A DNA stretch of 60,335 bases from a virus (lineage: Duplodnaviria > Caudoviricetes): positions 1 through 60,335 of the IMG/VR virus record IMGVR_UViG_3300047553_000096. The stretch is one strand, 5' to 3'. Position 1 is the stretch's first letter. Each line of letters starts with the position of its first letter. Positions 1 through 60,335 of the stretch are shown here, one piece after another. The notes below the pieces were generated by a model. The model worked only from the letters and a program-made list of their open reading frames with translations. It made no database searches and had not been told where the DNA came from. The position numbers and the translations under genes were made by a program.

Positions 1-840
1 GTACTTGAGGATAACAATGCCGGAGCCGCCTGTGCCGCCTGTGACCAAAGTTGGGTCTATAGTCCCTCCACCGCCACCGCCACCACCAGTATTAGCAGTT
101 CCAGGAGACCCATTGCTGTTATAAGCGCCAGCAGAACCGCCACCCCCCGACCCTCCAGTGCCTTGTCCACCTGGAATGCCACCACCTCCACCACCACCGC
201 CCGCGTATGTCACAGAAGAACCGCTAATCGTAGATGCTGTGCCGCTGCCACCATTACCACCGTAGCTGCTTGGCGTACCGCCATTACCTCCAGTAGCCCC
301 TGCGCCACCACCACCACCAGAAACATTTGGCGATCCTGTCCCTCCGTTATTACCTTGAGATGGTGAAGTGGATGGGGTATTTCCGCTTCCTCCGGTAGTC
401 GGCCCTGGTATCGCACTACCACCACCACCGCCAGAACCGCCGGACAAACCATTAACGGTATTCTTACCACCTCCGCCACCGCCATTAGACGTAATAGTCA
501 AAAAAACTGAATTACTTCCAGTTGCTCCGCTGTTACCTCCAGTAGCCCCACCTGCGCCGCCACCACCAACGGTAATTGTGTAATCGGTTCCTGCGGTTAC
601 AGAAAGCCCAGTACCTGTTCTAAATCCACCAGCCCCGCCGCCACCACCACTTCTTTCGCCGCCGACATTAACTCCGCTTCCACCCCCACCACCACCAGCA
701 ACAACCAAATACTCAACCTCTGTAACACCAGTAGGGCAGGTCCACGTAGAGGTAGCTGTAAAGGTTTGGATGACGGTGTACCCACCACCTCCACCCCCAG
801 CGAAGGTCTGCCCAATAAGCATCGACAAAATGCCTGTCAT
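1..840 (-). CDS. Gly-rich tail-fibre-associated protein (runs off the left edge; not in the ORF track)
   Basis: ATG at 840-838 overlaps the TGA of the upstream gene (ATGA). Reads MTGILSMLIGQTFAGGGGGGYTVIQTFTATSTWTCPTGVTEVEYLVVAGGGG...GGSGIVILKY. Paralogous to 33791-34690. Confidence 0.8.
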   Translation of the reverse strand, partial: MTGILSMLIGQTFAGGGGGGYTVIQTFTATSTWTCPTGVTEVEYLVVAGGGGGGSGVNVGGERSGGGGGAGGFRTGTGLSVTAGTDYTITVGGGGAGGATGGNSGATGSNSVFLTITSNGGGGGGKNTVNGLSGGSGGGGGSAIPGPTTGGSGNTPSTSPSQGNNGGTGSPNVSGGGGGAGATGGNGGTPSSYGGNGGSGTASTISGSSVTYAGGGGGGGGIPGGQGTGGSGGGGSAGAYNSNGSPGTANTGGGGGGGGTIDPTLVTGGTGGSGIVILKY

Positions 841-1544
841 GACACGTTCCCTGAAACAACACACACCGTACCGGATATAAACAGAATCGTCGCAACACCT
901 CTGGTTGCAAGCGTCATCGTGTCCTTATCGGTATTCGTTCCGGCAATATAAGCTGTTGTGATGGACATGGTTAGCGTAATAGACGAAGCTGAGTTGTTAA
1001 AGATGACAACCACATCACCTGCCGCAAAAGTTGAGTTAGGCACTGTCTGCCCTGCCGTTACCGACAGCAACTTGCCCACATCACCAACTACAAGCGTATT
1101 GGTTGAGTTGCTGGATACAGGGACATTCCTAAATCCAACAGGATTTGTACCATCTACAGTACAACTGGATAGCGTCCCAGACGATGGTGTACCTAAAGCA
1201 CCGCCTGGAGCCACGTAATCCGTCCCTGCTGTTGCAGCAGAGATCGCTGTGCCGTTACCCTTGAGTACACCTGTAATTGATGTGGAAAGCGTAATCGCTG
1301 GAGTCGTGCTTGCATTTGCAACTGATCCGGCTAGCCCGTTAGCCGAAACAACCGAAACCGTCGTTACCGTTCCTGAGCCTACAGAACTAAAACTTAGCGA
1401 CCCAGAGCCGTCGGTAACTAAGGCCTGGCCTGTCGTACCATCCGTACCAGGAAGCGTGAACGTCGTGTTAGAGGAAGTGTTGGCAGACTGAAGCGTTGTC
1501 GTTCCCGTCCCGCTTGCATTGCCTTGAAGTTTAATCTTGCTCAT
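837..1544 (-). CDS. Tail fibre-related protein, 235 aa
   Basis: Ser/Thr/Gly-rich. Shares the TFTLP..DGT.GQ.L.TDGSG.LSF and GTDYVAPGGALGTPSSGTL modules with the long fibre. Confidence 0.7.
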   Translation of the reverse strand: MSKIKLQGNASGTGTTTLQSANTSSNTTFTLPGTDGTTGQALVTDGSGSLSFSSVGSGTVTTVSVVSANGLAGSVANASTTPAITLSTSITGVLKGNGTAISAATAGTDYVAPGGALGTPSSGTLSSCTVDGTNPVGFRNVPVSSNSTNTLVVGDVGKLLSVTAGQTVPNSTFAAGDVVVIFNNSASSITLTMSITTAYIAGTNTDKDTMTLATRGVATILFISGTVCVVSGNVS

Positions 1545-1547
1545 AAA

Positions 1548-3950
1548 TCACCCTAAAATCATCCAGGCTTGGCCTGTGCCTACAGTTACAGAATAACCTG
1601 CCGAAACCGTGACGGGAGACACAGATAACCCGTTGGTGTTTGATGAAATCGTGACGTTCTGCCCGATTGTAATCTGAGACTCTAGTATTGGGCCACCGCT
1701 ACCACCACCGCTTGCAGTAGCCCAACTTAAATTTCCCGATCCGTCTGTACTTAAAAACTGACCGCCAGTCCCATAGTCAGTTGGGAACACGTAGGTTTGA
1801 GTGGATGTCGTTGCAGCGGCACTCGGCTCAATCCTCAGCGTCTTAGTTCCAGATCCGGAGTCAGTCGATTGCAACTCAAGATAACCGGATGTTCCCGCAC
1901 CTGTATTAGCAGTTACTCGTGCATAACCAACGAATGCAGCCTGGCCAATATCAGAAAGCGTTGCAGTCGAGTTCTGAATCAGTTTCCCAGTCGTTCCGTC
2001 GAATCGAGCAATTGCGTTATCGGTAGCACTACCAGGGCCAGAAGCATCGCCTGCCGTTAAGGTTGCAAACTCAAGCGCGGTAGCACCTGAATTAACCTTG
2101 AGATACTGATTAGCAGTGCCAATAGCCGTTAAGCCTGTGCCACCATTAGAGACCCCTAGAGTTCCTGTGATGCCAGACGAAAGAGGTAAACCCGTTGCAT
2201 TGGTAAGAGTTGCGGCACTAGGCGTTCCAAGATCGCCGCCGTAAGTAACGACACCTCCAGCAGTCCCTACAGTTAAACCAAGGGCAGCCGCAACGCCAGT
2301 ACCTAAACCAGAAACACCTGTGCTTACTGGTAGACCTGTTGCGTTAGTTAGCGTGCCCGAACTAGGCGTTCCTAACGCTCCGTTAAAAAGTACAGGGGCT
2401 CCCGCTGTTCCTACCGACTGACCGAGTGCCGTAGCAATCCCAGTACCAAGGTTTGCAAGGTTGGTGACGCTGTAATTGGTAGCGTTAGATAGATTGGCTG
2501 AAGATGGAGTTCCTAACGCACCACCAGGAGCTAAGTAATCCGTACCGGCAACCGCAGCACTAAGTACACCGGATGTAGCTTTTAATACGCCCGTGGTTGT
2601 TGCTGCCTTGATTGCTTTTCCGGTAGTCCCGTCAAACAATGCAATCTCATTGCTAACAGAGCTTGCAGGGCCAACTACATCACCAACACCTACAGCCGCG
2701 CCATACTCTAGCGCTGTCCCACCAGAGTTAACCCTGAGAACCTGTCCAGCCGTTCCTAAAGCAGTTAGGCCCGTACCACCAGAAGTAATCGGTATGGCCG
2801 TACCTGAATAGGTAAGCGAGATATTTCCTGAACTCGTTACCGCAGAACCCGCTGTTAAGAATGCAGGGGGAGATATGCCAACAGAAGTGACTGTACCGAC
2901 CCCAGTAACAGAGCCCCACTTAACACCCGTAGTCTGTGTTGAGTCAGCTATAAGAACCTGACCGTCTGCGCCAACCGGAACACGAACATTATCTGTCCCT
3001 GTGTGAGCAATAACATCGCCCTTTGTTGTCGACGGGGCTAATGCGTCAAACGCTGATGTCTTATCAGACTGGCCTGTACCACCCGCTGAAATAGGAATAG
3101 AACCCGTCAGCTTAGACGCAGCTAGAGAAGTTATCCAAGAGGGGTTCGCATAAGATCCTGTCGTAACGACACCGTTGGCAACCGTCCCCGCATTACCAAG
3201 GATGTCGATATTCCAAGTGCCTGTCGCGCCTGATCCCGATGTCGTGACAAAAGCACCAGAAGATCCTACCGCTACACCTAACGCAGTTGCTACGTTAGTG
3301 CCTAGCCCCGTAACGCCCGACAAGGGCATTCCTGTGGCATTGGTGAGGGTAATGCTCGACGGTGTTCCCATCGCGCCGTTAAACGTCGTAAAGGCTCCAG
3401 AGGAGCCTACGTTAACCGCTAATGCTGTGGCTACGTTTGAGCCTAAACCAGAGACACCTGTTGAGATCGGCAGGCCTGTCGCGTTAGTTAAGGTCGCGGC
3501 AGAAGGTGTTCCTAAGTCAGGTGTCGTTAAGGCCGGAGAAGATGCTCTTACAACATTGCCCGTTCCGGTAGAGGCTTGGAACGATAGATTTCCCGACCCA
3601 TCCGTTTGCACAATCGAACTAGCAGCACCATCAGCAGACGGGAGTACAAACGTAACGTTAGAGGCCAAGGAAGATGCGGCGCGTAACTCTGTGTAGCTTG
3701 TTCCGTTGTCGCTGTCCTCGCCTAGTCGAATGCGACCTGCATTAGCCGCTACACCAGAGACCGTTAAAACATCGTTCGTTGTGAAGGTGTCGCCATCAAG
3801 TCCAGCCTGTTGATTCTTAAGCTGGCTCATCAACTCCCGTATAGCATTGTTGATGTTACTAGGCGCACAACCTTCGGCAATGTCGATACCGTCTATGTCG
3901 GTGTTGTTGCCTGGAGTTGAGGAGAACTCGGAAATCTTTGTCTTTGCCAT
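1548..3950 (-). CDS. Long tail fibre protein, 800 aa (copy 1)
   Basis: N-terminal anchor (IAEGCAPSNINNAIRELM) shared with 35082-37583. Internal repeats LGTPS..TLTNATGLP and GP.S...N.IA.FDGTTGK. Confidence 0.75.
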   Translation of the reverse strand: MAKTKISEFSSTPGNNTDIDGIDIAEGCAPSNINNAIRELMSQLKNQQAGLDGDTFTTNDVLTVSGVAANAGRIRLGEDSDNGTSYTELRAASSLASNVTFVLPSADGAASSIVQTDGSGNLSFQASTGTGNVVRASSPALTTPDLGTPSAATLTNATGLPISTGVSGLGSNVATALAVNVGSSGAFTTFNGAMGTPSSITLTNATGMPLSGVTGLGTNVATALGVAVGSSGAFVTTSGSGATGTWNIDILGNAGTVANGVVTTGSYANPSWITSLAASKLTGSIPISAGGTGQSDKTSAFDALAPSTTKGDVIAHTGTDNVRVPVGADGQVLIADSTQTTGVKWGSVTGVGTVTSVGISPPAFLTAGSAVTSSGNISLTYSGTAIPITSGGTGLTALGTAGQVLRVNSGGTALEYGAAVGVGDVVGPASSVSNEIALFDGTTGKAIKAATTTGVLKATSGVLSAAVAGTDYLAPGGALGTPSSANLSNATNYSVTNLANLGTGIATALGQSVGTAGAPVLFNGALGTPSSGTLTNATGLPVSTGVSGLGTGVAAALGLTVGTAGGVVTYGGDLGTPSAATLTNATGLPLSSGITGTLGVSNGGTGLTAIGTANQYLKVNSGATALEFATLTAGDASGPGSATDNAIARFDGTTGKLIQNSTATLSDIGQAAFVGYARVTANTGAGTSGYLELQSTDSGSGTKTLRIEPSAAATTSTQTYVFPTDYGTGGQFLSTDGSGNLSWATASGGGSGGPILESQITIGQNVTISSNTNGLSVSPVTVSAGYSVTVGTGQAWMILG

Positions 3951-3952
3951 GA

Positions 3953-5470
3953 TTACTCCATCAACTCTTTTTGCTGCTGTGTCTGGTAAAGCATATTCAG
4001 CAACCCTCGGTACGGTAAGTTAGGAGCAGCAGCCTGCGCTCCTAACAGTCCACGTTGTAATTGTCCCACGCCGTAAGCGGTTTCGCCAACAATTCTTGGC
4101 GAAGAGGCGAGCATTGTTCCCGCAGCCAAAGGAATACCTCCGGCCATAAAGCCCATGCCGCCAGTAATCGGAGCGGTAGCCCGTTGGATTCCTCGTGGCG
4201 TTAAATCGGACATAGCCTGGCCAGCAAGTGCGGGCATTAACTGCCTACCACCTTGCTGTTCTAATTGTCTTGCGAGACGCAGTCGCTCTCCGTAATTGGT
4301 GTTTACGTTATTTCTCATTAGGCTTTGTAGCTTGCGTATCGCGGTATCAGCAGAGGCTTTTTGGCCTAAAGACAACGCACGTTCAATCTCACGGATAAGA
4401 TCGCTTTGATCCGTATACGCCTTCATAACCTTAGCGTAGGTTGGAGCCTGTTTGGTTATCTCGCCCTTAATGGCGTTGTAAACCTCTCCGACCGCAGTTC
4501 TTGCTGTCTTAGCTTCAAAAGGAATGCCTTCTAATACATCACCAACCTTCTGCTTGAGAGCATCCAAACCTTCTGGGGTATGGTACTCAGCAGGGTCTAA
4601 AGCCTTCCATTCTTCAATATAAGTTTGTGCTTTGCCTAATTGACTAGCGGCCGCCTCGTTCTTAACTTGCCCTTTGTACATCACCTTATTCATGGCATTG
4701 CTAACTGCGTTATCAATACCAGTGAAGTCAAGGACTGTCTTGTCGTTCCTGATGTTTACCATGCCAGAGCGATACTCTGCTTGCTTGGCTTGTTGAATAT
4801 CAGATAGGTTTTGCTTAGCAATATCCAGGACTTCGGTTGCCCCAACCTTGCCGCGCAGATTCTCTGTGAAAGACTTAGCTTGCTGTCCTCCCGCTTTGCC
4901 AGCCTCAAATGCCTGTTGAATTGCTTCCGTTCCTACGCCGGTCGTAGACCCAAGGACTGCTTTCGTTCCTCTTCCAGCGGCTCCAGTACCGGCAGCAATG
5001 GTTCTTCCAGTAGCCACCAACGGATCTGTTGCGTAGGCTGCTTTAGCTAATGTTGTAGATACGCCACCGGCTTTAGGTGCAACCATTGCGCCACCAGTAA
5101 GAACCGTGGATATATCCGCGAGGACTCCAGCGGGATCGGTAGCAATGGCTTTCTTTGCCCCTTCCACACTGCCGTAACGCTCGGTATAAAACTGACCTAC
5201 CTTGTTAGCAAGTTCCCTAGAGGCTTTATCTTCGCCAATAGCGCGAACCATGCCTTCGGGGAGGATGTTTTGCAGGATACCTGCGCCAAGATCAATGACT
5301 GTTTTAGCTGTTTGGATTGGGCTTGTAACGGCTTCAACGACACCGCCAATAACGTTGCCTAAAGACTTAGGGAAGTTGGTAATTGCCCCTTCTACGACTT
5401 GACCGGCAGATAATGGCTTTTGCTCAGGCTTTTGGCCTAAGACGGTATCTTGATCCCACCAGTTAGCCAT
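3953..5470 (-). CDS. Putative internal virion/DNA ejection protein, 505 aa
   Basis: Ala/Gly/Gln-rich helical composition; third gene of the trio after the nozzle genes, the position of ejection proteins in P22-like podoviruses. Confidence 0.55.
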   Translation of the reverse strand: MANWWDQDTVLGQKPEQKPLSAGQVVEGAITNFPKSLGNVIGGVVEAVTSPIQTAKTVIDLGAGILQNILPEGMVRAIGEDKASRELANKVGQFYTERYGSVEGAKKAIATDPAGVLADISTVLTGGAMVAPKAGGVSTTLAKAAYATDPLVATGRTIAAGTGAAGRGTKAVLGSTTGVGTEAIQQAFEAGKAGGQQAKSFTENLRGKVGATEVLDIAKQNLSDIQQAKQAEYRSGMVNIRNDKTVLDFTGIDNAVSNAMNKVMYKGQVKNEAAASQLGKAQTYIEEWKALDPAEYHTPEGLDALKQKVGDVLEGIPFEAKTARTAVGEVYNAIKGEITKQAPTYAKVMKAYTDQSDLIREIERALSLGQKASADTAIRKLQSLMRNNVNTNYGERLRLARQLEQQGGRQLMPALAGQAMSDLTPRGIQRATAPITGGMGFMAGGIPLAAGTMLASSPRIVGETAYGVGQLQRGLLGAQAAAPNLPYRGLLNMLYQTQQQKELME

Positions 5471-5472
5471 AA

Positions 5473-7002
5473 TTAACCACCCTTCTTACGCACTTGACCC
5501 TGCGGGTCTATATAAACTGAACCGTTAGGCAGCCTGTCATACTCTGCTTTAGAGTTGACTTTGATAGGATTTTGTTCGTTTCCTACAGGCGTTTGCGGTG
5601 TAACGCTAGGCGTTAAAGCATCAATCGCAGACTTGCTATACCCCTGCGCTCTAGCCGCGTCTGACATTTTCTTAAACGCACCTTCTGCGACTTCTGCCTG
5701 CCTGCCAAGATTGGCTTTGATTTGCGTCGGAGACATACCGGGCGTGACCATTGCAGATTCAAACGCAGAGGCTTCTGTTCTAGTAAGCGCGGAACCAAAC
5801 AGTTGATTTCTAATCTGGTTTGCAAAAAGATCATATTGTTGCCACCACTGACCGAAATCCTTTTTGGCCGGGTCGTCAGAACGCAAGGCAAGCATAATCG
5901 CTCCCCTACCTAAAGCGTCCATGCGATAGCCGCCATAATCATCTTTGAAGTTATTAGACAGACTTCTAAGGTTGACTGCGTTTTCTGATTTACTAGCAAG
6001 ATCGTTAAGAACAGGCCCAGGCAAAGGCTTGCCGTCTTTTGCTTGCTCTTGTTTTGCTCTAGCTTCGTCTATTCTCAAACCAACCAGTTGGTTGCTTAAC
6101 GCAGTTGTTGCTGCGCGATCTTGTCTTGATTGATCTCGTTCAAAAGCTCGATTGCTCATCTCAGTTAGACGAGCCATGTTTGCGTTTGTTTTATCTTCAT
6201 CCATGTTTGGAAAGCTACGCTGCAACTGAGTAGCAAACTGCATAACCGATGGATGCAAGACTCCTCCAGTAATCAATGGGGTAAATGGGTTTTCATCCGC
6301 CCCAGTTTGTTGTGTTGGGGCCATAACGGTTTGAGTTTTCCCGTTGAAGTCAGTCACAACAAGAGACTCGCCTTTCTTGATGCTTGTTACAGTAGGCTTG
6401 CCAGCAACTGCGCGGAAGTTACCGTCCGGCATCCGTTCATAAATAATTCCGCCAGCCTCTTTAGTTTCAGGCTGCATCGCCCCCTGAATTGTTTTTGCAG
6501 CAGTTAATGCCTTGTCGATGGGGACACCCTTAGAGACAGCAGCAGACAATAAACGCTCAACATCAAGACGAGGCATACCGTAAGTCTTTTCCTCCACTGA
6601 CGGCGTAGGCATCTCCATCATCTCAAGTTCTGATAATGGCCTTTGCTGAGTAGTAACGGGCCTTACTATGCCAGCCCTTAGAACCTCTGGAAGATTTGCC
6701 TCGGCCTGCATTTGTTTCTGCATTTGTTGCAGTTGTAGACCTGTTACACGATCCTGCACCGCTTGCTGCATTGCACCACGGTAGGCTTGCTGTCCAGCCT
6801 GTAGACCCTGGGCTACAAGTTCGCCTGTAGACCTGCGAACCGGGCTTCTTCCTGATCCTGCAAGCAAGGTAAGGCCAAGATTTAACAACCCTTGGTCTTG
6901 CGCTTGTTGCCTTAGTTTTTCCTGTTCATCTGCGCCCAATAAACCTCCCATATAGGAAGGCATCTGACCAAACACACCGCCAAGGAAGTTACTAGTTGAC
7001 AC
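5473..7002 (-). CDS. Putative internal virion/DNA ejection protein, 509 aa
   Basis: Synteny. First ~90 aa nearly identical to 39490-40926. Confidence 0.55.
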   Translation of the reverse strand: MSTSNFLGGVFGQMPSYMGGLLGADEQEKLRQQAQDQGLLNLGLTLLAGSGRSPVRRSTGELVAQGLQAGQQAYRGAMQQAVQDRVTGLQLQQMQKQMQAEANLPEVLRAGIVRPVTTQQRPLSELEMMEMPTPSVEEKTYGMPRLDVERLLSAAVSKGVPIDKALTAAKTIQGAMQPETKEAGGIIYERMPDGNFRAVAGKPTVTSIKKGESLVVTDFNGKTQTVMAPTQQTGADENPFTPLITGGVLHPSVMQFATQLQRSFPNMDEDKTNANMARLTEMSNRAFERDQSRQDRAATTALSNQLVGLRIDEARAKQEQAKDGKPLPGPVLNDLASKSENAVNLRSLSNNFKDDYGGYRMDALGRGAIMLALRSDDPAKKDFGQWWQQYDLFANQIRNQLFGSALTRTEASAFESAMVTPGMSPTQIKANLGRQAEVAEGAFKKMSDAARAQGYSKSAIDALTPSVTPQTPVGNEQNPIKVNSKAEYDRLPNGSVYIDPQGQVRKKGG

Positions 7003-7004
7003 TG

Positions 7005-7964
7005 TTATCTCCCAAGCAAGCCAAGCAATCCGCCAGCAGCAGCACCAAGACCTGTGCCTAAACCAGGAACCATGCTACCTAGCTTTGCCCCGGTAAGAGC
7101 GCCACCAAGTGCGCCGGCAAGCGGGTTAGAGTAAGTCGGCTGGATGGTCTGCTGCCCCATAGGCGCGCCGTAAGCGGAACTCAAGAAACTCTGTAAGTTC
7201 GAGTAAGGCTGTTGCTGTTGGTAGTTAAATTTCTGGATCGCGTCTGCAAGTGCAGCTTGTTGGTACTGCTCTGCTGTCTGACCAACTTGCGCGAGTTGTG
7301 CAATATCCGTGTAGTCCTGTGCCGCCATGCCTGGCGCAGCACCAATCGCTGCCTGTTGTCTTGCTCGCTCTTGTTCGTACAAGTTAGCGCCCAAGCCAAG
7401 CGCAGACATCTGTCTTGCTCGCTCATCTCCGTAGTTCTGATAAGCAAGCTGTCCCGCCTGACTGGTTAGCGCATTTGCTAACGCACCTTGTGCCCTTGCT
7501 TCTTGGCTCATAAGGGCTTCGTTTGTTCCATAACGTCCAGAAGCAGAAGCCTTCGACCGCATTTGGTTAATAGCGTCCTGATAAGCCTGAGAAGCCTGCG
7601 TAAACCCAGGTTGTAGTGCTTGAGTCAGGTAAGGATTAGGCCCAAGAAAACTGCCGCTCAACGTGTTTTGTAGAACAGGGTTGAATTGGCCTTGTAAAGT
7701 TGCTGCCTGACCCCCGCCGATCTGACTTGCTAACTGTTGTTGCGCCAAAGGCACAAGCGGGTTGCCTTGCATAGCCCTTGTCTGCATGGCAGAGAGCGCA
7801 GCCTGCGTCTGTTGGGATGGGCCAACATAGGTTTGACCTGTATAGGCTTGTGGGCCTCCAGTAGCGTAGAGACGTTGAGCCTCAGATAGACCGTATTGAA
7901 CATAAGGGGCTTGAGACGGGTCTAATTCCGTCCTCGTCACCGTGTTTGTTGAGCCACCAGACAT
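7005..7964 (-). CDS. Putative DNA transfer/pilot protein, 319 aa
   Basis: Gln/Ala-rich with a Gly-rich hydrophobic C-terminus; P22 gp7-like position; homolog at 40929-41888. Confidence 0.55.
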   Translation of the reverse strand: MSGGSTNTVTRTELDPSQAPYVQYGLSEAQRLYATGGPQAYTGQTYVGPSQQTQAALSAMQTRAMQGNPLVPLAQQQLASQIGGGQAATLQGQFNPVLQNTLSGSFLGPNPYLTQALQPGFTQASQAYQDAINQMRSKASASGRYGTNEALMSQEARAQGALANALTSQAGQLAYQNYGDERARQMSALGLGANLYEQERARQQAAIGAAPGMAAQDYTDIAQLAQVGQTAEQYQQAALADAIQKFNYQQQQPYSNLQSFLSSAYGAPMGQQTIQPTYSNPLAGALGGALTGAKLGSMVPGLGTGLGAAAGGLLGLLGR

Positions 7965-7965
7965 A

Positions 7966-8352
7966 TCAAACCTCTCTTACCCACTTACGGGGTCGAAAAC
8001 CTAACGCCTTAGCTTTGCGATCCCAGCCTTTACGCCACGAATCAAAGCTGATAGTCCTTGCGCCACCTTCTCTCGCAAGAACGAGAACATGATCCATGCC
8101 TGCATCAAAATCTCCCTTGCCATAAGCGCACCAAATATGCAAATTATCGCCGATAGGCTGAAGAACAACAAACCCGCAAGGATAACTGTCCTCAAAGTAC
8201 ATCCAAAGAAGTGATCGTCCCGCAAAACAGTCTGCGTAAATGTCCTCCGGTATCCACTGCTCCGGACTTTTCTTGAGAATGACCTCCAGTCCTGCCCTAA
8301 CGAACGGCCAAATCTTCCTAAGTTCTTCGGGTTTGATGTATCTTGCATTCAT
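7966..8352 (-). CDS. Small GNAT-fold-like tail assembly protein
   Basis: 128 aa with GFVVL..LHIW and GW.RKAKALGF. Sits between nozzle and ejection genes. Conserved in copy 2. Confidence 0.5.
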   Translation of the reverse strand: MNARYIKPEELRKIWPFVRAGLEVILKKSPEQWIPEDIYADCFAGRSLLWMYFEDSYPCGFVVLQPIGDNLHIWCAYGKGDFDAGMDHVLVLAREGGARTISFDSWRKGWDRKAKALGFRPRKWVREV

Positions 8353-9131
8353 CCAACCACCACATACCCGTAGGTCTTGTCAGAGGATGAGTTTGGGAAG
8401 TGCGTAATCACAGCAGAACCGTTCGTCACACTCGAAACGTACACGCCACCGTTAGAAAACCCCCCAACAAATTGCATCGTGGCAATCACAGAAGGAGTAG
8501 CAGGCCTCGTCGGGCTCGTCTGAGTGGGGATATGCTCGATGATGACAAGCGTTGATGATGTAGCCCATACCAACTCGATGTAGTCGTTAGCGGCAAGGTC
8601 TACAAAGAGGTTAAGCGCTGCAATGACATGGCCTTTGACCGACCCATGCTTAGAATCAATTGAGAACCGTGAGTTTGAACTAGCAACATCAGACCCGTTT
8701 TTCCTAATCCAAACATCGACATCCTGGATCTGCGAGTCATCATTTGCAAATTGTATCGAGAACTGAAAGTTGTACTTGCCAGCAGCCCTGACATTTATCC
8801 GACTTGAGTTAGAAAGATAAACATTGTTCGTGAGATCGGTGTTTGAGAACGTGATTGCGTATGCTGCTGTCGTGCTTGCAGCAGATTGATCGTTGAGGTC
8901 ATAAAACGAGCCGTAAGGGATCGAATCTGCGTAGGCATTAGCAGAATAGGGAACAAGAATGATCTTGCTTTCTACCCCTATTCTGGCGTCTGTAATCGTG
9001 GTTGTGGTGGCGTTTCCTGTAGCAAGCGTCACCGTTCCGGTGTTATTTGTCTTACCGTCCATGATGCCACGGACAATCTCAGCAACGGCCCTCTGGTCGC
9101 CTCCGAAAGGTGGAAGCGTACGAAAGATCAT
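8349..9131 (-). CDS. Tail structural protein (needle/knob-like), 260 aa
   Basis: Beta-rich, follows the nozzle gene, nearly identical to 42273-43055. Confidence 0.5.
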   Translation of the reverse strand: MIFRTLPPFGGDQRAVAEIVRGIMDGKTNNTGTVTLATGNATTTTITDARIGVESKIILVPYSANAYADSIPYGSFYDLNDQSAASTTAAYAITFSNTDLTNNVYLSNSSRINVRAAGKYNFQFSIQFANDDSQIQDVDVWIRKNGSDVASSNSRFSIDSKHGSVKGHVIAALNLFVDLAANDYIELVWATSSTLVIIEHIPTQTSPTRPATPSVIATMQFVGGFSNGGVYVSSVTNGSAVITHFPNSSSDKTYGYVVVG

Positions 9132-10579
9132 CGCATCCCCTGCGGGGTTAGCGTTACATCTAAACCTACAGCGGCAGACCAGACCCCAGTGGGTATAGCC
9201 TTCACCCGATGATAGGTTCCCGCCGAACGTAAGCCAATCCTATTGTCGGTGTTTGCCGTATAGGTGTCGCCTGTAAAGTCGGTTTGTTGGTTAAGTCTGC
9301 GCCTGGAATTGACCTGCACAGAACAAGACCCGCCTTCAATAACAGGACGGACTAAAGTCATCACCGAAGGCATGTCGTTTAAGGCTAAATCAGGCGTGAC
9401 AATGTTTGCTGTCAAAGCAGAGCCAGAGAAGGCGACGATCTTTTCGCCTAAAGTACCTGTCAGCAAGTTAGATGTAACCGTGTATCCGAATGAGTCTAGG
9501 CTTGCTGGAAGCGCGTCTAAGCTGCCGTATGCGTCTAATTGTTCCAAGGTAAGCCCAGACGAAGAAGTTGTCGTAATGGCAGTCGAAGAAGCAATCGTGT
9601 CTACGTTGGCAATGGCATAAGACCACTTAGACAAGTTGAAGTTGTAGATCAGAAGCGCAGTCGTCTGATTAACAGTCTTAAAAGCCCAAATAACAAGGTT
9701 CTTAAGAGGGTCTACAGCAGCCGACATGGTTGCAAGTTGAGAAATATCAACCTGCGAAAAGAACCACCTATCGACCTTTTCTACGGAAATAGACTTAACT
9801 TCCTGCCCGTTAGTGACGTAAAACCCGTCGTCAGACAAAAAGAAACTCGACCCGCCATACTGGATGATCGAGTTCGGCTCAAGACAGCCAAGACCCCGTG
9901 AAATCGTATCGAACTGGAAAACAAGCGGACTACCAACATAGGACATCCGCACCACCGCGCGATCCATAAAAACAATACCATACTCACCACCAGTCAAACC
10001 CTTTACATGCCCACCGTCTGGGATGTCTTGGTAGTCAGACTGTGTGGTTGCCGATGGCGTCCAGTCTGTCTCATCACCTAACGCGCACCACTCCACGCGA
10101 TTAGGGTAGATCGTTGACCCGTTATTAAATCCTGCAACCACAAAGTCTCTAACCGTGGTTACATATCTAGACTTAGGCGCAGCAGCCCCAAGGTCTACAA
10201 AGGCCGTGGACGAACCCATGAGGTAACCCTGGAGCCTGTCACCACCGTTGGCCGCAATCACTCGATTACCAAACTGGGTAAAGCGCCACTTCTGATCTGA
10301 TGGCGTTGTATAACCACCTGCCTTAGAAACATTCGTAAGGTTGAGGTTCGTCTCTAGCTTGAATAACTTGGTATCACCACCTGAAAAAACAGTTACCGCT
10401 TCGCTAGGGGCGGCGGCAGCAACAACGGCATTCAAGACCTCAGAGGCAGCATTCGACCACTCAGAAGGCGAAGATATAGGGCCATAACCAACTTGCTGAG
10501 GAATGACGTTCTTAGCGTCTACAAGCGCACCAGCAACCCCAGGTTGATCTGGTAGCCACTCGCCAAAGTTCACTCTCAT
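9128..10579 (-). CDS. Tail nozzle / DNA stabilisation protein (P22 gp10-like)
   Basis: 483 aa with FGEWLPDQP start and GC..PNSI...FFLSDDGFY propeller-like motifs; follows the adaptor. Confidence 0.65.
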   Translation of the reverse strand: MRVNFGEWLPDQPGVAGALVDAKNVIPQQVGYGPISSPSEWSNAASEVLNAVVAAAAPSEAVTVFSGGDTKLFKLETNLNLTNVSKAGGYTTPSDQKWRFTQFGNRVIAANGGDRLQGYLMGSSTAFVDLGAAAPKSRYVTTVRDFVVAGFNNGSTIYPNRVEWCALGDETDWTPSATTQSDYQDIPDGGHVKGLTGGEYGIVFMDRAVVRMSYVGSPLVFQFDTISRGLGCLEPNSIIQYGGSSFFLSDDGFYVTNGQEVKSISVEKVDRWFFSQVDISQLATMSAAVDPLKNLVIWAFKTVNQTTALLIYNFNLSKWSYAIANVDTIASSTAITTTSSSGLTLEQLDAYGSLDALPASLDSFGYTVTSNLLTGTLGEKIVAFSGSALTANIVTPDLALNDMPSVMTLVRPVIEGGSCSVQVNSRRRLNQQTDFTGDTYTANTDNRIGLRSAGTYHRVKAIPTGVWSAAVGLDVTLTPQGMR

Positions 10580-11205
10580 CGCTTCGCTACCGTCATGGTT
10601 AGCGGCACACCTGAATACTGACTCTCTTCGTCAGACCTTGTTAGCGAGAAGATCGCGCGATCATAAAGCGTACCCCAGGTTTGTAGCCTAGGATCGTTCA
10701 TCAGGTAAGGTTCTGCTTCGCCTAATGACGCGTAGAGAAGTGCGTCCGGACAGGTCGTAAGCCAGAGATTTGACGTGTTGCCTGTAGAAAGAAACGTAGG
10801 CGCGGCGTAGTAGAGGATCTTGATCGTGTAAGTACTGTCAGGAATTGGGGCAAGTTGAATCGTAGACCCAAGGATGGTGTAGAAAGCCGGTACACCACTT
10901 TCGTTCGTCCTACCGTTCCGAATAAAGATGTTCGGCGTTGCGAACGTAATAGGGAAGTCGGGGTCAGAGTCAACGTACACATCCCTTGCTTGCAGGAAGT
11001 CGCTAGGGATGTTAATTGTCGCAACTCCACCGGTCGCCGTAACCGATGTTTGCGTAAGCATTTGCCGCAAGCGTAGATCTCTACGGAGTCGAATCTCTGC
11101 GAGTTGGATGAAGTCAGGGATCGCGGAAGTAAGATCATCTCGCGAGAGATAGTTAGCTATCGTTGTCTGTAGATCGCTGTAAGTGCTTAGGGCCATATTC
11201 GACAT
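10576..11205 (-). CDS. Head-tail adaptor protein
   Basis: YSDLQTTIANYLSRDDL..IPDFIQLAE and PDALLYASL.EAEPYL motifs. True start may be the ATG at 11196. Confidence 0.7.
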   Translation of the reverse strand: MSNMALSTYSDLQTTIANYLSRDDLTSAIPDFIQLAEIRLRRDLRLRQMLTQTSVTATGGVATINIPSDFLQARDVYVDSDPDFPITFATPNIFIRNGRTNESGVPAFYTILGSTIQLAPIPDSTYTIKILYYAAPTFLSTGNTSNLWLTTCPDALLYASLGEAEPYLMNDPRLQTWGTLYDRAIFSLTRSDEESQYSGVPLTMTVAKR

Positions 11206-11818
11206 CGCTCCACCGGTATTCGTGCGTCCCGATGTGTCCTATTTCGAGGCTCAATTCGTGATCCACGAAAGTCTTTATCCCGTGGTCTAAGGCTTTCACG
11301 CAAAAATGCACATCTTCGCCAATTAGACCACCCGCCCCCCATACTACATCAAACCAAGGCTGTGGCATAGCCTCAAACACAGACTTATGGGTTAGCACAA
11401 CCCCAAAGCCTACAGCGGTCACCTCTTCGATACCTTTTTTACCTCGACTCTCAATCTTCTCGAAGATCTCTTTATCCTCGTGAAAGTTGATCGCTGTCGG
11501 TAGAACGGGTTTACGCCTCGTGACTGCATTCACCCCGACGATCTTTTGTCCGTGTGCTAACAGTCGTTCTAACGTGTTCTTGGGGAACCTCATATCTGAG
11601 TCCACCCAAAGAATGTACTCAGCACCATCTGCTAACGCTTCTTTGGCTAACGACTCTCTCTGACTGAAGATAAGAGTCCCTGGCGCGGTATACAAGAGGA
11701 AAGACCCTCCTGTTGTCGCGCACCTATTTGCCCCGTCATACGCTGCCAGTCGAGCCATATCGAAGGCAGTCCCCGTCATCATCGTGTCCCGACATGGAAC
11801 ACAAAAGGCTACTTTCAT
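11153..11818 (-). CDS. GT-A fold glycosyltransferase-like protein
   Basis: YILWVDSDM (DxD), GFGVVL and GED.HFC motifs. Confidence 0.7.
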   Translation of the reverse strand: MKVAFCVPCRDTMMTGTAFDMARLAAYDGANRCATTGGSFLLYTAPGTLIFSQRESLAKEALADGAEYILWVDSDMRFPKNTLERLLAHGQKIVGVNAVTRRKPVLPTAINFHEDKEIFEKIESRGKKGIEEVTAVGFGVVLTHKSVFEAMPQPWFDVVWGAGGLIGEDVHFCVKALDHGIKTFVDHELSLEIGHIGTHEYRWSDVEYGPKHLQRSTDNDS

Positions 11819-12099
11819 ACTTTCCCTGGTCTAGTTCTGAAGTGTCTGTTCTCTGGGTCGTTCATCCACGCCCTGAACTTTTTTTCGTCTGCGATAGCAA
11901 AGCCTCGCATGATCCCTAGTTTGTTTAAATCGTCAATCACCGCATAAGGCAATTGCGCGTAACGTGTCCACTCACCCCAACGCTCACGTTCATCCGTTGC
12001 GTTATAAAGTGCCTTGTTCTGCTCGACAATGGCCGTTATGTCTTGAGTTCTCTCAAAGACATACTTATCGTCTGCAACGTGAAATTTAGTTTTAAGCAT
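11815..12099 (-). CDS. Conserved hypothetical protein, 94 aa
   Basis: Homolog at 45739-46026; ATGA-coupled to the next gene. Confidence 0.75.
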   Translation of the reverse strand: MLKTKFHVADDKYVFERTQDITAIVEQNKALYNATDERERWGEWTRYAQLPYAVIDDLNKLGIMRGFAIADEKKFRAWMNDPENRHFRTRPGKV

Positions 12100-12134
12100 A
12101 AAAAAAGGGAGGTTGTTACGCCTCCCTCTTTTTT
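12100..12134 (-). terminator. Rho-independent terminator after the capsid gene
   Basis: Minus strand: GGGAGG-cgtaacaa-CCTCCC then T7; A/T runs on both sides; same hairpin at 46027-46061. Confidence 0.7.
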
Positions 12135-12147
12135 ACCACAGTTTTTG

Positions 12148-13104
12148 TTACGCTGTCTTGAGGTCAGCCAGGATACCGTGGGCAGCCTCGTTACGCATTT
12201 CCATCGTGAACTCAGCAAGGATCTGAGTTTTCTCCGAGTCACCAGTCTTGGCAAGCTCGTTGGTCTGGAAGGGGCGAAGATAACCGATTGCTGCATACTC
12301 AGGATCAAGAATGAACGCATCACGGCTACGCACGAAACGATCAGGGACTACAGAGATCGATCCGAAGTCGCTCAGGTATACATCCGCTGCGCCGATGATG
12401 GTCGTCGGTGCGTCAGAAGGAGCCATGTAGCGCTGTGCTGCAATACCAGCAAAGGCCGAAACGGTCTGCTTGAGTGCAGGGCCAACCACGAGGATCTTGG
12501 GGCTGCCGCCAGAGGTGTAAACCTGCTGAACGCCATCCTTGAGGATTGCCTCGGTGAAGGTGCGAGTCGTGCCATCCGAACGAGTCGAAACGCCGATGGT
12601 GGTTGGGTTAGCGCCGTCAGTCGTGTTGTAGTTCGAGTTTGTCTTGAGCCAAGACAAAAGCGAACCCATCTTGCGAGCCGTGGACGAGTTACCTGCGCTA
12701 CGTCCCTGGTTAGCAGCAATGATCGTTTCCTGATCTCGCTTGAGCTCCTGCGAAGCCTTAGAAAGTTGGTAGGCTTTCTCAGCGCGACGTCCTGCAAGGT
12801 CAACTGCCATCATCGTGCCTGACACTTGGATCGTCTTGGAAACGATCTGTGTGTAGTTACCGAGACGGGTTGTCGGGCTAATGGTTGCTGCCGTTGCGTC
12901 GTCACCTTCAACTTGTGCGTTGTTGGTCGTTGCTGCGGCAAGGGTATCCGTCTGCCACTCGTGGTACACAGCAGTTGCTTTGGTACGAGCAAGCGAAGAA
13001 AGGATGGGCGTTTCGGTCGGGCTGATGTTGTAAATAACATCGGTTAGATCTTCACGCTGACCGATAGCCGTGAAGGTCTGGAATGTACCTGAAGGAACAG
13101 TCAT
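12148..13104 (-). CDS. Major capsid protein (SU10/DUF5309-like)
   Basis: REDLTDVIYNISPTETP, HEWQTD, GNYTQI, ELKRDQE, LAKTGDS motifs; follows the scaffold. Confidence 0.85.
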   Translation of the reverse strand: MTVPSGTFQTFTAIGQREDLTDVIYNISPTETPILSSLARTKATAVYHEWQTDTLAAATTNNAQVEGDDATAATISPTTRLGNYTQIVSKTIQVSGTMMAVDLAGRRAEKAYQLSKASQELKRDQETIIAANQGRSAGNSSTARKMGSLLSWLKTNSNYNTTDGANPTTIGVSTRSDGTTRTFTEAILKDGVQQVYTSGGSPKILVVGPALKQTVSAFAGIAAQRYMAPSDAPTTIIGAADVYLSDFGSISVVPDRFVRSRDAFILDPEYAAIGYLRPFQTNELAKTGDSEKTQILAEFTMEMRNEAAHGILADLKTA

Positions 13105-13117
13105 TTCAAACTCCTAA

Positions 13118-14053
13118 TTACAAAAATCTTTCAAAAACCCTTGCAGCGTCTTGTCGAGAGCCAGTCTTTCTAAGTCGCGCAAGATCCTGTTTTGCCGCTT
13201 CTGTTGCTATGGTCTTACCCGTGGCATTACCAGCCTTTAGCATCTTGGGAGCCTCTGCAACCTTCTTGGTTACACCAGGCTTGGCCTTTTGCAATTTCTG
13301 GTACTGACTTGCCATCCACAACGTCAACACAGCGCGAGAGTCTGTTGCATTTGATAACTCTGCATCCGAGTAACCAATACTCTTTGCAAAGCTACGAAGT
13401 TCAGAGCGAACCTTCTCACCCTTTTCGGGGTGCGCGTACTCAGGGATCGCCTCGGCTACCCTTTTCGCTTCTTCGGCTAAGTGCTTCTCAAGATGCGCCT
13501 CACGCTCTGCCTGTTGCTCTCTTGCAATGCGTTGCTGTTCAGCACGAATCTGTTGAATCTGCTCTTTTTGCCTAGTCTGCTCTGCGACCTTGACCGCATA
13601 CGCAATCGGGTCGGTTTCCTTCAAACTTTCAATATCCTCGCCACGCATTTGTTGGCTTAGGAACTGATCCATAGCCTGCAAACGCTGAGAATATGCGTCT
13701 CTCGCCTGCTTTGCTTGCTCTACAGCGGCCTTTTCAGCCTCTACAGCCTTACGCTGCTCGGCAAGCGCGTTAGTCTTTTTATGGTAATCCGTACCCTTTT
13801 GGTAGCCCTCGATAAGTTCTGAGAGGGTCACTTCACGCTCTTCACCCGCGGCTTTCACCGTAAAGCGTGGTTCCTCTTCCTGAACTTCCTCTGCTGCTTC
13901 CTCATATTCGGATTCACTGGCCGCAACCTCTTGTTCTTCCGATTGGTCTTGAACTTGCTCCGGAGGAGGTTCGCCACCATTCATTAGACCCAAGAAGGCA
14001 TCTGCTGCCTGTCCCACTGTTAAGCTAGTCCCTTGCGGGTTGCTGCTTGCCAT
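13118..14053 (-). CDS. Capsid scaffolding protein
   Basis: Acidic N-terminus, VK..GEE.EVTL.EL..GY...DY.KKT motif, coiled coil, directly upstream of the capsid gene. Confidence 0.8.
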   Translation of the reverse strand: MASSNPQGTSLTVGQAADAFLGLMNGGEPPPEQVQDQSEEQEVAASESEYEEAAEEVQEEEPRFTVKAAGEEREVTLSELIEGYQKGTDYHKKTNALAEQRKAVEAEKAAVEQAKQARDAYSQRLQAMDQFLSQQMRGEDIESLKETDPIAYAVKVAEQTRQKEQIQQIRAEQQRIAREQQAEREAHLEKHLAEEAKRVAEAIPEYAHPEKGEKVRSELRSFAKSIGYSDAELSNATDSRAVLTLWMASQYQKLQKAKPGVTKKVAEAPKMLKAGNATGKTIATEAAKQDLARLRKTGSRQDAARVFERFL

Positions 14054-14063
14054 ACACTAACCT

Positions 14064-14300
14064 CTACTTAAAAATCTTAAATCGTCTCTTCACTATCTCG
14101 CCTTCGGCGGCAACAGATTCAAGACGCGCCTTAACCTGACGCACTGCGCGAATTGCCACGTATGACTCTTCGCGTAAGTCAATGTCGTCAGGATTACTAT
14201 TGATGATACGCTCGATGTTGTCTTTTTCCAACTCATCGAAGATTTCCGTCAGAAACTCATCACCAAGTAATGCTTTTGCTCGTTCCCATCGTTGTGTCAT
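14064..14300 (-). CDS. Conserved small protein upstream of scaffold
   Basis: 78 aa; homolog at 47998-48228. Confidence 0.7.
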   Translation of the reverse strand: MTQRWERAKALLGDEFLTEIFDELEKDNIERIINSNPDDIDLREESYVAIRAVRQVKARLESVAAEGEIVKRRFKIFK

Positions 14301-16399
14301 AGCAGGCTCTTTAGTTTGTTTTTAGGCATTCTTGCTTCATTAAGTGCTTCTAAGAAGTCCTCACCGTACTTGTTTACCGCTTTCCTACGAATGACATATT
14401 CGCCGCGCTGTAGCTTGGCGTAGCCTTCGTCTGGCCCGTCTGGGTTAGGCCCAAGCAACGATCGAATCTTTCCGCCTTTCTCGTAACCAACCTCACCATC
14501 TGGCTTTTCTTCGTAGTCTGTAAAGCCTACGATCTTGCCGCCCATCGCTCCGCCTTGGGATACGTTGGCATCTTGCGCGGCTTGCTGTTGAGCTTGTTGC
14601 GCCGCCTGCTCTGCTAACTGAGTATTGGTTTTCGCCCAATCGTAGTTTTTAAGTAAACCGGTTTGATTGAAGTAACCAGGCTGAAACTGTTGCACTTGAG
14701 ATACGGCAGGTTGAACGCCAAACTCTAGCGTCATGGGGCGAAGGTTTGTGTAGCCAGCAGCGCCGGACTGAAACTGAAAGGGAACTTCTGGGGTTGGCGT
14801 TGTCTTGTAAAAGAACCCCGATGTTGGCGCAGCAAGGCTTGTTTGACCGCCACCCGTTTGAAACGGCACAAAGTTAGTCGATGGAAGGTTAAACGTCGGA
14901 GGCATGTAGCGACTAGGATCAAACGTGCTAGGCGTTGTTGGCGTAGTTGCGGTTTGCCCCAACCCCATTTGGATAGATGACTGAACGTCTGCCTCTGGCA
15001 CACCCATAGACCGCAGCATGTCTGCTGTGATCTTGTTCTGATTGAACCAAGCGATCTTTTGTGCGCCCGTGTAAACATTCCAGTCGCTCGGAAGAGTCAT
15101 ACCGGCAGGCAGCTTCCATGTCGGAGGCGCTGCCGTACCGGTTTGTCCTAGCCCGTAAGAGATAGCCTGCTGAATATCAAACTCAGGAACATTGTACTGC
15201 CTGAGCATGTCAGCAGTTATCCCCTTGGAGTTGAACCAGTTAACTTTGTCTTGGCCTGTGTAGTATTGCCATTCAGGAGGTAGGCCTAAACCAAGCTGTC
15301 CAGCCATTAGCGTTACAGCATCCTGAGAAGGATTACGCACCTCGGCAGTAGGAGCGTCTTGCAAGCCAAGAGCCGCGAATGCTTCGTCTGTTGCGTTAGT
15401 TGGGTCTACGTTCCTGATGTAGTTGCGTAGTTCAGCCTTAGACCTACCGGATGCAAGAAGCTGTTGGATGTAGCCTTGTTTTGTGGCTAAAGGTGCTGCG
15501 GTATTCCATTGCACTCCAAATACATCGTAAGTTGGAGGCGGCGGTGGCGTAACAGGTTGGCTAGTAGGTATGCCAAGCAAGTCATAAACAGTTTGATTTG
15601 CGTTAGTTGGATCTAACTCCGCAATCTTTGATTTGATTTGATCTGGTGTGATGCCAGCAGTTAATAGAGACTGAATGTAGCTCTGTTTAGTTGCGAGCGA
15701 GGAATTTGGATCCCATTCCAACCCAAAGACATTGTAGGTTGTAGCCATAGGTGTGCTCACATTGTTAACGGGTTCTAGCGGGAATGCTTGCGGTGGTGGA
15801 GTGACCGTAGGTGTTTCGACAACAGGCGGCGTTACCGGAGGAGGCGTTACAACCGGCGGCGGCTCCTCGATAGGAGGAACATACGGAGGTGGGTTTGGTA
15901 TGCCTAATAAATCGTAATTGGCCTGCGTTGCACTTGCCGGATCTAGCTCGGCAATCTTTGCCTTGATCTGATCTGGCGTAATACCTGCTGTTAGCAAAGA
16001 GCTAACATAGCCTTGTTTAGTGGCTAACGACGAACCAGAGTCCCAGTTAAGACCGAATACGTTGTAAACAGGCGCAGGTGGCGGCGCAGGTGGCGGTGGA
16101 GGCACATACGGAGGAGGTTCGTAGACAGGTTCTGGTTCGTAATAAACAGGTTCGTTCTGTATAGGGGCCGGAGGTACATACACAGGCTCCGGAGGCACAT
16201 AAACCGGAGGTGGGGGTACATACGGAGGCGGCTCTGGAGGCGGAGCGTACCCGTTGTCAAGCATCCAATTGATTGAATCGGTATCAACGCCAGCATTGAG
16301 TAATTCAGTCGTTGAGACATTATTAGCGTTGAACCACGCAATCTTTTGCGCTGCGTCGTAGCTATCCCATCCAGCCGGTAGTTCGTCAACTAAAGCCAT
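14297..16399 (-). CDS. Pro-rich multi-repeat protein, 700 aa, function unknown
   Basis: Two repeat families joined by Pro linkers; C-terminus shared with 48225-49841. Confidence 0.75.
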   Translation of the reverse strand: MALVDELPAGWDSYDAAQKIAWFNANNVSTTELLNAGVDTDSINWMLDNGYAPPPEPPPYVPPPPVYVPPEPVYVPPAPIQNEPVYYEPEPVYEPPPYVPPPPPAPPPAPVYNVFGLNWDSGSSLATKQGYVSSLLTAGITPDQIKAKIAELDPASATQANYDLLGIPNPPPYVPPIEEPPPVVTPPPVTPPVVETPTVTPPPQAFPLEPVNNVSTPMATTYNVFGLEWDPNSSLATKQSYIQSLLTAGITPDQIKSKIAELDPTNANQTVYDLLGIPTSQPVTPPPPPTYDVFGVQWNTAAPLATKQGYIQQLLASGRSKAELRNYIRNVDPTNATDEAFAALGLQDAPTAEVRNPSQDAVTLMAGQLGLGLPPEWQYYTGQDKVNWFNSKGITADMLRQYNVPEFDIQQAISYGLGQTGTAAPPTWKLPAGMTLPSDWNVYTGAQKIAWFNQNKITADMLRSMGVPEADVQSSIQMGLGQTATTPTTPSTFDPSRYMPPTFNLPSTNFVPFQTGGGQTSLAAPTSGFFYKTTPTPEVPFQFQSGAAGYTNLRPMTLEFGVQPAVSQVQQFQPGYFNQTGLLKNYDWAKTNTQLAEQAAQQAQQQAAQDANVSQGGAMGGKIVGFTDYEEKPDGEVGYEKGGKIRSLLGPNPDGPDEGYAKLQRGEYVIRRKAVNKYGEDFLEALNEARMPKNKLKSLL

Positions 16400-16401
16400 G
16401 A

Positions 16402-18369
16402 TTACCCTGGTATCTCGATGTTAGACGTAATGCCTGCGCCGACTTTCATAGCCTTCATCTGCGCTTCTGCCTCGAACTCCATGCGCTTGAGTTCTAACTC
16501 GGCTAGAGCCTTCTCTCTTGCAAGCTGAATGTCTGCCATAGCCTTTTGACGCTTGATCTCAATATCCGCTTGAGCCTGAGCCATCATCATTTGTACGGCA
16601 GGGTCTGGGCCTTGTTGCTGAGGTTGTGCAAGTGCAGCATCAACCTCCGGTGTTACTTGCTTGAAGAACTCAGCCGAGTCTGCAAAGCCTGCTGCCTCAA
16701 TCAACTTTCCGAGCGTCCCTCGATATTGCGAGACAGACACTAAAGGATTGTTCGGGCCGTACGCTTGAATGATCTGCTCTTGTTTTGCAAGAACCATTGA
16801 GAGCATCGCCATCTTTTGCTCGATGTTCCCCGTACCAAGTCCGACATTCACTGATACATCGTACTGGTTCGACCACTCTCGCGGGTCGTACTGAACATAC
16901 TGGCCGCGCATCCGAATGATGACTGCTTTGTCCTGGTACTTGCATAGGAGGTGCAAGAGTCCTTTGAATAAGTCTTTTACACCCGTTTCAGAGAAGATCC
17001 TAGCGACTAACTCGATCTTGCCTTGCGAGGCTTGCGTAAGGGCTGCTATGGCCGCAGCAGTAACATTCTGTAGGATGTTGGGGTCTAACCCTTGGGAAGC
17101 CTCTGTAACGCCCGTACGCTTGGCTTGGATTGAGTCCAGGTACTCCATGAACGGGAATACCTGCTGCGCAACAGGATTGACCTGGATAGGCACAAGTGCA
17201 CCAGGGTTCTTCATCCTGACCACGCCACCAGGCGTAACGCTCAAGAGATCATCGAGGTTGACCTGGCCTTCGACTGCTCCCATGCGGGAGTTGTTCTGCA
17301 AGTACAGGTTATCAAGCATCTGCCTCGTTAGAGTAGTCTTGATAAGCTGGAGATCAACTGTACGATCAGCAGGGCAATCCCCAAAGAAGCGATGAGGTAT
17401 CGGAATAGGGCAGAGGGTGTAAAACGGCACATAGTCGGTTTCCTCATTACTTAGGATTTCATTCCCCGAAAAGTGAACCCGTCTTAGTTCTGCAATCCCA
17501 TCTCCGTCGTAGTCAGTCTTTAGGTAGCACTCAAACACTTCAACCGTCTGCATGGACTTGTCGAGACTTGGCTCCATGTAAGGCTGCTCGTCTCGGTTGT
17601 ACCTTGCAATGTACTCAGCAGAAAACTCAAGATCGTTGTAGACCGGTAGATTCATCACGATCTCGGCATCAAACCCCATCGCAACTAAATCAGACCTTGT
17701 GATGAGTTTTCTGTGCGCGACAAAGGGTGTCTCTCTGACCGTCTTGCCTGCCTTAGAGATCAAGAACTCTTCGGGAGGCACATTCTCGATCTTGATCTTT
17801 CCGGCCTTAGTCTTACGCATGAGTGCGACGTTATGAACGCGCATCATTTGGCCATCAATATCTTGCTCAACCGTCTCTTGCGCTGCGATCTCCATCGTGC
17901 CATCAGACATGATGAGAGCTAATTCGTCGTCGGTAAGGTTCGCGTACTGCTCTTTAGTAACCGAGATCGAGTCATCCCAGTAGGCTTTGATAACCCCGAC
18001 CTTTTGAAGGATCGCGTCCTTAAACCAGTCGTGCATGATCGAGATGCCTGGGTTCTGCTTCATGAGCACCCAGTTTGTGTACTCGGTTGCTTGTTGGGCT
18101 AATGGCTCATCGCCTGGGCCTACAGGCTCAAATACACCGATCTGGTCAGCAGAAGTAAAAAGACGCATAAGAGGCGGCAGCATCCCGTCTACCGCTTCTG
18201 CAACCTCTCCGGTTACGATCTGGCTGCGACCCTCTACCTCGTTACCGTAGGGGTCACGCATGTAGGCCGTGAGCGCGTTCTTACGCTGCTCAACCGTCTC
18301 GGTCTCTAAGAAACCTATCGCGTTATCAATCTCACCTTGGAGAATCGCCTTTAATCGTCCGTCATCCAT
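16402..18369 (-). CDS. Portal protein
   Basis: 655 aa directly after TerL; NEVEGRSQIV, WFKDAILQKVG, ENVPPEEFLI motifs; Gln/Ala-rich barrel tail. Confidence 0.85.
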   Translation of the reverse strand: MDDGRLKAILQGEIDNAIGFLETETVEQRKNALTAYMRDPYGNEVEGRSQIVTGEVAEAVDGMLPPLMRLFTSADQIGVFEPVGPGDEPLAQQATEYTNWVLMKQNPGISIMHDWFKDAILQKVGVIKAYWDDSISVTKEQYANLTDDELALIMSDGTMEIAAQETVEQDIDGQMMRVHNVALMRKTKAGKIKIENVPPEEFLISKAGKTVRETPFVAHRKLITRSDLVAMGFDAEIVMNLPVYNDLEFSAEYIARYNRDEQPYMEPSLDKSMQTVEVFECYLKTDYDGDGIAELRRVHFSGNEILSNEETDYVPFYTLCPIPIPHRFFGDCPADRTVDLQLIKTTLTRQMLDNLYLQNNSRMGAVEGQVNLDDLLSVTPGGVVRMKNPGALVPIQVNPVAQQVFPFMEYLDSIQAKRTGVTEASQGLDPNILQNVTAAAIAALTQASQGKIELVARIFSETGVKDLFKGLLHLLCKYQDKAVIIRMRGQYVQYDPREWSNQYDVSVNVGLGTGNIEQKMAMLSMVLAKQEQIIQAYGPNNPLVSVSQYRGTLGKLIEAAGFADSAEFFKQVTPEVDAALAQPQQQGPDPAVQMMMAQAQADIEIKRQKAMADIQLAREKALAELELKRMEFEAEAQMKAMKVGAGITSNIEIPG

Positions 18370-19626
18370 TTAGACCACCCAAGATACGTTAGGTTTCAGA
18401 GGTTTAGACCAAGATGTTGTCTCGGACATACCAACTGCTAAATACCGAAATGCGTCAGAAGCATGAGATGCCCAATCGTGAAGAGGCTTATCCCAGTAAA
18501 CTTGACGCTTATCGTCGTATTGTCTCCGATAATTGCGTAGCGCGTCCACTCCACGCTTAGTCTTGGAGTCGAACCAACAATAAGGAATCAGCCTTCTCAC
18601 GGCCTGTATCCCATCGTCAACACCCATTCTCGGCACAATCGTGATGTTTAGCCCTGCTTCTTGTAGGAGTTCTAGCCTAGATCTTCCTGATCCTAGCTCT
18701 CTGACTTGCACATCGTGAGGCAGTAACTGCTCGGCTAATTCGTAGTGATTCGTTCTCAGCCAGTTCACATACCAATCGAGTCCCTGACCGTGGTTCTCTA
18801 CAAAGTCAATAAGTCGTGTCTCTAGACCTACTCTCTGGCAAACCCAGATCGCAGTGGAGTCGCCTATCCCTAAGTCCCAGGCTGCGTAAGTCTTGGCTAG
18901 TCCGTCTACAGGTATGTCGTGGAATCGTTCAGACGGTAGCTCATTGAGAAGTTGCCCGTAGTAACTTCCTTCGATGGCACTGTCAAAGGAACACTCAAAC
19001 TCCTGTAAGTACTTATCGTCTCCCATCTCGGACTTGGCTGCATCGAGTTCAGTCTGAGGGATAAGACCTGTCTCAGACGCTCTGAACTCAAGCAAGGCCC
19101 AATCGTTATGCTGCTCTGCATGGTCTCTCAGGGTCTTAAAGTGGTTGTTTCCTTTGGGTGTTCCGAGGAATAACGCCCATCCCATCCTGTCTGATAAGGC
19201 CGGACGAACCACTTCCGACCAAATTTTAGGGTTCTGGTCTCCGAATTCGTCGAATACAACGCCGTCAAAATACTGTCCTCGCAGAGAGTCTGGGTTATCA
19301 GACCCCGCAAGTTGGATGCGTCTACCCCAGAAATCAACCCTAAGTTCTGCAATATTGGCAATGGCGTTAAGGGGCTCGGTAAACTTGAGGAGGTAATCCC
19401 AGATAACTCGTTTTGTCTGAGAGTAGGTAGGCCCAATAAACGCATATCTTGGAGCCTCCTTCGTATTCTCTATCGCTGCTCTAATGAGATGGTTAACAGC
19501 AGAGACTGATTTCCCCATACGGCGGTGAGCCACAACAACCCCGAATCGCTTGTCTGCAAGCGCATGGTGGATCTGTAGCTGTTGCGCTCGCGGTGCATAC
19601 GGAATGATTATTCTGGTTGCGCCCAT
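18370..19626 (-). CDS. terL: Terminase large subunit
   Basis: Walker A HRRMGKS, Walker B VVFDE, GTPKG motif, nuclease WDLG and HASDAFRY. Confidence 0.92.
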   Translation of the reverse strand: MGATRIIIPYAPRAQQLQIHHALADKRFGVVVAHRRMGKSVSAVNHLIRAAIENTKEAPRYAFIGPTYSQTKRVIWDYLLKFTEPLNAIANIAELRVDFWGRRIQLAGSDNPDSLRGQYFDGVVFDEFGDQNPKIWSEVVRPALSDRMGWALFLGTPKGNNHFKTLRDHAEQHNDWALLEFRASETGLIPQTELDAAKSEMGDDKYLQEFECSFDSAIEGSYYGQLLNELPSERFHDIPVDGLAKTYAAWDLGIGDSTAIWVCQRVGLETRLIDFVENHGQGLDWYVNWLRTNHYELAEQLLPHDVQVRELGSGRSRLELLQEAGLNITIVPRMGVDDGIQAVRRLIPYCWFDSKTKRGVDALRNYRRQYDDKRQVYWDKPLHDWASHASDAFRYLAVGMSETTSWSKPLKPNVSWVV

Positions 19627-19913
19627 GACACTTGCATTTGGACAGGTTGACCGTCAGTTCCCGTTACCTCTGTTCGCGCTAATTTAGGTATGTGGTACTC
19701 GATTGCTCTCAGGTAGATGTCGCAAGCCTTCTCTGGGCTCTTCTGAGCCACTTCATCCAACCACATTGCGAACCTCGGAGCGTTCATCTCAGCCATTTTC
19801 GCAATAGCTTCTCTCACCGCAGCAGTGGACTTATTAGGCGAACCCTTTGGCCTCCCATTGCCAGCAGCCGGTGGAATCTTTTTCTCAGTATCTTCAGATT
19901 GTTTAGTGTCCAT
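19608..19913 (-). CDS. terS: Terminase small subunit (type A)
   Basis: GRPKGSPNK motif; overlaps the TerL start; ends G.DGQPV...SWAQPE. Confidence 0.65.
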   Translation of the reverse strand: MDTKQSEDTEKKIPPAAGNGRPKGSPNKSTAAVREAIAKMAEMNAPRFAMWLDEVAQKSPEKACDIYLRAIEYHIPKLARTEVTGTDGQPVQMQVSWAQPE

Positions 19914-19934
19914 TCGTTGTTTGTTTGCAACAGA

Positions 19935-21032
19935 TTACTGACCTAATAAACCTGATCTCATAAGCTCTTCTTCGTCTATGACTACAGGCCTTCCGTTTAC
20001 TTCCATAATCCTTAGCTTGCTTTCTTCTCCTGGAAATACTACGAAGTTACTTGTACCTTTCTTAGCCGCTCTTGATCCTTCATCTAAGTAACGTATTCCT
20101 GGAATCCCTAACTCAGTAAGATGTCCAGATGCGCTAGCTCCATGAGGAGAACCGCCCCAATAAAACTCGTAATAATCCCTTCCTGTCCTGCCTTTCATTT
20201 GTTCCCAAGATTTGTCAGGCATTTGAGAGCGAATAGCCTTCTGAACATAATCATTTTGCTGACTCAGCGGCTTATCCCAATCTAGCATCTTTGCTATTTG
20301 TTCGTCTGGTAGGTCTACTGTGTAAAGGGAGCCTTTAGTTGACTCTGAATAAACAGGTAGTTTTCCTGACTTTATGAACGGCAGTTCTTCTTGTTTAGAT
20401 TTTGCTAGCTCATCAGCCCACTGAACATTTCTTGATTTGAGGTCTTTTATTTGCTGGTTGTAACTAGCTACTATGTCTTTAATTGCTACATCACCGCCTC
20501 TTTGTTTTACTTCAAGTGCCGCACGATGAGCAGGATTTGTAGGATTGAAAGGCTTACCATCAACCAACATATCGAAATCAGACAAACTCTCTTGATATTG
20601 TTTAGCTACCGCAGGGTTCTCGGCAAAATAAAGGCCATGCCCGTACGCTTGTGCGCCTTCCCCAGTTCCTATTTTTTTTGACTCAAACTTACTAAACCTA
20701 TGCGGCGAACCATGAAACACAGTAAGCGGACTCAACAAACTTCCTGCTCGCTGTGCGCTTGCCATCGTAGAAGCAGCAGCAAAGGGTAATACCGACCCGT
20801 ACAGTTGACTAGCAACACTTGCCTGCTCGCCTAGTCTGTAAGCCTCAGACATCTTCTGAGCCTCTGGGTCCATCACTGAGTAAGTAGGTTGCCTACCCGT
20901 AAACCCTAGCAATCCCTGCGCGATAGGACTTGTCTGACCGTACCCTGGCAGCGAACTTACGCCCCTCGGTAGTTGCTCAGGCAGCGGAGGAAGAAACTTC
21001 TCCTCATCTAGCAGTCCTTTTCTACGCTTCAC
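19935..21032 (-). CDS. 91-aa leader fused to an ADP-ribosyltransferase-like (ART-PolyVal-like) domain
   Basis: VFHGSPHRF..F...KIGTGEGAQAYGHGLYFAEN..VAKQY, GIPGIRYLD and NFVVF motifs. Confidence 0.7.
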   Translation of the reverse strand: MKRRKGLLDEEKFLPPLPEQLPRGVSSLPGYGQTSPIAQGLLGFTGRQPTYSVMDPEAQKMSEAYRLGEQASVASQLYGSVLPFAAASTMASAQRAGSLLSPLTVFHGSPHRFSKFESKKIGTGEGAQAYGHGLYFAENPAVAKQYQESLSDFDMLVDGKPFNPTNPAHRAALEVKQRGGDVAIKDIVASYNQQIKDLKSRNVQWADELAKSKQEELPFIKSGKLPVYSESTKGSLYTVDLPDEQIAKMLDWDKPLSQQNDYVQKAIRSQMPDKSWEQMKGRTGRDYYEFYWGGSPHGASASGHLTELGIPGIRYLDEGSRAAKKGTSNFVVFPGEESKLRIMEVNGRPVVIDEEELMRSGLLGQ

Positions 21033-21325
21033 TTTTTGTTCCTCGCCGAGATAGCCTTTGCCTTTGCTTTCGCATCAGCCTTAGAACTTGCGCCCCATGC
21101 TTTTAGGCTCAAAAGCAGCCTGGTAGGGCTTCCATCAGGTTTTCTCTCTGGGCCTGGCATGTTACCCATTCTCGCTAAGAAACTCGCTCTACGCGGGTTA
21201 TCGCCGCTTTTAACAGGAGCCTTTAGGTTAGATCCAGGGTTCGCAGCCTCGTAAGACTTCCGGCCCTTTTCGTTGAGGCCACCCTTAGCGTTCTTACCCT
21301 CTTTCCTAGTCCAAGCGGCAGTCAT
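21029..21325 (-). CDS. Small basic protein (DUF6321-like)
   Basis: AWTRKEGKN.KGGLN.KGR.SY and RRASF.ARM motifs; near-identical at 56199-56495. Confidence 0.7.
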   Translation of the reverse strand: MTAAWTRKEGKNAKGGLNEKGRKSYEAANPGSNLKAPVKSGDNPRRASFLARMGNMPGPERKPDGSPTRLLLSLKAWGASSKADAKAKAKAISARNKK

Positions 21326-21477
21326 TTTTTAGCCGTTTTTGCTGATTCTTTGAAAGCCTTAGCCGTAGGCGCTCCAGGACTCCCAGGCTTACGCATACGC
21401 TCAGGAGTCTTGCCAGCAGCTTTCTGTTTTTCTATACGCTCGCGTTTAGCGTGGATGTTTGCGTATAAACCTTTCAT
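21322..21477 (-). CDS. Small basic protein, 51 aa (not in the ORF track)
   Basis: MKGLYANIHAKRERIEKQKAAGKTPERMRKPGSPGAPTAKAFKESAKTAKK; ATGA overlaps at both ends; conserved at 56492-56647. Confidence 0.8.
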   Translation of the reverse strand: MKGLYANIHAKRERIEKQKAAGKTPERMRKPGSPGAPTAKAFKESAKTAKK

Positions 21478-21626
21478 TTCTTTTTAGCCTTTCCTGCCTC
21501 AGATAAGGCAATAGCAATAGCCTGCTTCGGGTTTGTTACCTCTGGGCCTTTCTTGCTCCCTGAGTGCAACTTACCCTTTTTGAACTCAGTCATCACTTTC
21601 GAGATCTTCTTCTCCGCCTTCTTCAT
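21474..21626 (-). CDS. Small basic protein (DUF6496-like), 50 aa
   Basis: KISKVM.EFK.GKLHSGS..GP.VTNPKQAIAIALSEA; start placed at ATG 21626. Confidence 0.7.
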   Translation of the reverse strand: MKKAEKKISKVMTEFKKGKLHSGSKKGPEVTNPKQAIAIALSEAGKAKKK

Positions 21627-21972
21627 CGCCCATCTCCCAAGAAGCGCAAGACTTGTCCGGCGCACACATAAAGTTCCACTGATGGCAATAACCCGCGCCT
21701 TCTGGCAGGCAATCTTCCATGTCCATGTCGAAGTATTCGCAATTACCGCAACGCCTTTCTTGAGCCTGGCTTGCAGAGATACGCCACTTTGCGCCTAGAT
21801 CCCGCCAGAACTGCGTATCGCCCTCTCGTTCAGGGCCATACATTGCTTTCTCTTTTGCGATTGCTTTGTTCTCTTCGTTCAAAGCCTCGTCTTGCGTTGG
21901 AAGCGGACAACTCTCGTCCTCATCGCTTTGCTTCACAACAATCATCACTTTAGGGGAAAGCAAGCCTTTCAT
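21586..21972 (-). CDS. Cys-cluster protein, possibly metal or Fe-S binding
   Basis: RCGNC.YF...GYC..WNFMC....SC..W; homolog at 56753-57142. Confidence 0.65.
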   Translation of the reverse strand: MKGLLSPKVMIVVKQSDEDESCPLPTQDEALNEENKAIAKEKAMYGPEREGDTQFWRDLGAKWRISASQAQERRCGNCEYFDMDMEDCLPEGAGYCHQWNFMCAPDKSCASWEMGDEEGGEEDLESDD

Positions 21973-22097
21973 TTCTTTTCCTTGGGTTGTAAAGGAATGC
22001 CTACTTTCCTGTCATACCTGATAGGAACAGGAGGCACTTTTAGCTTGTAGGGAGACGGTAATGCTTTGCTATCCCTGGTTCGTTTTTCCACAGCCAT
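21969..22097 (-). CDS. 42-aa micro-ORF (not in the ORF track)
   Basis: AAGGAGG RBS 7 nt upstream; MAVEKRTRDSKALPSPYKLKVPPVPIRYDRKVGIPLQPKEKK; conserved at 57139-57270. Confidence 0.65.
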   Translation of the reverse strand: MAVEKRTRDSKALPSPYKLKVPPVPIRYDRKVGIPLQPKEKK

Positions 22098-22732
22098 GCT
22101 GCTGCCTCCTTGATGTTCTTGGAGTCGTCCTTGCCCACCGTTTGACTGCCCGCGTGGTGAACGTAACTCCTTGAAACAAAATGCTTAAAGTCACATACCG
22201 TAAGTGTATGACAAAAGACGTTATCTGAAAACCAGTTGATCGGCGGAAACCTAACCGCTTGGAAGGCTTCCTTCGTGATGTAAGCAAAGATCGGCGCAAT
22301 AACGCTCGTCTCTTTGATCGTCTGTTCTTCCGCCCACTTTATCCCATATCTTGCACCGCCCTCGAACCGGATATTCTGGGCCTCTAAGATATTGTCAGAC
22401 CTCGCCCCCAAAACCCCGATCTTATGCCCCGCCTTCTGTAGATGCTCTGCATCCTCAAGAATGAGTCTATAAGAGTCTGGAGTCAGGCAGATGTCGTCGT
22501 TGGCAATGATGACTGCATCGTGGTATTGGAATGCGTCGTCCATGATCCGGTTGTAAGCATCACCGAAGTTACCCGCCGAGTTGAGTACCCACTTGTAAAT
22601 TCGTTCGTCCATTGTCTCGGCCCGACTTGACAGATATATAGGCGCTTCTTTGGCGTAAAGACGGATGCTCGACAACGTGATTTCAAGACTTGGACTCCCT
22701 ACCGTACAAATGAGTATCGGAACTTTTTTCAT
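22040..22732 (-). CDS. GT2-like glycosyltransferase
   Basis: NFGDAYN, IIANDDI, WFSDN and YVHHAGSQT motifs. Confidence 0.7.
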   Translation of the reverse strand: MKKVPILICTVGSPSLEITLSSIRLYAKEAPIYLSSRAETMDERIYKWVLNSAGNFGDAYNRIMDDAFQYHDAVIIANDDICLTPDSYRLILEDAEHLQKAGHKIGVLGARSDNILEAQNIRFEGGARYGIKWAEEQTIKETSVIAPIFAYITKEAFQAVRFPPINWFSDNVFCHTLTVCDFKHFVSRSYVHHAGSQTVGKDDSKNIKEAAAWLWKNEPGIAKHYRLPTS

Positions 22733-23384
22733 ACTCCGCCATCCTATGGTGGGCTACCACCTGAAAGTATTTGTTATCCATGAGGTTTTCTGTACAAACA
22801 TTAACCTCTAACCCGTTTCTGTCCGCAATGATCGGAAACGACAGTTGATCCTGTAGCGTCCACTTCATCATTTCGATCCACCAGTCTTGATTAGCCTGGG
22901 GATTGATGTAACTTCGCTTCCAACATAGAACCCCACCAGCAATAAGACCTGAGTCCTCCGGCCAGCCTTGTTCCCGATAGTGCTCGACCTGAGCGAGAAC
23001 AGGCTGATCTCGATACTTGACCATATCCCAACACTCTCCGGCCTCTTGGTAAATACAAGTCCTCCAAGGATGATGGAACGCTGCCATCGTATCTCCTGCT
23101 TGGTCGATCATGTAAGCCACAAACTCAGGGCTCGTGATTCTTATCGACCCATCGACCCAAATCACATAGTCCTCGGCGAACTCCAACTTGTCTGGAAACA
23201 CCTTGAACCACTTAGCGTCCATGCGTGGATCTGCAAAGCGTCTGCTTGTGATGACTTGCTGCCATCCTTGTGGCTCTCTAGCACCGTCTAGGATCGCGTA
23301 GAACGCCGTAGGAACGCTTTGCCTGACCGCGTAGTGCAACGGGTCATAGTTACCAAAGATCGCCGTGTAGACCGCCGCTTTCAT
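22683..23384 (-). CDS. DUF616 (TOD1/MUCI70-like) glycosyltransferase-like protein
   Basis: VYTAIFGNYD, IWVDGSI, HP.RTCIY.E and DQLSF motifs. Confidence 0.7.
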   Translation of the reverse strand: MKAAVYTAIFGNYDPLHYAVRQSVPTAFYAILDGAREPQGWQQVITSRRFADPRMDAKWFKVFPDKLEFAEDYVIWVDGSIRITSPEFVAYMIDQAGDTMAAFHHPWRTCIYQEAGECWDMVKYRDQPVLAQVEHYREQGWPEDSGLIAGGVLCWKRSYINPQANQDWWIEMMKWTLQDQLSFPIIADRNGLEVNVCTENLMDNKYFQVVAHHRMAEYEKSSDTHLYGRESKS

Positions 23385-23413
23385 ACAAAAAAACGCCCAA
23401 CGTCGCGTCGGGC
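23385..23413 (-). terminator. Rho-independent terminator
   Basis: Minus strand: GCCCGACG-CGA-CGTTGGGC-GT7; the copy 2 hairpin keeps its pairing despite substitutions. Confidence 0.7.
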
Positions 23414-23436
23414 AAAGGAGGGGAAGGAGCCAACTT

Positions 23437-23625
23437 TCATTTTAGCCCATACCTTATTTCTTTGAGAATCTCTTCTGCTTGCAGTCTTAGGTCTATGGCT
23501 TTCCTGTGTAGCTCTACAGACAGATTGACAATTGCTAAGGCTCGTTGCTCTAACGCACTTGTTGACTGTGCCTGCTCGATGATGTCTTGTGCGGCACTCA
23601 TGGCTGCTGCTTCGTTTAGATTCAT
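23437..23625 (-). CDS. Hypothetical protein, 62 aa
   Basis: Homolog at 58609-58791 (LELH...IDLRLQAEE-like motif). Confidence 0.7.
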   Translation of the reverse strand: MNLNEAAAMSAAQDIIEQAQSTSALEQRALAIVNLSVELHRKAIDLRLQAEEILKEIRYGLK

Positions 23626-23957
23626 GCGACCCTCAAATTAAACGGATTATTAAAGAAATTGATGTCTACGCCTTCTTCTTGCTTGGGTTTCGATAAGACA
23701 GGCTTGAACTTCTTCTTCGGCCTGGATACCTTCTTAGCCTCGTACTCGTCCTTGACCCACTCCCAAACACGTTCCTTGGTAAACGGGTCTATCCTAAACG
23801 AAGTTTTTATGCAGCCTTTCTTTAGCAGAGCGTTTAGACAGTTCACGGTCGTTTGCTTGTCGATCTTTGTCTGTAGCCTAACTGACTTCAAGTCAGCAGG
23901 TGTTTTACGCTTTTTCAGATAAGTCAGAATCTTCTTTTGCTCGTCAGTCATTGTCAT
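23622..23957 (-). CDS. Winged-helix DNA-binding protein
   Basis: wHTH-like pattern (KILTYLK...TTVNCLNALLKKG); ends NNPFNLRVA. Confidence 0.55.
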   Translation of the reverse strand: MTMTDEQKKILTYLKKRKTPADLKSVRLQTKIDKQTTVNCLNALLKKGCIKTSFRIDPFTKERVWEWVKDEYEAKKVSRPKKKFKPVLSKPKQEEGVDINFFNNPFNLRVA

Positions 23958-24321
23958 CCCCGTATCTTAGTGACCACTCTCCACTGCGAAGCATCAATTC
24001 AAGCCTCGCCATTGCGTTCCATGCAACGTGTGCAGCGTGTAGCAATTGTGTATCTCTGTCGTAACCATCTTCGTTTTCTGCAAGTATGTGCCTGTACATA
24101 GCATTGGTGTAACGTTGTTCGCCTTGCTCTACATGCAGCCAGCCCCCATAAGAATACTTCCTAGCCCCGTATTCACTGACAGCTATCACTGCATTCAAAG
24201 CCCTAAACATATCTTCAAACACTAGCGATGGCCTTTGTTTTTCTGCATCTAGTTTTGCCCCAAGAGCGTGTTGATCTAATCCTTTAGGATCTCTTTCTTT
24301 CATATTGTGATCGCCACTCAT
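23944..24321 (-). CDS. DUF5664-like dATP/dGTP diphosphohydrolase-domain protein
   Basis: GAKLD..K, V..YGARKY...GW, A.YRH and D.DT.LLH.AH.AWNA motifs. Confidence 0.7.
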   Translation of the reverse strand: MSGDHNMKERDPKGLDQHALGAKLDAEKQRPSLVFEDMFRALNAVIAVSEYGARKYSYGGWLHVEQGEQRYTNAMYRHILAENEDGYDRDTQLLHAAHVAWNAMARLELMLRSGEWSLRYGDDND

Positions 24322-24554
24322 GTGTTCTTCTCCTTCAGCTTGGCCTCAATGGCTGCCAAAAGGCCAAATATTCCATAATCCCCGTCTTTAAGAACTGCAT
24401 CTATAAAACCTTTTTTTTCCGCATCCGTCAGCCCAACCCATTCCTTCTTTTGTGGTTTGCTTGAAATACAGGTAACCGTATAAGGCCTGCCACACTGGCA
24501 ACTCCATGCCACAGGCCCGTCTGCTGGTGTCTTTGCGTTTTTGTTTTCGCTCAT
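24318..24554 (-). CDS. Cassette protein (WVGLT...AIEAKLKEKNT family)
   Basis: Start re-placed at MSENKNAKTPAD (ATGA overlap); paralog of 24973-25278. Confidence 0.7.
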   Translation of the reverse strand: MSENKNAKTPADGPVAWSCQCGRPYTVTCISSKPQKKEWVGLTDAEKKGFIDAVLKDGDYGIFGLLAAIEAKLKEKNT

Positions 24555-24976
24555 GCTAAGAACTCCTTGATAACCTCGTACACATCCGTGCGTCCGTGCT
24601 GGTCGTTTAAGCGTATGTCCCACCCGGCGTAGCGCATCTCTTTCTCAACCCATCGCAGAAGCGCATGGGCTTTATCTGAATCCCTTATGATCGCATCTCG
24701 CTCATCGCATACGGCTTCGTAAGCCTTTTCCCATACATTCAATCGGCGCAGTTCGTCGGCGGCTTCTCCGCATAGACCCGTGTGGCTGAATTGCACGTCA
24801 AGTTCTTCTAGCGCATCAGCCAGCACTAAGGCTGATGTGTCGTCGGCATCGACAAGTGCTTGGCGTAAAACGGCAATGGCTTCGATGTAGTAATTTTTAT
24901 CGCCTGTTTCCATCAGCATCTCTGCGCTTGCATCCTCCAGCACCTCTATCGCTTCTTCAATAGCTTCTCTGCTCAT
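24551..24976 (-). CDS. Hypothetical protein, 141 aa
   Basis: ATGA-coupled on both sides; LADALE...AADELRRL motif. Confidence 0.7.
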   Translation of the reverse strand: MSREAIEEAIEVLEDASAEMLMETGDKNYYIEAIAVLRQALVDADDTSALVLADALEELDVQFSHTGLCGEAADELRRLNVWEKAYEAVCDERDAIIRDSDKAHALLRWVEKEMRYAGWDIRLNDQHGRTDVYEVIKEFLA

Positions 24977-25278
24977 GTGTTCTTCTCCCGCAGCTTGGCT
25001 TCAATGGCTCGGGCAAGTATTCCAGCGAGGTCGGCCGAAATCACGCAGTTATGTTCCTCAAAAGTTTTCTTTGCTTCCTCATCCGTCAGCCCAACCCATT
25101 GCTTTGGTGGTGCGGTGTAGAGGGGAACGCCATTTAAGGTCAACGGTGCGTCAAGGTCTTGTACCAGTGGTTTGCGTTGTTCTTTTGATAGCGGACCCTC
25201 GTAAGCGGGCATTCCGTTGCACCACGCATCAGGCTGACCGTCATCCGCCGGTGTTTTTGCGTTCTTGTTTTCACTCAT
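24973..25278 (-). CDS. Cassette protein (WVGLT...KNT family)
   Basis: PLYTAPP.QWVGLTDEE...ARAIEAKLREKNT. Confidence 0.7.
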   Translation of the reverse strand: MSENKNAKTPADDGQPDAWCNGMPAYEGPLSKEQRKPLVQDLDAPLTLNGVPLYTAPPKQWVGLTDEEAKKTFEEHNCVISADLAGILARAIEAKLREKNT

Positions 25279-25628
25279 GTGTTCTTCTCCTTCAAGGCTT
25301 GCTCAAGTACTCTCGCTACATCTAGCCAACCGCCACCCTCAAGCACGTAATCGATCGCTTCCCAAACTTCGTGATCCGTCAGACTGACCCATTCACGGGG
25401 TGCAGCGTAGAGTTTTGCGCCAACCTCAATGCCACTTGCATCATCCCAGGCAACACAAGGTCTACCGTTTGGTTCAATCCGGTAAACGTGAGCTACAGGA
25501 TTTGGTTCCCAACTCTCACACTCACACACATACCTGTCAGCGTTGTGTGATGCGTCACGCATGAAGCCATGAGGTGCATCTGGATGCGGGTTGCATTGCA
25601 ACCTGTCAGTCATCTGTCTTTTCTTCAT
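25275..25628 (-). CDS. Cassette protein (WVSLT...KEKNT family)
   Basis: LYAAPREWVSLTD.E...LKEKNT; N-terminal PDAPHGF.R..SH...RYVCECE module. Confidence 0.7.
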   Translation of the reverse strand: MKKRQMTDRLQCNPHPDAPHGFMRDASHNADRYVCECESWEPNPVAHVYRIEPNGRPCVAWDDASGIEVGAKLYAAPREWVSLTDHEVWEAIDYVLEGGGWLDVARVLEQALKEKNT

Positions 25629-25945
25629 GATGCCCTCAGATTGAAAGGATTGTTGAAGTTGATCTCGAATACTTCCTCGACCGACCCGTTTTGCATGATT
25701 TTCTTCTTCACCTTTGAGTCTGCTGCGAGATAAGAATAAGAGAGCCCTGCTTTCTTAGCTGGCGACGATTGCTTCCAGACCATGCCCCTAATGACTTTGC
25801 CATCCAAGATGAGAGGCTCTAACGAGTTCTGGATAGAACGTGGGCTAACTTTTAACTTCTCTGCGAGTTCAATAGTCGTAACCGGTGTTGTTCTTGACTG
25901 TAGGTACTTCAGACAAACTTCACCCCTGCTAACCTTTTGTGTCAT
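25625..25945 (-). CDS. Winged-helix DNA-binding protein
   Basis: PVTTIELAEKLKVSPRSIQNSL HTH; ends NNPFNLRAS. Confidence 0.65.
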   Translation of the reverse strand: MTQKVSRGEVCLKYLQSRTTPVTTIELAEKLKVSPRSIQNSLEPLILDGKVIRGMVWKQSSPAKKAGLSYSYLAADSKVKKKIMQNGSVEEVFEINFNNPFNLRAS

Positions 25946-26106
25946 GCCATATCTCCTGTCATGTCGATTTCTGTTTCTTGCAAGGTCTTGGTTGCTAACT
26001 TCAAGTCTTGCAAGAGAATCCGCAACTCTCGGCTATGGACAATCACATAGTCGTTTTCTTCTGCCAGCTTAAAAAGCAATTTGTATGCTCTTTCTTTCTC
26101 GTTCAT
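25942..26106 (-). CDS. Hypothetical protein, 54 aa
   Basis: Start re-placed at MNEKERAY (ATGA overlap with the rep gene). Confidence 0.6.
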   Translation of the reverse strand: MNEKERAYKLLFKLAEENDYVIVHSRELRILLQDLKLATKTLQETEIDMTGDMA

Positions 26107-26465
26107 GCTGCCCTCAACTTCTCTGAGATCCTTGCCTTCCAAGAGTTCCAATCCTCTCCTGGTCTAGCTGGACAATTTACTTTTGCTGCCATCTCAGCAG
26201 TACCTTTCTCTGTAGCCCACCACACAACAACCTTCTCTTGTGCAGGTGCGATCTCTAGTTCATCTTCCCATCTTCCTTGGTTCAGCCAGGTAGCAGGATG
26301 CGGAATAAACTCCTGACCTGTTCCCTTCACCTGGTAATACTTGTTGTGCGTCACCAGAGCCTCTACAGCGGACTTTTGCTCAGCAGGCGATAGTTTGTTC
26401 CATGCCTTCTGTGCAGCGCGTTTGGCGACCTTTCTTGGGTACTTACTCCAGAACTCTTCAAACAT
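26103..26465 (-). CDS. Replication initiator-like protein (C-terminal domain only, 120 aa)
   Basis: FEEFWSKYPRKVAK..A.KAW.KL and FIPHPATWLNQ.RWEDE motifs; AGGAGG RBS before ATG 26465. Confidence 0.7.
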   Translation of the reverse strand: MFEEFWSKYPRKVAKRAAQKAWNKLSPAEQKSAVEALVTHNKYYQVKGTGQEFIPHPATWLNQGRWEDELEIAPAQEKVVVWWATEKGTAEMAAKVNCPARPGEDWNSWKARISEKLRAA

Positions 26466-26534
26466 AAAACCTCCTGTGTTGGAGTTTTTACTGTAGACCT
26501 TTTTTTGTTTGTTGAATGTCGCTGAGATGACATT

Positions 26535-26680
26535 CGGCAAAACCGGCAAACAGACAGGCAAAACCGGCAAACTCATTTGCCTGTAAATATTTCTTTTTAA
26601 TCATAGGCTTATGCAAGTACAGGCAAAACAGGCAAAGCAAGCAAGCAAAACAGGCAAACAATTGCGCAAACTTGCCTGTG
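26535..26680. repeat. GGCAAA iteron-like repeats around an AT-rich spacer (putative origin)
   Basis: GGCAAA at 26536, 26545, 26557, 26566, 26622, 26631, 26653; inverted TTGCCTG near 26577 and 26672; AT-rich 26584-26604. Confidence 0.6.
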
Positions 26681-26764
26681 GATAATGCCTGAGCCATTTT
26701 CTTGTGCTTATGCCTAAGACTAGAGGTGACAAAAGTGCCAGAATAGATATGTTCCTCGCAAAGA

Positions 26765-27120
26765 CCCCCCTACCCCCAACGGGAGTAGAGAGAGATGGTT
26801 CCTCGGACGTTACCGTCATCTGCATGTGCCTTTCGACACCCCTCGGCTTGCAGATTCGACCAGCCGCTGGATTCTTACGGATTTGCACCGGCTCACAAAC
26901 ATCGTGGCTTACCAGTAACCCTTTTCTTGTCAGCAGTCGGGATAACTCATTGCTTACGCGGACAGTACGGTCAGCGCCAAAAGCAAAACCCCAGAACACT
27001 TAGGAGGGGCATGGCCCTTGGCATGGGCAATTACGCAGTCTCAGGAAGAAAGACCTTGTAACCACACAAGCCCCACCTAAACATTCTGGGGTTTACTTCC
27101 TGACTGCCAGTTGCCACGCT
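26765..27120 (-). ncRNA. Putative structured leader or ncRNA
   Basis: Several stems whose imperfect pairs are G-U only on the minus strand; GAAA and GUAA tetraloops; A-B-A'-B' alternative pairing. Confidence 0.55.
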
Positions 27121-27129
27121 GACAGAGCA

Positions 27130-27157
27130 ACTATATCACATCTCTACGACCTTACAA
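27130..27157 (-). promoter_or_regulatory. Putative sigma70 promoter
   Basis: TTGTAA-N16-TATAGT with extended -10 TGn; predicted start near 27123, right at the structured leader. Confidence 0.45.
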
Positions 27158-27489
27158 GTCCACCCCTCTTTTAGCTTCCCCCAACCATGAACCTCGATCT
27201 TCCAGCCTGCCCTCAAGATAGCCGGAAGATGCTCGCACTCTGCAATCTTCTTCACCCTGGCGTTGATATTGGCCCTGCTCGTTGTCTGCACCAGCAGCGT
27301 CTCTTCGCCTCTGAGGCAAAGTATGTCTCCGATACTGAAAAGGTCTTGCCGGATACGCGCCCAAGGGTTCCAGTGCTCGACGATCTGACATAAATAACCT
27401 CGCTCCCTAAGTAAAGCTAGAGACCTCTGAGTAGGACTAACCGACGAACGGCGTGTTTTCTTGGTGTCAGTGGCAGAGATTGTCGTCAC
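27136..27489 (-). CDS. PD-(D/E)XK nuclease / Holliday-junction-resolvase-like protein
   Basis: SPTQRSL..LR.RGY...VE.WN, DLF..GDIL, LLVQ.T motifs; start uncertain. Confidence 0.6.
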   Translation of the reverse strand: MTTISATDTKKTRRSSVSPTQRSLALLRERGYLCQIVEHWNPWARIRQDLFSIGDILCLRGEETLLVQTTSRANINARVKKIAECEHLPAILRAGWKIEVHGWGKLKEGWTCKVVEM

Positions 27490-27558
27490 GATGACAGTCT
27501 TTAGTAGTTGATGAGCCTAAGATTACTCCATCGACACAAACAAACCAGGAGCCAACAA

Positions 27559-27768
27559 ATGAAATACAAATTAAATGTAAAACGTGACGTTGACACCGAT
27601 GAGCCAGGCGTGTTCATCCTTAATCTTCCCAACGGTTGGCGTTTTGATGACAACGATGGTCACAGGCCTGGCGATTACTCGCATGTTCGTGGCTACGACT
27701 CAATGAAAGAGCTTCGTGACGACATCAAACACGCAGTCATCCCTTGCCAATGTGCAGATTGCAGCTAA
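27559..27768 (+). CDS. Hypothetical early protein, 69 aa, C-terminal CxCxxC
   Basis: AGGAG RBS at 27547 before ATG 27559. Confidence 0.65.
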   Translation: MKYKLNVKRDVDTDEPGVFILNLPNGWRFDDNDGHRPGDYSHVRGYDSMKELRDDIKHAVIPCQCADCS

Positions 27769-27776
27769 ACAACTAT

Positions 27777-27790
27777 GGGGCTTCGGCCCC
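27777..27790 (+). promoter_or_regulatory. cUUCGg tetraloop hairpin just upstream of an RBS
   Basis: GGGGC-TTCG-GCCCC followed by TACAGGAGCC. Confidence 0.6.
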
Positions 27791-27804
27791 TACAGGAGCC
27801 AATA

Positions 27805-27993
27805 ATGTCAATCAAAATCAGCGAGATAGTTGCAGCAATAGAAGTTTTAAGCAGGCTTGAGAAATCAAGTTTTGCACAGTTTTCTGATCCAAGGTTTGTT
27901 GGAAAGTTGCAAGGTGAAGCATTTCTTGCGCTATACCCGCTCAAACACGGTATTGAAAACCTTAACTTAGAAGTCGAGGTAACAAATGACTGA
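27805..27993 (+). CDS. Hypothetical early protein, 62 aa
   Basis: AGGAG RBS at 27794 before ATG 27805. Confidence 0.65.
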   Translation: MSIKISEIVAAIEVLSRLEKSSFAQFSDPRFVGKLQGEAFLALYPLKHGIENLNLEVEVTND

Positions 27994-28120
27994 CTATGAC
28001 TGGTGGTTGGACAGAGAACTTTACGAATATGACAGAGAAAGGGAAAGAGACTATGAGCTACAACAACAGTTGGAACAACAGGAGTACGAACTTGGAGAAA
28101 TGGAAACCGACGAGGAGTGA
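27986..28120 (+). CDS. Highly acidic 44-aa protein (not in the ORF track)
   Basis: GAGGT RBS at 27976; MTDYDWWLDRELYEYDRERERDYELQQQLEQQEYELGEMETDEE. Confidence 0.65.
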   Translation: MTDYDWWLDRELYEYDRERERDYELQQQLEQQEYELGEMETDEE

Positions 28121-28184
28121 TTGGATCTTATGCACGCTATTGGGAATATTCTACGGAACGCTGCTCTTCCTGTTCATAAAGTAA
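28053..28184 (+). CDS. Small single-pass membrane protein
   Basis: Hydrophobic WILCTLLGIFYGTLLFLFI; overlaps the acidic ORF. Confidence 0.45.
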   Translation: MSYNNSWNNRSTNLEKWKPTRSDWILCTLLGIFYGTLLFLFIK

Positions 28185-28195
28185 AGGAGCTAAAC

Positions 28196-28726
28196 ATGAA
28201 ATTCGCTGAGTTAAACAAAATCAACGTCAACAGCAAGATCGAGAAGAAGAACAACCTCTCGTATCTATCCTGGGCATGGGCTGTAGAACAACTTTTGCTC
28301 AACGATCCGACTGCTACGTGGGAGTACAAGCCCCATCAGATGTGGAACGAGACGGTCATGGTGTTCTGCGAGGTCAAAGCATTTGGAGTTTCTCGCACTG
28401 CACAACTTCCGGTGATGGACCACAGAAACAAGGCGATCTCTAACCCAGATTCCTTCCAGGTCAATACCGCTATGCAGCGATGCTTGGCTAAGGCTATCGC
28501 GTTGCATGGTCTCGGTTTATATATTTATGCTGGAGAGGATCTTCCTAGCGAAGAAAAGGTCGATGAGCTTGAGGCCTACAAGTCAAAACTCGAAGCAGCA
28601 GAGTCGCTAGACGCGTTAAAAGCAGAGTTCTCTCCGGCCTACAAAGCCATGAAAGACAAGCCAGAAATAAAAGAACTCGTCGCAGTTTACGAAGCCAAGA
28701 AGAAAGCACTCACGGAAGTCAAATGA
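28196..28726 (+). CDS. Sak/DUF1071-type single-strand annealing protein
   Basis: IEKK.NLSYLSWAWA, LPVMD.RNK and N.AMQRCL.KAIA.HGLGLYIYAGEDLP; AAGGAG RBS before ATG 28196. Confidence 0.85.
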   Translation: MKFAELNKINVNSKIEKKNNLSYLSWAWAVEQLLLNDPTATWEYKPHQMWNETVMVFCEVKAFGVSRTAQLPVMDHRNKAISNPDSFQVNTAMQRCLAKAIALHGLGLYIYAGEDLPSEEKVDELEAYKSKLEAAESLDALKAEFSPAYKAMKDKPEIKELVAVYEAKKKALTEVK

Positions 28727-29076
28727 ACTTAGACCGATTTGAAGAGGGTTTGATCGACGACATCCAGACTGACCGCTGCAAGAAACTCTTGTGGTCGGTC
28801 ATCAACCTGGCAGTTGAAGATGCGTGCCGCGCTCCGTACAACAAAAAGCCAAGCACCGAGTCAATAACCGCGATGAGGTTTTTAATCGGGAACGGCAAGG
28901 AAGCCGATCTCGATTCTTGGCTGATGTGGCTGGACGTAAACGGTCCGGTGTTCAGAAGGAGACTCTTGGAAGCGATGTTCTCGGATCACCACGATAAGTT
29001 CCCAGACATGGCAAGAAGGGCTTTCAGAGCAAATTACAACTGGTGGAGGCTCAATGCGACTGATTTTAACGACTGA
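28723..29076 (+). CDS. Hypothetical protein, 117 aa
   Basis: ATGA-coupled; LLWSVI..AVEDA motif. Confidence 0.7.
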   Translation: MNLDRFEEGLIDDIQTDRCKKLLWSVINLAVEDACRAPYNKKPSTESITAMRFLIGNGKEADLDSWLMWLDVNGPVFRRRLLEAMFSDHHDKFPDMARRAFRANYNWWRLNATDFND

Positions 29077-29473
29077 GAATGACCGCAGGAGGGCTATAGA
29101 GGCTCTACAAGGCGCTGAATTAGGTTACATGGTAACTATTACCAAACCTACTCGTACAGCGGCTCAGAATCGGTTTTATTGGGCCATCCTTACTGCGTGT
29201 TCTGAGCAACTCATGAACCAGGAATATACCCAAGACATCTGGCACGAGTGGGCTAAGACTCGATTCTTGCCAACAAGGATCGTAGACCTACCTGGAGGCC
29301 AAGTGAAGGAGATAGAACCGAGCACCGCTTCTCTCACGGTCTCTGAGTTCTCTGATCTTGTGGAACAGCTCCTCCAGTACGCATTGGAGAAAGGCTTGAT
29401 TTGGACTGATGAGATGAAAGACGCTGAACTAGACTTAAGGAAGATCAATGTACATAAACAAAAAGCTGCTTGA
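29054..29473 (+). CDS. NinB/YbcN-like recombination protein
   Basis: RT.AQN.FYWA and ST..LTV.EFS.L.E motifs. Confidence 0.7.
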   Translation: MRLILTTENDRRRAIEALQGAELGYMVTITKPTRTAAQNRFYWAILTACSEQLMNQEYTQDIWHEWAKTRFLPTRIVDLPGGQVKEIEPSTASLTVSEFSDLVEQLLQYALEKGLIWTDEMKDAELDLRKINVHKQKAA

Positions 29474-29738
29474 GGCTTGCAGGCATATCCCCTGCGGGTC
29501 TTGTTTTGCAGAGGATGGAACGATTGTCGCTGCACACAGGAACCAAGGAAAAGGCATGGGCATCAAGGTATCTGATGCTTTAGTAGCATCCCTGTGCTTT
29601 CGTTGTCACACATACTTGGACCAGGGAAAGGATATGTCTCGTGAAGAGCGTCGAGACTTCTGGAACCAGGCGTATATCAACACGATGCAGGCAATGATCG
29701 AACGAGGATGGTTAAAGGTGCAAAATGCAAAGAACTGA
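29448..29738 (+). CDS. DUF1364/YbcO-like Zn-binding nuclease
   Basis: PC..C, AAH.N.GKGMG.K..D and LC..CH..LD motifs. Confidence 0.65.
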   Translation: MYINKKLLEACRHIPCGSCFAEDGTIVAAHRNQGKGMGIKVSDALVASLCFRCHTYLDQGKDMSREERRDFWNQAYINTMQAMIERGWLKVQNAKN

Positions 29739-30318
29739 GGATTGGTTTAAGGCAAGACTAGGCCATGTAACGGCTTCTAGGGCTTCAGACGCGATTGCCA
29801 AGCAAGGTACGGCTACACGCAGGAACTACGCAATACAGCTCGTCACAGAGCGTCTGACAGGCTTACAGGGCGATTCATTCACTAACGCAGCTATGCAGTG
29901 GGGTACAGAGCAAGAACCTATCGCTAGAGTCGCGTATGAGCAGGCTACAGGCTCGATTGTGGAGCAGACAGGCTTTCACAAGCACAAGAGCATAGAATGG
30001 CTTGGAGCGAGTCCTGATGGGTTTGTGGGCTCAGGGCTGATCGAGATCAAGTGTCCCAACAGTAACACTCATGTTGATTATTTACTCGCAAAGGAGGTTC
30101 CGACTAAGTACAAGTCTCAAATGCTTACTCAAATGCTCGTGACAGGAAGAACATGGTGCGACTTTGTTAGCTTCGACCCAAGGCTTCCAGATCACTTGCA
30201 GTTATTCATTGTTAGATACGAACCAAAGCCAGAGGAGTTCAAGATCATCGAGCTACAACTCACGAACTTTCTAGCTGAGGTTGCAGAAATGGAGAAATCG
30301 CTATGCCAAAAGAACTAA
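29725..30318 (+). CDS. YqaJ/lambda-exonuclease-like recombinase
   Basis: W...RLG.VTAS, WG.EQEP.AR, GASPDG, IEIKCP and WCDFVSFDPR. Confidence 0.9.
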   Translation: MQRTEDWFKARLGHVTASRASDAIAKQGTATRRNYAIQLVTERLTGLQGDSFTNAAMQWGTEQEPIARVAYEQATGSIVEQTGFHKHKSIEWLGASPDGFVGSGLIEIKCPNSNTHVDYLLAKEVPTKYKSQMLTQMLVTGRTWCDFVSFDPRLPDHLQLFIVRYEPKPEEFKIIELQLTNFLAEVAEMEKSLCQKN

Positions 30319-30524
30319 CCGGAAGTATTAGCAAGAACAAGAAAAAAGAAAAAGACGCTCACCCTGATTACCGAGGGTCAGCGACTATCGGAGGGATTGA
30401 CTACTGGATCTCAGCCTGGGTCAACGAGGGATCGGATGGAAAGTATTTAGGGTTGAAGTTCCAGCAAAAAGATGGAGAGTCAAAACCCGTAAAACAAGAC
30501 GATGACGATTCCGTTCCATTCTGA
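30303..30524 (+). CDS. Small ssDNA-binding-like protein
   Basis: HPDY.G....G..YWISAW; acidic DDDDSVPF tail typical of SSBs. Confidence 0.55.
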   Translation: MPKELTGSISKNKKKEKDAHPDYRGSATIGGIDYWISAWVNEGSDGKYLGLKFQQKDGESKPVKQDDDDSVPF

Positions 30525-30534
30525 GGAGACAGAT

Positions 30535-30765
30535 ATGCACCTAAGCAAACACCAAAGCCTGTTGAGGCAGGCTTATATTGTTAGACCTAAACTCATAACC
30601 GATGATTCTCCAGCTTTAGATAAAGCGATCAAGACCATCGAGAGCGAGAATCCCAGTGCCTTCTGGAAAGAGAAGGACTTTGAAAAACGGAGGTTCTATC
30701 ATGCACCACGGCCAGGCACTCCTTACGCGGCTGCTACTCATGCGTGGCCGAAGGAACTACTATGA
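30535..30765 (+). CDS. Hypothetical protein
   Basis: GAGGAG RBS before ATG 30535. Confidence 0.6.
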   Translation: MHLSKHQSLLRQAYIVRPKLITDDSPALDKAIKTIESENPSAFWKEKDFEKRRFYHAPRPGTPYAAATHAWPKELL

Positions 30766-30950
30766 GCAACTGGAAAGAGTTAATCGAGAATCAGACGAGG
30801 AAAGAGCGGTTCAGACCCGTCGAAGAAATATGGAGGGAGCGCGGCTGGATTCCACCGTCAACAGAGTGCCCAGACACAATGGCAAAACATAAGGCTTTTA
30901 AGGAGTGGTCGATCCGTGGAATCGTGGATCAACCTTATCAAGCAAGTTAA
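30762..30950 (+). CDS. Hypothetical protein
   Basis: ATGA-coupled start; WRERGWIPPS motif. Confidence 0.6.
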   Translation: MSNWKELIENQTRKERFRPVEEIWRERGWIPPSTECPDTMAKHKAFKEWSIRGIVDQPYQAS

Positions 30951-31152
30951 GTCGTCTGATGTAGAAGAAATAACGGCGGCGTATAACCAAGCGTTGCCGT
31001 TTGTCGTTCAAGACTGGGCGAAGATGATCTTAAAGTTAGCTAAAAGCAAACGACTTCCGATCATCGAGAAGATCGACAAGGTACACGGGGATAAGATCGG
31101 CCAGATGGTGCGAGATGAAGTTACCGCGCAACACAAAAGACCTAAGACTTAG
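30916..31152 (+). CDS. Hypothetical protein, 78 aa
   Basis: Last gene of the plus-strand operon; converges on the holin gene. Confidence 0.6.
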   Translation: MESWINLIKQVKSSDVEEITAAYNQALPFVVQDWAKMILKLAKSKRLPIIEKIDKVHGDKIGQMVRDEVTAQHKRPKT

Positions 31153-31567
31153 CTGGAGGAACAACACCCTTAACGCGCTCAAAACTCCTCATTCCGGCAA
31201 TCCCAAGCATCCCGCTTAAAATAACCCATAGAGCGTCGGTATCTAGCATGGGAGGAGGCTTTACCTCTTGCGGAACGATCTGTTCTGCCTGCATCCAAGT
31301 CCACGCCCAGACTAAAAGCGGGTAAGCAAGAAACTGATAGAACATCGCGCCCGCACCAACCCAACCAATAGCAGGTCTCCAGCCAGCAACAAACATATTC
31401 TGGTTGGCAGCTTCGACCTTGTTAACTTCCATCTGACCGAGGTCTATCGCCTGGTCGATACGCTTGGCTTCAAGCTCAAGCTCCATGCGTTCCTTATCGG
31501 ATGTGTGCAGGTCTCCGATAACTTTTCCGACGCTATCAACGATGGAAGAGATTCCGAGCAGGTTCAT
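31142..31567 (-). CDS. 3TM holin (GTA-holin-like)
   Basis: TSD.ER, Q.EVNK.EA, FVAGWRPAIGWV and GMLG..GMRSFE motifs; next to the endolysin. Confidence 0.8.
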   Translation of the reverse strand: MNLLGISSIVDSVGKVIGDLHTSDKERMELELEAKRIDQAIDLGQMEVNKVEAANQNMFVAGWRPAIGWVGAGAMFYQFLAYPLLVWAWTWMQAEQIVPQEVKPPPMLDTDALWVILSGMLGIAGMRSFERVKGVVPPAKS

Positions 31568-32064
31568 AGCTTGAGCGTCCTAGAAACCCAACCAAGAAGA
31601 AACTTAAGTTGGCTGCGATCACGCAAAACAATGTCTCGATAACGAGCGATCTTTGCCAGCGCGTAATAAGCCACAAATAGCTCAGGATTAGCTTGGTTAA
31701 GTGCTGATATGGTCTTAGGGCCGATAACGCCATCTGGGGCCGTTTTGACGCATATCTGGGCAAGTTTGATGGATACGGGTACGCCAGCATTGACAGCAAA
31801 GTTAAAGAGGGACGAGGCTACAACGTCATGCGTTAAGTCATCGCCTTTGATCTTGTCCCAGAAGTTCTCTTTATAGAAGTCTCGGACTAACTGTGTCGGA
31901 GGTGTTTCCTGGTAGTCAATGTGTTGCCAGCCCTCCCACTTGGGGTGCATCTTGCGAGCAATACCAGCGTAAGTTTGACCGCCTCGGTCTCCCTGGACTT
32001 CGTGAAGGACGTAACCTCCTTCGTCCTCCATCATCTTGTCAAACGCTTGTTCAAAGTTAGCCAA
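31564..32064 (-). CDS. GH108 endolysin with peptidoglycan-binding domain
   Basis: EGGY...D.GG.T.AGI, FAVNAG, DGVIGPKT and FLLGW..R motifs; start re-placed at TTG 32064. Confidence 0.85.
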   Translation of the reverse strand: MANFEQAFDKMMEDEGGYVLHEVQGDRGGQTYAGIARKMHPKWEGWQHIDYQETPPTQLVRDFYKENFWDKIKGDDLTHDVVASSLFNFAVNAGVPVSIKLAQICVKTAPDGVIGPKTISALNQANPELFVAYYALAKIARYRDIVLRDRSQLKFLLGWVSRTLKL

Positions 32065-32992
32065 CGGCTTGCCCCCTAAAGTATGCAGTCCCTTCGATAA
32101 CCTCGACGAGTTCCGGAGGTAAGAGTAGACCATCTCTAAAACACAAGACAGCAAAGCCTGAGCACCAGGGAACAGGATTGTCCTCAATGTAAGAGAACTG
32201 ACCGCCATCAGGATCAGCTAACATCCCCGTAGAAATACCGTATCTACGCCCTCGATAGTCGCCCCAACCTTTTACCTCTAAGAGATGGGTATGCCCTGAG
32301 ACCGTAGAGATGCCTGCTTTTAGGGTGTTGTTGTAACCTGAATGGATGCCTGAATGTTGGAGTCTATGCTTGATCATGCAGATGTCATTGACCATGACCG
32401 ACCAACTGACAGACCACTCCGGTAGATGATCCTTTAGAGTTGTGCCTTGTATGCCTTTGAACTCAGGAACAGATCCGGCTAATCTTTTGTCAAACCGTAT
32501 GTCATGGTTGCCTGTAGTCCGATGCAAGAAAGTGCCTAGACCTTTACAAGCCTTGACGATCTGATCCATATGCCACTGAACTGCTTCGAGTTCGTCTCGT
32601 AAGCTCGTGACTGGCTCCCAATCCATAGGGCCGTACTTAGAGATTGTTCCCCCGTCGAGAATATCTCCGTTTGCGATAATCGCTTTGGGCTTTAGGATCT
32701 TGATGAGTTTAAGTAGCGCATTGAATCCCGCAGAAGGCTCTCCAGGCATAAAGTGAGCGTCAGAGAATACGATCACATAGCCTTCCGTTTCTAACGTCGC
32801 TCGCCTACGATTTTCGGGTAAGGTAAAACGAGCGTCCTTTGTGGGTAGGAAAATGTTGTATTTCTTCTCGATTGCCCTTCTTCGCTCGTACACATTGCGA
32901 AGAGTAAGACCGATACGGTCTGAAATCTTCGTTGGGCTGCCTAGTTCTTTCCAGACTCTGATGAACTCTTCATCTTCTGCCTTTTTTCTCAC
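32057..32992 (-). CDS. Calcineurin-like metallophosphoesterase with N-terminal HTH-like segment
   Basis: SDAH, NGDILD, GNHD, KH and GHTH motifs. Confidence 0.8.
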   Translation of the reverse strand: MRKKAEDEEFIRVWKELGSPTKISDRIGLTLRNVYERRRAIEKKYNIFLPTKDARFTLPENRRRATLETEGYVIVFSDAHFMPGEPSAGFNALLKLIKILKPKAIIANGDILDGGTISKYGPMDWEPVTSLRDELEAVQWHMDQIVKACKGLGTFLHRTTGNHDIRFDKRLAGSVPEFKGIQGTTLKDHLPEWSVSWSVMVNDICMIKHRLQHSGIHSGYNNTLKAGISTVSGHTHLLEVKGWGDYRGRRYGISTGMLADPDGGQFSYIEDNPVPWCSGFAVLCFRDGLLLPPELVEVIEGTAYFRGQAVG

Positions 32993-33236
32993 GCCAAACT
33001 CCGCGCTCTATGCTCTGGATCATCTTGCGCGGAATCACCAAAGACTGAGCAATTGCGTCGTCAGTCAATGACTGACAAATTTTCACGCCCTGCTTGGTCT
33101 CTCCTAATAAGAATCCTATAGAGACAACAAGCGGAACCTGAAAGTCCTTGGCTTTCTCTGGGCTATCACCCCACCCAAGAGTGTCGTGGCAGGCATCTTC
33201 CCAAACTACTTTAACTATCGGAAGATTGTGCTTCAT
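32970..33236 (-). CDS. Conserved phage hypothetical protein
   Basis: V.V.WEDA...SIGFLL...IPR.MI pattern. Confidence 0.7.
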   Translation of the reverse strand: MKHNLPIVKVVWEDACHDTLGWGDSPEKAKDFQVPLVVSIGFLLGETKQGVKICQSLTDDAIAQSLVIPRKMIQSIERGVWREKKGRR

Positions 33237-33429
33237 TCTTCTTATCTTTTATGGCATGGAACCATTTCCAGACAAGCCAGCCGGACTGTAACACAATGTA
33301 GAGCAAGGTAGCAACTGCCACCCATTCATTCAGAGTCAGACCGCCAACAGTCACGGCTGTTGTGATTGCTACAGGAGGAGCAGCTTTTACGGCCTCCGTA
33401 AGCACATCGCTCTTTTGCTCCGGTGTCAT
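33211..33429 (-). CDS. Small membrane protein (holin-like)
   Basis: TLNEWVAVATLLYIVLQSGWLVWKW hydrophobic segment, basic tail. Confidence 0.6.
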   Translation of the reverse strand: MTPEQKSDVLTEAVKAAPPVAITTAVTVGGLTLNEWVAVATLLYIVLQSGWLVWKWFHAIKDKKNEAQSSDS

Positions 33430-33782
33430 GGCATCTCAACCCAGTTCACGGTATCTTCGTTCCAAGAATACATCTTCCCATCGGTAGGCATTGCTACAGG
33501 AGCTTCCCACTGAGCCTGAGCGTTTAACAGCCAGCTAGCAAAGGGTTGCGGAGGAACAAACGCATCAATGTCTTGCCTATATGTGTAGCCAATCCCTGCG
33601 TAGTTCTTACGCATGTTGCCGTTGTAGCTGGTCTGCTTCCAGTTGCCACCAAACAATCTTTGGCAAAAGGCAATGCCAATTTCTTCTTGCTCATTACCGT
33701 TTTCGTCAGAAGTGTCTGCGTTAGCTATGACAAGCACTCTTAAGACTGTATTTTGATTGTCTAATTCAGCAAAGTGAGCCAT
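33426..33782 (-). CDS. Tail-fibre-associated protein
   Basis: MAHFAEL, WKQTSYN..RKNYAGIGY.Y and DAF.PPQP..SW motifs; follows the Gly-rich gene. Confidence 0.65.
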   Translation of the reverse strand: MAHFAELDNQNTVLRVLVIANADTSDENGNEQEEIGIAFCQRLFGGNWKQTSYNGNMRKNYAGIGYTYRQDIDAFVPPQPFASWLLNAQAQWEAPVAMPTDGKMYSWNEDTVNWVEMP

Positions 33783-33790
33783 GTTTAACC

Positions 33791-34690
33791 TTAGTATCTA
33801 ATAACCACGATGCCAGAACCGCCCGCAGCACCTGATCCAGAACTGCCCCCACCACCGCCGCCACCGCCGCCAGAATTAGAGACGCCTGGTTGTGCAGCGA
33901 TACCTAATGAAAGGACTCTAGTTTGTCCATTTCCGCCGCCGCCAAGACCGCCAGTGTTTTGGTTGTGCGCCGTCTGCTCTCCATAACCCCCACCGCCACC
34001 GCCTGATAAATAATATATACCGCCAGAATTAACACCAGCAGTTGAACCAGAAATAGGGTTGGAAGAACCATTACCACCGCCACCACCACCGCTTGAAGCA
34101 GCGGCAGTTCCTTCGGCACTTGCGCCGCCACCACCACCGCCACCGTAATTAGCACCAGAAATACCAGCGCCACCGTTATACCCTTGCCTTGGAGGGCCAG
34201 CCGTTCCTGTTCCAGCGGTTGTATTTACATAACCAGACCCGCCACCTCCAGAACCACCGTTTAATCCGTTTTGTACGCCTCCTTTACTACCTCCTCCACC
34301 ACCCGATGCAGTAACAGAAGAAAAAACAGAATTACTTCCGGTTGTATTAGCAGCACCACCACCACCAACAGTTACAGTAAGACTTGCTCCTGGTGTTACA
34401 GAAAGAGTCCCTGTTAGAAAACCACCAGCACCACCACCACCGCCACCGGCAACTCCAGCATTACCATCACCACCACCGCCGCCACCAGCAACAACTAAAT
34501 ATTCAACGCTAGTAATACCAGAAGGAACCGTCCAAGTTGTGGATGAGGTAAATGTTTGAACTGTTTTTATAAGCGGCCATGTGCCTTGTTTCTGCGCTAA
34601 CTGCGCCTCTGTCAGCGACCAGACACCCTTGGCTGAACTCGTACTTGGGATGTTTGCGGGGCCGATTATCCCGCCGTTACCTCTAGGCAT
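33791..34690 (-). CDS. Gly-rich tail-fibre-associated protein
   Basis: TFTSS.TWTVP.G...VEYLVVAGGG...GGSGIVVIRY. Confidence 0.7.
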   Translation of the reverse strand: MPRGNGGIIGPANIPSTSSAKGVWSLTEAQLAQKQGTWPLIKTVQTFTSSTTWTVPSGITSVEYLVVAGGGGGGDGNAGVAGGGGGGAGGFLTGTLSVTPGASLTVTVGGGGAANTTGSNSVFSSVTASGGGGGSKGGVQNGLNGGSGGGGSGYVNTTAGTGTAGPPRQGYNGGAGISGANYGGGGGGGASAEGTAAASSGGGGGGNGSSNPISGSTAGVNSGGIYYLSGGGGGGYGEQTAHNQNTGGLGGGGNGQTRVLSLGIAAQPGVSNSGGGGGGGGGSSGSGAAGGSGIVVIRY

Positions 34691-34698
34691 GGCGACTC

Positions 34699-35073
34699 CT
34701 AGCTAATATCTTCGTAAGAGCAAACCACCTTTAAGTCGCTAGACGTTCCAGCCGTAGCACCTAGTGAGCGATCTTCCTCTAAATAGATGTAAGCGTCTTT
34801 ATCAATCACTACCAAGGTAGAGTCAGCAGGAACTACAACCGTAGACGCTATCTGTGTGGCCGTACCACCTAGCGCAGCAGCAGAGTAGTAGTTGATCGTT
34901 ATCTCTGCGTTGCTAGTTCCATCTACGTTAGACACATACAGCGAGTTGATCTTTAAGACCTTGCCTGAACTTGCTGCATTGCTCAGGATAGAGGTCGCAG
35001 ACGTAGACGATAGATCAACCGTAACGGTCTTGCCGTTTATGGTTGTCGGTGAGAGTAGGTTTGGAGCTGCCAT
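34699..35073 (-). CDS. Tail-associated protein, 124 aa
   Basis: Between the fibre and Gly-rich genes; VSNVDG and VPADSTL motifs. Confidence 0.6.
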   Translation of the reverse strand: MAAPNLLSPTTINGKTVTVDLSSTSATSILSNAASSGKVLKINSLYVSNVDGTSNAEITINYYSAAALGGTATQIASTVVVPADSTLVVIDKDAYIYLEEDRSLGATAGTSSDLKVVCSYEDIS

Positions 35074-35081
35074 GTTTGTTC

Positions 35082-37583
35082 CTATCCGAAAATCATTGCT
35101 GCTGTCACAGGACTAAAGCCACTACCACCGGATGCGGTAGACCAAGACAAACCACCAGATCCGTTACTGGTTAAAACCTGCCCGTTTGATCCGTAGCCTG
35201 TAGGGAATGTGTAGGTGTTTGTTGAAGTTGCCTGAGAGGAGTTAGCCTTCAATCTTAGAATCTTGATGCCAGATACATTGGCAGAGTAAAGCTCAAGATA
35301 CGGATCGTTTCCTGCTCCCTGCTGAATAGAGACAGAATCGCCAAAGATTGCTGCGCCTGCATCAGAAAGGCTTGCGTAGGTATTACCCTGGATTAGCTTA
35401 CCTGTCGTTCCGTCAAACCTTGCAAAAGCGTTATCAACCGCAGAAGCGGGGCCAACAACATCACCAGTACCACCTGATGCCGACAGAGTACCGGCAGAAT
35501 AAGTAAGGCCAGACCCTACCGTGACATTGCTAAATCCACCTGTGCCATTACTCCCCAATAACTGAGAAGAAGTTCCGCTTGTTGCAGGAGCGTAATCAGT
35601 GCTTGATACGGCTGCCGCTATAACACCTGACGAGGCTTTTAGTAGTCCCGTGGTTGTTGCAGCCTTTATTAGCTTTCCTGTGGTGCTATTAAAAAGCGCA
35701 ATCTGATTATCGGTTGATGAAGATGGGCCTACAACATCGCCAGAACCGGATGCCGTAGAAGCAATCGTAATACTTCCATTGCCGTTCGTGATAGTGATGT
35801 TAGAACCAGCAGTCAGAGTTGATTTACTCAGCAAGCCTGTTGATGTATTACCAATCATCAACTGACCGTCGGTGAACGAAGATTGACCAGTACCGCCATT
35901 AGCAACCGGAAGGGTTCCAGTTACCCCTGTCGATAAAGGCAAGCCCGTTGCATTGGTTAGCGTACCGGAAGAAGGTGTCCCTAACGCTCCCCCTGGTGCA
36001 ACATAATCAGTACCAGCAGCAGCATTAGCAAACCCACCAGCATTGTTACCCTTTAAGATCGCTGTTCCGGTTGTCGCAGGTGCGTAGTCAATACCAGAAG
36101 AAGCAGTCGAAAAGGCTCCAGCACCATCACCCTTAAGAATCCCTGTCCCTGATGTTGCGGGAGCGTAGTCTGTTCCTGATGTGGCTGCGTAAATAACACC
36201 GCTTACAGCCTTTAATACGCCCGTTGTAGACGCTGCCTTTACTAACTTCCCTGTAGTCCCGTCAAACAGTACGATTTGATTGGCTGTCGCAGAAGCTGGG
36301 CCTACAACGTCACCCGTTCCAGCGGGAGACGCCCAGGTAAGCGCAGTACCATTCCAACTTAAGTAAGTACCTGAACTTGTCGGAGCGGTAACAAAATCAG
36401 TTGCCCCAGAACCCGTTTGTACGGCAATTCGGTTAGCAGCACCACCTGCAAGATTAGTCGCCGTGGTTGCGCTTGTTGCGGATGTTGCGCTTGCAGCAGC
36501 ACCCGTAATATCAATACCCCATGTCCCGCTAGCACCAGAACCCGTCAAAGAAGGTACACCGAGGTTTGTACGGGCATCTGCCGCAGAAGATGCGCCTGTA
36601 CCACCATCTGCTACAGCAAGGTCTGTAATGCCTGTTATTGATCCACCAGAGATAGAGACTGAATTTGCTGCTTGCGTAGCAATAGAACCTAGTCCTAAGT
36701 TAGTCCTCGCTGTAGAGGCAGAGGCTAAGTCAGAGAGGTTGTTCGACCGATAAGCGTACGTCGTGTCTTGACCTGTCGCTGTAACACCTAAGTTCGTCCT
36801 AGCGTCGGCAGCAGAAGATGCGCCAGTTCCACCGTCAGCAACCGCAAGATCGGTAATCCCTGTGATCGACCCGCCTGTAATAGAAACGCTCGATGCCGCT
36901 TGCGTTGCAATCGTTCCTAAGCCGAGGTTTGTACGGGCAGAGGATGCGGAAGCTAAATCAGAAAGATTGTTAGCCCTGAATGCGTAGGTTGTATCTTGTC
37001 CGGTCTCGGTAATCCCAAGGTTTGTGCGAGCGTCTGCTGCTGTTGCTGCTCCTGTACCACCTCGTGCTACAGATAAGGTTCCTGTAGTACCCGCAACAAT
37101 CGGAAGTCCTGTTGCATTTGTAAGCGTTGCCGCTGAAGGTGTACCAAGGTCTGGTGTTGTTAAAGCCGGAGAAGTCGCTCGTACTACATTGCCCGTTCCT
37201 GTGATTGCAGAAAACGATAAGTTACCTGAACCGTCTGTCGCTAAAACTGTGTTCGCTGATCCATCCGCAGAGGGAAGCACAAACGTGAGATTAGAGGCAA
37301 GAGACGCAGCAGATCTGAGTTCTGTGTAGCTTGTGCCGTTGTCTGCATCTTCGCCAAGCCGTACGCGGCCTGCGTTAGCCGTGACACCTGAGACCGTGAG
37401 AACGTCATTGGTCGTAAAGGTATCGCCATCTAATCCGGCCTGCTGATTCTTGAGCTGTGACATAAGCTCACGAATCGCGTTGTTGATGTTACTGGGAGCG
37501 CAGCCCTCGGCAATGTCAATGCCATCAATATCGGTGTTGTTACCTGGAGTTGAGGAGAACTCGGAAATCTTTGTTTTTGCCAT
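35082..37583 (-). CDS. Long tail fibre protein, 833 aa (copy 2)
   Basis: Same N-terminal anchor as 1548-3950; GGTGASSAADARTNLG repeats. Confidence 0.75.
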   Translation of the reverse strand: MAKTKISEFSSTPGNNTDIDGIDIAEGCAPSNINNAIRELMSQLKNQQAGLDGDTFTTNDVLTVSGVTANAGRVRLGEDADNGTSYTELRSAASLASNLTFVLPSADGSANTVLATDGSGNLSFSAITGTGNVVRATSPALTTPDLGTPSAATLTNATGLPIVAGTTGTLSVARGGTGAATAADARTNLGITETGQDTTYAFRANNLSDLASASSARTNLGLGTIATQAASSVSITGGSITGITDLAVADGGTGASSAADARTNLGVTATGQDTTYAYRSNNLSDLASASTARTNLGLGSIATQAANSVSISGGSITGITDLAVADGGTGASSAADARTNLGVPSLTGSGASGTWGIDITGAAASATSATSATTATNLAGGAANRIAVQTGSGATDFVTAPTSSGTYLSWNGTALTWASPAGTGDVVGPASATANQIVLFDGTTGKLVKAASTTGVLKAVSGVIYAATSGTDYAPATSGTGILKGDGAGAFSTASSGIDYAPATTGTAILKGNNAGGFANAAAGTDYVAPGGALGTPSSGTLTNATGLPLSTGVTGTLPVANGGTGQSSFTDGQLMIGNTSTGLLSKSTLTAGSNITITNGNGSITIASTASGSGDVVGPSSSTDNQIALFNSTTGKLIKAATTTGLLKASSGVIAAAVSSTDYAPATSGTSSQLLGSNGTGGFSNVTVGSGLTYSAGTLSASGGTGDVVGPASAVDNAFARFDGTTGKLIQGNTYASLSDAGAAIFGDSVSIQQGAGNDPYLELYSANVSGIKILRLKANSSQATSTNTYTFPTGYGSNGQVLTSNGSGGLSWSTASGGSGFSPVTAAMIFG

Positions 37584-37585
37584 GA

Positions 37586-39490
37586 TTACTCCGCTTGCAT
37601 CCCTGAAATCAACGGCGCAAAGCCTAGATCCTCAGCTTTTTTCCGTAACGCCTTAGAAACAGGCTCAACCGTCATTTTAGATGCTTTTTGCATCATTAGC
37701 GAAGCTAATTTCGGATCTAGCATGGCTTCGACAAGTAACTGACCAACACGCTCATCAGGAATCTTGTATAAAAAATTAAGAGGCATCGCCAGAGATTTGA
37801 CCGTTGCGGTATCCGCAAGCACATCAGAGAACATCGAGCCAATCAAATTGGCAGTCGAAAAGTTTTTGAATGTGTCTGAGCCTGGACGTTGCGCTACCGC
37901 AGATGTTAGCGACGATGTTCTGTCCAAATCCTTAATCAAGTTATCAAGCATGGTGGCCTGACTTTGGTTTAGGGTTCGACCAATCTCTTGCGCCCTATTG
38001 GTTAACTGGCTTCTTAACTTCGCTTGGCTAAAGATTGGAATGGCATTTTCTGCACTTGTGATGTCTCTAGCCGCAACCGTAGATTTCTCTTCTATCTTTT
38101 GCAAAAGTTGTTTTTGGCTAATTGGAACAGACTGCCTGCGGTATTCAGAGAGGTAGTTTTTGAACCCAGGTGCGCTCTGCTCAATAACATCGTCGATCAC
38201 AGACCTGATCTGCCCAAGTTCCTGAGCAGCAAGCCTTAGCCTGAAATCTTCTTTGTCGAACTTGCCTTCTATGGCCTGGTTGATGTCTTTGCGTATGCCG
38301 TAAATTCGTTCTGGAGTTACCGGAACTTCCTCAACGTCTTTAATCAAACCTTGCACAAACTTCATCGCATCTCGAACTGGCTTGGACCCGCCGGTTTCAC
38401 CGCGAACAATATTGTTCATGGCTGACCTTACAGGATTGAGCGCGTCATAAGACATAGGCCCAAACTCTTTTTGAGCGAAGAAAGCCTCTTCTCGCATTGG
38501 CTTTGTGGTTTGTTTTCTGACCTTTTCTAACGACTTAATAACCTCTGGCCCGACACCGGACTCAGCCTGAAATGCTTGTGATCGAGCAAGGTTTTGCTGC
38601 GCCACACGCTGACCAAGTAAGTTTTGAACATCTAAAATCTTAGCGACAGGTGTTTGCAGACCAAGTAAGCCAGGGTCTCTAGCGGCCTCAGCAAGTGTCG
38701 GCATGGAGCCAGGTATGTACTCTGGCGCGGCCATAGCCCTTGCAGCGGCAGACTCAGGTATCGTGGCAAATCGGTTTAGGACGTTGCCAACCATTACCTC
38801 TCGACCTTCTTGCGTAAACGGCTGCACTACGCTTCTTGCAATCTGAGCGCCAGACCTAGCAACAGCCGGAGCGCCAGAAGGTGTCATCGAGCCAACGATC
38901 CCCAAGCCTGCTTGTGCAATCGGAGGCAACCCTTCTTCTCTTGCTAGGCTAGAGGCTCCAGCGCCTCCTAGCGTGGCAATACCTTGCGCCCTTGGGTCTC
39001 TCGCTAAGGTTGCGGCAACCTCCCGCGTTACAGGGCTTTTTGCTACGCGCTCAACATTTTTGGCAAGCTGAACAGCGCCGCCAGTGCCAACCAAAGCAGA
39101 CGCCAAGTCTTGAGAGACACGCTCTTGCGCTGTCTGTGGTTGAGGGAGGATTTTATTTAGAAGGTTTTGTATGGTTTCGCTAGGAGGTGCGGCAACCTGC
39201 CTTCCTGCAACAACATTCATAAGACCCGTGATAGGGTCAGCAATCATTGTTGGCAATGCCGTTAATCCAGTAATCGCAGCCCTTGTGGTTAAACCTAACT
39301 GCCTTGCAACACCACCAGGCGACACATCTGGCTTGCGTTCTGCTTGAGCAAGCATCTCATCAATAGGCTTTCTAATTGCCTTCATTTGGCCGGATACGAC
39401 GATTGTTCGCAAACCCTCATCAGAAACCTTTGACATATCCCCAGAGGCAATAGCCTCTAGGTCTTTGTCTGACAGCTTGCTTAAGTCCAT
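37586..39490 (-). CDS. Putative internal virion/ejection protein, 634 aa
   Basis: Syntenic with 3953-5470 but not alignable to it by eye. Confidence 0.55.
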   Translation of the reverse strand: MDLSKLSDKDLEAIASGDMSKVSDEGLRTIVVSGQMKAIRKPIDEMLAQAERKPDVSPGGVARQLGLTTRAAITGLTALPTMIADPITGLMNVVAGRQVAAPPSETIQNLLNKILPQPQTAQERVSQDLASALVGTGGAVQLAKNVERVAKSPVTREVAATLARDPRAQGIATLGGAGASSLAREEGLPPIAQAGLGIVGSMTPSGAPAVARSGAQIARSVVQPFTQEGREVMVGNVLNRFATIPESAAARAMAAPEYIPGSMPTLAEAARDPGLLGLQTPVAKILDVQNLLGQRVAQQNLARSQAFQAESGVGPEVIKSLEKVRKQTTKPMREEAFFAQKEFGPMSYDALNPVRSAMNNIVRGETGGSKPVRDAMKFVQGLIKDVEEVPVTPERIYGIRKDINQAIEGKFDKEDFRLRLAAQELGQIRSVIDDVIEQSAPGFKNYLSEYRRQSVPISQKQLLQKIEEKSTVAARDITSAENAIPIFSQAKLRSQLTNRAQEIGRTLNQSQATMLDNLIKDLDRTSSLTSAVAQRPGSDTFKNFSTANLIGSMFSDVLADTATVKSLAMPLNFLYKIPDERVGQLLVEAMLDPKLASLMMQKASKMTVEPVSKALRKKAEDLGFAPLISGMQAE

Positions 39491-40926
39491 TATTGGCCTC
39501 GCGCTCTAAGTCTTTTTTGGATTTCTTCCTGCGCCGCTTTCATAAGATCTGTCGCGGCATCTGATTTAGGCGTTTCTTTTGGAGGCTCTGGCTTTACGCC
39601 TTCAACATCCTTAGGCCTTTTTGCCGCAACATTACCCATATCGGTAATGATCCGTGACAATTCAGACGCTTGTTTATCAATAGCTTTTTTGCCGGTAAAG
39701 ATACCCGTGACGGTTGTTGGATCTTGTACTAACTGCTCGATGATCGCCAAGTCAGGTCCGTTAAGAACACCTAAGTTATAAGCCTCTTTAGCTTGTAACT
39801 GCATATTGCGATACTTAAGTTGTATATCTGCGCGTTTGGCAGGATTCGCAGCATCAGTGGTCGTAAATCCTGAAAGCGAATCTCTAAATTCTTTGATTGC
39901 ATTGACTGTGTTTTGAGCGCCAATAACCTGTTTAGCTTGAGCCTCCGGCATCTTGCTTGCAGCACCCATGACAGGCTGTCCCGTTTGTCCGGTCACTGGA
40001 ATGGCAGGCATACCAGGAATGGAAGAGACATACATCTGCCCTTCTGGTGTATCAACAATCCTGTACGCGCCTCGTGCGAATTCGCCTTGAGCAAGATTAA
40101 GTCGCTGGCCTTCCATGCCAACACGCTGGCCTTCCATAGCAACTCTTCGATTTTCAAGTTGAAGCCTTTGCTCATCAAGCATGATTCTCTTGGCTTCTGC
40201 TGGAGGTATGTTTTTCTTGATCTCTCCGGTAATTGTTCCGGTCGTTTTATCTCTAAAAACAATGCGATCGCCTTGATCGACCTGCTCCTCGTTTGGCAAA
40301 GGCGAAGCGTTGACCGTTTTCATTGCACCTGTTTTGCTTAACTGAATAAGCGCCGGCCTTCCTCCAATCATCACAGTCGTTGGAGTTGTTGAATATTCGT
40401 CTTTGAGTTGCTCGCCTAAAAACTTTGAGCCAGCCTCTGGTCCCATAATCCTTGCAATGGCCAACTGTTCAGCGCTCAACGATCCAAATGGAGTTGCTTG
40501 CTTTTGTATGGCTTGCAGCCTATCTGCCGCCGCATCGGTCGGTCCTTCTGTGCCCATCGCCCTTCCAGCAATAGCGGTTTGTTGTTCCGCTGTTGGACCC
40601 ATTAGCATCCGATTAAACGCCTCTTCGCGCTGACGTTTTTTCGCAGCCTCTTCCAACTGCAGTCCCATCATCCTATCCTGCACTGCTTGCTGCACCGCAC
40701 CGCGATAGGCTTGCTGTCCTGCTTGTAGTCCTTGCGCCACAAGTTCGCCTGTAGACCTACGAACAGGACTTCTTCCTGATCCAGCAAGTAGCGTAAGACC
40801 AAGGTTTAGCAATCCCTGATCTTGTGCCTGCTGCCTAAGTTTTTCCTGATCTTCTGCGCCTAACAAGCCTCCCATGTAGGAAGGCATTTCACCAAATACA
40901 CCGCTAAGGAAGTTGCTAGTTGACAC
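39490..40926 (-). CDS. Putative internal virion/ejection protein, 478 aa
   Basis: First ~90 aa shared with 5473-7002. Confidence 0.55.
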   Translation of the reverse strand: MSTSNFLSGVFGEMPSYMGGLLGAEDQEKLRQQAQDQGLLNLGLTLLAGSGRSPVRRSTGELVAQGLQAGQQAYRGAVQQAVQDRMMGLQLEEAAKKRQREEAFNRMLMGPTAEQQTAIAGRAMGTEGPTDAAADRLQAIQKQATPFGSLSAEQLAIARIMGPEAGSKFLGEQLKDEYSTTPTTVMIGGRPALIQLSKTGAMKTVNASPLPNEEQVDQGDRIVFRDKTTGTITGEIKKNIPPAEAKRIMLDEQRLQLENRRVAMEGQRVGMEGQRLNLAQGEFARGAYRIVDTPEGQMYVSSIPGMPAIPVTGQTGQPVMGAASKMPEAQAKQVIGAQNTVNAIKEFRDSLSGFTTTDAANPAKRADIQLKYRNMQLQAKEAYNLGVLNGPDLAIIEQLVQDPTTVTGIFTGKKAIDKQASELSRIITDMGNVAAKRPKDVEGVKPEPPKETPKSDAATDLMKAAQEEIQKRLRARGQ

Positions 40927-40928
40927 GA

Positions 40929-41888
40929 TTACCTCCCAAGCAAACCAACGAGACCACCCAATGCTGCACCAGCAGTTGTTCCGAGCACCGGAACCGTGCT
41001 TCCAAGTTTAGATCCTGCTAAAGCACCACCGAGCATCCCCGCAAGTGGATTGGAGTAAGTCGGCTGAATTGTTTGTTGACCCATTGGCGCACCGTAAGCA
41101 CCAGACAAGAACGATTGAAGTGCCGTGTAAGGTGCTTGCTGCTGGAAGTTAAAGCGTTGTATTGCATCCTGAAGTGCTGCCTGTTGGTAGCCTTCTGTCG
41201 CCTGCCCAACCTGCGCTAGCTGTCCTATGTCCGTGTAGTCCTGTGCGGCCAAACCTGGAGCAGCACCGATAGCTGCTTGCTGTCTGGCCCTCTCTGCTTC
41301 GTAGAGATCTAGTCCCATGCCTAGTGCTTGTTGTTGCCTACCTCTCTCAGCCTCGTAACCAGAGTAACCCAACTGTGCAGCCTGCCCTGCAAGAGCGTTA
41401 GCAAGTGCGCCTTGCGCGCGTTGCTCTTGACTCATTAATGCTTCGTTAGTCCCGTAGCGTCCTGCCTGAGAGGCGCGAGACCGCATTTGGTTGATAGCGT
41501 CCTGGTACTGAGTCGTTGCTGCTTGGAACCCAGGCTGTAGTGCTGCCGTGTAGTACGGGTTTTGTCCGAGATAACCACCTGCGACCGTGTTAGCTAAGAC
41601 AGGACTTGTTGCACCCGCTAATGTCTCGGCACGAGAACCACCGAGCGTCGTTGCTAACTGCTGTTGCGCCAAAGGAACAAGCGGGTTGCCTTGCATAGCC
41701 CTTGTTTGCATCGCAGACAGCGCAGATTGTGTCTGCTGAGATGGGCCTACATAGGTCTGGCCTGTGAAAAACTCAGGAGCACCCTGTTGATAGAGTCTTT
41801 GCGCCTCGCTTAGTCCGTACTGGACATAAGGACGCATTGTCGGGTCAAGTTCGGTTCTCGTAACCGTGTTTGTCGTACCGCCAGCCAT
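40929..41888 (-). CDS. Putative DNA transfer/pilot protein
   Basis: Full-length homolog of 7005-7964. Confidence 0.55.
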   Translation of the reverse strand: MAGGTTNTVTRTELDPTMRPYVQYGLSEAQRLYQQGAPEFFTGQTYVGPSQQTQSALSAMQTRAMQGNPLVPLAQQQLATTLGGSRAETLAGATSPVLANTVAGGYLGQNPYYTAALQPGFQAATTQYQDAINQMRSRASQAGRYGTNEALMSQEQRAQGALANALAGQAAQLGYSGYEAERGRQQQALGMGLDLYEAERARQQAAIGAAPGLAAQDYTDIGQLAQVGQATEGYQQAALQDAIQRFNFQQQAPYTALQSFLSGAYGAPMGQQTIQPTYSNPLAGMLGGALAGSKLGSTVPVLGTTAGAALGGLVGLLGR

Positions 41889-41889
41889 G

Positions 41890-42276
41890 TTAAACCTCTC
41901 TCACCCACTTACGGGGTCTAAAACCTAACGCCTTAGCCTTGCGATCCCAGCCTTTACGCCACGAATCAAAGCTGATAGTTTTCGCGCCACCACTTCTCGC
42001 AATGCCGAGAACATGATCCAAGCCTGCACGACTATCTCCCTTGCCATAAGCGCACCAAATATGCAAATTATCGCCGATAGGCTGCAAAACAACAAAGCCC
42101 ACAACAGAGTTATCCTCAACAAACACCCAAAGAAGTGATCTTCCTGTAAAGCAGTCCGAATAAATGTCCTCGGGTATCCACGATTCTGGGCTTTTCTTAA
42201 GGATGACTTCCAATCCTGGCTTGATGTACTGCCAGACATTTCTTAGCTCGTCTTGTTTGATGTATTGCACATTCAT
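41890..42276 (-). CDS. Small GNAT-fold-like tail assembly protein
   Basis: Homolog of 7966-8352. Confidence 0.5.
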   Translation of the reverse strand: MNVQYIKQDELRNVWQYIKPGLEVILKKSPESWIPEDIYSDCFTGRSLLWVFVEDNSVVGFVVLQPIGDNLHIWCAYGKGDSRAGLDHVLGIARSGGAKTISFDSWRKGWDRKAKALGFRPRKWVREV

Positions 42277-43055
42277 CCGACCACCACATAACCGTATGTT
42301 TTGTCAGAGGTTGCATTTGGGAAATGCGTAATCACAGCAGAACCGTTCGTCACGCTCGAAACATACACGCCACCGTTAGAAAACCCGCCCACAAACTGCA
42401 TCGTGGCAATCACAGAAGGAGTCGCAGGACGCGTAGGGCTCGATTGAGTGGCGATATACTCGATGATGACAAGGGTTGAACTCGTAGCCCACATCAACTC
42501 GATGTAGTCGTTAGCCGCAAGGTCTACAAAGAGGTTAAGCGCAGCAATGACATGGCCCTTTACCGACCCATGCTTAGAGTCAATCGAGAATCTTGAGTTT
42601 GAACTAGCAATATCAGTCCCGTTCTTTCTAACCCACACATCTACGTCTTGGATCTGCGAGTCATCGTTAGCAAACTGAATCGAGAATTGGAAGTTGTACT
42701 TACCCGCCGCCCTCACGTTAATCCGACTTGAGTTTGATAGGTAGACGTTGTTCGTTAAATCGGTATTAGAAAACGTGATCGCATACGCTGTCGTCGTGCT
42801 TGCAGCAGATTGATCGTTGAGGTCGTAAAACGAGCCATACGGGATCGAATCGGCATAGGCAGCAGCAGAGTAGGGAACAAGGATGATCTTGCTTTCTACC
42901 CCTATCCTTGCGTCTGTAATCGTGGTTGTGGTGGCGTTTCCTGTGGCAAGCGTTACCGTTCCGGTGTTGTTCGTCTTACCGTCCATGATGCCACGGACAA
43001 TTTCAGCAACGGCTCTCTGATCGCCACCAAACGGAGGCAGCGTACGGAAGATCAT
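42273..43055 (-). CDS. Tail structural protein
   Basis: Homolog of 8349-9131. Confidence 0.5.
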   Translation of the reverse strand: MIFRTLPPFGGDQRAVAEIVRGIMDGKTNNTGTVTLATGNATTTTITDARIGVESKIILVPYSAAAYADSIPYGSFYDLNDQSAASTTTAYAITFSNTDLTNNVYLSNSSRINVRAAGKYNFQFSIQFANDDSQIQDVDVWVRKNGTDIASSNSRFSIDSKHGSVKGHVIAALNLFVDLAANDYIELMWATSSTLVIIEYIATQSSPTRPATPSVIATMQFVGGFSNGGVYVSSVTNGSAVITHFPNATSDKTYGYVVVG

Positions 43056-44503
43056 CTCAAGCCCTGCGGGACAATCGTGACATCCAAACCTACAGCAGAT
43101 GACCAGACACCGGAAGGAATGGTTTTAAGTCGATGATAGGTTCCGGCAGACCTTAATCCAATCCGATTGTCGTCATTGGCCGAGTAGGTCGAGCCGGTAA
43201 AGTCGGTTTGTTGGTTGAGTCTGCGTCTTGAGTTGATCTGGACCGAGCAAGAACCGCCATCAATAACCGGCCTAACCAAGGTAATAACGCTTGGCGTGTC
43301 GTTGAGCGAGAGATCAGGTGTGACGATGTTTGCTGTCAGGTTGGAACCCGAAAAGGCAACGATCTTGGTCCCTAACGTACCCGTCAAGAGGGTAGATGTA
43401 ACCGTATATCCAAAGGAATCAAGGCTTGCAGGGAGCGTCTCAAGGCTTCCGTAAGCATCCAGTTGCTCTAAGGTAAGGCCGGACGAGGAAGTAGTGGTAA
43501 TTGCGGTAGATGAGGCTATTGTGTCTACATTCACCTCACCGTAAGACCATTTATTGAGGTTGAAATTGTAGATTAAGACAAAAGTTGACTGATCGACCGT
43601 CTTAAACGCCCAGATCACGAGGTTCTTAAGCGGGTCTACCGCAGCCGACATTGAGGAAAGCTGCGATATATCGACGTTATTGAAGAACCATCTGTCCACC
43701 TTCTCGACAGAAATGGACTCGACCGCTTGACCATTACACCTGTAAAACCCGTCATCAGACAAAAAGAACGACATCCCTGCGTACTGGATGATCGAGTTGG
43801 GCTCCATACACCCCAAACCCCTAGAGATCGTGTCGAATTGGAATACAAGAGGGCTTCCAACGTATGACATCCTGACCACAGCACGATCCATAAACACAAT
43901 GCCGTATTCGCCTCCGGTCAATCCCTTGACATGACCACCGTCTGGGATGTCCTGATAGTCCGCTTGGGTCGTTGCGGCAGGAGTCCAGCTTGTCTCGTCA
44001 CCTAACGCGCACCATTCAACACGGTTAGGGTAGACCGTTGAGCCATTGTTAAAGCCAGCAACGACAAAGTCCCTCACGGTCGTTACATACCGAGATTTAG
44101 GAGCAGCGGCACCAAGGTCCGCAAACAAGGTCGACGTTCCCATGAGGTAGCCCTGGAGTCTGTCGCCTCCATTAGCCGCAATCACTCGGTTGCCAAACTG
44201 CGTAAATCGCCACTTCTGATCTGATGGGGTTGTATACCCACCGGACTTAGAAACATCAGAAAGATTCAGGTTCGTGCCTAACTTGAAGAGTTTTGTCTCG
44301 CCACCCGCAAAGACCGTGACCGCTTCGTCAGGAGCCGCCGCAGCAACCACCGAATTAAGCGACTCTGAAGCCGCATTGCTCCATTCACTAGGCGAAGGTA
44401 GAGGACCATATCCAACCTGCTGAGGGATAACGTTCTTAGCGTCTACAAGGGCTCCAGCAACACCAGGCTGATCTGGGAGCCACTCGCCGAAGTTCACTCT
44501 CAT
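43052..44503 (-). CDS. Tail nozzle / DNA stabilisation protein
   Basis: Homolog of 9128-10579. Confidence 0.65.
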   Translation of the reverse strand: MRVNFGEWLPDQPGVAGALVDAKNVIPQQVGYGPLPSPSEWSNAASESLNSVVAAAAPDEAVTVFAGGETKLFKLGTNLNLSDVSKSGGYTTPSDQKWRFTQFGNRVIAANGGDRLQGYLMGTSTLFADLGAAAPKSRYVTTVRDFVVAGFNNGSTVYPNRVEWCALGDETSWTPAATTQADYQDIPDGGHVKGLTGGEYGIVFMDRAVVRMSYVGSPLVFQFDTISRGLGCMEPNSIIQYAGMSFFLSDDGFYRCNGQAVESISVEKVDRWFFNNVDISQLSSMSAAVDPLKNLVIWAFKTVDQSTFVLIYNFNLNKWSYGEVNVDTIASSTAITTTSSSGLTLEQLDAYGSLETLPASLDSFGYTVTSTLLTGTLGTKIVAFSGSNLTANIVTPDLSLNDTPSVITLVRPVIDGGSCSVQINSRRRLNQQTDFTGSTYSANDDNRIGLRSAGTYHRLKTIPSGVWSSAVGLDVTIVPQGLR

Positions 44504-45129
44504 CGCTTGGTTACCATCATCGTGAGAGGAACGCCCGAATACTGAGACTCTTCGTCAGACCTCGTGAGAGACGCAACCGCACGATCATACAAAGCACCCC
44601 AGGTCTGCAACCGAGGATCGTTCATAAGATAGGGTTCAGCCTCTCCTAACGCTCCATACAAGACCGCGTCAGGACAATTGGCTAGAAAGACGTTCGATGT
44701 GTTGGAAGTCGAGAGAAAGTCAGGTGCGGCGTAGTACAAAATCTTAATCGTGTAATTGCTGTCAGGAATTGGCGCAAACTGAATTGTCGAGCCGAGGATC
44801 GTGTAGAAAGCCGGTACACCACTCTCGTTCGTCCTGCCATTTCTGATGAACGTACTTGGCGTTGAGTATGTGATCGGGAAGTCGGGATCAGAATCAACGT
44901 ACACATCCCTTGCTTGCAAGAAGTCGCTAGGGAGGCTAATCGTAGCGACCCCACCTGTTGCCGCTGTCGATGTTTGTGTAAGCATCTGCCGCAGGCGTAA
45001 ATCTCGACGAAGCCGTATTTCGGCAAGCTGGATGAAGTCTGGGATCGCGGCAGTAAGATCATCTCGTGAGAGATAATTAGCTATCGTCGTTTGCAGTGCG
45101 CTGTAAGTGTTTAGGGCCATATTCGACAT
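44500..45129 (-). CDS. Head-tail adaptor protein
   Basis: Homolog of 10576-11205. Confidence 0.7.
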   Translation of the reverse strand: MSNMALNTYSALQTTIANYLSRDDLTAAIPDFIQLAEIRLRRDLRLRQMLTQTSTAATGGVATISLPSDFLQARDVYVDSDPDFPITYSTPSTFIRNGRTNESGVPAFYTILGSTIQFAPIPDSNYTIKILYYAAPDFLSTSNTSNVFLANCPDAVLYGALGEAEPYLMNDPRLQTWGALYDRAVASLTRSDEESQYSGVPLTMMVTKR

Positions 45130-45742
45130 CGCTCCATCGATATTCGTGCGTCCCTATGTGTCCTATCTCAAGACTCAATTCGTGATCCACGAACGTCTGA
45201 ATACCGTGATCTAAGGCTTTCACGCAAAAATGCACATCTTCGCCAATTAGACCACCCGCCCCCCATACTACATCAAACCAGGGTTGGGGCATAGCGTCAA
45301 ACACAGACTTGTGGGTTAAGACAACCCCAAAACCTACAGCAGTCACAGCCTCGATACCCTTCTTCCCCCGACTCTCGATCTTCTCAAAGATCTCCTTGTC
45401 TTGGTGAAAGTTTATGGCCGTGGGTAACACAGGCTTTCGCCTCGTGACCGCATTGACCCCGACGATTTGTTTTCCGTGAGCTAATAGACGTTCTAAGGTA
45501 TTTTTGGGGAATCTCATGTCTGAGTCCACCCAGAGGATGTACTCCGCACCATCCGCCAATGCTTCTTTCGCTAAGGACTCGCGTTGAGAGAAGATGAGCG
45601 TACCTGGTGCTGTGTAGAGCAACAAAGCCCCACCGTGTTTACCAACCCGATTCGCTCCGTCATACGCAGCCAATCGAGCCATATCGAAAGACGTTCCCGT
45701 CATCATCGTGTCCCGACATGGGACGCAAAAAGCGACTTTCAT
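45077..45742 (-). CDS. GT-A fold glycosyltransferase-like protein
   Basis: Homolog of 11153-11818; WVDSDM. Confidence 0.7.
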   Translation of the reverse strand: MKVAFCVPCRDTMMTGTSFDMARLAAYDGANRVGKHGGALLLYTAPGTLIFSQRESLAKEALADGAEYILWVDSDMRFPKNTLERLLAHGKQIVGVNAVTRRKPVLPTAINFHQDKEIFEKIESRGKKGIEAVTAVGFGVVLTHKSVFDAMPQPWFDVVWGAGGLIGEDVHFCVKALDHGIQTFVDHELSLEIGHIGTHEYRWSDVEYGPKHLQRTANDDS

Positions 45743-46026
45743 ACTTTACCTGGCCTCGTCCTGAAGTGTCTGTTCTCTGGGTCGTTCATCCACGCCCTGA
45801 ATCTTTTTTCGTCGATCACCGCAAACCCTCGCATGATGCCCTTGGCATTGAGGTCATCAACAACAACAAAGGGAAGCTGTGCGTAACGTGTCCACTCTCC
45901 CCATCGCTCACGCTCGTCTGTGGCGTTATACAGGGCTTTATTCTGCTCGACGATGTCAGTTATCTCTTGCGTTCTCTGGAACACAAACTGATCGTCGGTA
46001 GCGTGGAATGTAGTTTTAGCGTTCAT
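45739..46026 (-). CDS. Conserved hypothetical protein
   Basis: Homolog of 11815-12099. Confidence 0.75.
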   Translation of the reverse strand: MNAKTTFHATDDQFVFQRTQEITDIVEQNKALYNATDERERWGEWTRYAQLPFVVVDDLNAKGIMRGFAVIDEKRFRAWMNDPENRHFRTRPGKV

Positions 46027-46061
46027 AAAAAAAGGGAGGTTGTTACGCCTCCCTTCTTTTT
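46027..46061 (-). terminator. Rho-independent terminator after the capsid gene
   Basis: GGGAGG-cgtaacaa-CCTCCC-T7. Confidence 0.7.
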
Positions 46062-46076
46062 ACCACAGTTTATAAC

Positions 46077-47033
46077 TTAGGCAGTCTTCAGATCCGCGAG
46101 GATACCGTGGGCTGCTTCGTTACGCATTTCCATCGTGAACTCAGCAAGAATCTGGGTCTTCTCAGAGTCACCAGTTTTTGCAAGCTCGTTCGTCTGGAAC
46201 GGACGCAGATAACCAATCGCTGCGTACTCAGGGTCAAGGATGAACGCATCACGGCTACGGACGAAACGATCAGGTACAACAGAGATCGAGCCGAAGTCGC
46301 TCAGATAAACGTCAGCCGCGCCAATGATGGTCGTGGGAGCGTTATCGGGAGCCATGTAGCGCTGTGCTGCGATACCAGCAAAGGCAGACACCGTCTGCTT
46401 AAGAGCAGGGCCAACCACGAGGATCTTAGGACTGCCGCCAGAGGTATAAACCTGCTGAACGCCATCCTTGAGGATTGCCTCGGTGAAGGTACGGGTCGTA
46501 CCATCGCTACGGGTCGAAACACCGATGGTGGTGGGGTTAGCACCGTCCGAGGTGTTGTAGTTCGAGTTGGTCTTGAGCCAAGACAACAACGAACCCATCT
46601 TGCGAGCCGTTGACGAGTTACCAGCAGAACGTCCCTGGTTAGCAGAAATGATTGTCTCTTGGTCACGCTTGAGCTCTTGCGAAGCCTTAGAAAGCTGGTA
46701 AGCCTTCTCTGCGCGGCGACCTGCGAGATCAACAGCCATCATCGTGCCTGATACCTGGATCGTCTTAGCAACGATCTGTGTGTAGTTACCAAGGCGAGTC
46801 GTTGGGCTGATGGTTGCAGCCGTTGCATCGTCACCTTCAACCTGAGCGTTGTTGGTGGTTGCTGCTGCGAGGGTATCCGTCTGCCACTCGTGGTAAACAG
46901 CGGTTGCCTTTGTGCGAGCAAGCGACGAAAGGATAGGGGTTTCTGTGGGGCTGATGTTGTAGATGACATCAGTCAAGTCTTCACGCTGGCCTACAGCCGT
47001 GAAGGTCTGGAATGTACCTGAAGGAACAGTCAT
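46077..47033 (-). CDS. Major capsid protein (copy 2)
   Basis: 312 of 318 aa identical to 12148-13104. Confidence 0.85.
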   Translation of the reverse strand: MTVPSGTFQTFTAVGQREDLTDVIYNISPTETPILSSLARTKATAVYHEWQTDTLAAATTNNAQVEGDDATAATISPTTRLGNYTQIVAKTIQVSGTMMAVDLAGRRAEKAYQLSKASQELKRDQETIISANQGRSAGNSSTARKMGSLLSWLKTNSNYNTSDGANPTTIGVSTRSDGTTRTFTEAILKDGVQQVYTSGGSPKILVVGPALKQTVSAFAGIAAQRYMAPDNAPTTIIGAADVYLSDFGSISVVPDRFVRSRDAFILDPEYAAIGYLRPFQTNELAKTGDSEKTQILAEFTMEMRNEAAHGILADLKTA

Positions 47034-47047
47034 TTCTAACTCCTAAA

Positions 47048-47983
47048 TCATAAGAATCGTTCAAATACTCTGGCAGCGTCTTGACGAGATCCCGTCTTTC
47101 TCAGCCGCGCAAAGTCCTGTTTTGCAGCTTCTGTGGCTATGGTCTTACCTGTCGCGTTCCCAGACCTAAGCATCTTGGGAGCCTCGGCAACCTTCTTGGT
47201 CACACCAGGCTTGGCCTTTTGCAGTTTCTGGTACTGGCTCGCCATCCACAATGTCAACACAGCACGAGAGTCTGTTGCATTTGCCAGTTCAGCGTCCGAA
47301 TACCCGATGGACTTGGCAAAGCTCCGAAGTTCAGACCGTACTTTCTCACCCTTCTCAGGATGTGCATACTCAGGAATTGCCTCGGCAACCCTTTTAGCTT
47401 CCTCAACAAGACGCTTCTCCATCACCGCTTCGTGCTCGGCCTGTTGCTCTCTAGCAATGCGTTGCTGTTCAGCGCGTAATTGAGATAACTGCTTTTCTTG
47501 CTGCGTACGTTCTGCAACCTTGACTGCATAAGCAATCGGATCGGTTTCCTTCAGACTTTCAATATCCTCACCCTGCATCTGCTGTGACAGGAAGTTATCC
47601 ATCACCTTCAAACGCTCTGAGTAAGCATCTCTCGCCTGCTTTGCTTGCTCGATTGCAGCTTTCTCGGCCTCGACCGTTTTTCTCTGCTCGGCAAGCTGAT
47701 TAGTCTTTTTGTGGTAATCCGTACCCTTTTGGTAGCCTTCGATCAGTTCTTGGAGGGTCACCTCGCGTTCTTCGCCTGCTGCTTTTACGACAAAACGCTG
47801 TTCCTCCTCTTGAACTTCCTCTCCAGACTCCTCTGGCTCAGATTCACTGGCAACAAGCTCTTGCTCGTCTGGTTGGTCTTGAACTTGCTCCTGCGGAGGT
47901 TCGCCGCCACCCATCATCCCTAAGAACGCATTTGCTGCCTGTCCCACTGTCAAGCTAGTCCCTTGCGGGTTGCTGCCTTCCAT
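47048..47983 (-). CDS. Capsid scaffolding protein
   Basis: Homolog of 13118-14053. Confidence 0.8.
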   Translation of the reverse strand: MEGSNPQGTSLTVGQAANAFLGMMGGGEPPQEQVQDQPDEQELVASESEPEESGEEVQEEEQRFVVKAAGEEREVTLQELIEGYQKGTDYHKKTNQLAEQRKTVEAEKAAIEQAKQARDAYSERLKVMDNFLSQQMQGEDIESLKETDPIAYAVKVAERTQQEKQLSQLRAEQQRIAREQQAEHEAVMEKRLVEEAKRVAEAIPEYAHPEKGEKVRSELRSFAKSIGYSDAELANATDSRAVLTLWMASQYQKLQKAKPGVTKKVAEAPKMLRSGNATGKTIATEAAKQDFARLRKTGSRQDAARVFERFL

Positions 47984-47997
47984 AAACTAACCTCAAT

Positions 47998-48228
47998 TCA
48001 AAATATACGAAACCGTTTTTTCACCATCTCGCCTTCGGCGGCAATAGCTTCCAAACGGGCTTTTACCTGATTGACTGCCCGAATCGACCCGTAAGCCTCT
48101 TCGCGTTTGTCAATCTCATCAGGATTGCTGTTGATGATACGCAAGATGTTGTCTTTTTCCAACTCAGCAAAGACTTCTTGCAGAAACTCATCGCCAAGTA
48201 AAGCCTTGGCTCGCTCCCATTTCGTCAT
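47998..48228 (-). CDS. Conserved small protein
   Basis: Homolog of 14064-14300. Confidence 0.7.
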   Translation of the reverse strand: MTKWERAKALLGDEFLQEVFAELEKDNILRIINSNPDEIDKREEAYGSIRAVNQVKARLEAIAAEGEMVKKRFRIF

Positions 48229-49841
48229 AAGAGACTCTTAACCTTGTCTTTAGGTAACCGTGATTCGTTGAGCGCTTTCAAGAAATCCTCACCGTATTTG
48301 TTGACCGCTTTCTTGCGGATGACGTACTCACCGACCTGGAGACTTCCGTAACCATCATCTGGAGTCGGAGGATTTGGGCCTAGCAGACCCTTTACTTTGC
48401 CGCCCTTCTCGTAAGCAATCTTCTCTTTGGTTATCTTGCCGCCTTTGTAACTTGCTTGCTGCAACTGATCTTGAACCGACTCGCCGCCATAGGTTGCTCC
48501 GGTCTGCGCCTCATAACTTTGTTGCAGTGCTGCTTTATCGAAGATACCAGGCGTAAACAAGGGTTTGGTTCCCGTGACAGCAGGAACGCCAAACTCTAAG
48601 GACTGAGGTAACAAACGGGTATAACCTGCCGCCCCTGACTTAAACATAAACGGGGCTTGCTGTGTTGGGCCTGCGCCGTAAAAGAAGTCGGTTGTAGGGG
48701 CTTTTAGTGAAGTTGTACCGCCGCCAACAGTAAACGGCACAAAGTTAGCGGTCGGTATTTGCACACCACTTAATGCCGCGTCAATCACGCTTGCAGGGAC
48801 GTTCTGCGACATTGCGTACTGCCTGACCATCTGAGCAGATACGTTGGGATTGTCTTTAAAAAGATTCTGTATATACGGAATCATCTCTGCGCTTGTGTAC
48901 GCAGACAGAGGCTTGGTGTTGTTTACAGGTTGATTGACGGCGGGTTGTTGTACGACGGGAGCCTTTGGGAAGTTAAGGCTTGCAACCAACGCAGCCATTT
49001 GGCTATCAGGAACACCTTGTTGTCCTGCAAACACTCTGAACTCATCAGGTGTAATGTACTTGCCAGCCGCCTGCTGTTGCGCGATAAGGTTCTGAGCAAA
49101 CGGAACCATCTCGGTAAACGTATAATCGGCCATCGTCTTAGGAACAATGTTCCCAGAAGCGTCTAGCTTCTGCCATGACTGTAGAGTTGGTGCTGTCACG
49201 GTAGACCCCTGATTAACTGTTTGGTTTACGGTCTGATTTACTGTCTGATTGTTTGCTCCCTGATTGACTGGCTGTGAGATTGTGTTAACGACATCCGTTA
49301 CGGTCAACGGCTTGATTGCGTCATCAACAGCCTTCAGCAGATTTGCATCAGTTACGCCCAAAGCCTTTAGTTTGTCGCTTCCAAACTTGTTAGAAACGTA
49401 CCAGTCAAACTGCTGTTGAGGTGTCATCACAAACCACGATGAAGGCAAGTTGATGCCTATGGCTTGCGCGTCTGTGCGTAGCTTTTGCTGCGCGTTTATT
49501 GCTGTTTGATAGTTGTTTTTATCGGATTCACTGCTGAACGTAGTGCCATCCGTTGCCGTGTATACCGGAGGAGGCTGGTAAACCGGAGGAGGCTCATATG
49601 CTGGAGGCGGCGGCTCTTCTTGCGGTGGCGGAGCAAAAACATCCGACACGGCAGACCTAGCCACATCAGGACTAAAACCTAACATATTTGTTAGGCCAAA
49701 GTACAAAAGGGTGTCGGGGTTTGTGTTGGAGATTAGACCTTGATTGAGAAGGTACTGAACGTCTGCGCTATTAGGGTTTGAGAAGTATTGATCGACAAAC
49801 GCCCTAAGCTGATCGGTTGTATATCCGTTGTATGTAGCCAT
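48225..49841 (-). CDS. Portal-adjacent repeat protein, 538 aa
   Basis: C-terminal region homologous to 14297-16399; N-terminal modules differ. Confidence 0.75.
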   Translation of the reverse strand: MATYNGYTTDQLRAFVDQYFSNPNSADVQYLLNQGLISNTNPDTLLYFGLTNMLGFSPDVARSAVSDVFAPPPQEEPPPPAYEPPPVYQPPPVYTATDGTTFSSESDKNNYQTAINAQQKLRTDAQAIGINLPSSWFVMTPQQQFDWYVSNKFGSDKLKALGVTDANLLKAVDDAIKPLTVTDVVNTISQPVNQGANNQTVNQTVNQTVNQGSTVTAPTLQSWQKLDASGNIVPKTMADYTFTEMVPFAQNLIAQQQAAGKYITPDEFRVFAGQQGVPDSQMAALVASLNFPKAPVVQQPAVNQPVNNTKPLSAYTSAEMIPYIQNLFKDNPNVSAQMVRQYAMSQNVPASVIDAALSGVQIPTANFVPFTVGGGTTSLKAPTTDFFYGAGPTQQAPFMFKSGAAGYTRLLPQSLEFGVPAVTGTKPLFTPGIFDKAALQQSYEAQTGATYGGESVQDQLQQASYKGGKITKEKIAYEKGGKVKGLLGPNPPTPDDGYGSLQVGEYVIRKKAVNKYGEDFLKALNESRLPKDKVKSLL

Positions 49842-49844
49842 GAT

Positions 49845-51812
49845 TTACCCTGGTATCTCGACGTTGCCAGTTATACCTGCCCCGACCTTCATCGCCTTCA
49901 TCTGCGCTTCTGCCTCAAACTCCATGCGTTTGAGTTCTAGCTCGGCTAAAGCCTTCTCTCTTGCAAGCTGAATATCGGCCATAGCCTTTTGACGCTTAAT
50001 CTCGATGTCTGCTTGAGCCTGCGCCATCATCATCTGAATAGCAGGATCTGGGCCTTGTTGTTGAGGTTGTGCAAGTGCAGCATCAATCTCTGGGCCTACA
50101 GGCTTGAAGAACTCTGCTGAATCTGGGAACCCTGCTGCCTCAATCAACTTTCCTAATACTGATCTGTACTGCGAGACACTCACCAAAGGATTGTTCGGGC
50201 CGTACGCTTGAATGATCTGCTCTTGTTTTGACAGAACCATCGAGAGCATTGCCATCTTTTGTTCCATGCTCCCCGTACCAAGTCCGACATTCACTGACAC
50301 ATCGTACTGGTTCGACCACTCTCTTGGGTCGTATTGGACGTACTGCCCACGCATCCGCAGGATGACTGCCTTGTCCTGATACTTGCATAAGAGATGTAAG
50401 AGTCCTTTGAACAAGTCTTTTACGCCTGTTTCAGCAAAAACACGAGCGATAAGTTCGATCTTGCCCTGTGATGCTTGTGTGAGCGCAGCAATCGCCGCAG
50501 CAGTCACGTTCTGCAAGATGTTGGGGTCTAAACCCTGGGAAGCCTCTGTGAGACCCGTTCTCTTGGCTTGAACCTGGTCTAAGTATTCAAGAAGCGGAAA
50601 GGCTTGCTGGCCGACAGGAGGCGTTTGTATCGGGACTAGAGCGGCAGGATTCTTGAGTCTGACCACACCACCAGGCGTAACGCTTAAGAGGTCGTCTAGG
50701 TTGACCTGACCTTCAACAGCACCCATGCGGGTATTGTTCTGCAGGTACATGTTATCAAGCATCTGCCTCGTTACAGTAGTCTTGATAAGCTGGAGATCGA
50801 CTGTACGATCAGCAGGACAATCCCCAAAAAAGCGATGAGGTATCGGAATAGGGCAAATAGAGTAGAACGGAACGTAGTCGGTTTCTTCATTTGCAAGTAT
50901 CTCGTTCCCAGAGAAGTAAACCTGCCTTAGCTCCGCAATCCCATCACCATCGTAATCAGTCTTTAGGTAGCACTCAAACACCTCAACCGTCTGCATCGAC
51001 TTATCGAGACTAGGCTCCATGAAGGGCTGCTCGTCTCGGTTGTATCTTGCAATGTACTCAGCAGAGAACTCAAGGTCGTTGTATACCGGCAGGTTCATGA
51101 TGATCTCGGCATCGAACCCCATCGCAATTAGATCTGACCTCGTGATGAGCTTTCTGTGCGCGACGAACGGTGTGTCTCTTACGGTCTTGCCTGCCTTAGA
51201 GATCAGGAACTCCTCTGGAGGCACATTCTCGACCTTGACCCTGCCTGCCTTGGTCTTTCTCATCAGAGCCACGTTATGGACACGCATGACTTGCCCGTCC
51301 ATCTCTTGCTCTATCGTCTCTTGACCTGCGATCTCCATCGTCCCATCAGACAAAAGCATCGCAAGTTCATCGTCGGTCAGGTTCGCGTATTGCTCCTTAT
51401 TGACCGAAATAGAGTCATCCCAGTAAGCCTTGACGATCCCGACCTTTTGAAGGATCGCGTCCTTAAACCAATCGTGCATGATTGCAATACCTGGGTTTTG
51501 CTTCATCAGCACCCAGTTGCAGTATTCGGTTGCCTGCTCTGCTAATGGCTCGTCGCCTGGTCCTACGGGCTCGAACACGCCGATCTGATCGGCAGAGGTA
51601 AACAAACGCATGAGAGGCGGCAGCATCCCGTCCACAGCCTCAGCAACCTCACCCGTAACAATCTGAGACCTGCCCTCAACCTCATTACCGTAAGGATCTC
51701 GCATGTACGCGGTAAGTGCGTTCTTACGTTGCTCGACGGTCTCTGTCTCTAAGAAACCAATGGCGTTGTCGATCTCGCCTTGTAGGATTGCTTTTAGCCG
51801 ACCATCATCCAT
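49845..51812 (-). CDS. Portal protein (copy 2)
   Basis: Homolog of 16402-18369, same length. Confidence 0.85.
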   Translation of the reverse strand: MDDGRLKAILQGEIDNAIGFLETETVEQRKNALTAYMRDPYGNEVEGRSQIVTGEVAEAVDGMLPPLMRLFTSADQIGVFEPVGPGDEPLAEQATEYCNWVLMKQNPGIAIMHDWFKDAILQKVGIVKAYWDDSISVNKEQYANLTDDELAMLLSDGTMEIAGQETIEQEMDGQVMRVHNVALMRKTKAGRVKVENVPPEEFLISKAGKTVRDTPFVAHRKLITRSDLIAMGFDAEIIMNLPVYNDLEFSAEYIARYNRDEQPFMEPSLDKSMQTVEVFECYLKTDYDGDGIAELRQVYFSGNEILANEETDYVPFYSICPIPIPHRFFGDCPADRTVDLQLIKTTVTRQMLDNMYLQNNTRMGAVEGQVNLDDLLSVTPGGVVRLKNPAALVPIQTPPVGQQAFPLLEYLDQVQAKRTGLTEASQGLDPNILQNVTAAAIAALTQASQGKIELIARVFAETGVKDLFKGLLHLLCKYQDKAVILRMRGQYVQYDPREWSNQYDVSVNVGLGTGSMEQKMAMLSMVLSKQEQIIQAYGPNNPLVSVSQYRSVLGKLIEAAGFPDSAEFFKPVGPEIDAALAQPQQQGPDPAIQMMMAQAQADIEIKRQKAMADIQLAREKALAELELKRMEFEAEAQMKAMKVGAGITGNVEIPG

Positions 51813-51813
51813 T

Positions 51814-53070
51814 TCAGACCACCCAAGATACGTTAGGTTTCAGAGGCTTGGACCAACTTGTTGTCTCATTCATCCCGACCGCTAAATACCGAAATGCGTC
51901 TGCTGCGTGAGATGCCCAATCGTGAAGAGGCTTGTCCCAATAGACTTGACGCTTATCATCGTATTGTCTCCGATAATTGCGTAGCGCGTCCACACCGCGC
52001 TTAGTCTTATGGTCGAACCAACAGTAAGGAATCAGCCTTCTCGCGGCCTGTATCCCGTCATCTACACCCATCCTTGGCACGATTGTGATGTTTAAGCCTG
52101 CTTCTTGTAGAAGTTCGAGCCTTGATCTGCCTGAGCCTAACTCTCTGACTTGTACGTCATGCGGAAGTAATTGCTCTGCAAGCTCGTAGTTGTTTGTCCT
52201 GAGCCAGTTCACATACCAATCCAAGCCTTGCCCGTGGTTCTCAACGAAGTCGATAAGCCTTGTTTCTAAGCCTACTCTCTGGCAGACCCAGATAGCAGTG
52301 GAGTCGCCTATCCCTAGATCCCATGCGCAATAAGTCTTGGCTATCCCGTCCCTTGGGATCTCTCCGAATCGCTCAGACGGTAGCTCATTGAGAAGCTGTC
52401 CGTAGTACGCACCTTCAATGGCTGAGTCAAAGGAACACTCAAACTCTTGCAGGTACTTGTCGTCTCCCATCTCTGATCGAGCAGCGTCGAGTTCAGATTG
52501 AGGGATAAGACCTGTCTCTGACGCTCTGAACTCAAGCATAGCCCAATCGTTATGCTCTGCTGCATGGTCTCTTAAGGTCTTGAAGTGATTTGCGCCTTTT
52601 GGGGTTCCGAGGAAGAGAGCCCATCCCATCCTATCGGACAAGGCTGGACGAACCACCTCCGACCAGATACGCGGGTCTTGATCGCCAAATTCGTCGAATA
52701 CAACCCCATCGAAATACTGTCCTCGCAGAGAGTCTGGGTTATCAGATCCTGCAAGCTGAATCCTTCTGCCCCAGAAATCAACCCTAAGCTCCGCAATATT
52801 GGCAGTGGCGTTAAGGGGCTGGGTAAATTTGAGGAGGTAATCCCAGATGACTCGCTTGGTCTGGGAATAGGTAGGCCCGATGTAAGCATATCGGGGAGCC
52901 TCGCGGTTATTTTGTATCGCCTCGCGTATAAGGTGATTAACCGCGGAGACCGACTTTCCTAATCTTCTGTGAGCCACTACAACAGCAAAACGCTTCTCTC
53001 CTAACGCGTCATGAATCCTTAGCTGCTGAGGCCTTGGCGCATAAGGAATAATTATTCTGGTTGCGCCCAT
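51814..53070 (-). CDS. terL: Terminase large subunit (copy 2)
   Basis: HRRLGKS, VVFDE, WDLG and HAADAFRY. Confidence 0.92.
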   Translation of the reverse strand: MGATRIIIPYAPRPQQLRIHDALGEKRFAVVVAHRRLGKSVSAVNHLIREAIQNNREAPRYAYIGPTYSQTKRVIWDYLLKFTQPLNATANIAELRVDFWGRRIQLAGSDNPDSLRGQYFDGVVFDEFGDQDPRIWSEVVRPALSDRMGWALFLGTPKGANHFKTLRDHAAEHNDWAMLEFRASETGLIPQSELDAARSEMGDDKYLQEFECSFDSAIEGAYYGQLLNELPSERFGEIPRDGIAKTYCAWDLGIGDSTAIWVCQRVGLETRLIDFVENHGQGLDWYVNWLRTNNYELAEQLLPHDVQVRELGSGRSRLELLQEAGLNITIVPRMGVDDGIQAARRLIPYCWFDHKTKRGVDALRNYRRQYDDKRQVYWDKPLHDWASHAADAFRYLAVGMNETTSWSKPLKPNVSWVV

Positions 53071-53387
53071 GAGATCTGCATTGCAACTGGTTGGCCATTC
53101 TCGCCTGTTATCTCGTGCTTAACGCTCTCATGCCATTTAGCCCTTGTCTTTAGCCAAAAGATCATCGCCGTGGTATTTCCTGACATGGCTTGTTGATAAA
53201 GGCTTTTCGCTACCGCGGCATTAGCATCCACGCGACCGTCATCAAGCTCTTTCTTGTAATACTTAACAAGCGTATCCGCGCTTAGGTCTACCTTTGCGGC
53301 AATATCCTCGTGACGAACGCCAACCGCGGCTAGCCCTCTGACTAGCTTTCTGTTCTCATCCGTTGGTTCATGCAACACGCCCTGCAT
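53052..53387 (-). CDS. terS: Terminase small subunit (type B, HTH)
   Basis: EDIA....S..TL.KYY..EL..GR and LYQ.A..GN.TAMIFWLK motifs; ends SWAQPE overlapping TerL. Confidence 0.7.
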   Translation of the reverse strand: MQGVLHEPTDENRKLVRGLAAVGVRHEDIAAKVDLSADTLVKYYKKELDDGRVDANAAVAKSLYQQAMSGNTTAMIFWLKTRAKWHESVKHEITGENGQPVAMQISWAQPE

Positions 53388-53404
53388 ATTTTTAACTCCG
53401 AAAG

Positions 53405-54646
53405 TTAGTGCTCACTAACTAATTCTGCCTTCTTGCCGGTGAATTCTTCCCATCGCTTGACGATGACATCGCAGTATTTTGGGTCTAGTTCCATCATTCG
53501 ACAAGACCGACCTGTTTTCTCGCAGGCAATAAGCGTCGTGCCAGTACCTCCAAAACAATCGCCGACAATTGACTTTGGTTTCGTAAAACTATTTATCGCC
53601 CACTCAGGAAAATCAACCGGAAAGGTTGCCGCGTGAACATTTGAAAATTCATTGTTTCTGTTAGGAGACCCATCATAAATATTTTGCACCGTTCCTTGAA
53701 AATTCGCCGTCGGTATCGCCCTAGACGGGTTTTCACATTGCGATAAAAAAATAATATATTCAAACCTATTGGACATTACATTTTTGGCTATTTGTGGGGC
53801 CCCGTGTTTTTTATCCCAAATGGCTATGTCAATCAAATTGTTTCTATAGGAATGCAGATATTCTAAAAAGGCAATTTTGTTTCCCGCTAATTGTTGAATG
53901 TTTATAGCCAAACATTTTGAAACCCGCATCCACGCATTCGTAAAAGACCTAAGAAATGCCAAATAATCGTCTTGCGTTTTATTGTCTTGATAAGTGGCAT
54001 ATTTATTGTCTGTTGTATGAGTATTCCCTGACAGCTTCTCAGAATCTCCTGCGTTATATGGAGGACTGGTAAAAAGGAAATCAATTTCTGTCCCGTCAAT
54101 CAATTTATCAACCGCATCCACGCTCGTACTATCGCCGCACATCAATCGGTGCTTGCCTAGTATCCAGATGTCCCCAGGCTTCGTAATAGGCTCCGGTGGA
54201 GGCTCAGGAACATCATCCTCGTCCGTTAATCCCTCTGTTGGCTCGAGCGCATTTAAAAGACCGTCTAGCTCCTCTACGGAGAACCCAAGCATCTCGAGGT
54301 CAACGTCCTCTGCTTTTAGCTCGATCAACTCTAGCTTAAGTAAGTCGTTATCCCACCCTGCGTTTAGCGCAAGCCTGTTATCAGCAAGCACATACGCTTT
54401 ACGTTGAGTGTCGCTTAAATGAGACAGTCTGATAACAGGAACTTCTGCTAACCCTAGCTTTCTCGCCGCGGCAAGCCTTCCGTGGCCTGCAATGATTGAG
54501 TAATCGTCAGAAATGAGGATTGGATTGTTAAACCCAAACTCTTTTATGGAAGCCGCAATCTGCGAGACTTGTGCTTCGTCATGTGTTCTTGCGTTCCTTG
54601 CGTAAGGAATCAGCTTTTCTATCAAAACTTTTTCTACTTGACTCAC
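53405..54646 (-). CDS. ParB-like N-terminal domain fused to a beta-class DNA amino-methyltransferase
   Basis: LIPYARNAR, SIKEFGF.NPI, IAGHGRL.AA; HRLMCGDS, FTSPPYN, H.ATFP, DCFGGTGTT, MELDPKYCDVI. Confidence 0.85.
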   Translation of the reverse strand: MSQVEKVLIEKLIPYARNARTHDEAQVSQIAASIKEFGFNNPILISDDYSIIAGHGRLAAARKLGLAEVPVIRLSHLSDTQRKAYVLADNRLALNAGWDNDLLKLELIELKAEDVDLEMLGFSVEELDGLLNALEPTEGLTDEDDVPEPPPEPITKPGDIWILGKHRLMCGDSTSVDAVDKLIDGTEIDFLFTSPPYNAGDSEKLSGNTHTTDNKYATYQDNKTQDDYLAFLRSFTNAWMRVSKCLAINIQQLAGNKIAFLEYLHSYRNNLIDIAIWDKKHGAPQIAKNVMSNRFEYIIFLSQCENPSRAIPTANFQGTVQNIYDGSPNRNNEFSNVHAATFPVDFPEWAINSFTKPKSIVGDCFGGTGTTLIACEKTGRSCRMMELDPKYCDVIVKRWEEFTGKKAELVSEH

Positions 54647-54753
54647 CGTATTCTCCGTTGGAGGTCATCGGTTTTTATTCCTCGCCGAGATAGCTTTAGC
54701 CTTTGAGCAGGAGGTACTCTCTTTTCACCATCACTCAATACTTTGTTGTCCAT
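54643..54753 (-). pseudogene. Chimeric remnant: type A TerS 5' stub fused to the 3' end of a DUF6321-like gene
   Basis: MDNKVLSDGEKRVPPA resembles MDTKQSEDTEKKIPPA; 54665-54705 reads KAKAISARNKNR-stop in another frame. Confidence 0.65.
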
Positions 54754-54774
54754 TCGTTGTTTGTTTGCAACAGA

Positions 54775-56202
54775 TTAGTCTAGTAAACCAAGTTGTTTGA
54801 AAACTATCAATTGTTCTTCTGGGATGTCGTATGACGACATAGGAAAAACCTCGCGCCTTTGTGCAGGAGTCATTGATTCTCTTGCTTGCACCGCCCTTGA
54901 CTCAGCCTCTCCAGCAAGTTTACGGTAAGACTCAAACGGTCTAGCCACAAGATTTTTTTGCTCGTCAATAAGTTGCTGCTGTTCTTTGTAGCTCGGCCCG
55001 TATTCTTCTATTTTTTTCTTGGTTTTCCGCAAGATTGACTTAGCTTCCTCTGGAGGAGTAGAGGATGCAATATTTTCGAGTTGAGGATACCTTTCAATAT
55101 TTTTTTCTTTAATGATGCTTGCAGCGCTTCTTAGCCACTCATCTCTACCCGAACCTTTTTTACTTGGCATCTTCCCTAACTTGCTTGTGATTTCGCCGCT
55201 ATATTCATACCAATCAGATAGGTTGAAGATTGAACTTGGCTTTATGTTTTGCTTTTTCTCCATTGACTCAAGCCAGTGAAAATAATCGGCTTGTTGGGCA
55301 GCACTTCTTTCTCTAATTGCGCGTTCAAAACGCATTACATCATCTTCAAGCAAAGACATTTTTGGTTGAAAAACCGAGGCAATTATTTGAGGTATAGCCT
55401 CTGGGTTTCCACCGCCAGCAAAATTCTCTCGATATTGAATACCATGCTGAATTTCATGCAACAAAGTAGATCTCGCTTTGGCAAGTTGCTCATCGCCTTC
55501 ATATCGAGATGCTGACCCGCCAGTTTTGAACACATCTTCTTTAGTTAACTGCCCAGGTCTATAATAAGACCCGCTATATGCGGGATTTTCTTCAAGCCTT
55601 AATTTTGCCTGAGCAAGATCTGGGTAAGCCTTAAAAAGTTCTGGATGTTCAAGATAGCTACCAAGTCTTGCCCTAAGCACTTTTTCTGGCTCTCCGCTTT
55701 TTGCGGTAGAAAGAAATTCTTGCCAATTTAATTGGGCTAAGTCATCGCTTATTTCTTGCCTTAATTGTTTGTCAGAACCCCTAAAAGTTCCTGTTTGTCT
55801 CCAAATTTCTTCTTTTGGCAAGCCTTGGGCCTCAAGTTTGTTAAAAGCAATCTCTGCTTGCGCGTTCCACGCTGGAGATTTTTTGCCAATAAAAATTTGT
55901 GCGCCAGCACCAGGAATCCTAGCTGCATTTGCCATAGTAGACGCAGCCGCAAAAGGAAGCACAGACCCGTAAAGCTGACTAGCGACACTTGCTTGCTCGC
56001 CTAGTCTGTAAGCCTCAGACATCTTCTGAGCCTCTGGGTCCATCACCGAGTAAGTAGGCTGCCTGCCCGTAAACCCTAGTAATCCCTGCGCGATAGGACT
56101 TGTCTGACCGTAACCTGGCAGCGAACTTACACCTCTCGGTAGTTGCTCAGGCAGCGGAGGAAGAAACTTCTCCTCGTCTAGCAGTCCTTTTCTACGCTTC
56201 AC
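54775..56202 (-). CDS. 91-aa leader fused to an LPD23-like/zincin (HExxH) domain
   Basis: IWRQTG.FRG.D...R.EISD, HPELFKAYP.L, STLLHEIQH.IQ..E.FA.GG and Y..LAGEAE.R.VQ.R motifs. Confidence 0.7.
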   Translation of the reverse strand: MKRRKGLLDEEKFLPPLPEQLPRGVSSLPGYGQTSPIAQGLLGFTGRQPTYSVMDPEAQKMSEAYRLGEQASVASQLYGSVLPFAAASTMANAARIPGAGAQIFIGKKSPAWNAQAEIAFNKLEAQGLPKEEIWRQTGTFRGSDKQLRQEISDDLAQLNWQEFLSTAKSGEPEKVLRARLGSYLEHPELFKAYPDLAQAKLRLEENPAYSGSYYRPGQLTKEDVFKTGGSASRYEGDEQLAKARSTLLHEIQHGIQYRENFAGGGNPEAIPQIIASVFQPKMSLLEDDVMRFERAIRERSAAQQADYFHWLESMEKKQNIKPSSIFNLSDWYEYSGEITSKLGKMPSKKGSGRDEWLRSAASIIKEKNIERYPQLENIASSTPPEEAKSILRKTKKKIEEYGPSYKEQQQLIDEQKNLVARPFESYRKLAGEAESRAVQARESMTPAQRREVFPMSSYDIPEEQLIVFKQLGLLD

Positions 56203-56495
56203 TTCTTGTTCCTCGCCGAGATAGCCTTAGCCTTTGCCTTTGCATCAGCCTTAGAACTTGCACCCCATGCCTTTAGGCTCAGGAGCAGTCTGGTAGGGCT
56301 CCCATCGGGTTTTCTCTCTGGGCCTGGCATATTCCCCATTCGCGCAAGAAAAGACGCTCTACGAGGGTTATCGCCTGACTTAACAGGAGCCTTTAGATCA
56401 GACCCAGGATTCTCACGCTCGTAAGACTTCCGGCCTTTCTCATTGAGGCCACCTTTGGCGTTCTTACCCTCTTTCCTTGTCCAGGCGGCAGTCAT
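56199..56495 (-). CDS. Small basic protein (DUF6321-like)
   Basis: Homolog of 21029-21325. Confidence 0.7.
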   Translation of the reverse strand: MTAAWTRKEGKNAKGGLNEKGRKSYERENPGSDLKAPVKSGDNPRRASFLARMGNMPGPERKPDGSPTRLLLSLKAWGASSKADAKAKAKAISARNKK

Positions 56496-56647
56496 TTCTT
56501 AGCCGTCTTAGCTGATTCTTTGAAAGCCTTAGCCGTTGGCGCACCAGGACTCCCAGGCTTACGCATCTTCTCTGGAGTCTTTCCCGCAGCCTTTTGCTTG
56601 GCTATGCGTTCACGCTTGGCGTGGATATTTGCGTATAAGCCTTTCAT
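56492..56647 (-). CDS. Small basic protein, 51 aa (not in the ORF track)
   Basis: MKGLYANIHAKRERIAKQKAAGKTPEKMRKPGSPGAPTAKAFKESAKTAKK. Confidence 0.8.
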   Translation of the reverse strand: MKGLYANIHAKRERIAKQKAAGKTPEKMRKPGSPGAPTAKAFKESAKTAKK

Positions 56648-56799
56648 TTCTTCTTGACCTTAGCTTCAGAAAGCGCAATCGCGAGGGCTTGCTTAGGGTT
56701 AGTCACGGTCGGACCCTTCTTGCTTCCAGAGTGCAGCTTACCCTTGTTGTACTCAGTCATCACCTTGGAGATCTTCTTCTCCGCTTTCGTCTTCTTCAC
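56644..56799 (-). CDS. Small basic protein (DUF6496-like)
   Basis: Homolog of 21474-21626; start re-placed at GTG 56799. Confidence 0.7.
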   Translation of the reverse strand: MKKTKAEKKISKVMTEYNKGKLHSGSKKGPTVTNPKQALAIALSEAKVKKK

Positions 56800-57142
56800 T
56801 TTTCCACTCCATACAAGATTTATCAGGCGCACACATAAAGTTCCACTCGTGGCAGTACCCGACACCTTCAGGTAGACAATCCTGCATCTCCATGTCGAAA
56901 TATCCACAATTACCGCAACGCCTCTCTTGAGCTTGGCTTGCAGAGATACGCCACTTTGCACCTAGATCGCGCCAGAATTGAGTATCGCCCTCTCGTTCAG
57001 GGCCGTACATACCCTCTTCCCTAGCGATCTGCTTGTTTTCCTCGTTGACAGCCTCGTCTTTAGTCGGCAGCGGACACTCGTTTTCTTCGTCTTCTTTTTG
57101 CTTGATGACGATCATGACTTTAGGTGAGAGTAAGCCCTTCAT
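56753..57142 (-). CDS. Cys-cluster protein
   Basis: Homolog of 21586-21972. Confidence 0.65.
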   Translation of the reverse strand: MKGLLSPKVMIVIKQKEDEENECPLPTKDEAVNEENKQIAREEGMYGPEREGDTQFWRDLGAKWRISASQAQERRCGNCGYFDMEMQDCLPEGVGYCHEWNFMCAPDKSCMEWKSEEDESGEEDLQGDD

Positions 57143-57270
57143 TTTTTACCTTTCGGAGGTTGCATGGGGATACCCACCTTCCTGTCGTACCTGATCGGAA
57201 CCGGAGGAACCTTCATTCGGTAGGGATTCTGTAGTGCCTTGCTATCCCTGGCTCGTTTTTCCACATCCAT
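57139..57270 (-). CDS. 43-aa micro-ORF (not in the ORF track)
   Basis: GGAGG RBS; MDVEKRARDSKALQNPYRMKVPPVPIRYDRKVGIPMQPPKGKK. Confidence 0.65.
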   Translation of the reverse strand: MDVEKRARDSKALQNPYRMKVPPVPIRYDRKVGIPMQPPKGKK

Positions 57271-57905
57271 TTTGAAGCCTCCATGAGGTTTTTACGGTCA
57301 TCCTTGCCGACTGTCTGACTGCCAGCGTGATGAACGTAAGCCCTTGAAACGAAATGCCTAAAGTCTAGTACCGTAAGTGTATGACAAAAGACGTTGTCTG
57401 AGAACCAGTTGATAGGCGGAAACCTGACCTGACTGAAAGCCTCCTTTGAGACGTAGGCGAAGATAGGCGCAATCACAGACACTTCCTTGATCGTCTGTTC
57501 TTCAGCCCATCTAATCCCATCTCTTGGGCCAGACTCATATCGAATATTCTGGTCCGCAAGGATGAAGTCAGACCTGCACCCAACAACACCGACCTTATGC
57601 CCTGCTTCCTTCAGATGTTGGACATCCTCACAAAGAAGCCTATACGAATCAGGAGTCAGGCATATATCATCGTTAGCTATGATGACTTCGTCGTAATGCC
57701 GGAAGGCATCGTCCATGATCCTGTTGTAAGCGTCACCGAAGTTACTCTGCGAGTTGAGTAGCCACCTGAAAACTCGTGGGTCCATTGTCTCGGACCGACT
57801 CGACAGATAAACAGGCGCTTCTTTGGCGTATAAGCTGATTGACGACAGCGTGATTTCAAGGCTTGGCGATCCTGTTGTGCAGATGAGAATCGGTAACTTT
57901 TTCAT
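57213..57905 (-). CDS. GT2-like glycosyltransferase
   Basis: Homolog of 22040-22732; start re-placed at MKKLPIL. Confidence 0.7.
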   Translation of the reverse strand: MKKLPILICTTGSPSLEITLSSISLYAKEAPVYLSSRSETMDPRVFRWLLNSQSNFGDAYNRIMDDAFRHYDEVIIANDDICLTPDSYRLLCEDVQHLKEAGHKVGVVGCRSDFILADQNIRYESGPRDGIRWAEEQTIKEVSVIAPIFAYVSKEAFSQVRFPPINWFSDNVFCHTLTVLDFRHFVSRAYVHHAGSQTVGKDDRKNLMEASKWMWKNEPGIARHYRIPTE

Positions 57906-58554
57906 ACTCCTCCATTCTGTGGCCTGCAACCACCTGGAAATATTCGTTGTTCATGAGCGGTTTATTGCAAACGTTGACCTCTAAACCATGCTCTGACGCG
58001 ATGATCGGGAATGAGAGTTGATCCTGTAAGCTCCACTTCATCATCTCCTCCCACCAGGCTTGATTGGCTTTAGGATTGATGTAAGACCGCTTCCAGCAGA
58101 TAACCCCGCCTGCGATAAGACCACCGTTCTCAGGCCACCCTAAGTCCCTGTAGTGCTCAACTTGAGCCAAGATGGGTTGATCCCTGTACTTAAGCATGTC
58201 ATGGCACTCTTGAGCTTCTTCGTAGATACAAGTTCTCCAAGGGTGTTGGAACGCTGCCATCGTATCTCCGGCCTGCTCGACCATGTACTCAACAAACTTA
58301 GGGCTTGTAATCCGTATGGAACCGTCCACCCAGATCACATAGTCCTCGTCAAACTCCAACTTGTCAGGAAAGACTTTGTACCACTTAGCCTCCATCCTTG
58401 GATCAGAGAATCTTCTCGTGGTTACGATCTGCTTCCATCCCTGATGAGGTTTTGCCTCATCGACAATCGCGTAAAAGTTCGTAGGGACAGACTGCCTGAC
58501 CGCGTAATGCAGCGGGTCGTAACTCCCAAAAATGGATGTGTAAACGGCAATCAC
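57856..58554 (-). CDS. DUF616-like glycosyltransferase
   Basis: Homolog of 22683-23384. Confidence 0.7.
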   Translation of the reverse strand: MIAVYTSIFGSYDPLHYAVRQSVPTNFYAIVDEAKPHQGWKQIVTTRRFSDPRMEAKWYKVFPDKLEFDEDYVIWVDGSIRITSPKFVEYMVEQAGDTMAAFQHPWRTCIYEEAQECHDMLKYRDQPILAQVEHYRDLGWPENGGLIAGGVICWKRSYINPKANQAWWEEMMKWSLQDQLSFPIIASEHGLEVNVCNKPLMNNEYFQVVAGHRMEEYEKVTDSHLHNRIAKP

Positions 58555-58581
58555 AAAAAAAAGCCTGACATCGCGTCAGGC
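58555..58581 (-). terminator. Rho-independent terminator
   Basis: GCCTGACG-CGA-TGTCAGGC-T8. Confidence 0.7.
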
Positions 58582-58608
58582 AAACACAGGAGGAGCACCA
58601 TCGTTAGT

Positions 58609-58791
58609 TTACTCCCCCGTTAAGAAGTTGAGAAGCTCCTCGGCTTGCAGTCGAAGATCAATGCTTGATTTGTGCAGTTCAATACTCATATTGACTAAAG
58701 CCAAGACTCGTGATTCTAACTCACTCGAATCCATCGCATCTTGGATAACGTCTTGAGCAAGTGCTTTGGCCGCTGCTTCATGTAAGTTCAT
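58609..58791 (-). CDS. Hypothetical protein, 60 aa
   Basis: Homolog of 23437-23625; start re-placed at MNLHEAA. Confidence 0.7.
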   Translation of the reverse strand: MNLHEAAAKALAQDVIQDAMDSSELESRVLALVNMSIELHKSSIDLRLQAEELLNFLTGE

Positions 58792-58990
58792 GTTTGATCC
58801 TTTGTATCTCACGGTTGATATACCAAAGTGCTTTCTCAAGATCCTCGATTTGGTTGCCCTTGAGGTCAGCCCTCCAGATGTATTTCATTGCGTTGCCGAG
58901 GTTAAATCCCATGTGCTCCGTGATCTGGATGCACTCAACACCCGAAGGATGCTTGGTGTAGTGTCTCGGATGGTTGACGTTGTCGTTCAC
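58778..58990 (-). CDS. DUF3310 family protein
   Basis: DNVNHP.HY, ECI, F.LGNA.KYIWRA..K...EDL.KA.WY. Confidence 0.8.
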   Translation of the reverse strand: MNDNVNHPRHYTKHPSGVECIQITEHMGFNLGNAMKYIWRADLKGNQIEDLEKALWYINREIQRIKHELT

Positions 58991-59169
58991 AGCAACTCCT
59001 TTATATGCTCAGGAACCTTTGGCAATGGAGCCCAGGCAACCGCCCAATCCGACCAATGCCCAATCACACAGACCCCTCCAGGGTTAAGCAAGAGCATCTT
59101 AGTTCCCAGTGGAGGTGTCTTGTCACTCGGTGTCATCCAGTGGGTATGCCCTGAAACGTAGTCCTTCAT
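58987..59169 (-). CDS. DUF551-like small protein
   Basis: PP.G.KMLLL..GG...IG.W and AWAPLP; start re-placed at MKDYV. Confidence 0.55.
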   Translation of the reverse strand: MKDYVSGHTHWMTPSDKTPPLGTKMLLLNPGGVCVIGHWSDWAVAWAPLPKVPEHIKELL

Positions 59170-59480
59170 ACCTTCCTCCGGTAATACCAGGCCCAAGCGC
59201 CATGCCTTCCCTCTGTCCACCTATACCTAGATTCTCTCTCTATCAAGCCCTTTGACATCAAGACCTTTAGATGCTTCCTTGCGCCCTCTGTTGTGCAGCC
59301 AAAGTGAGCAGACAGATCGTTGAGCGAGTAAGGCTGAGTTAGATAGTTGAGATACATCTTCTCAGTTTTGGTCAGCGGTTTGTGTTTACGGAGAATCTGA
59401 CGGACTAACCATTTGACTTGATCGGTATGGTGAACAAGTCCGAGGTTATGCGCCATACGTTGTATCTCAGCGCCGGTCAT
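59166..59480 (-). CDS. Winged-helix DNA-binding protein
   Basis: SLNDLSAHFGCTTEGARKHLKVLMSKGLIER. Confidence 0.65.
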   Translation of the reverse strand: MTGAEIQRMAHNLGLVHHTDQVKWLVRQILRKHKPLTKTEKMYLNYLTQPYSLNDLSAHFGCTTEGARKHLKVLMSKGLIERESRYRWTEGRHGAWAWYYRRKV

Positions 59481-59734
59481 TGCTCACCCCTTGCTCGTAT
59501 GGCTTCAGCACACATCGCTGCAAGACCTTTGGTGTAATACTTTTGAAAAACTTCTTGCCGTTCCTCACACACCTTCGCACACGCCTCACGCTCTTCTTTA
59601 ATGAACAACTCAACAAACTCTATAAGCTCATCAAGATAGAACTCGTAATACTCTTCTTGAGTGCTTTCACCATAGCGGCTGAATCGCTCGTACATTTTGA
59701 AACGCTGTGCGATCTCTTCAATTGCTTTCTTCAT
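59477..59734 (-). CDS. Cassette protein (EREACAK...ARGEQ family)
   Basis: EREACAKVCE...CAEAIRARGEQ. Confidence 0.7.
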   Translation of the reverse strand: MKKAIEEIAQRFKMYERFSRYGESTQEEYYEFYLDELIEFVELFIKEEREACAKVCEERQEVFQKYYTKGLAAMCAEAIRARGEQ

Positions 59735-60012
59735 TGCTCACCTCGACTCAAAATTTTGTCTCGACAATCCATGTAGGCTTTGTTGTATCTCTGCTGAACC
59801 TCACAGACTGGTCCAGACATGATCAAGTCATCACACAACTTCGCACACGCCTCACGCTCATGTGCTGCAACAAGTGCGGCGAATTGCTCTAAATCCTTAT
59901 GAGTGAAGGCATAAAGACCGTACGGTGTTTTCGTCATCATCAAGAGGGTTTCCCACGGCTTGCGTATGCCTTCTTGTATAGCAAGTTCATCCAGTCCGAT
60001 GTGGTTAGTCAC
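59731..60012 (-). CDS. Cassette protein (EREACAK...RGEQ family)
   Basis: LEQFAALVAAHEREACAKLCD...RGEQ. Confidence 0.7.
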   Translation of the reverse strand: MTNHIGLDELAIQEGIRKPWETLLMMTKTPYGLYAFTHKDLEQFAALVAAHEREACAKLCDDLIMSGPVCEVQQRYNKAYMDCRDKILSRGEQ

Positions 60013-60212
60013 TGCTCACCCCTTGCTTTCAGCATGGCGTCGGCCATCAAATACGACGCCTTTGCGGTGACGTGTGCGGTATGCTCATCGTGCGCTTTTC
60101 CGCAACTAAACAGACCTTGCATCGCCTTAGCTGCAAAGTAGTCACGCAGTGTCATTCCTGTTTCGTTCGGCCATCCGGTTCGTGGAAATGCTGGTCCTCC
60201 ATCGTTAATCAT
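60009..60212 (-). CDS. Conserved phage protein (GGPAFP...GMTLRDYFAAKAM family)
   Basis: GGPAFP, GMTLRDYFAAKAMQG and ADAMLKAR motifs. Confidence 0.75.
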   Translation of the reverse strand: MINDGGPAFPRTGWPNETGMTLRDYFAAKAMQGLFSCGKAHDEHTAHVTAKASYLMADAMLKARGEQ

Positions 60213-60335
60213 TGCTCACCCCACACAAGCACGTCCGCCTTTCCGGTAAACACCATCCACGCAGCCGTAACGCGCTTTTTGATGTTGATCCCAGACCAGC
60301 TTTCTGGTCTGGCTGGCGCCCACAAGCCATTTTTC
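60209..60335 (-). CDS. Partial cassette protein (5' end outside the window)
   Basis: ...GLWAPARPESWSGINIKKRVTAAWMVFTGKADVLVWGEQ-stop. Confidence 0.65.
   Translation of the reverse strand, partial: KNGLWAPARPESWSGINIKKRVTAAWMVFTGKADVLVWGEQ

Follow-up and report, generated by a model that had tools for sequence, protein, structure and literature searches.

A phage gene beside the DNA-packaging genes that joins a constrained leader to exchangeable enzymatic payloads

The locus and its two alleles

The window, the whole 60,335-nt stretch of DNA analysed (IMG/VR record IMGVR_UViG_3300047553_000096), resembles about 1.75 genome lengths of two strains, about 80% identical, placed head to tail. It can be described as two related phage genomes, each with a cassette gene adjoining its DNA-packaging genes. 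The cassette is carried by podophages whose portal and capsid are of the SU10 type and whose genomes measure about 34 kb. The features of the locus are as follows.

19935..21032, minus strand: cassette gene, allele A; an ORF of 365 aa with the leader, an ART-like payload that contains a large insert, and a tail with GLL
54775..56202, minus strand: cassette gene, allele B; an ORF of 475 aa with the leader, an LPD23/zincin payload with a long helical hairpin, and the tail LGLLD
20760..21032, minus strand: leader, copy A (aa 1-91); encodes the same residues as copy B
55930..56202, minus strand: leader, copy B (aa 1-91); in the model, aa 1-54 and 71-100 have pLDDT below 50
19938..19985, minus strand: tail T1 (VVIDEEELMRSGLLGQ) of allele A; carried by 40 loci of the ART1 cluster
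19907..19937, minus strand: shared 3' flank, copy A; stop codon, 21-nt spacer and the start of the next ORF (ATG included)
21029..21325, minus strand: DUF6321 gene, copy A (Pfam E 1.6e-23); its stop overlaps the cassette start (GTGA)
56199..56495, minus strand: DUF6321 gene, copy B (Pfam E 4e-24)
19608..19913, minus strand: small-terminase-like gene, copy A; PHROG matches of unknown function; overlaps the TerL start
53052..53387, minus strand: terminase small subunit, copy B (phrog_309, E 1.1e-20); N-terminal part differs from copy A
28121..30318, plus strand: recombination genes, namely Sak-like annealase, NinB/Orf and RecE-like exonuclease (PHROG E 4e-47, 1.7e-19 and 7.7e-42)

As the initial annotation had pointed out, the two cassette ORFs have 91 identical N-terminal residues and then switch abruptly to unrelated sequence. 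The leader DNA of the two copies differs at 20 of 273 nt (92.7% identity), and all 20 differences are synonymous, so that 91 of 91 residues are the same. With 20 synonymous and no non-synonymous differences, purifying selection on the leader is established, and these silent differences also identify the two copies as separate alleles and not as an assembly duplicate. Past the leader, nucleotide identity between the alleles is 23–28% (nt 273–303, 303–363 and 363–423), which is the chance level. From the stop codons on, 31 nt are again identical in both copies (TAATCTGTTGCAAACAAACAACGAATGGACA on the coding strand; window 19907–19937 and 54747–54777), in keeping with the shared flank of about 30 nt noted earlier, and the same 3' flank is also found behind genes of the ART1, zincin and C4 classes at other loci. 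The two proteins have the expected GLL-x ends, ...SGLLGQ in allele A and ...LGLLD in allele B. The cassette is a three-part gene, consisting of a constrained leader of about 100 aa, an exchangeable enzymatic payload and a short tail with a GLL motif, and this architecture is firmly established by the comparison.

The head-to-tail arrangement of the window might suggest that the second fusion of leader and payload is an artefact of a chimeric contig. The probability of this is negligible, since the allele B protein is 98.5% identical over all 475 aa to a protein with the same neighbours on another IMG/VR contig of 36,595 bp (L027), the fusion forms a protein cluster (P0003) with 20 member sequences, and the two leaders differ at the 20 synonymous sites. 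The recurrence on the second contig, together with the leader differences, excludes a chimera for the fusions themselves; this exclusion does not extend to the join at the level of the contig.

The GTG start codon of each cassette gene overlaps the TGA stop of a DUF6321 gene, as the coupling claimed in the initial annotation implies. The GTGA overlap is kept in 56 of 59 related loci. A DUF6321 gene lies immediately upstream in 51 of the 56 loci whose flank is long enough, and TerS is found downstream in 60 of 61. One reading of this junction is that the cassette is fused to the DUF6321 protein through a programmed −1 frameshift at C-AAA-AAG before the GTGA, in which case the leader would be an internal linker. 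The DUF6321 gene of copy A does end in ...AAC AAA AAG TGA, with the cassette in the −1 frame, and the heptamer C-AAA-AAG resembles known slippery sites. However, CAAAAAG occurs in just 27 of the 59 loci, while 29 of them, copy B included, have the non-slippery AAGAAG in its place, even though the overlap itself is retained. Moreover, DUF6321 stands at the C-terminal end of longer proteins in PHROGs, not ahead of another domain. Because the slippery site is so poorly conserved, the frameshift fusion is largely ruled out and deserves very little credence.

Within the window, the cassette is directly upstream of TerS, TerL and the portal gene. In copy A, the small-terminase-like gene begins 22 nt past the cassette stop, and its C-terminus is common with that of the terminase small subunit gene of copy B. 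Downstream of the cassette, copy B has only an ORF of 37 aa and a gene for a ParB-methyltransferase. No terminator-like site was found on the coding strand from a terminator/promoter-like pair at about 23.4 kb to the terminase, portal and head genes by a scan for consensus sequences only, which gives a faint indication that the cassette is co-transcribed with the late genes.

The leader and the two payloads

The leader had been said to be non-MuF, and this holds. No Pfam match, to MuF or any other domain, is found in it at E ≤ 0.01 with whole proteins or at E ≤ 10 with the leader alone; it matches no Pfam, NCBIfam or PHROG model, and it is not among the Pfam LPD models. It has no catalytic motif. 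AlphaFold predicts the leader of both alleles to be largely disordered or helical, with pLDDT below 50 over most of its length. Its hydropathy maximum is 1.04 (Kyte-Doolittle), which is below the value usual for a membrane helix, and a transmembrane leader was rejected on this figure. A comparison with 50,697 phage records gave no match to the leader, so that no cultured phage in that collection has it, and a pattern scan of 185,579 species genomes gave no close relative, so no prophage forms were found. In a language-model search of a protein atlas, no named family reached the bar of 0.9, the highest values being those of P22 gp16 (0.84), MafB (0.81) and PT-TG (0.80). The literature on DUF6321, DUF6496, LPD23, PF18838 and PF18760 yielded nothing relevant and one unrelated mention of PF18760.

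The payload of allele A is probably an ADP-ribosyltransferase (ART) of the ART-PolyVal type, a call made on its N-terminal half only. Two features define it.

20586..20729, minus strand: ART domain, N-terminal half (aa 102-149); Pfam ART-PolyVal, profile positions 5-47 of 140
20082..20084, minus strand: D317, proposed catalytic Asp; an invariant column of alignment A2 in the conserved C-terminal block GIPGIRYLD...NFVVFPGEE

The whole allele A protein matches ART-PolyVal (PF18760) with an E value of 5.8e-7 and 30.8 bits, just below the gathering cut-off of 31.2 bits, while residues 92-160 alone score 34.5 bits (E 4e-8) and close relatives clear the cut-off (32.3 bits for L003 and 34.4 bits for P0008), and the ART-PolyVal assignment made from motifs is probably right. 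In ART-PolyVal proteins, the active site is described as H-Y-D, with the His on strand 1, the Tyr on strand 2 and the Asp on strand 5 (PMC5512222). H107, which is at least 90% conserved, and Y135, which is invariant among the 29 sequences of alignment A2, are both within the Pfam-aligned part and are proposed to be the His and Tyr of this site. D317 was placed on strand 5 by visual comparison with compact ART-PolyVal members, a placement that no profile supports, and the C-terminal 76 aa of allele A have no Pfam match. When the ART1 alignment was compared with the compact members by hhalign, the leaders and the first ART strand only were aligned (probability 96.6%, 107 columns). The AlphaFold model of allele A, built with 29 aligned sequences, has a mean pLDDT of 56.7, with values below 50 in the core (aa 72-133), and is too poor to use; the ART alignment profile has only chance-level matches among PDB sequences, for example gp41 and vinculin.

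The sequence motifs in the payload of allele B indicate an LPD23 zincin metallopeptidase.

55726..55842, minus strand: LPD23 match (aa 121-159); PF18838 scores 33.1 bits (cut-off 27), E 4.8e-8
55444..55458, minus strand: HEIQH zinc-binding motif (aa 249-253); H249, E250 and H253 are invariant in alignment A1 (36 sequences)
54895..54927, minus strand: C-terminal motif Y..LAGEAE.R (aa 426-436); Y426, G431, E432 and R436 are invariant, A433 and E434 at least 90% conserved

In precomputed annotation, PF18838 is assigned to most of the 120 homologues listed. The best structural matches in BFVD, with E values down to 1.6e-16, bear the name 'Large polyvalent protein associated domain-containing protein'. 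Together with the invariant HExxH of the 36 homologues, the LPD23 score sustains the original assignment of this payload. E259 is at least 90% conserved in the same alignment, and the Y..LAGEAE.R motif possibly holds the third zinc ligand. The A1 profile matches the IrrE metalloprotease (3dte) with an E value of 0.0015 over a strand and the HExxH helix, and a WLM protease with an E value of 1.4. In the AlphaFold model of allele B, pLDDT exceeds 90 over most of the stretch aa 101-471. Foldseek found no PDB match to it at E ≤ 0.001 and recovered no zincin, and the 'wide' mode of VIA-align returned long-helix matches to the helical hairpin (aa 265-427) and nothing on the catalytic core.

Payload exchange among related loci

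A search of IMG/VR located the leader at 64 loci, 62 of which are usable. The payloads at these loci, which are on independent contigs, form six unrelated clusters of 43, 7, 6, 3, 2 and 1 members, so the interchange suspected from the two window alleles is confirmed elsewhere and the existence of distinct payload families is established. An HMM of the ART1 class found no match among the other payload classes (best E 0.11). The matches of classes C4 and C5 to ART-PolyVal are all sub-threshold, and class C3 has no match in the protein atlas, PHROGs, Pfam or NCBIfam. The leaders are of two types (L1 and L2) and the short GLL tails of three (T1, T2 and T3), and these occur in mixed combinations; C4 and C5 are each found with both leader types, and both T1 and T2 are present in the ART1 cluster.

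When payload class is mapped onto a tree of TerL (55 rows, 54 of them labelled), 16 changes are required, compared with 15–18 for shuffled labels and a possible minimum of 5. Payload class is unlinked from the tree of the adjacent TerL, and allelic replacement at a fixed locus is established. The proposal that the leader is a recombination arm is supported, since the leader and the 3' flank bound the swapped segment, as expected of such arms. New payloads would be acquired through homologous recombination that uses the two conserved stretches, leader and 3' flank, aided by the Sak-, NinB- and RecE-like genes of the phage, which are a plausible engine of the exchange. The locus is a clear natural case of payload turnover within one phage population, and such turnover points to strong and changing selection by host defences.

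A conserved N-terminus followed by a variable C-terminus is also the plan of polymorphic toxins. The MuF toxins of temperate phages (Jamet et al. 2017, PMC5576092) have, like the cassette, a conserved N-terminal module beside portal and terminase genes and highly variable C-terminal enzymes, and delivery through the phage head has been proposed for them, as it is here. The cassette protein could accordingly be a MuF-like toxin for competition between bacteria, whose C-terminal part kills cells that have no cognate immunity protein. Class C3 (L038, L047 and L052) lends some colour to this idea, as its 3' end is overlapped by a conserved antisense ORF of 52 aa, acidic in composition, which has the same length, an intact frame and 58% protein identity between L038 and L052, and which could be an immunity or inhibitor gene. 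However, the cassette leader has no MuF domain, the MuF toxin gene follows the portal gene while the cassette is upstream of the small terminase gene, and no immunity candidate was found 3' of either window allele or after the genes of the other classes inspected. The earlier statement that no immunity-like gene follows is correct for the window alleles and may not apply to class C3 elsewhere. Nor is there any sign of a temperate lifestyle in the window ORFs scanned, among which PHROGs named no integrase, and the scan of species genomes for the leader revealed no prophage forms. A toxin role is very unlikely.

At one locus (L055) the cassette is reduced to a stub of 41 aa, which means either that the gene is dispensable or that the L055 contig is faulty. 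The leader, its L2 variant, the T2 tail and classes C3-C5, which have no clear family annotation, are candidate new domain families and material for anti-defence screens.

Virion packaging and the role of the leader

The leader is not confined to small proteins. It is matched at E ≤ 1e-3 by 35 cluster representatives, in which it is continued by an ART1 payload (15), by an LPD23-zincin payload (3) or by other sequences (17). In five of the 35, the match begins past residue 180, within proteins of 606–1525 aa and directly ahead of a new module, and these relatives qualify as polyvalent proteins. In another phage lineage, an ORF of 1192 aa with an internal leader copy is located between TerL and the portal gene, and an ART homologue of Sulfitobacter phage phiGT1 sits between the portal and scaffold genes. 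One PHROG made up of very long proteins, phrog_21376, is matched by payloads of both types. The LPD23-zincin module also aligns with aa 2155-2371 of H66_0060, a protein of 3787 aa from Pseudomonas phage H66 (E 7e-13 and 1e-10), which has HELQH and GEVEAR motifs, the latter aligned with the Y..LAGEAE.R motif of allele B. H66_0060, annotated as a structural protein of a Hollowayvirus, is recorded in GenBank as 'verified by mass spectrometry as part of the virion', a statement that does not specify which part of the 3787 aa was detected. It has the same LPD23, HExxH and GE.EAR module as allele B; however, it is a giant multi-domain protein of a 65-kb phage, lacks the long helical hairpin and has no similarity to the leader by BLASTP.

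Both window payloads are assigned to domain families of the polyvalent proteins described by Iyer, Burroughs, Anand, de Souza and Aravind (2017, PMC5512222), namely ART-PolyVal and LPD23 with a zincin-like metallopeptidase. Polyvalent proteins, like the window cassette, are encoded with packaging or late genes; that study predicts from head-gene context that they are injected with the DNA, mentions solo versions near structural genes, and describes a GNAT adjoining an ART, an arrangement also seen at locus L045. ARTs are the commonest modifying enzymes of polyvalent proteins, and those adjoining terminase or portal genes have been predicted to be packaged in the head (PMC5512222, PMC9503650). 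Because solo and polyvalent ART and metallopeptidase effectors in such positions had already been described in these sources, the label of a new system in the initial annotation was overstated. The differences are that polyvalent proteins have 2–15 domains and the window proteins one payload module each, and that the leader-payload-tail grammar, the GLL ends and the allelic replacement of payloads at one locus do not appear in the portions of PMC5512222 available to us. T4 Alt provides the precedent of an ART carried in the head and injected with the DNA (PMC5512222), as is proposed for allele A; Alt, however, is an R-S-E ART (PMC5512222), and the site proposed for allele A is H-Y-D.

Gene context and the payload-2 homologue within H66_0060 suggest that the cassette protein is packaged in the virion. 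On balance, the best explanation is that the cassette protein is a polymorphic effector which travels in the virion and enters the host with the DNA, its payload being exchanged through recombination at the leader and at the 3' flank. The protein would be made together with the packaging and head proteins; the leader, perhaps with the GLL ends, would be a common module by which any payload is loaded into the capsid and leaves it through the portal along with the DNA; and the payload would modify or cleave a host target early in infection, for example one involved in defence or takeover. The large polyvalent proteins of other phages would then be strings of the same leader-payload-tail units. 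When the leader (aa 1-100, alignment A2) was modelled in complex with the scaffold and the major capsid protein, the score was 0.01 against a mark of 0.32, a value that is uninformative either way.

The payloads could instead be host-takeover or anti-defence enzymes that are not packaged and act in the infected cell, the leader being a targeting or regulatory module that directs different chemistries to a single host complex or compartment, or that prevents the enzyme from acting before it is needed. Strong purifying selection on the leader fits any binding function, and a leader that is mostly disordered with short helices is like many linear-motif adaptors. The leader has no match among cultured phages in the collection compared, and the phage ARTs ModA and ModB of T4 are not packaged (PMC5512222). 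Against this, the gene is found within or adjoining the terminase-portal-head block, and not among early genes, in three unrelated phage lineages, a homologue of payload 2 is within a protein recorded as a virion component, and the repetition of the leader ahead of each polyvalent module fits a role in handling or processing better than a single host target. Action from within the infected cell without packaging is on these grounds improbable.

A role in ejection has a still smaller chance. The leader and tail would here be segments of the ejection apparatus, as in a pilot protein active at the membrane or in the periplasm, and the payload would act on the envelope during entry and not on a cytoplasmic target. 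SU10-type heads hold five kinds of ejection protein (PMC9509320), and podophages of this type need such proteins (PMC9509320, PMC8954989). The nearest named cluster to the leader is the P22 ejection protein gp16, rated as a lead only, and the T2 tail is moderately hydrophobic (19-aa Kyte-Doolittle maximum 1.53). The low hydropathy of the leader, however, does not favour a membrane-active segment. ART domains need NAD+, which is cytoplasmic, and this is difficult to reconcile with action on the envelope. Since the gene is replaceable and is deleted at one locus, it is also unlikely to be an essential part of a channel.

The leader and the GLL peptides, which occur at the extreme N- and C-termini of many such proteins, might further be a portable signal for capsid loading and ejection, with one leader-payload-tail grammar used singly in solo effectors and repeatedly in polyvalent proteins. 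This extension is possible but doubtful. It likens the leader to the capsid-targeting sequence of T4 or to the cargo-loading peptides of encapsulins. The T4 sequence is a short N-terminal signal of about 10 residues, compared with about 100 in the cassette leader; it targets unrelated cargo to the capsid, and the prohead protease cuts it off. Encapsulin shells share the HK97 fold, and their cargo is directed by the loading peptides. Of the 10 ORFs scanned in the head region of the cassette phages, none was named as a protease by PHROGs. Were the signal portable, any enzyme could be made injectable by recombination at two conserved arms. A leader that makes proteins injectable would explain the unit-wise assembly of large polyvalent proteins and would be a compact, naturally occurring tool with which cargo of choice could be loaded into the heads of podophages.

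Two alleles of one cassette gene

The cassette gene occurs in the window as two ORFs, in which a common leader is followed by different enzymatic payloads:

19935-21032, minus strand, allele A, 365-aa ORF
54775-56202, minus strand, allele B, 475-aa ORF

Residues 1-91, the leader, are identical in the two proteins, and the 273 nt encoding them have 20 differences, all of which (20/20) are synonymous. This absence of non-synonymous changes shows that purifying selection acts on the leader peptide and that the copies are genuine alleles. Right past nt 273 the identity drops to 23-28%. The 31 nt past the stop codons, including the ATG of the next ORF, are again identical. The start GTG of both genes overlaps the TGA of the DUF6321 gene, and the proteins end in SGLLGQ (allele A) and LGLLD (allele B). 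The initial annotation had described two minus-strand ORFs with an abrupt switch after 91 common residues, a common 3′ flank of about 30 nt, GTGA coupling to the DUF6321 gene and GLL-x ends, and all of these features are present. A -1 frameshift fusion of the cassette gene with DUF6321 was rejected because the slippery site is found in only 27/59 loci.

The ART-PolyVal match of allele A covers residues 102-149 (E 5.8e-7) and scores 30.8 bits against the Pfam cut-off of 31.2 bits. The score is 34.5 bits for residues 92-160 taken alone, which also have weaker matches to DUF3990 and PARP. An alignment of 29 sequences has invariant columns at Y135 and D317 and at least 90% conservation at H107. 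These residues would fit the H-Y-D site described for this ART clade by Iyer et al. (PMC5512222, in part), with the Asp placed by eye, since the C-terminal 76 residues have no Pfam match. The proposed ART-PolyVal identity is supported by the match in the N-terminal half of the payload. An insert of about 150 residues seems to interrupt the ART domain; the AlphaFold model (mean pLDDT 56.7) is too poor to judge the fold.

For allele B, the proposed LPD23 domain is confirmed by a Pfam match of 33.1 bits (cut-off 27 bits). A search with this payload gave 130 relatives, with PF18838 on nearly all among the matches listed, and in 36 aligned sequences the HExxH motif (H249, E250 and H253) and a C-terminal Y..LAGEAE.R are invariant or nearly so. 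The alignment profile matches IrrE metalloprotease (E 0.0015) over a strand and the HExxH helix. The payload model has pLDDT above 90 over most of residues 101-471, with a long helical hairpin at its centre, which dominates the matches to solved structures. Predicted viral structures gave 15 matches at E<=0.001, the best being to entries named as large-polyvalent-protein-associated domain proteins.

Payload exchange at a fixed slot

Scanned with the 91-aa leader, IMG/VR gave 64 loci, of which 62 were classified; one of the two left out, L064, runs off its contig, and the other, L055, is cut to 41 aa. The classified loci form six payload clusters, mutually unrelated by BLAST, so the claim that one leader carries interchangeable payloads is borne out by a search with the leader alone.

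Payload clusters in the 62 classified loci
ART1 (allele-A type), 43 loci
C5, 7 loci
C4, 6 loci
C3, 3 loci
Compact ART-PolyVal (E 1.2e-17), 2 loci
LPD23-zincin, 1 locus

The ART1-class HMM detected none of the other classes (best E 0.11). C4 and C5 have only weak, sub-threshold ART-PolyVal matches, and the C3 payload has no match in the protein atlas, PHROGs, Pfam or NCBIfam. The allele-B fusion recurs on L027, a separate 36.6-kb contig, with 98.5% identity over all 475 aa, and also forms a protein cluster with 20 members. An assembly artefact is thereby refuted for the fusions themselves, and the second fusion is real rather than an assembly chimera.

The leader has two types, which have residues 1-33 in common and diverge beyond, and there are three tails, T1 (...EEELMRSGLLG..), T2 (...GAGLLSPAVLEYLRRRDEEGM) and T3 (...LGLLD). 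Leaders, payloads and tails mix freely: both leader types are found with C4 and with C5, and ART1 has the tail T1 or, in two longer proteins, T2. The nucleotide sequence of the T2 tail hardly differs among four payload classes, and the same intergenic sequence and start of the small-terminase (TerS) gene follow ART1, zincin and C4 genes. The 3′ boundary of the swapped segment is as sharp as the 5′ boundary.

The cassette locus is fixed. The DUF6321 gene lies at most 120 nt upstream in 51/56 loci with enough flank, and the TerS gene lies downstream in 60/61, with a ParB-methyltransferase inserted between cassette and TerS in 3/61. The large terminases (TerL) of leader-bearing loci are 92-99% identical to that of the window. 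Payload class requires 16 changes on a tree of TerL nucleotide sequences (55 rows, 54 of them labelled), within the range given by shuffled labels (15-18, mean 17.5; possible minimum 5). The payload is therefore unlinked from TerL, a gene only 0.3 kb away, which may itself recombine. The exchange could be driven by enzymes encoded in the window:

28121-30318, plus strand (opposite to the cassette), recombination module: Sak-like single-strand annealing protein, NinB/Orf mediator and RecE-like exonuclease

Several neighbouring genes also vary. The TerS genes of the two phage genome copies in the window (19608-19913 and 53052-53387, minus strand) have only their last ~20 residues in common (..TG.DGQPV.MQ.SWAQPE); their N-terminal parts are unrelated, and therefore the module adjoining the cassette has also been swapped. 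In copy B, the second of these, a ParB-N6/N4 DNA methyltransferase fusion (53405-54753, minus strand) is inserted between cassette and TerS. It is preceded by a 37-aa ORF (~54640-54753), and the stop of this ORF and the GTG start of the methylase overlap (GTGA). At 54678-54694 there is a third copy of a 17-mer from the DUF6321 gene 3′ end, which looks like a recombination scar. In L055 (6001-6260) an internal deletion between the second GLL of the leader and the NFVVFP block has reduced the cassette gene to a stub of 41 aa; either the phage can do without this gene or the contig contains an error.

The leader and the polyvalent proteins

The leader has no match among Pfam, NCBIfam and PHROG models, and none in Pfam even at E<=10, in keeping with the expectation that it is not an already described family. 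A low-confidence model has a disordered start followed by three helices; a membrane helix was rejected, the hydrophobicity being too low. Among 1.84 billion cluster representatives searched with HMMER, 35 proteins match the leader at E<=1e-3 and continue past it as ART1 (15/35), LPD23-zincin (3/35) or other sequence (17/35). In five of the 35 the match begins beyond residue 180, within proteins of 606-1525 aa. These internal leaders have the core G..G....SVMDP.A....AY..GE.ASV....G...PFA.AS, are preceded by a short tail-like segment (...GGAV....NPD.M.LEL...) and are directly followed by a new module; several of the proteins carry ART-PolyVal, PcfJ-like or DUF7178 domains. Because the leader also sits before modules inside polyvalent proteins, each window gene looks like one unit of a leader-payload-tail grammar, the units of which are repeated in a string in those proteins.

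The GLL motif is present on quite different leaders. Among 162 collected proteins, which are interrelated and chosen by homology so that the counts are not independent, 28 have it within their first 15 residues and 24 within their last 25, where its overall frequency predicts about 4 and 7. Many solo LPD23 or ART proteins with different leaders (P0001-P0162; loci L107 and L142) start M(x0-3)GLL[DST] and end ..LI.[RKQ]GLL[DKQE].

The domain families, the injected-effector idea and the gene context are already known (PMC5512222 and PMC9503650, both in part), and MuF polymorphic toxins have the same N-conserved, C-variable plan (PMC5576092, in part). The leader family with its second type, L2, and the terminal GLL motif are neither annotated nor described in the family libraries or the portions of the literature searched. 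Nor do these portions describe the leader-payload-tail unit common to solo and polyvalent forms, or population-level payload replacement at one fixed slot (supplementary domain lists of PMC5512222 aside).

A MuF-like interbacterial toxin is very unlikely for the window alleles, which have neither a MuF domain nor an immunity gene, but class C3 always has a conserved, acidic antisense ORF of 52 aa. The initial statement that no immunity-like gene follows holds for both window alleles. The C3 ORF (L038 3507-3665 and L052 2074-2232, minus strand; L047 same as L038) is convergent and overlaps the payload 3′ end. Between L038 and L052 it has 58% protein and 64% nucleotide identity, with equal length and the frame intact, and it may be an inhibitor or immunity gene dedicated to the C3 payload.

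Putative packaging and the phage genome copies

Gene context, homologues and the literature indirectly suggest that the cassette protein may be packaged in the virion. A consensus scan found a strong terminator-like hairpin (9 pairs, then a T run) and a promoter-like site at 23394-23468 (minus strand), and no terminator-like site downstream of ~23.4 kb on the cassette strand, which suggests that the cassette is transcribed as a single unit together with the terminase, portal and head genes. This pair divides small early genes from a block of glycosyltransferase-like genes, cassette, terminase genes and head genes. Another phage lineage has, between its TerL and portal genes, a 1192-aa ORF that contains a copy of the leader internally. 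Sulfitobacter phage phiGT1 encodes an ART homologue (37.5% identity) between portal and scaffold; this homologue has a leader of its own and a tail that is hydrophobic. Residues 2155-2371 of H66_0060 (3787 aa) align with the LPD23-zincin module, and the GenBank note on H66_0060 gives it as a virion part verified by mass spectrometry. Head packaging has been predicted both for polyvalent proteins and for ARTs encoded in settings of this kind, T4 Alt being the worked example (PMC5512222 and PMC9503650, in part), and SU10 heads contain five kinds of ejection protein (PMC9509320, in part). A cytoplasmic, non-packaged protein with the leader as adaptor or regulator would fit the selection on the leader but fits less well with the gene position and the repeated use of the leader before each module, and is rather unlikely. 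An envelope-acting pilot protein, weakly suggested by the T2 tail, is less probable still.

The portal (Pfam E 1.5e-211) and capsid protein (Pfam E 5.4e-102) of the phage are of the SU10 type, and it also has scaffold protein, large terminase and tail-fibre genes. By portal sequence its nearest named relatives are uncultured Manatee Spring phages (60% identity) and Methylophilales phage Venkman (54%). Self-comparison of the window, an IMG/VR virus contig of 60,335 bp, shows one phage genome present twice in collinear order, the copies having ~80% identity and an offset of 33.4-35.2 kb:

6751-14493 = 40675-48421, collinear block
16394-19652 = 49836-53096, collinear block
20759-23559 = 55929-58725, collinear block

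Because of these copies, the window is most likely a strain-chimeric assembly of ~1.75 genome lengths, in which two co-occurring strains are joined head to tail; the joining leaves the cassette finding unaffected. The strain switch point lies somewhere between ~23.6 and 33.8 kb.

Upstream of DUF6321 are two tiny lysine-rich genes, for a 51-aa protein and a DUF6496 protein (21322-21665 and 56492-56961, minus strand). Since the 51-aa protein and DUF6321 are parts of longer proteins in PHROGs (phrog_11180, phrog_22379, phrog_727 and phrog_3477), these small genes, too, may have arisen from larger virion proteins that were split. At the left end of each copy, the tail-fibre-like genes (1548-7002 and 35082-40926, minus strand) are mostly unrelated between the copies, with alignment limited to short patches, which suggests that host-range determinants differ between the two strains. 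The gene after the portal (14297-16399 and 48225-49841, minus strand) encodes a proline-rich repeat protein of 700 aa in copy A and 538 aa in copy B, with unrelated N-terminal parts and C-terminal ~340 aa that are 39% identical. Its C-terminal end, YEKGGK..LLGPNPD, resembles the inter-module tail segments of polyvalent proteins, and the gene may be a second hypervariable virion-protein locus.
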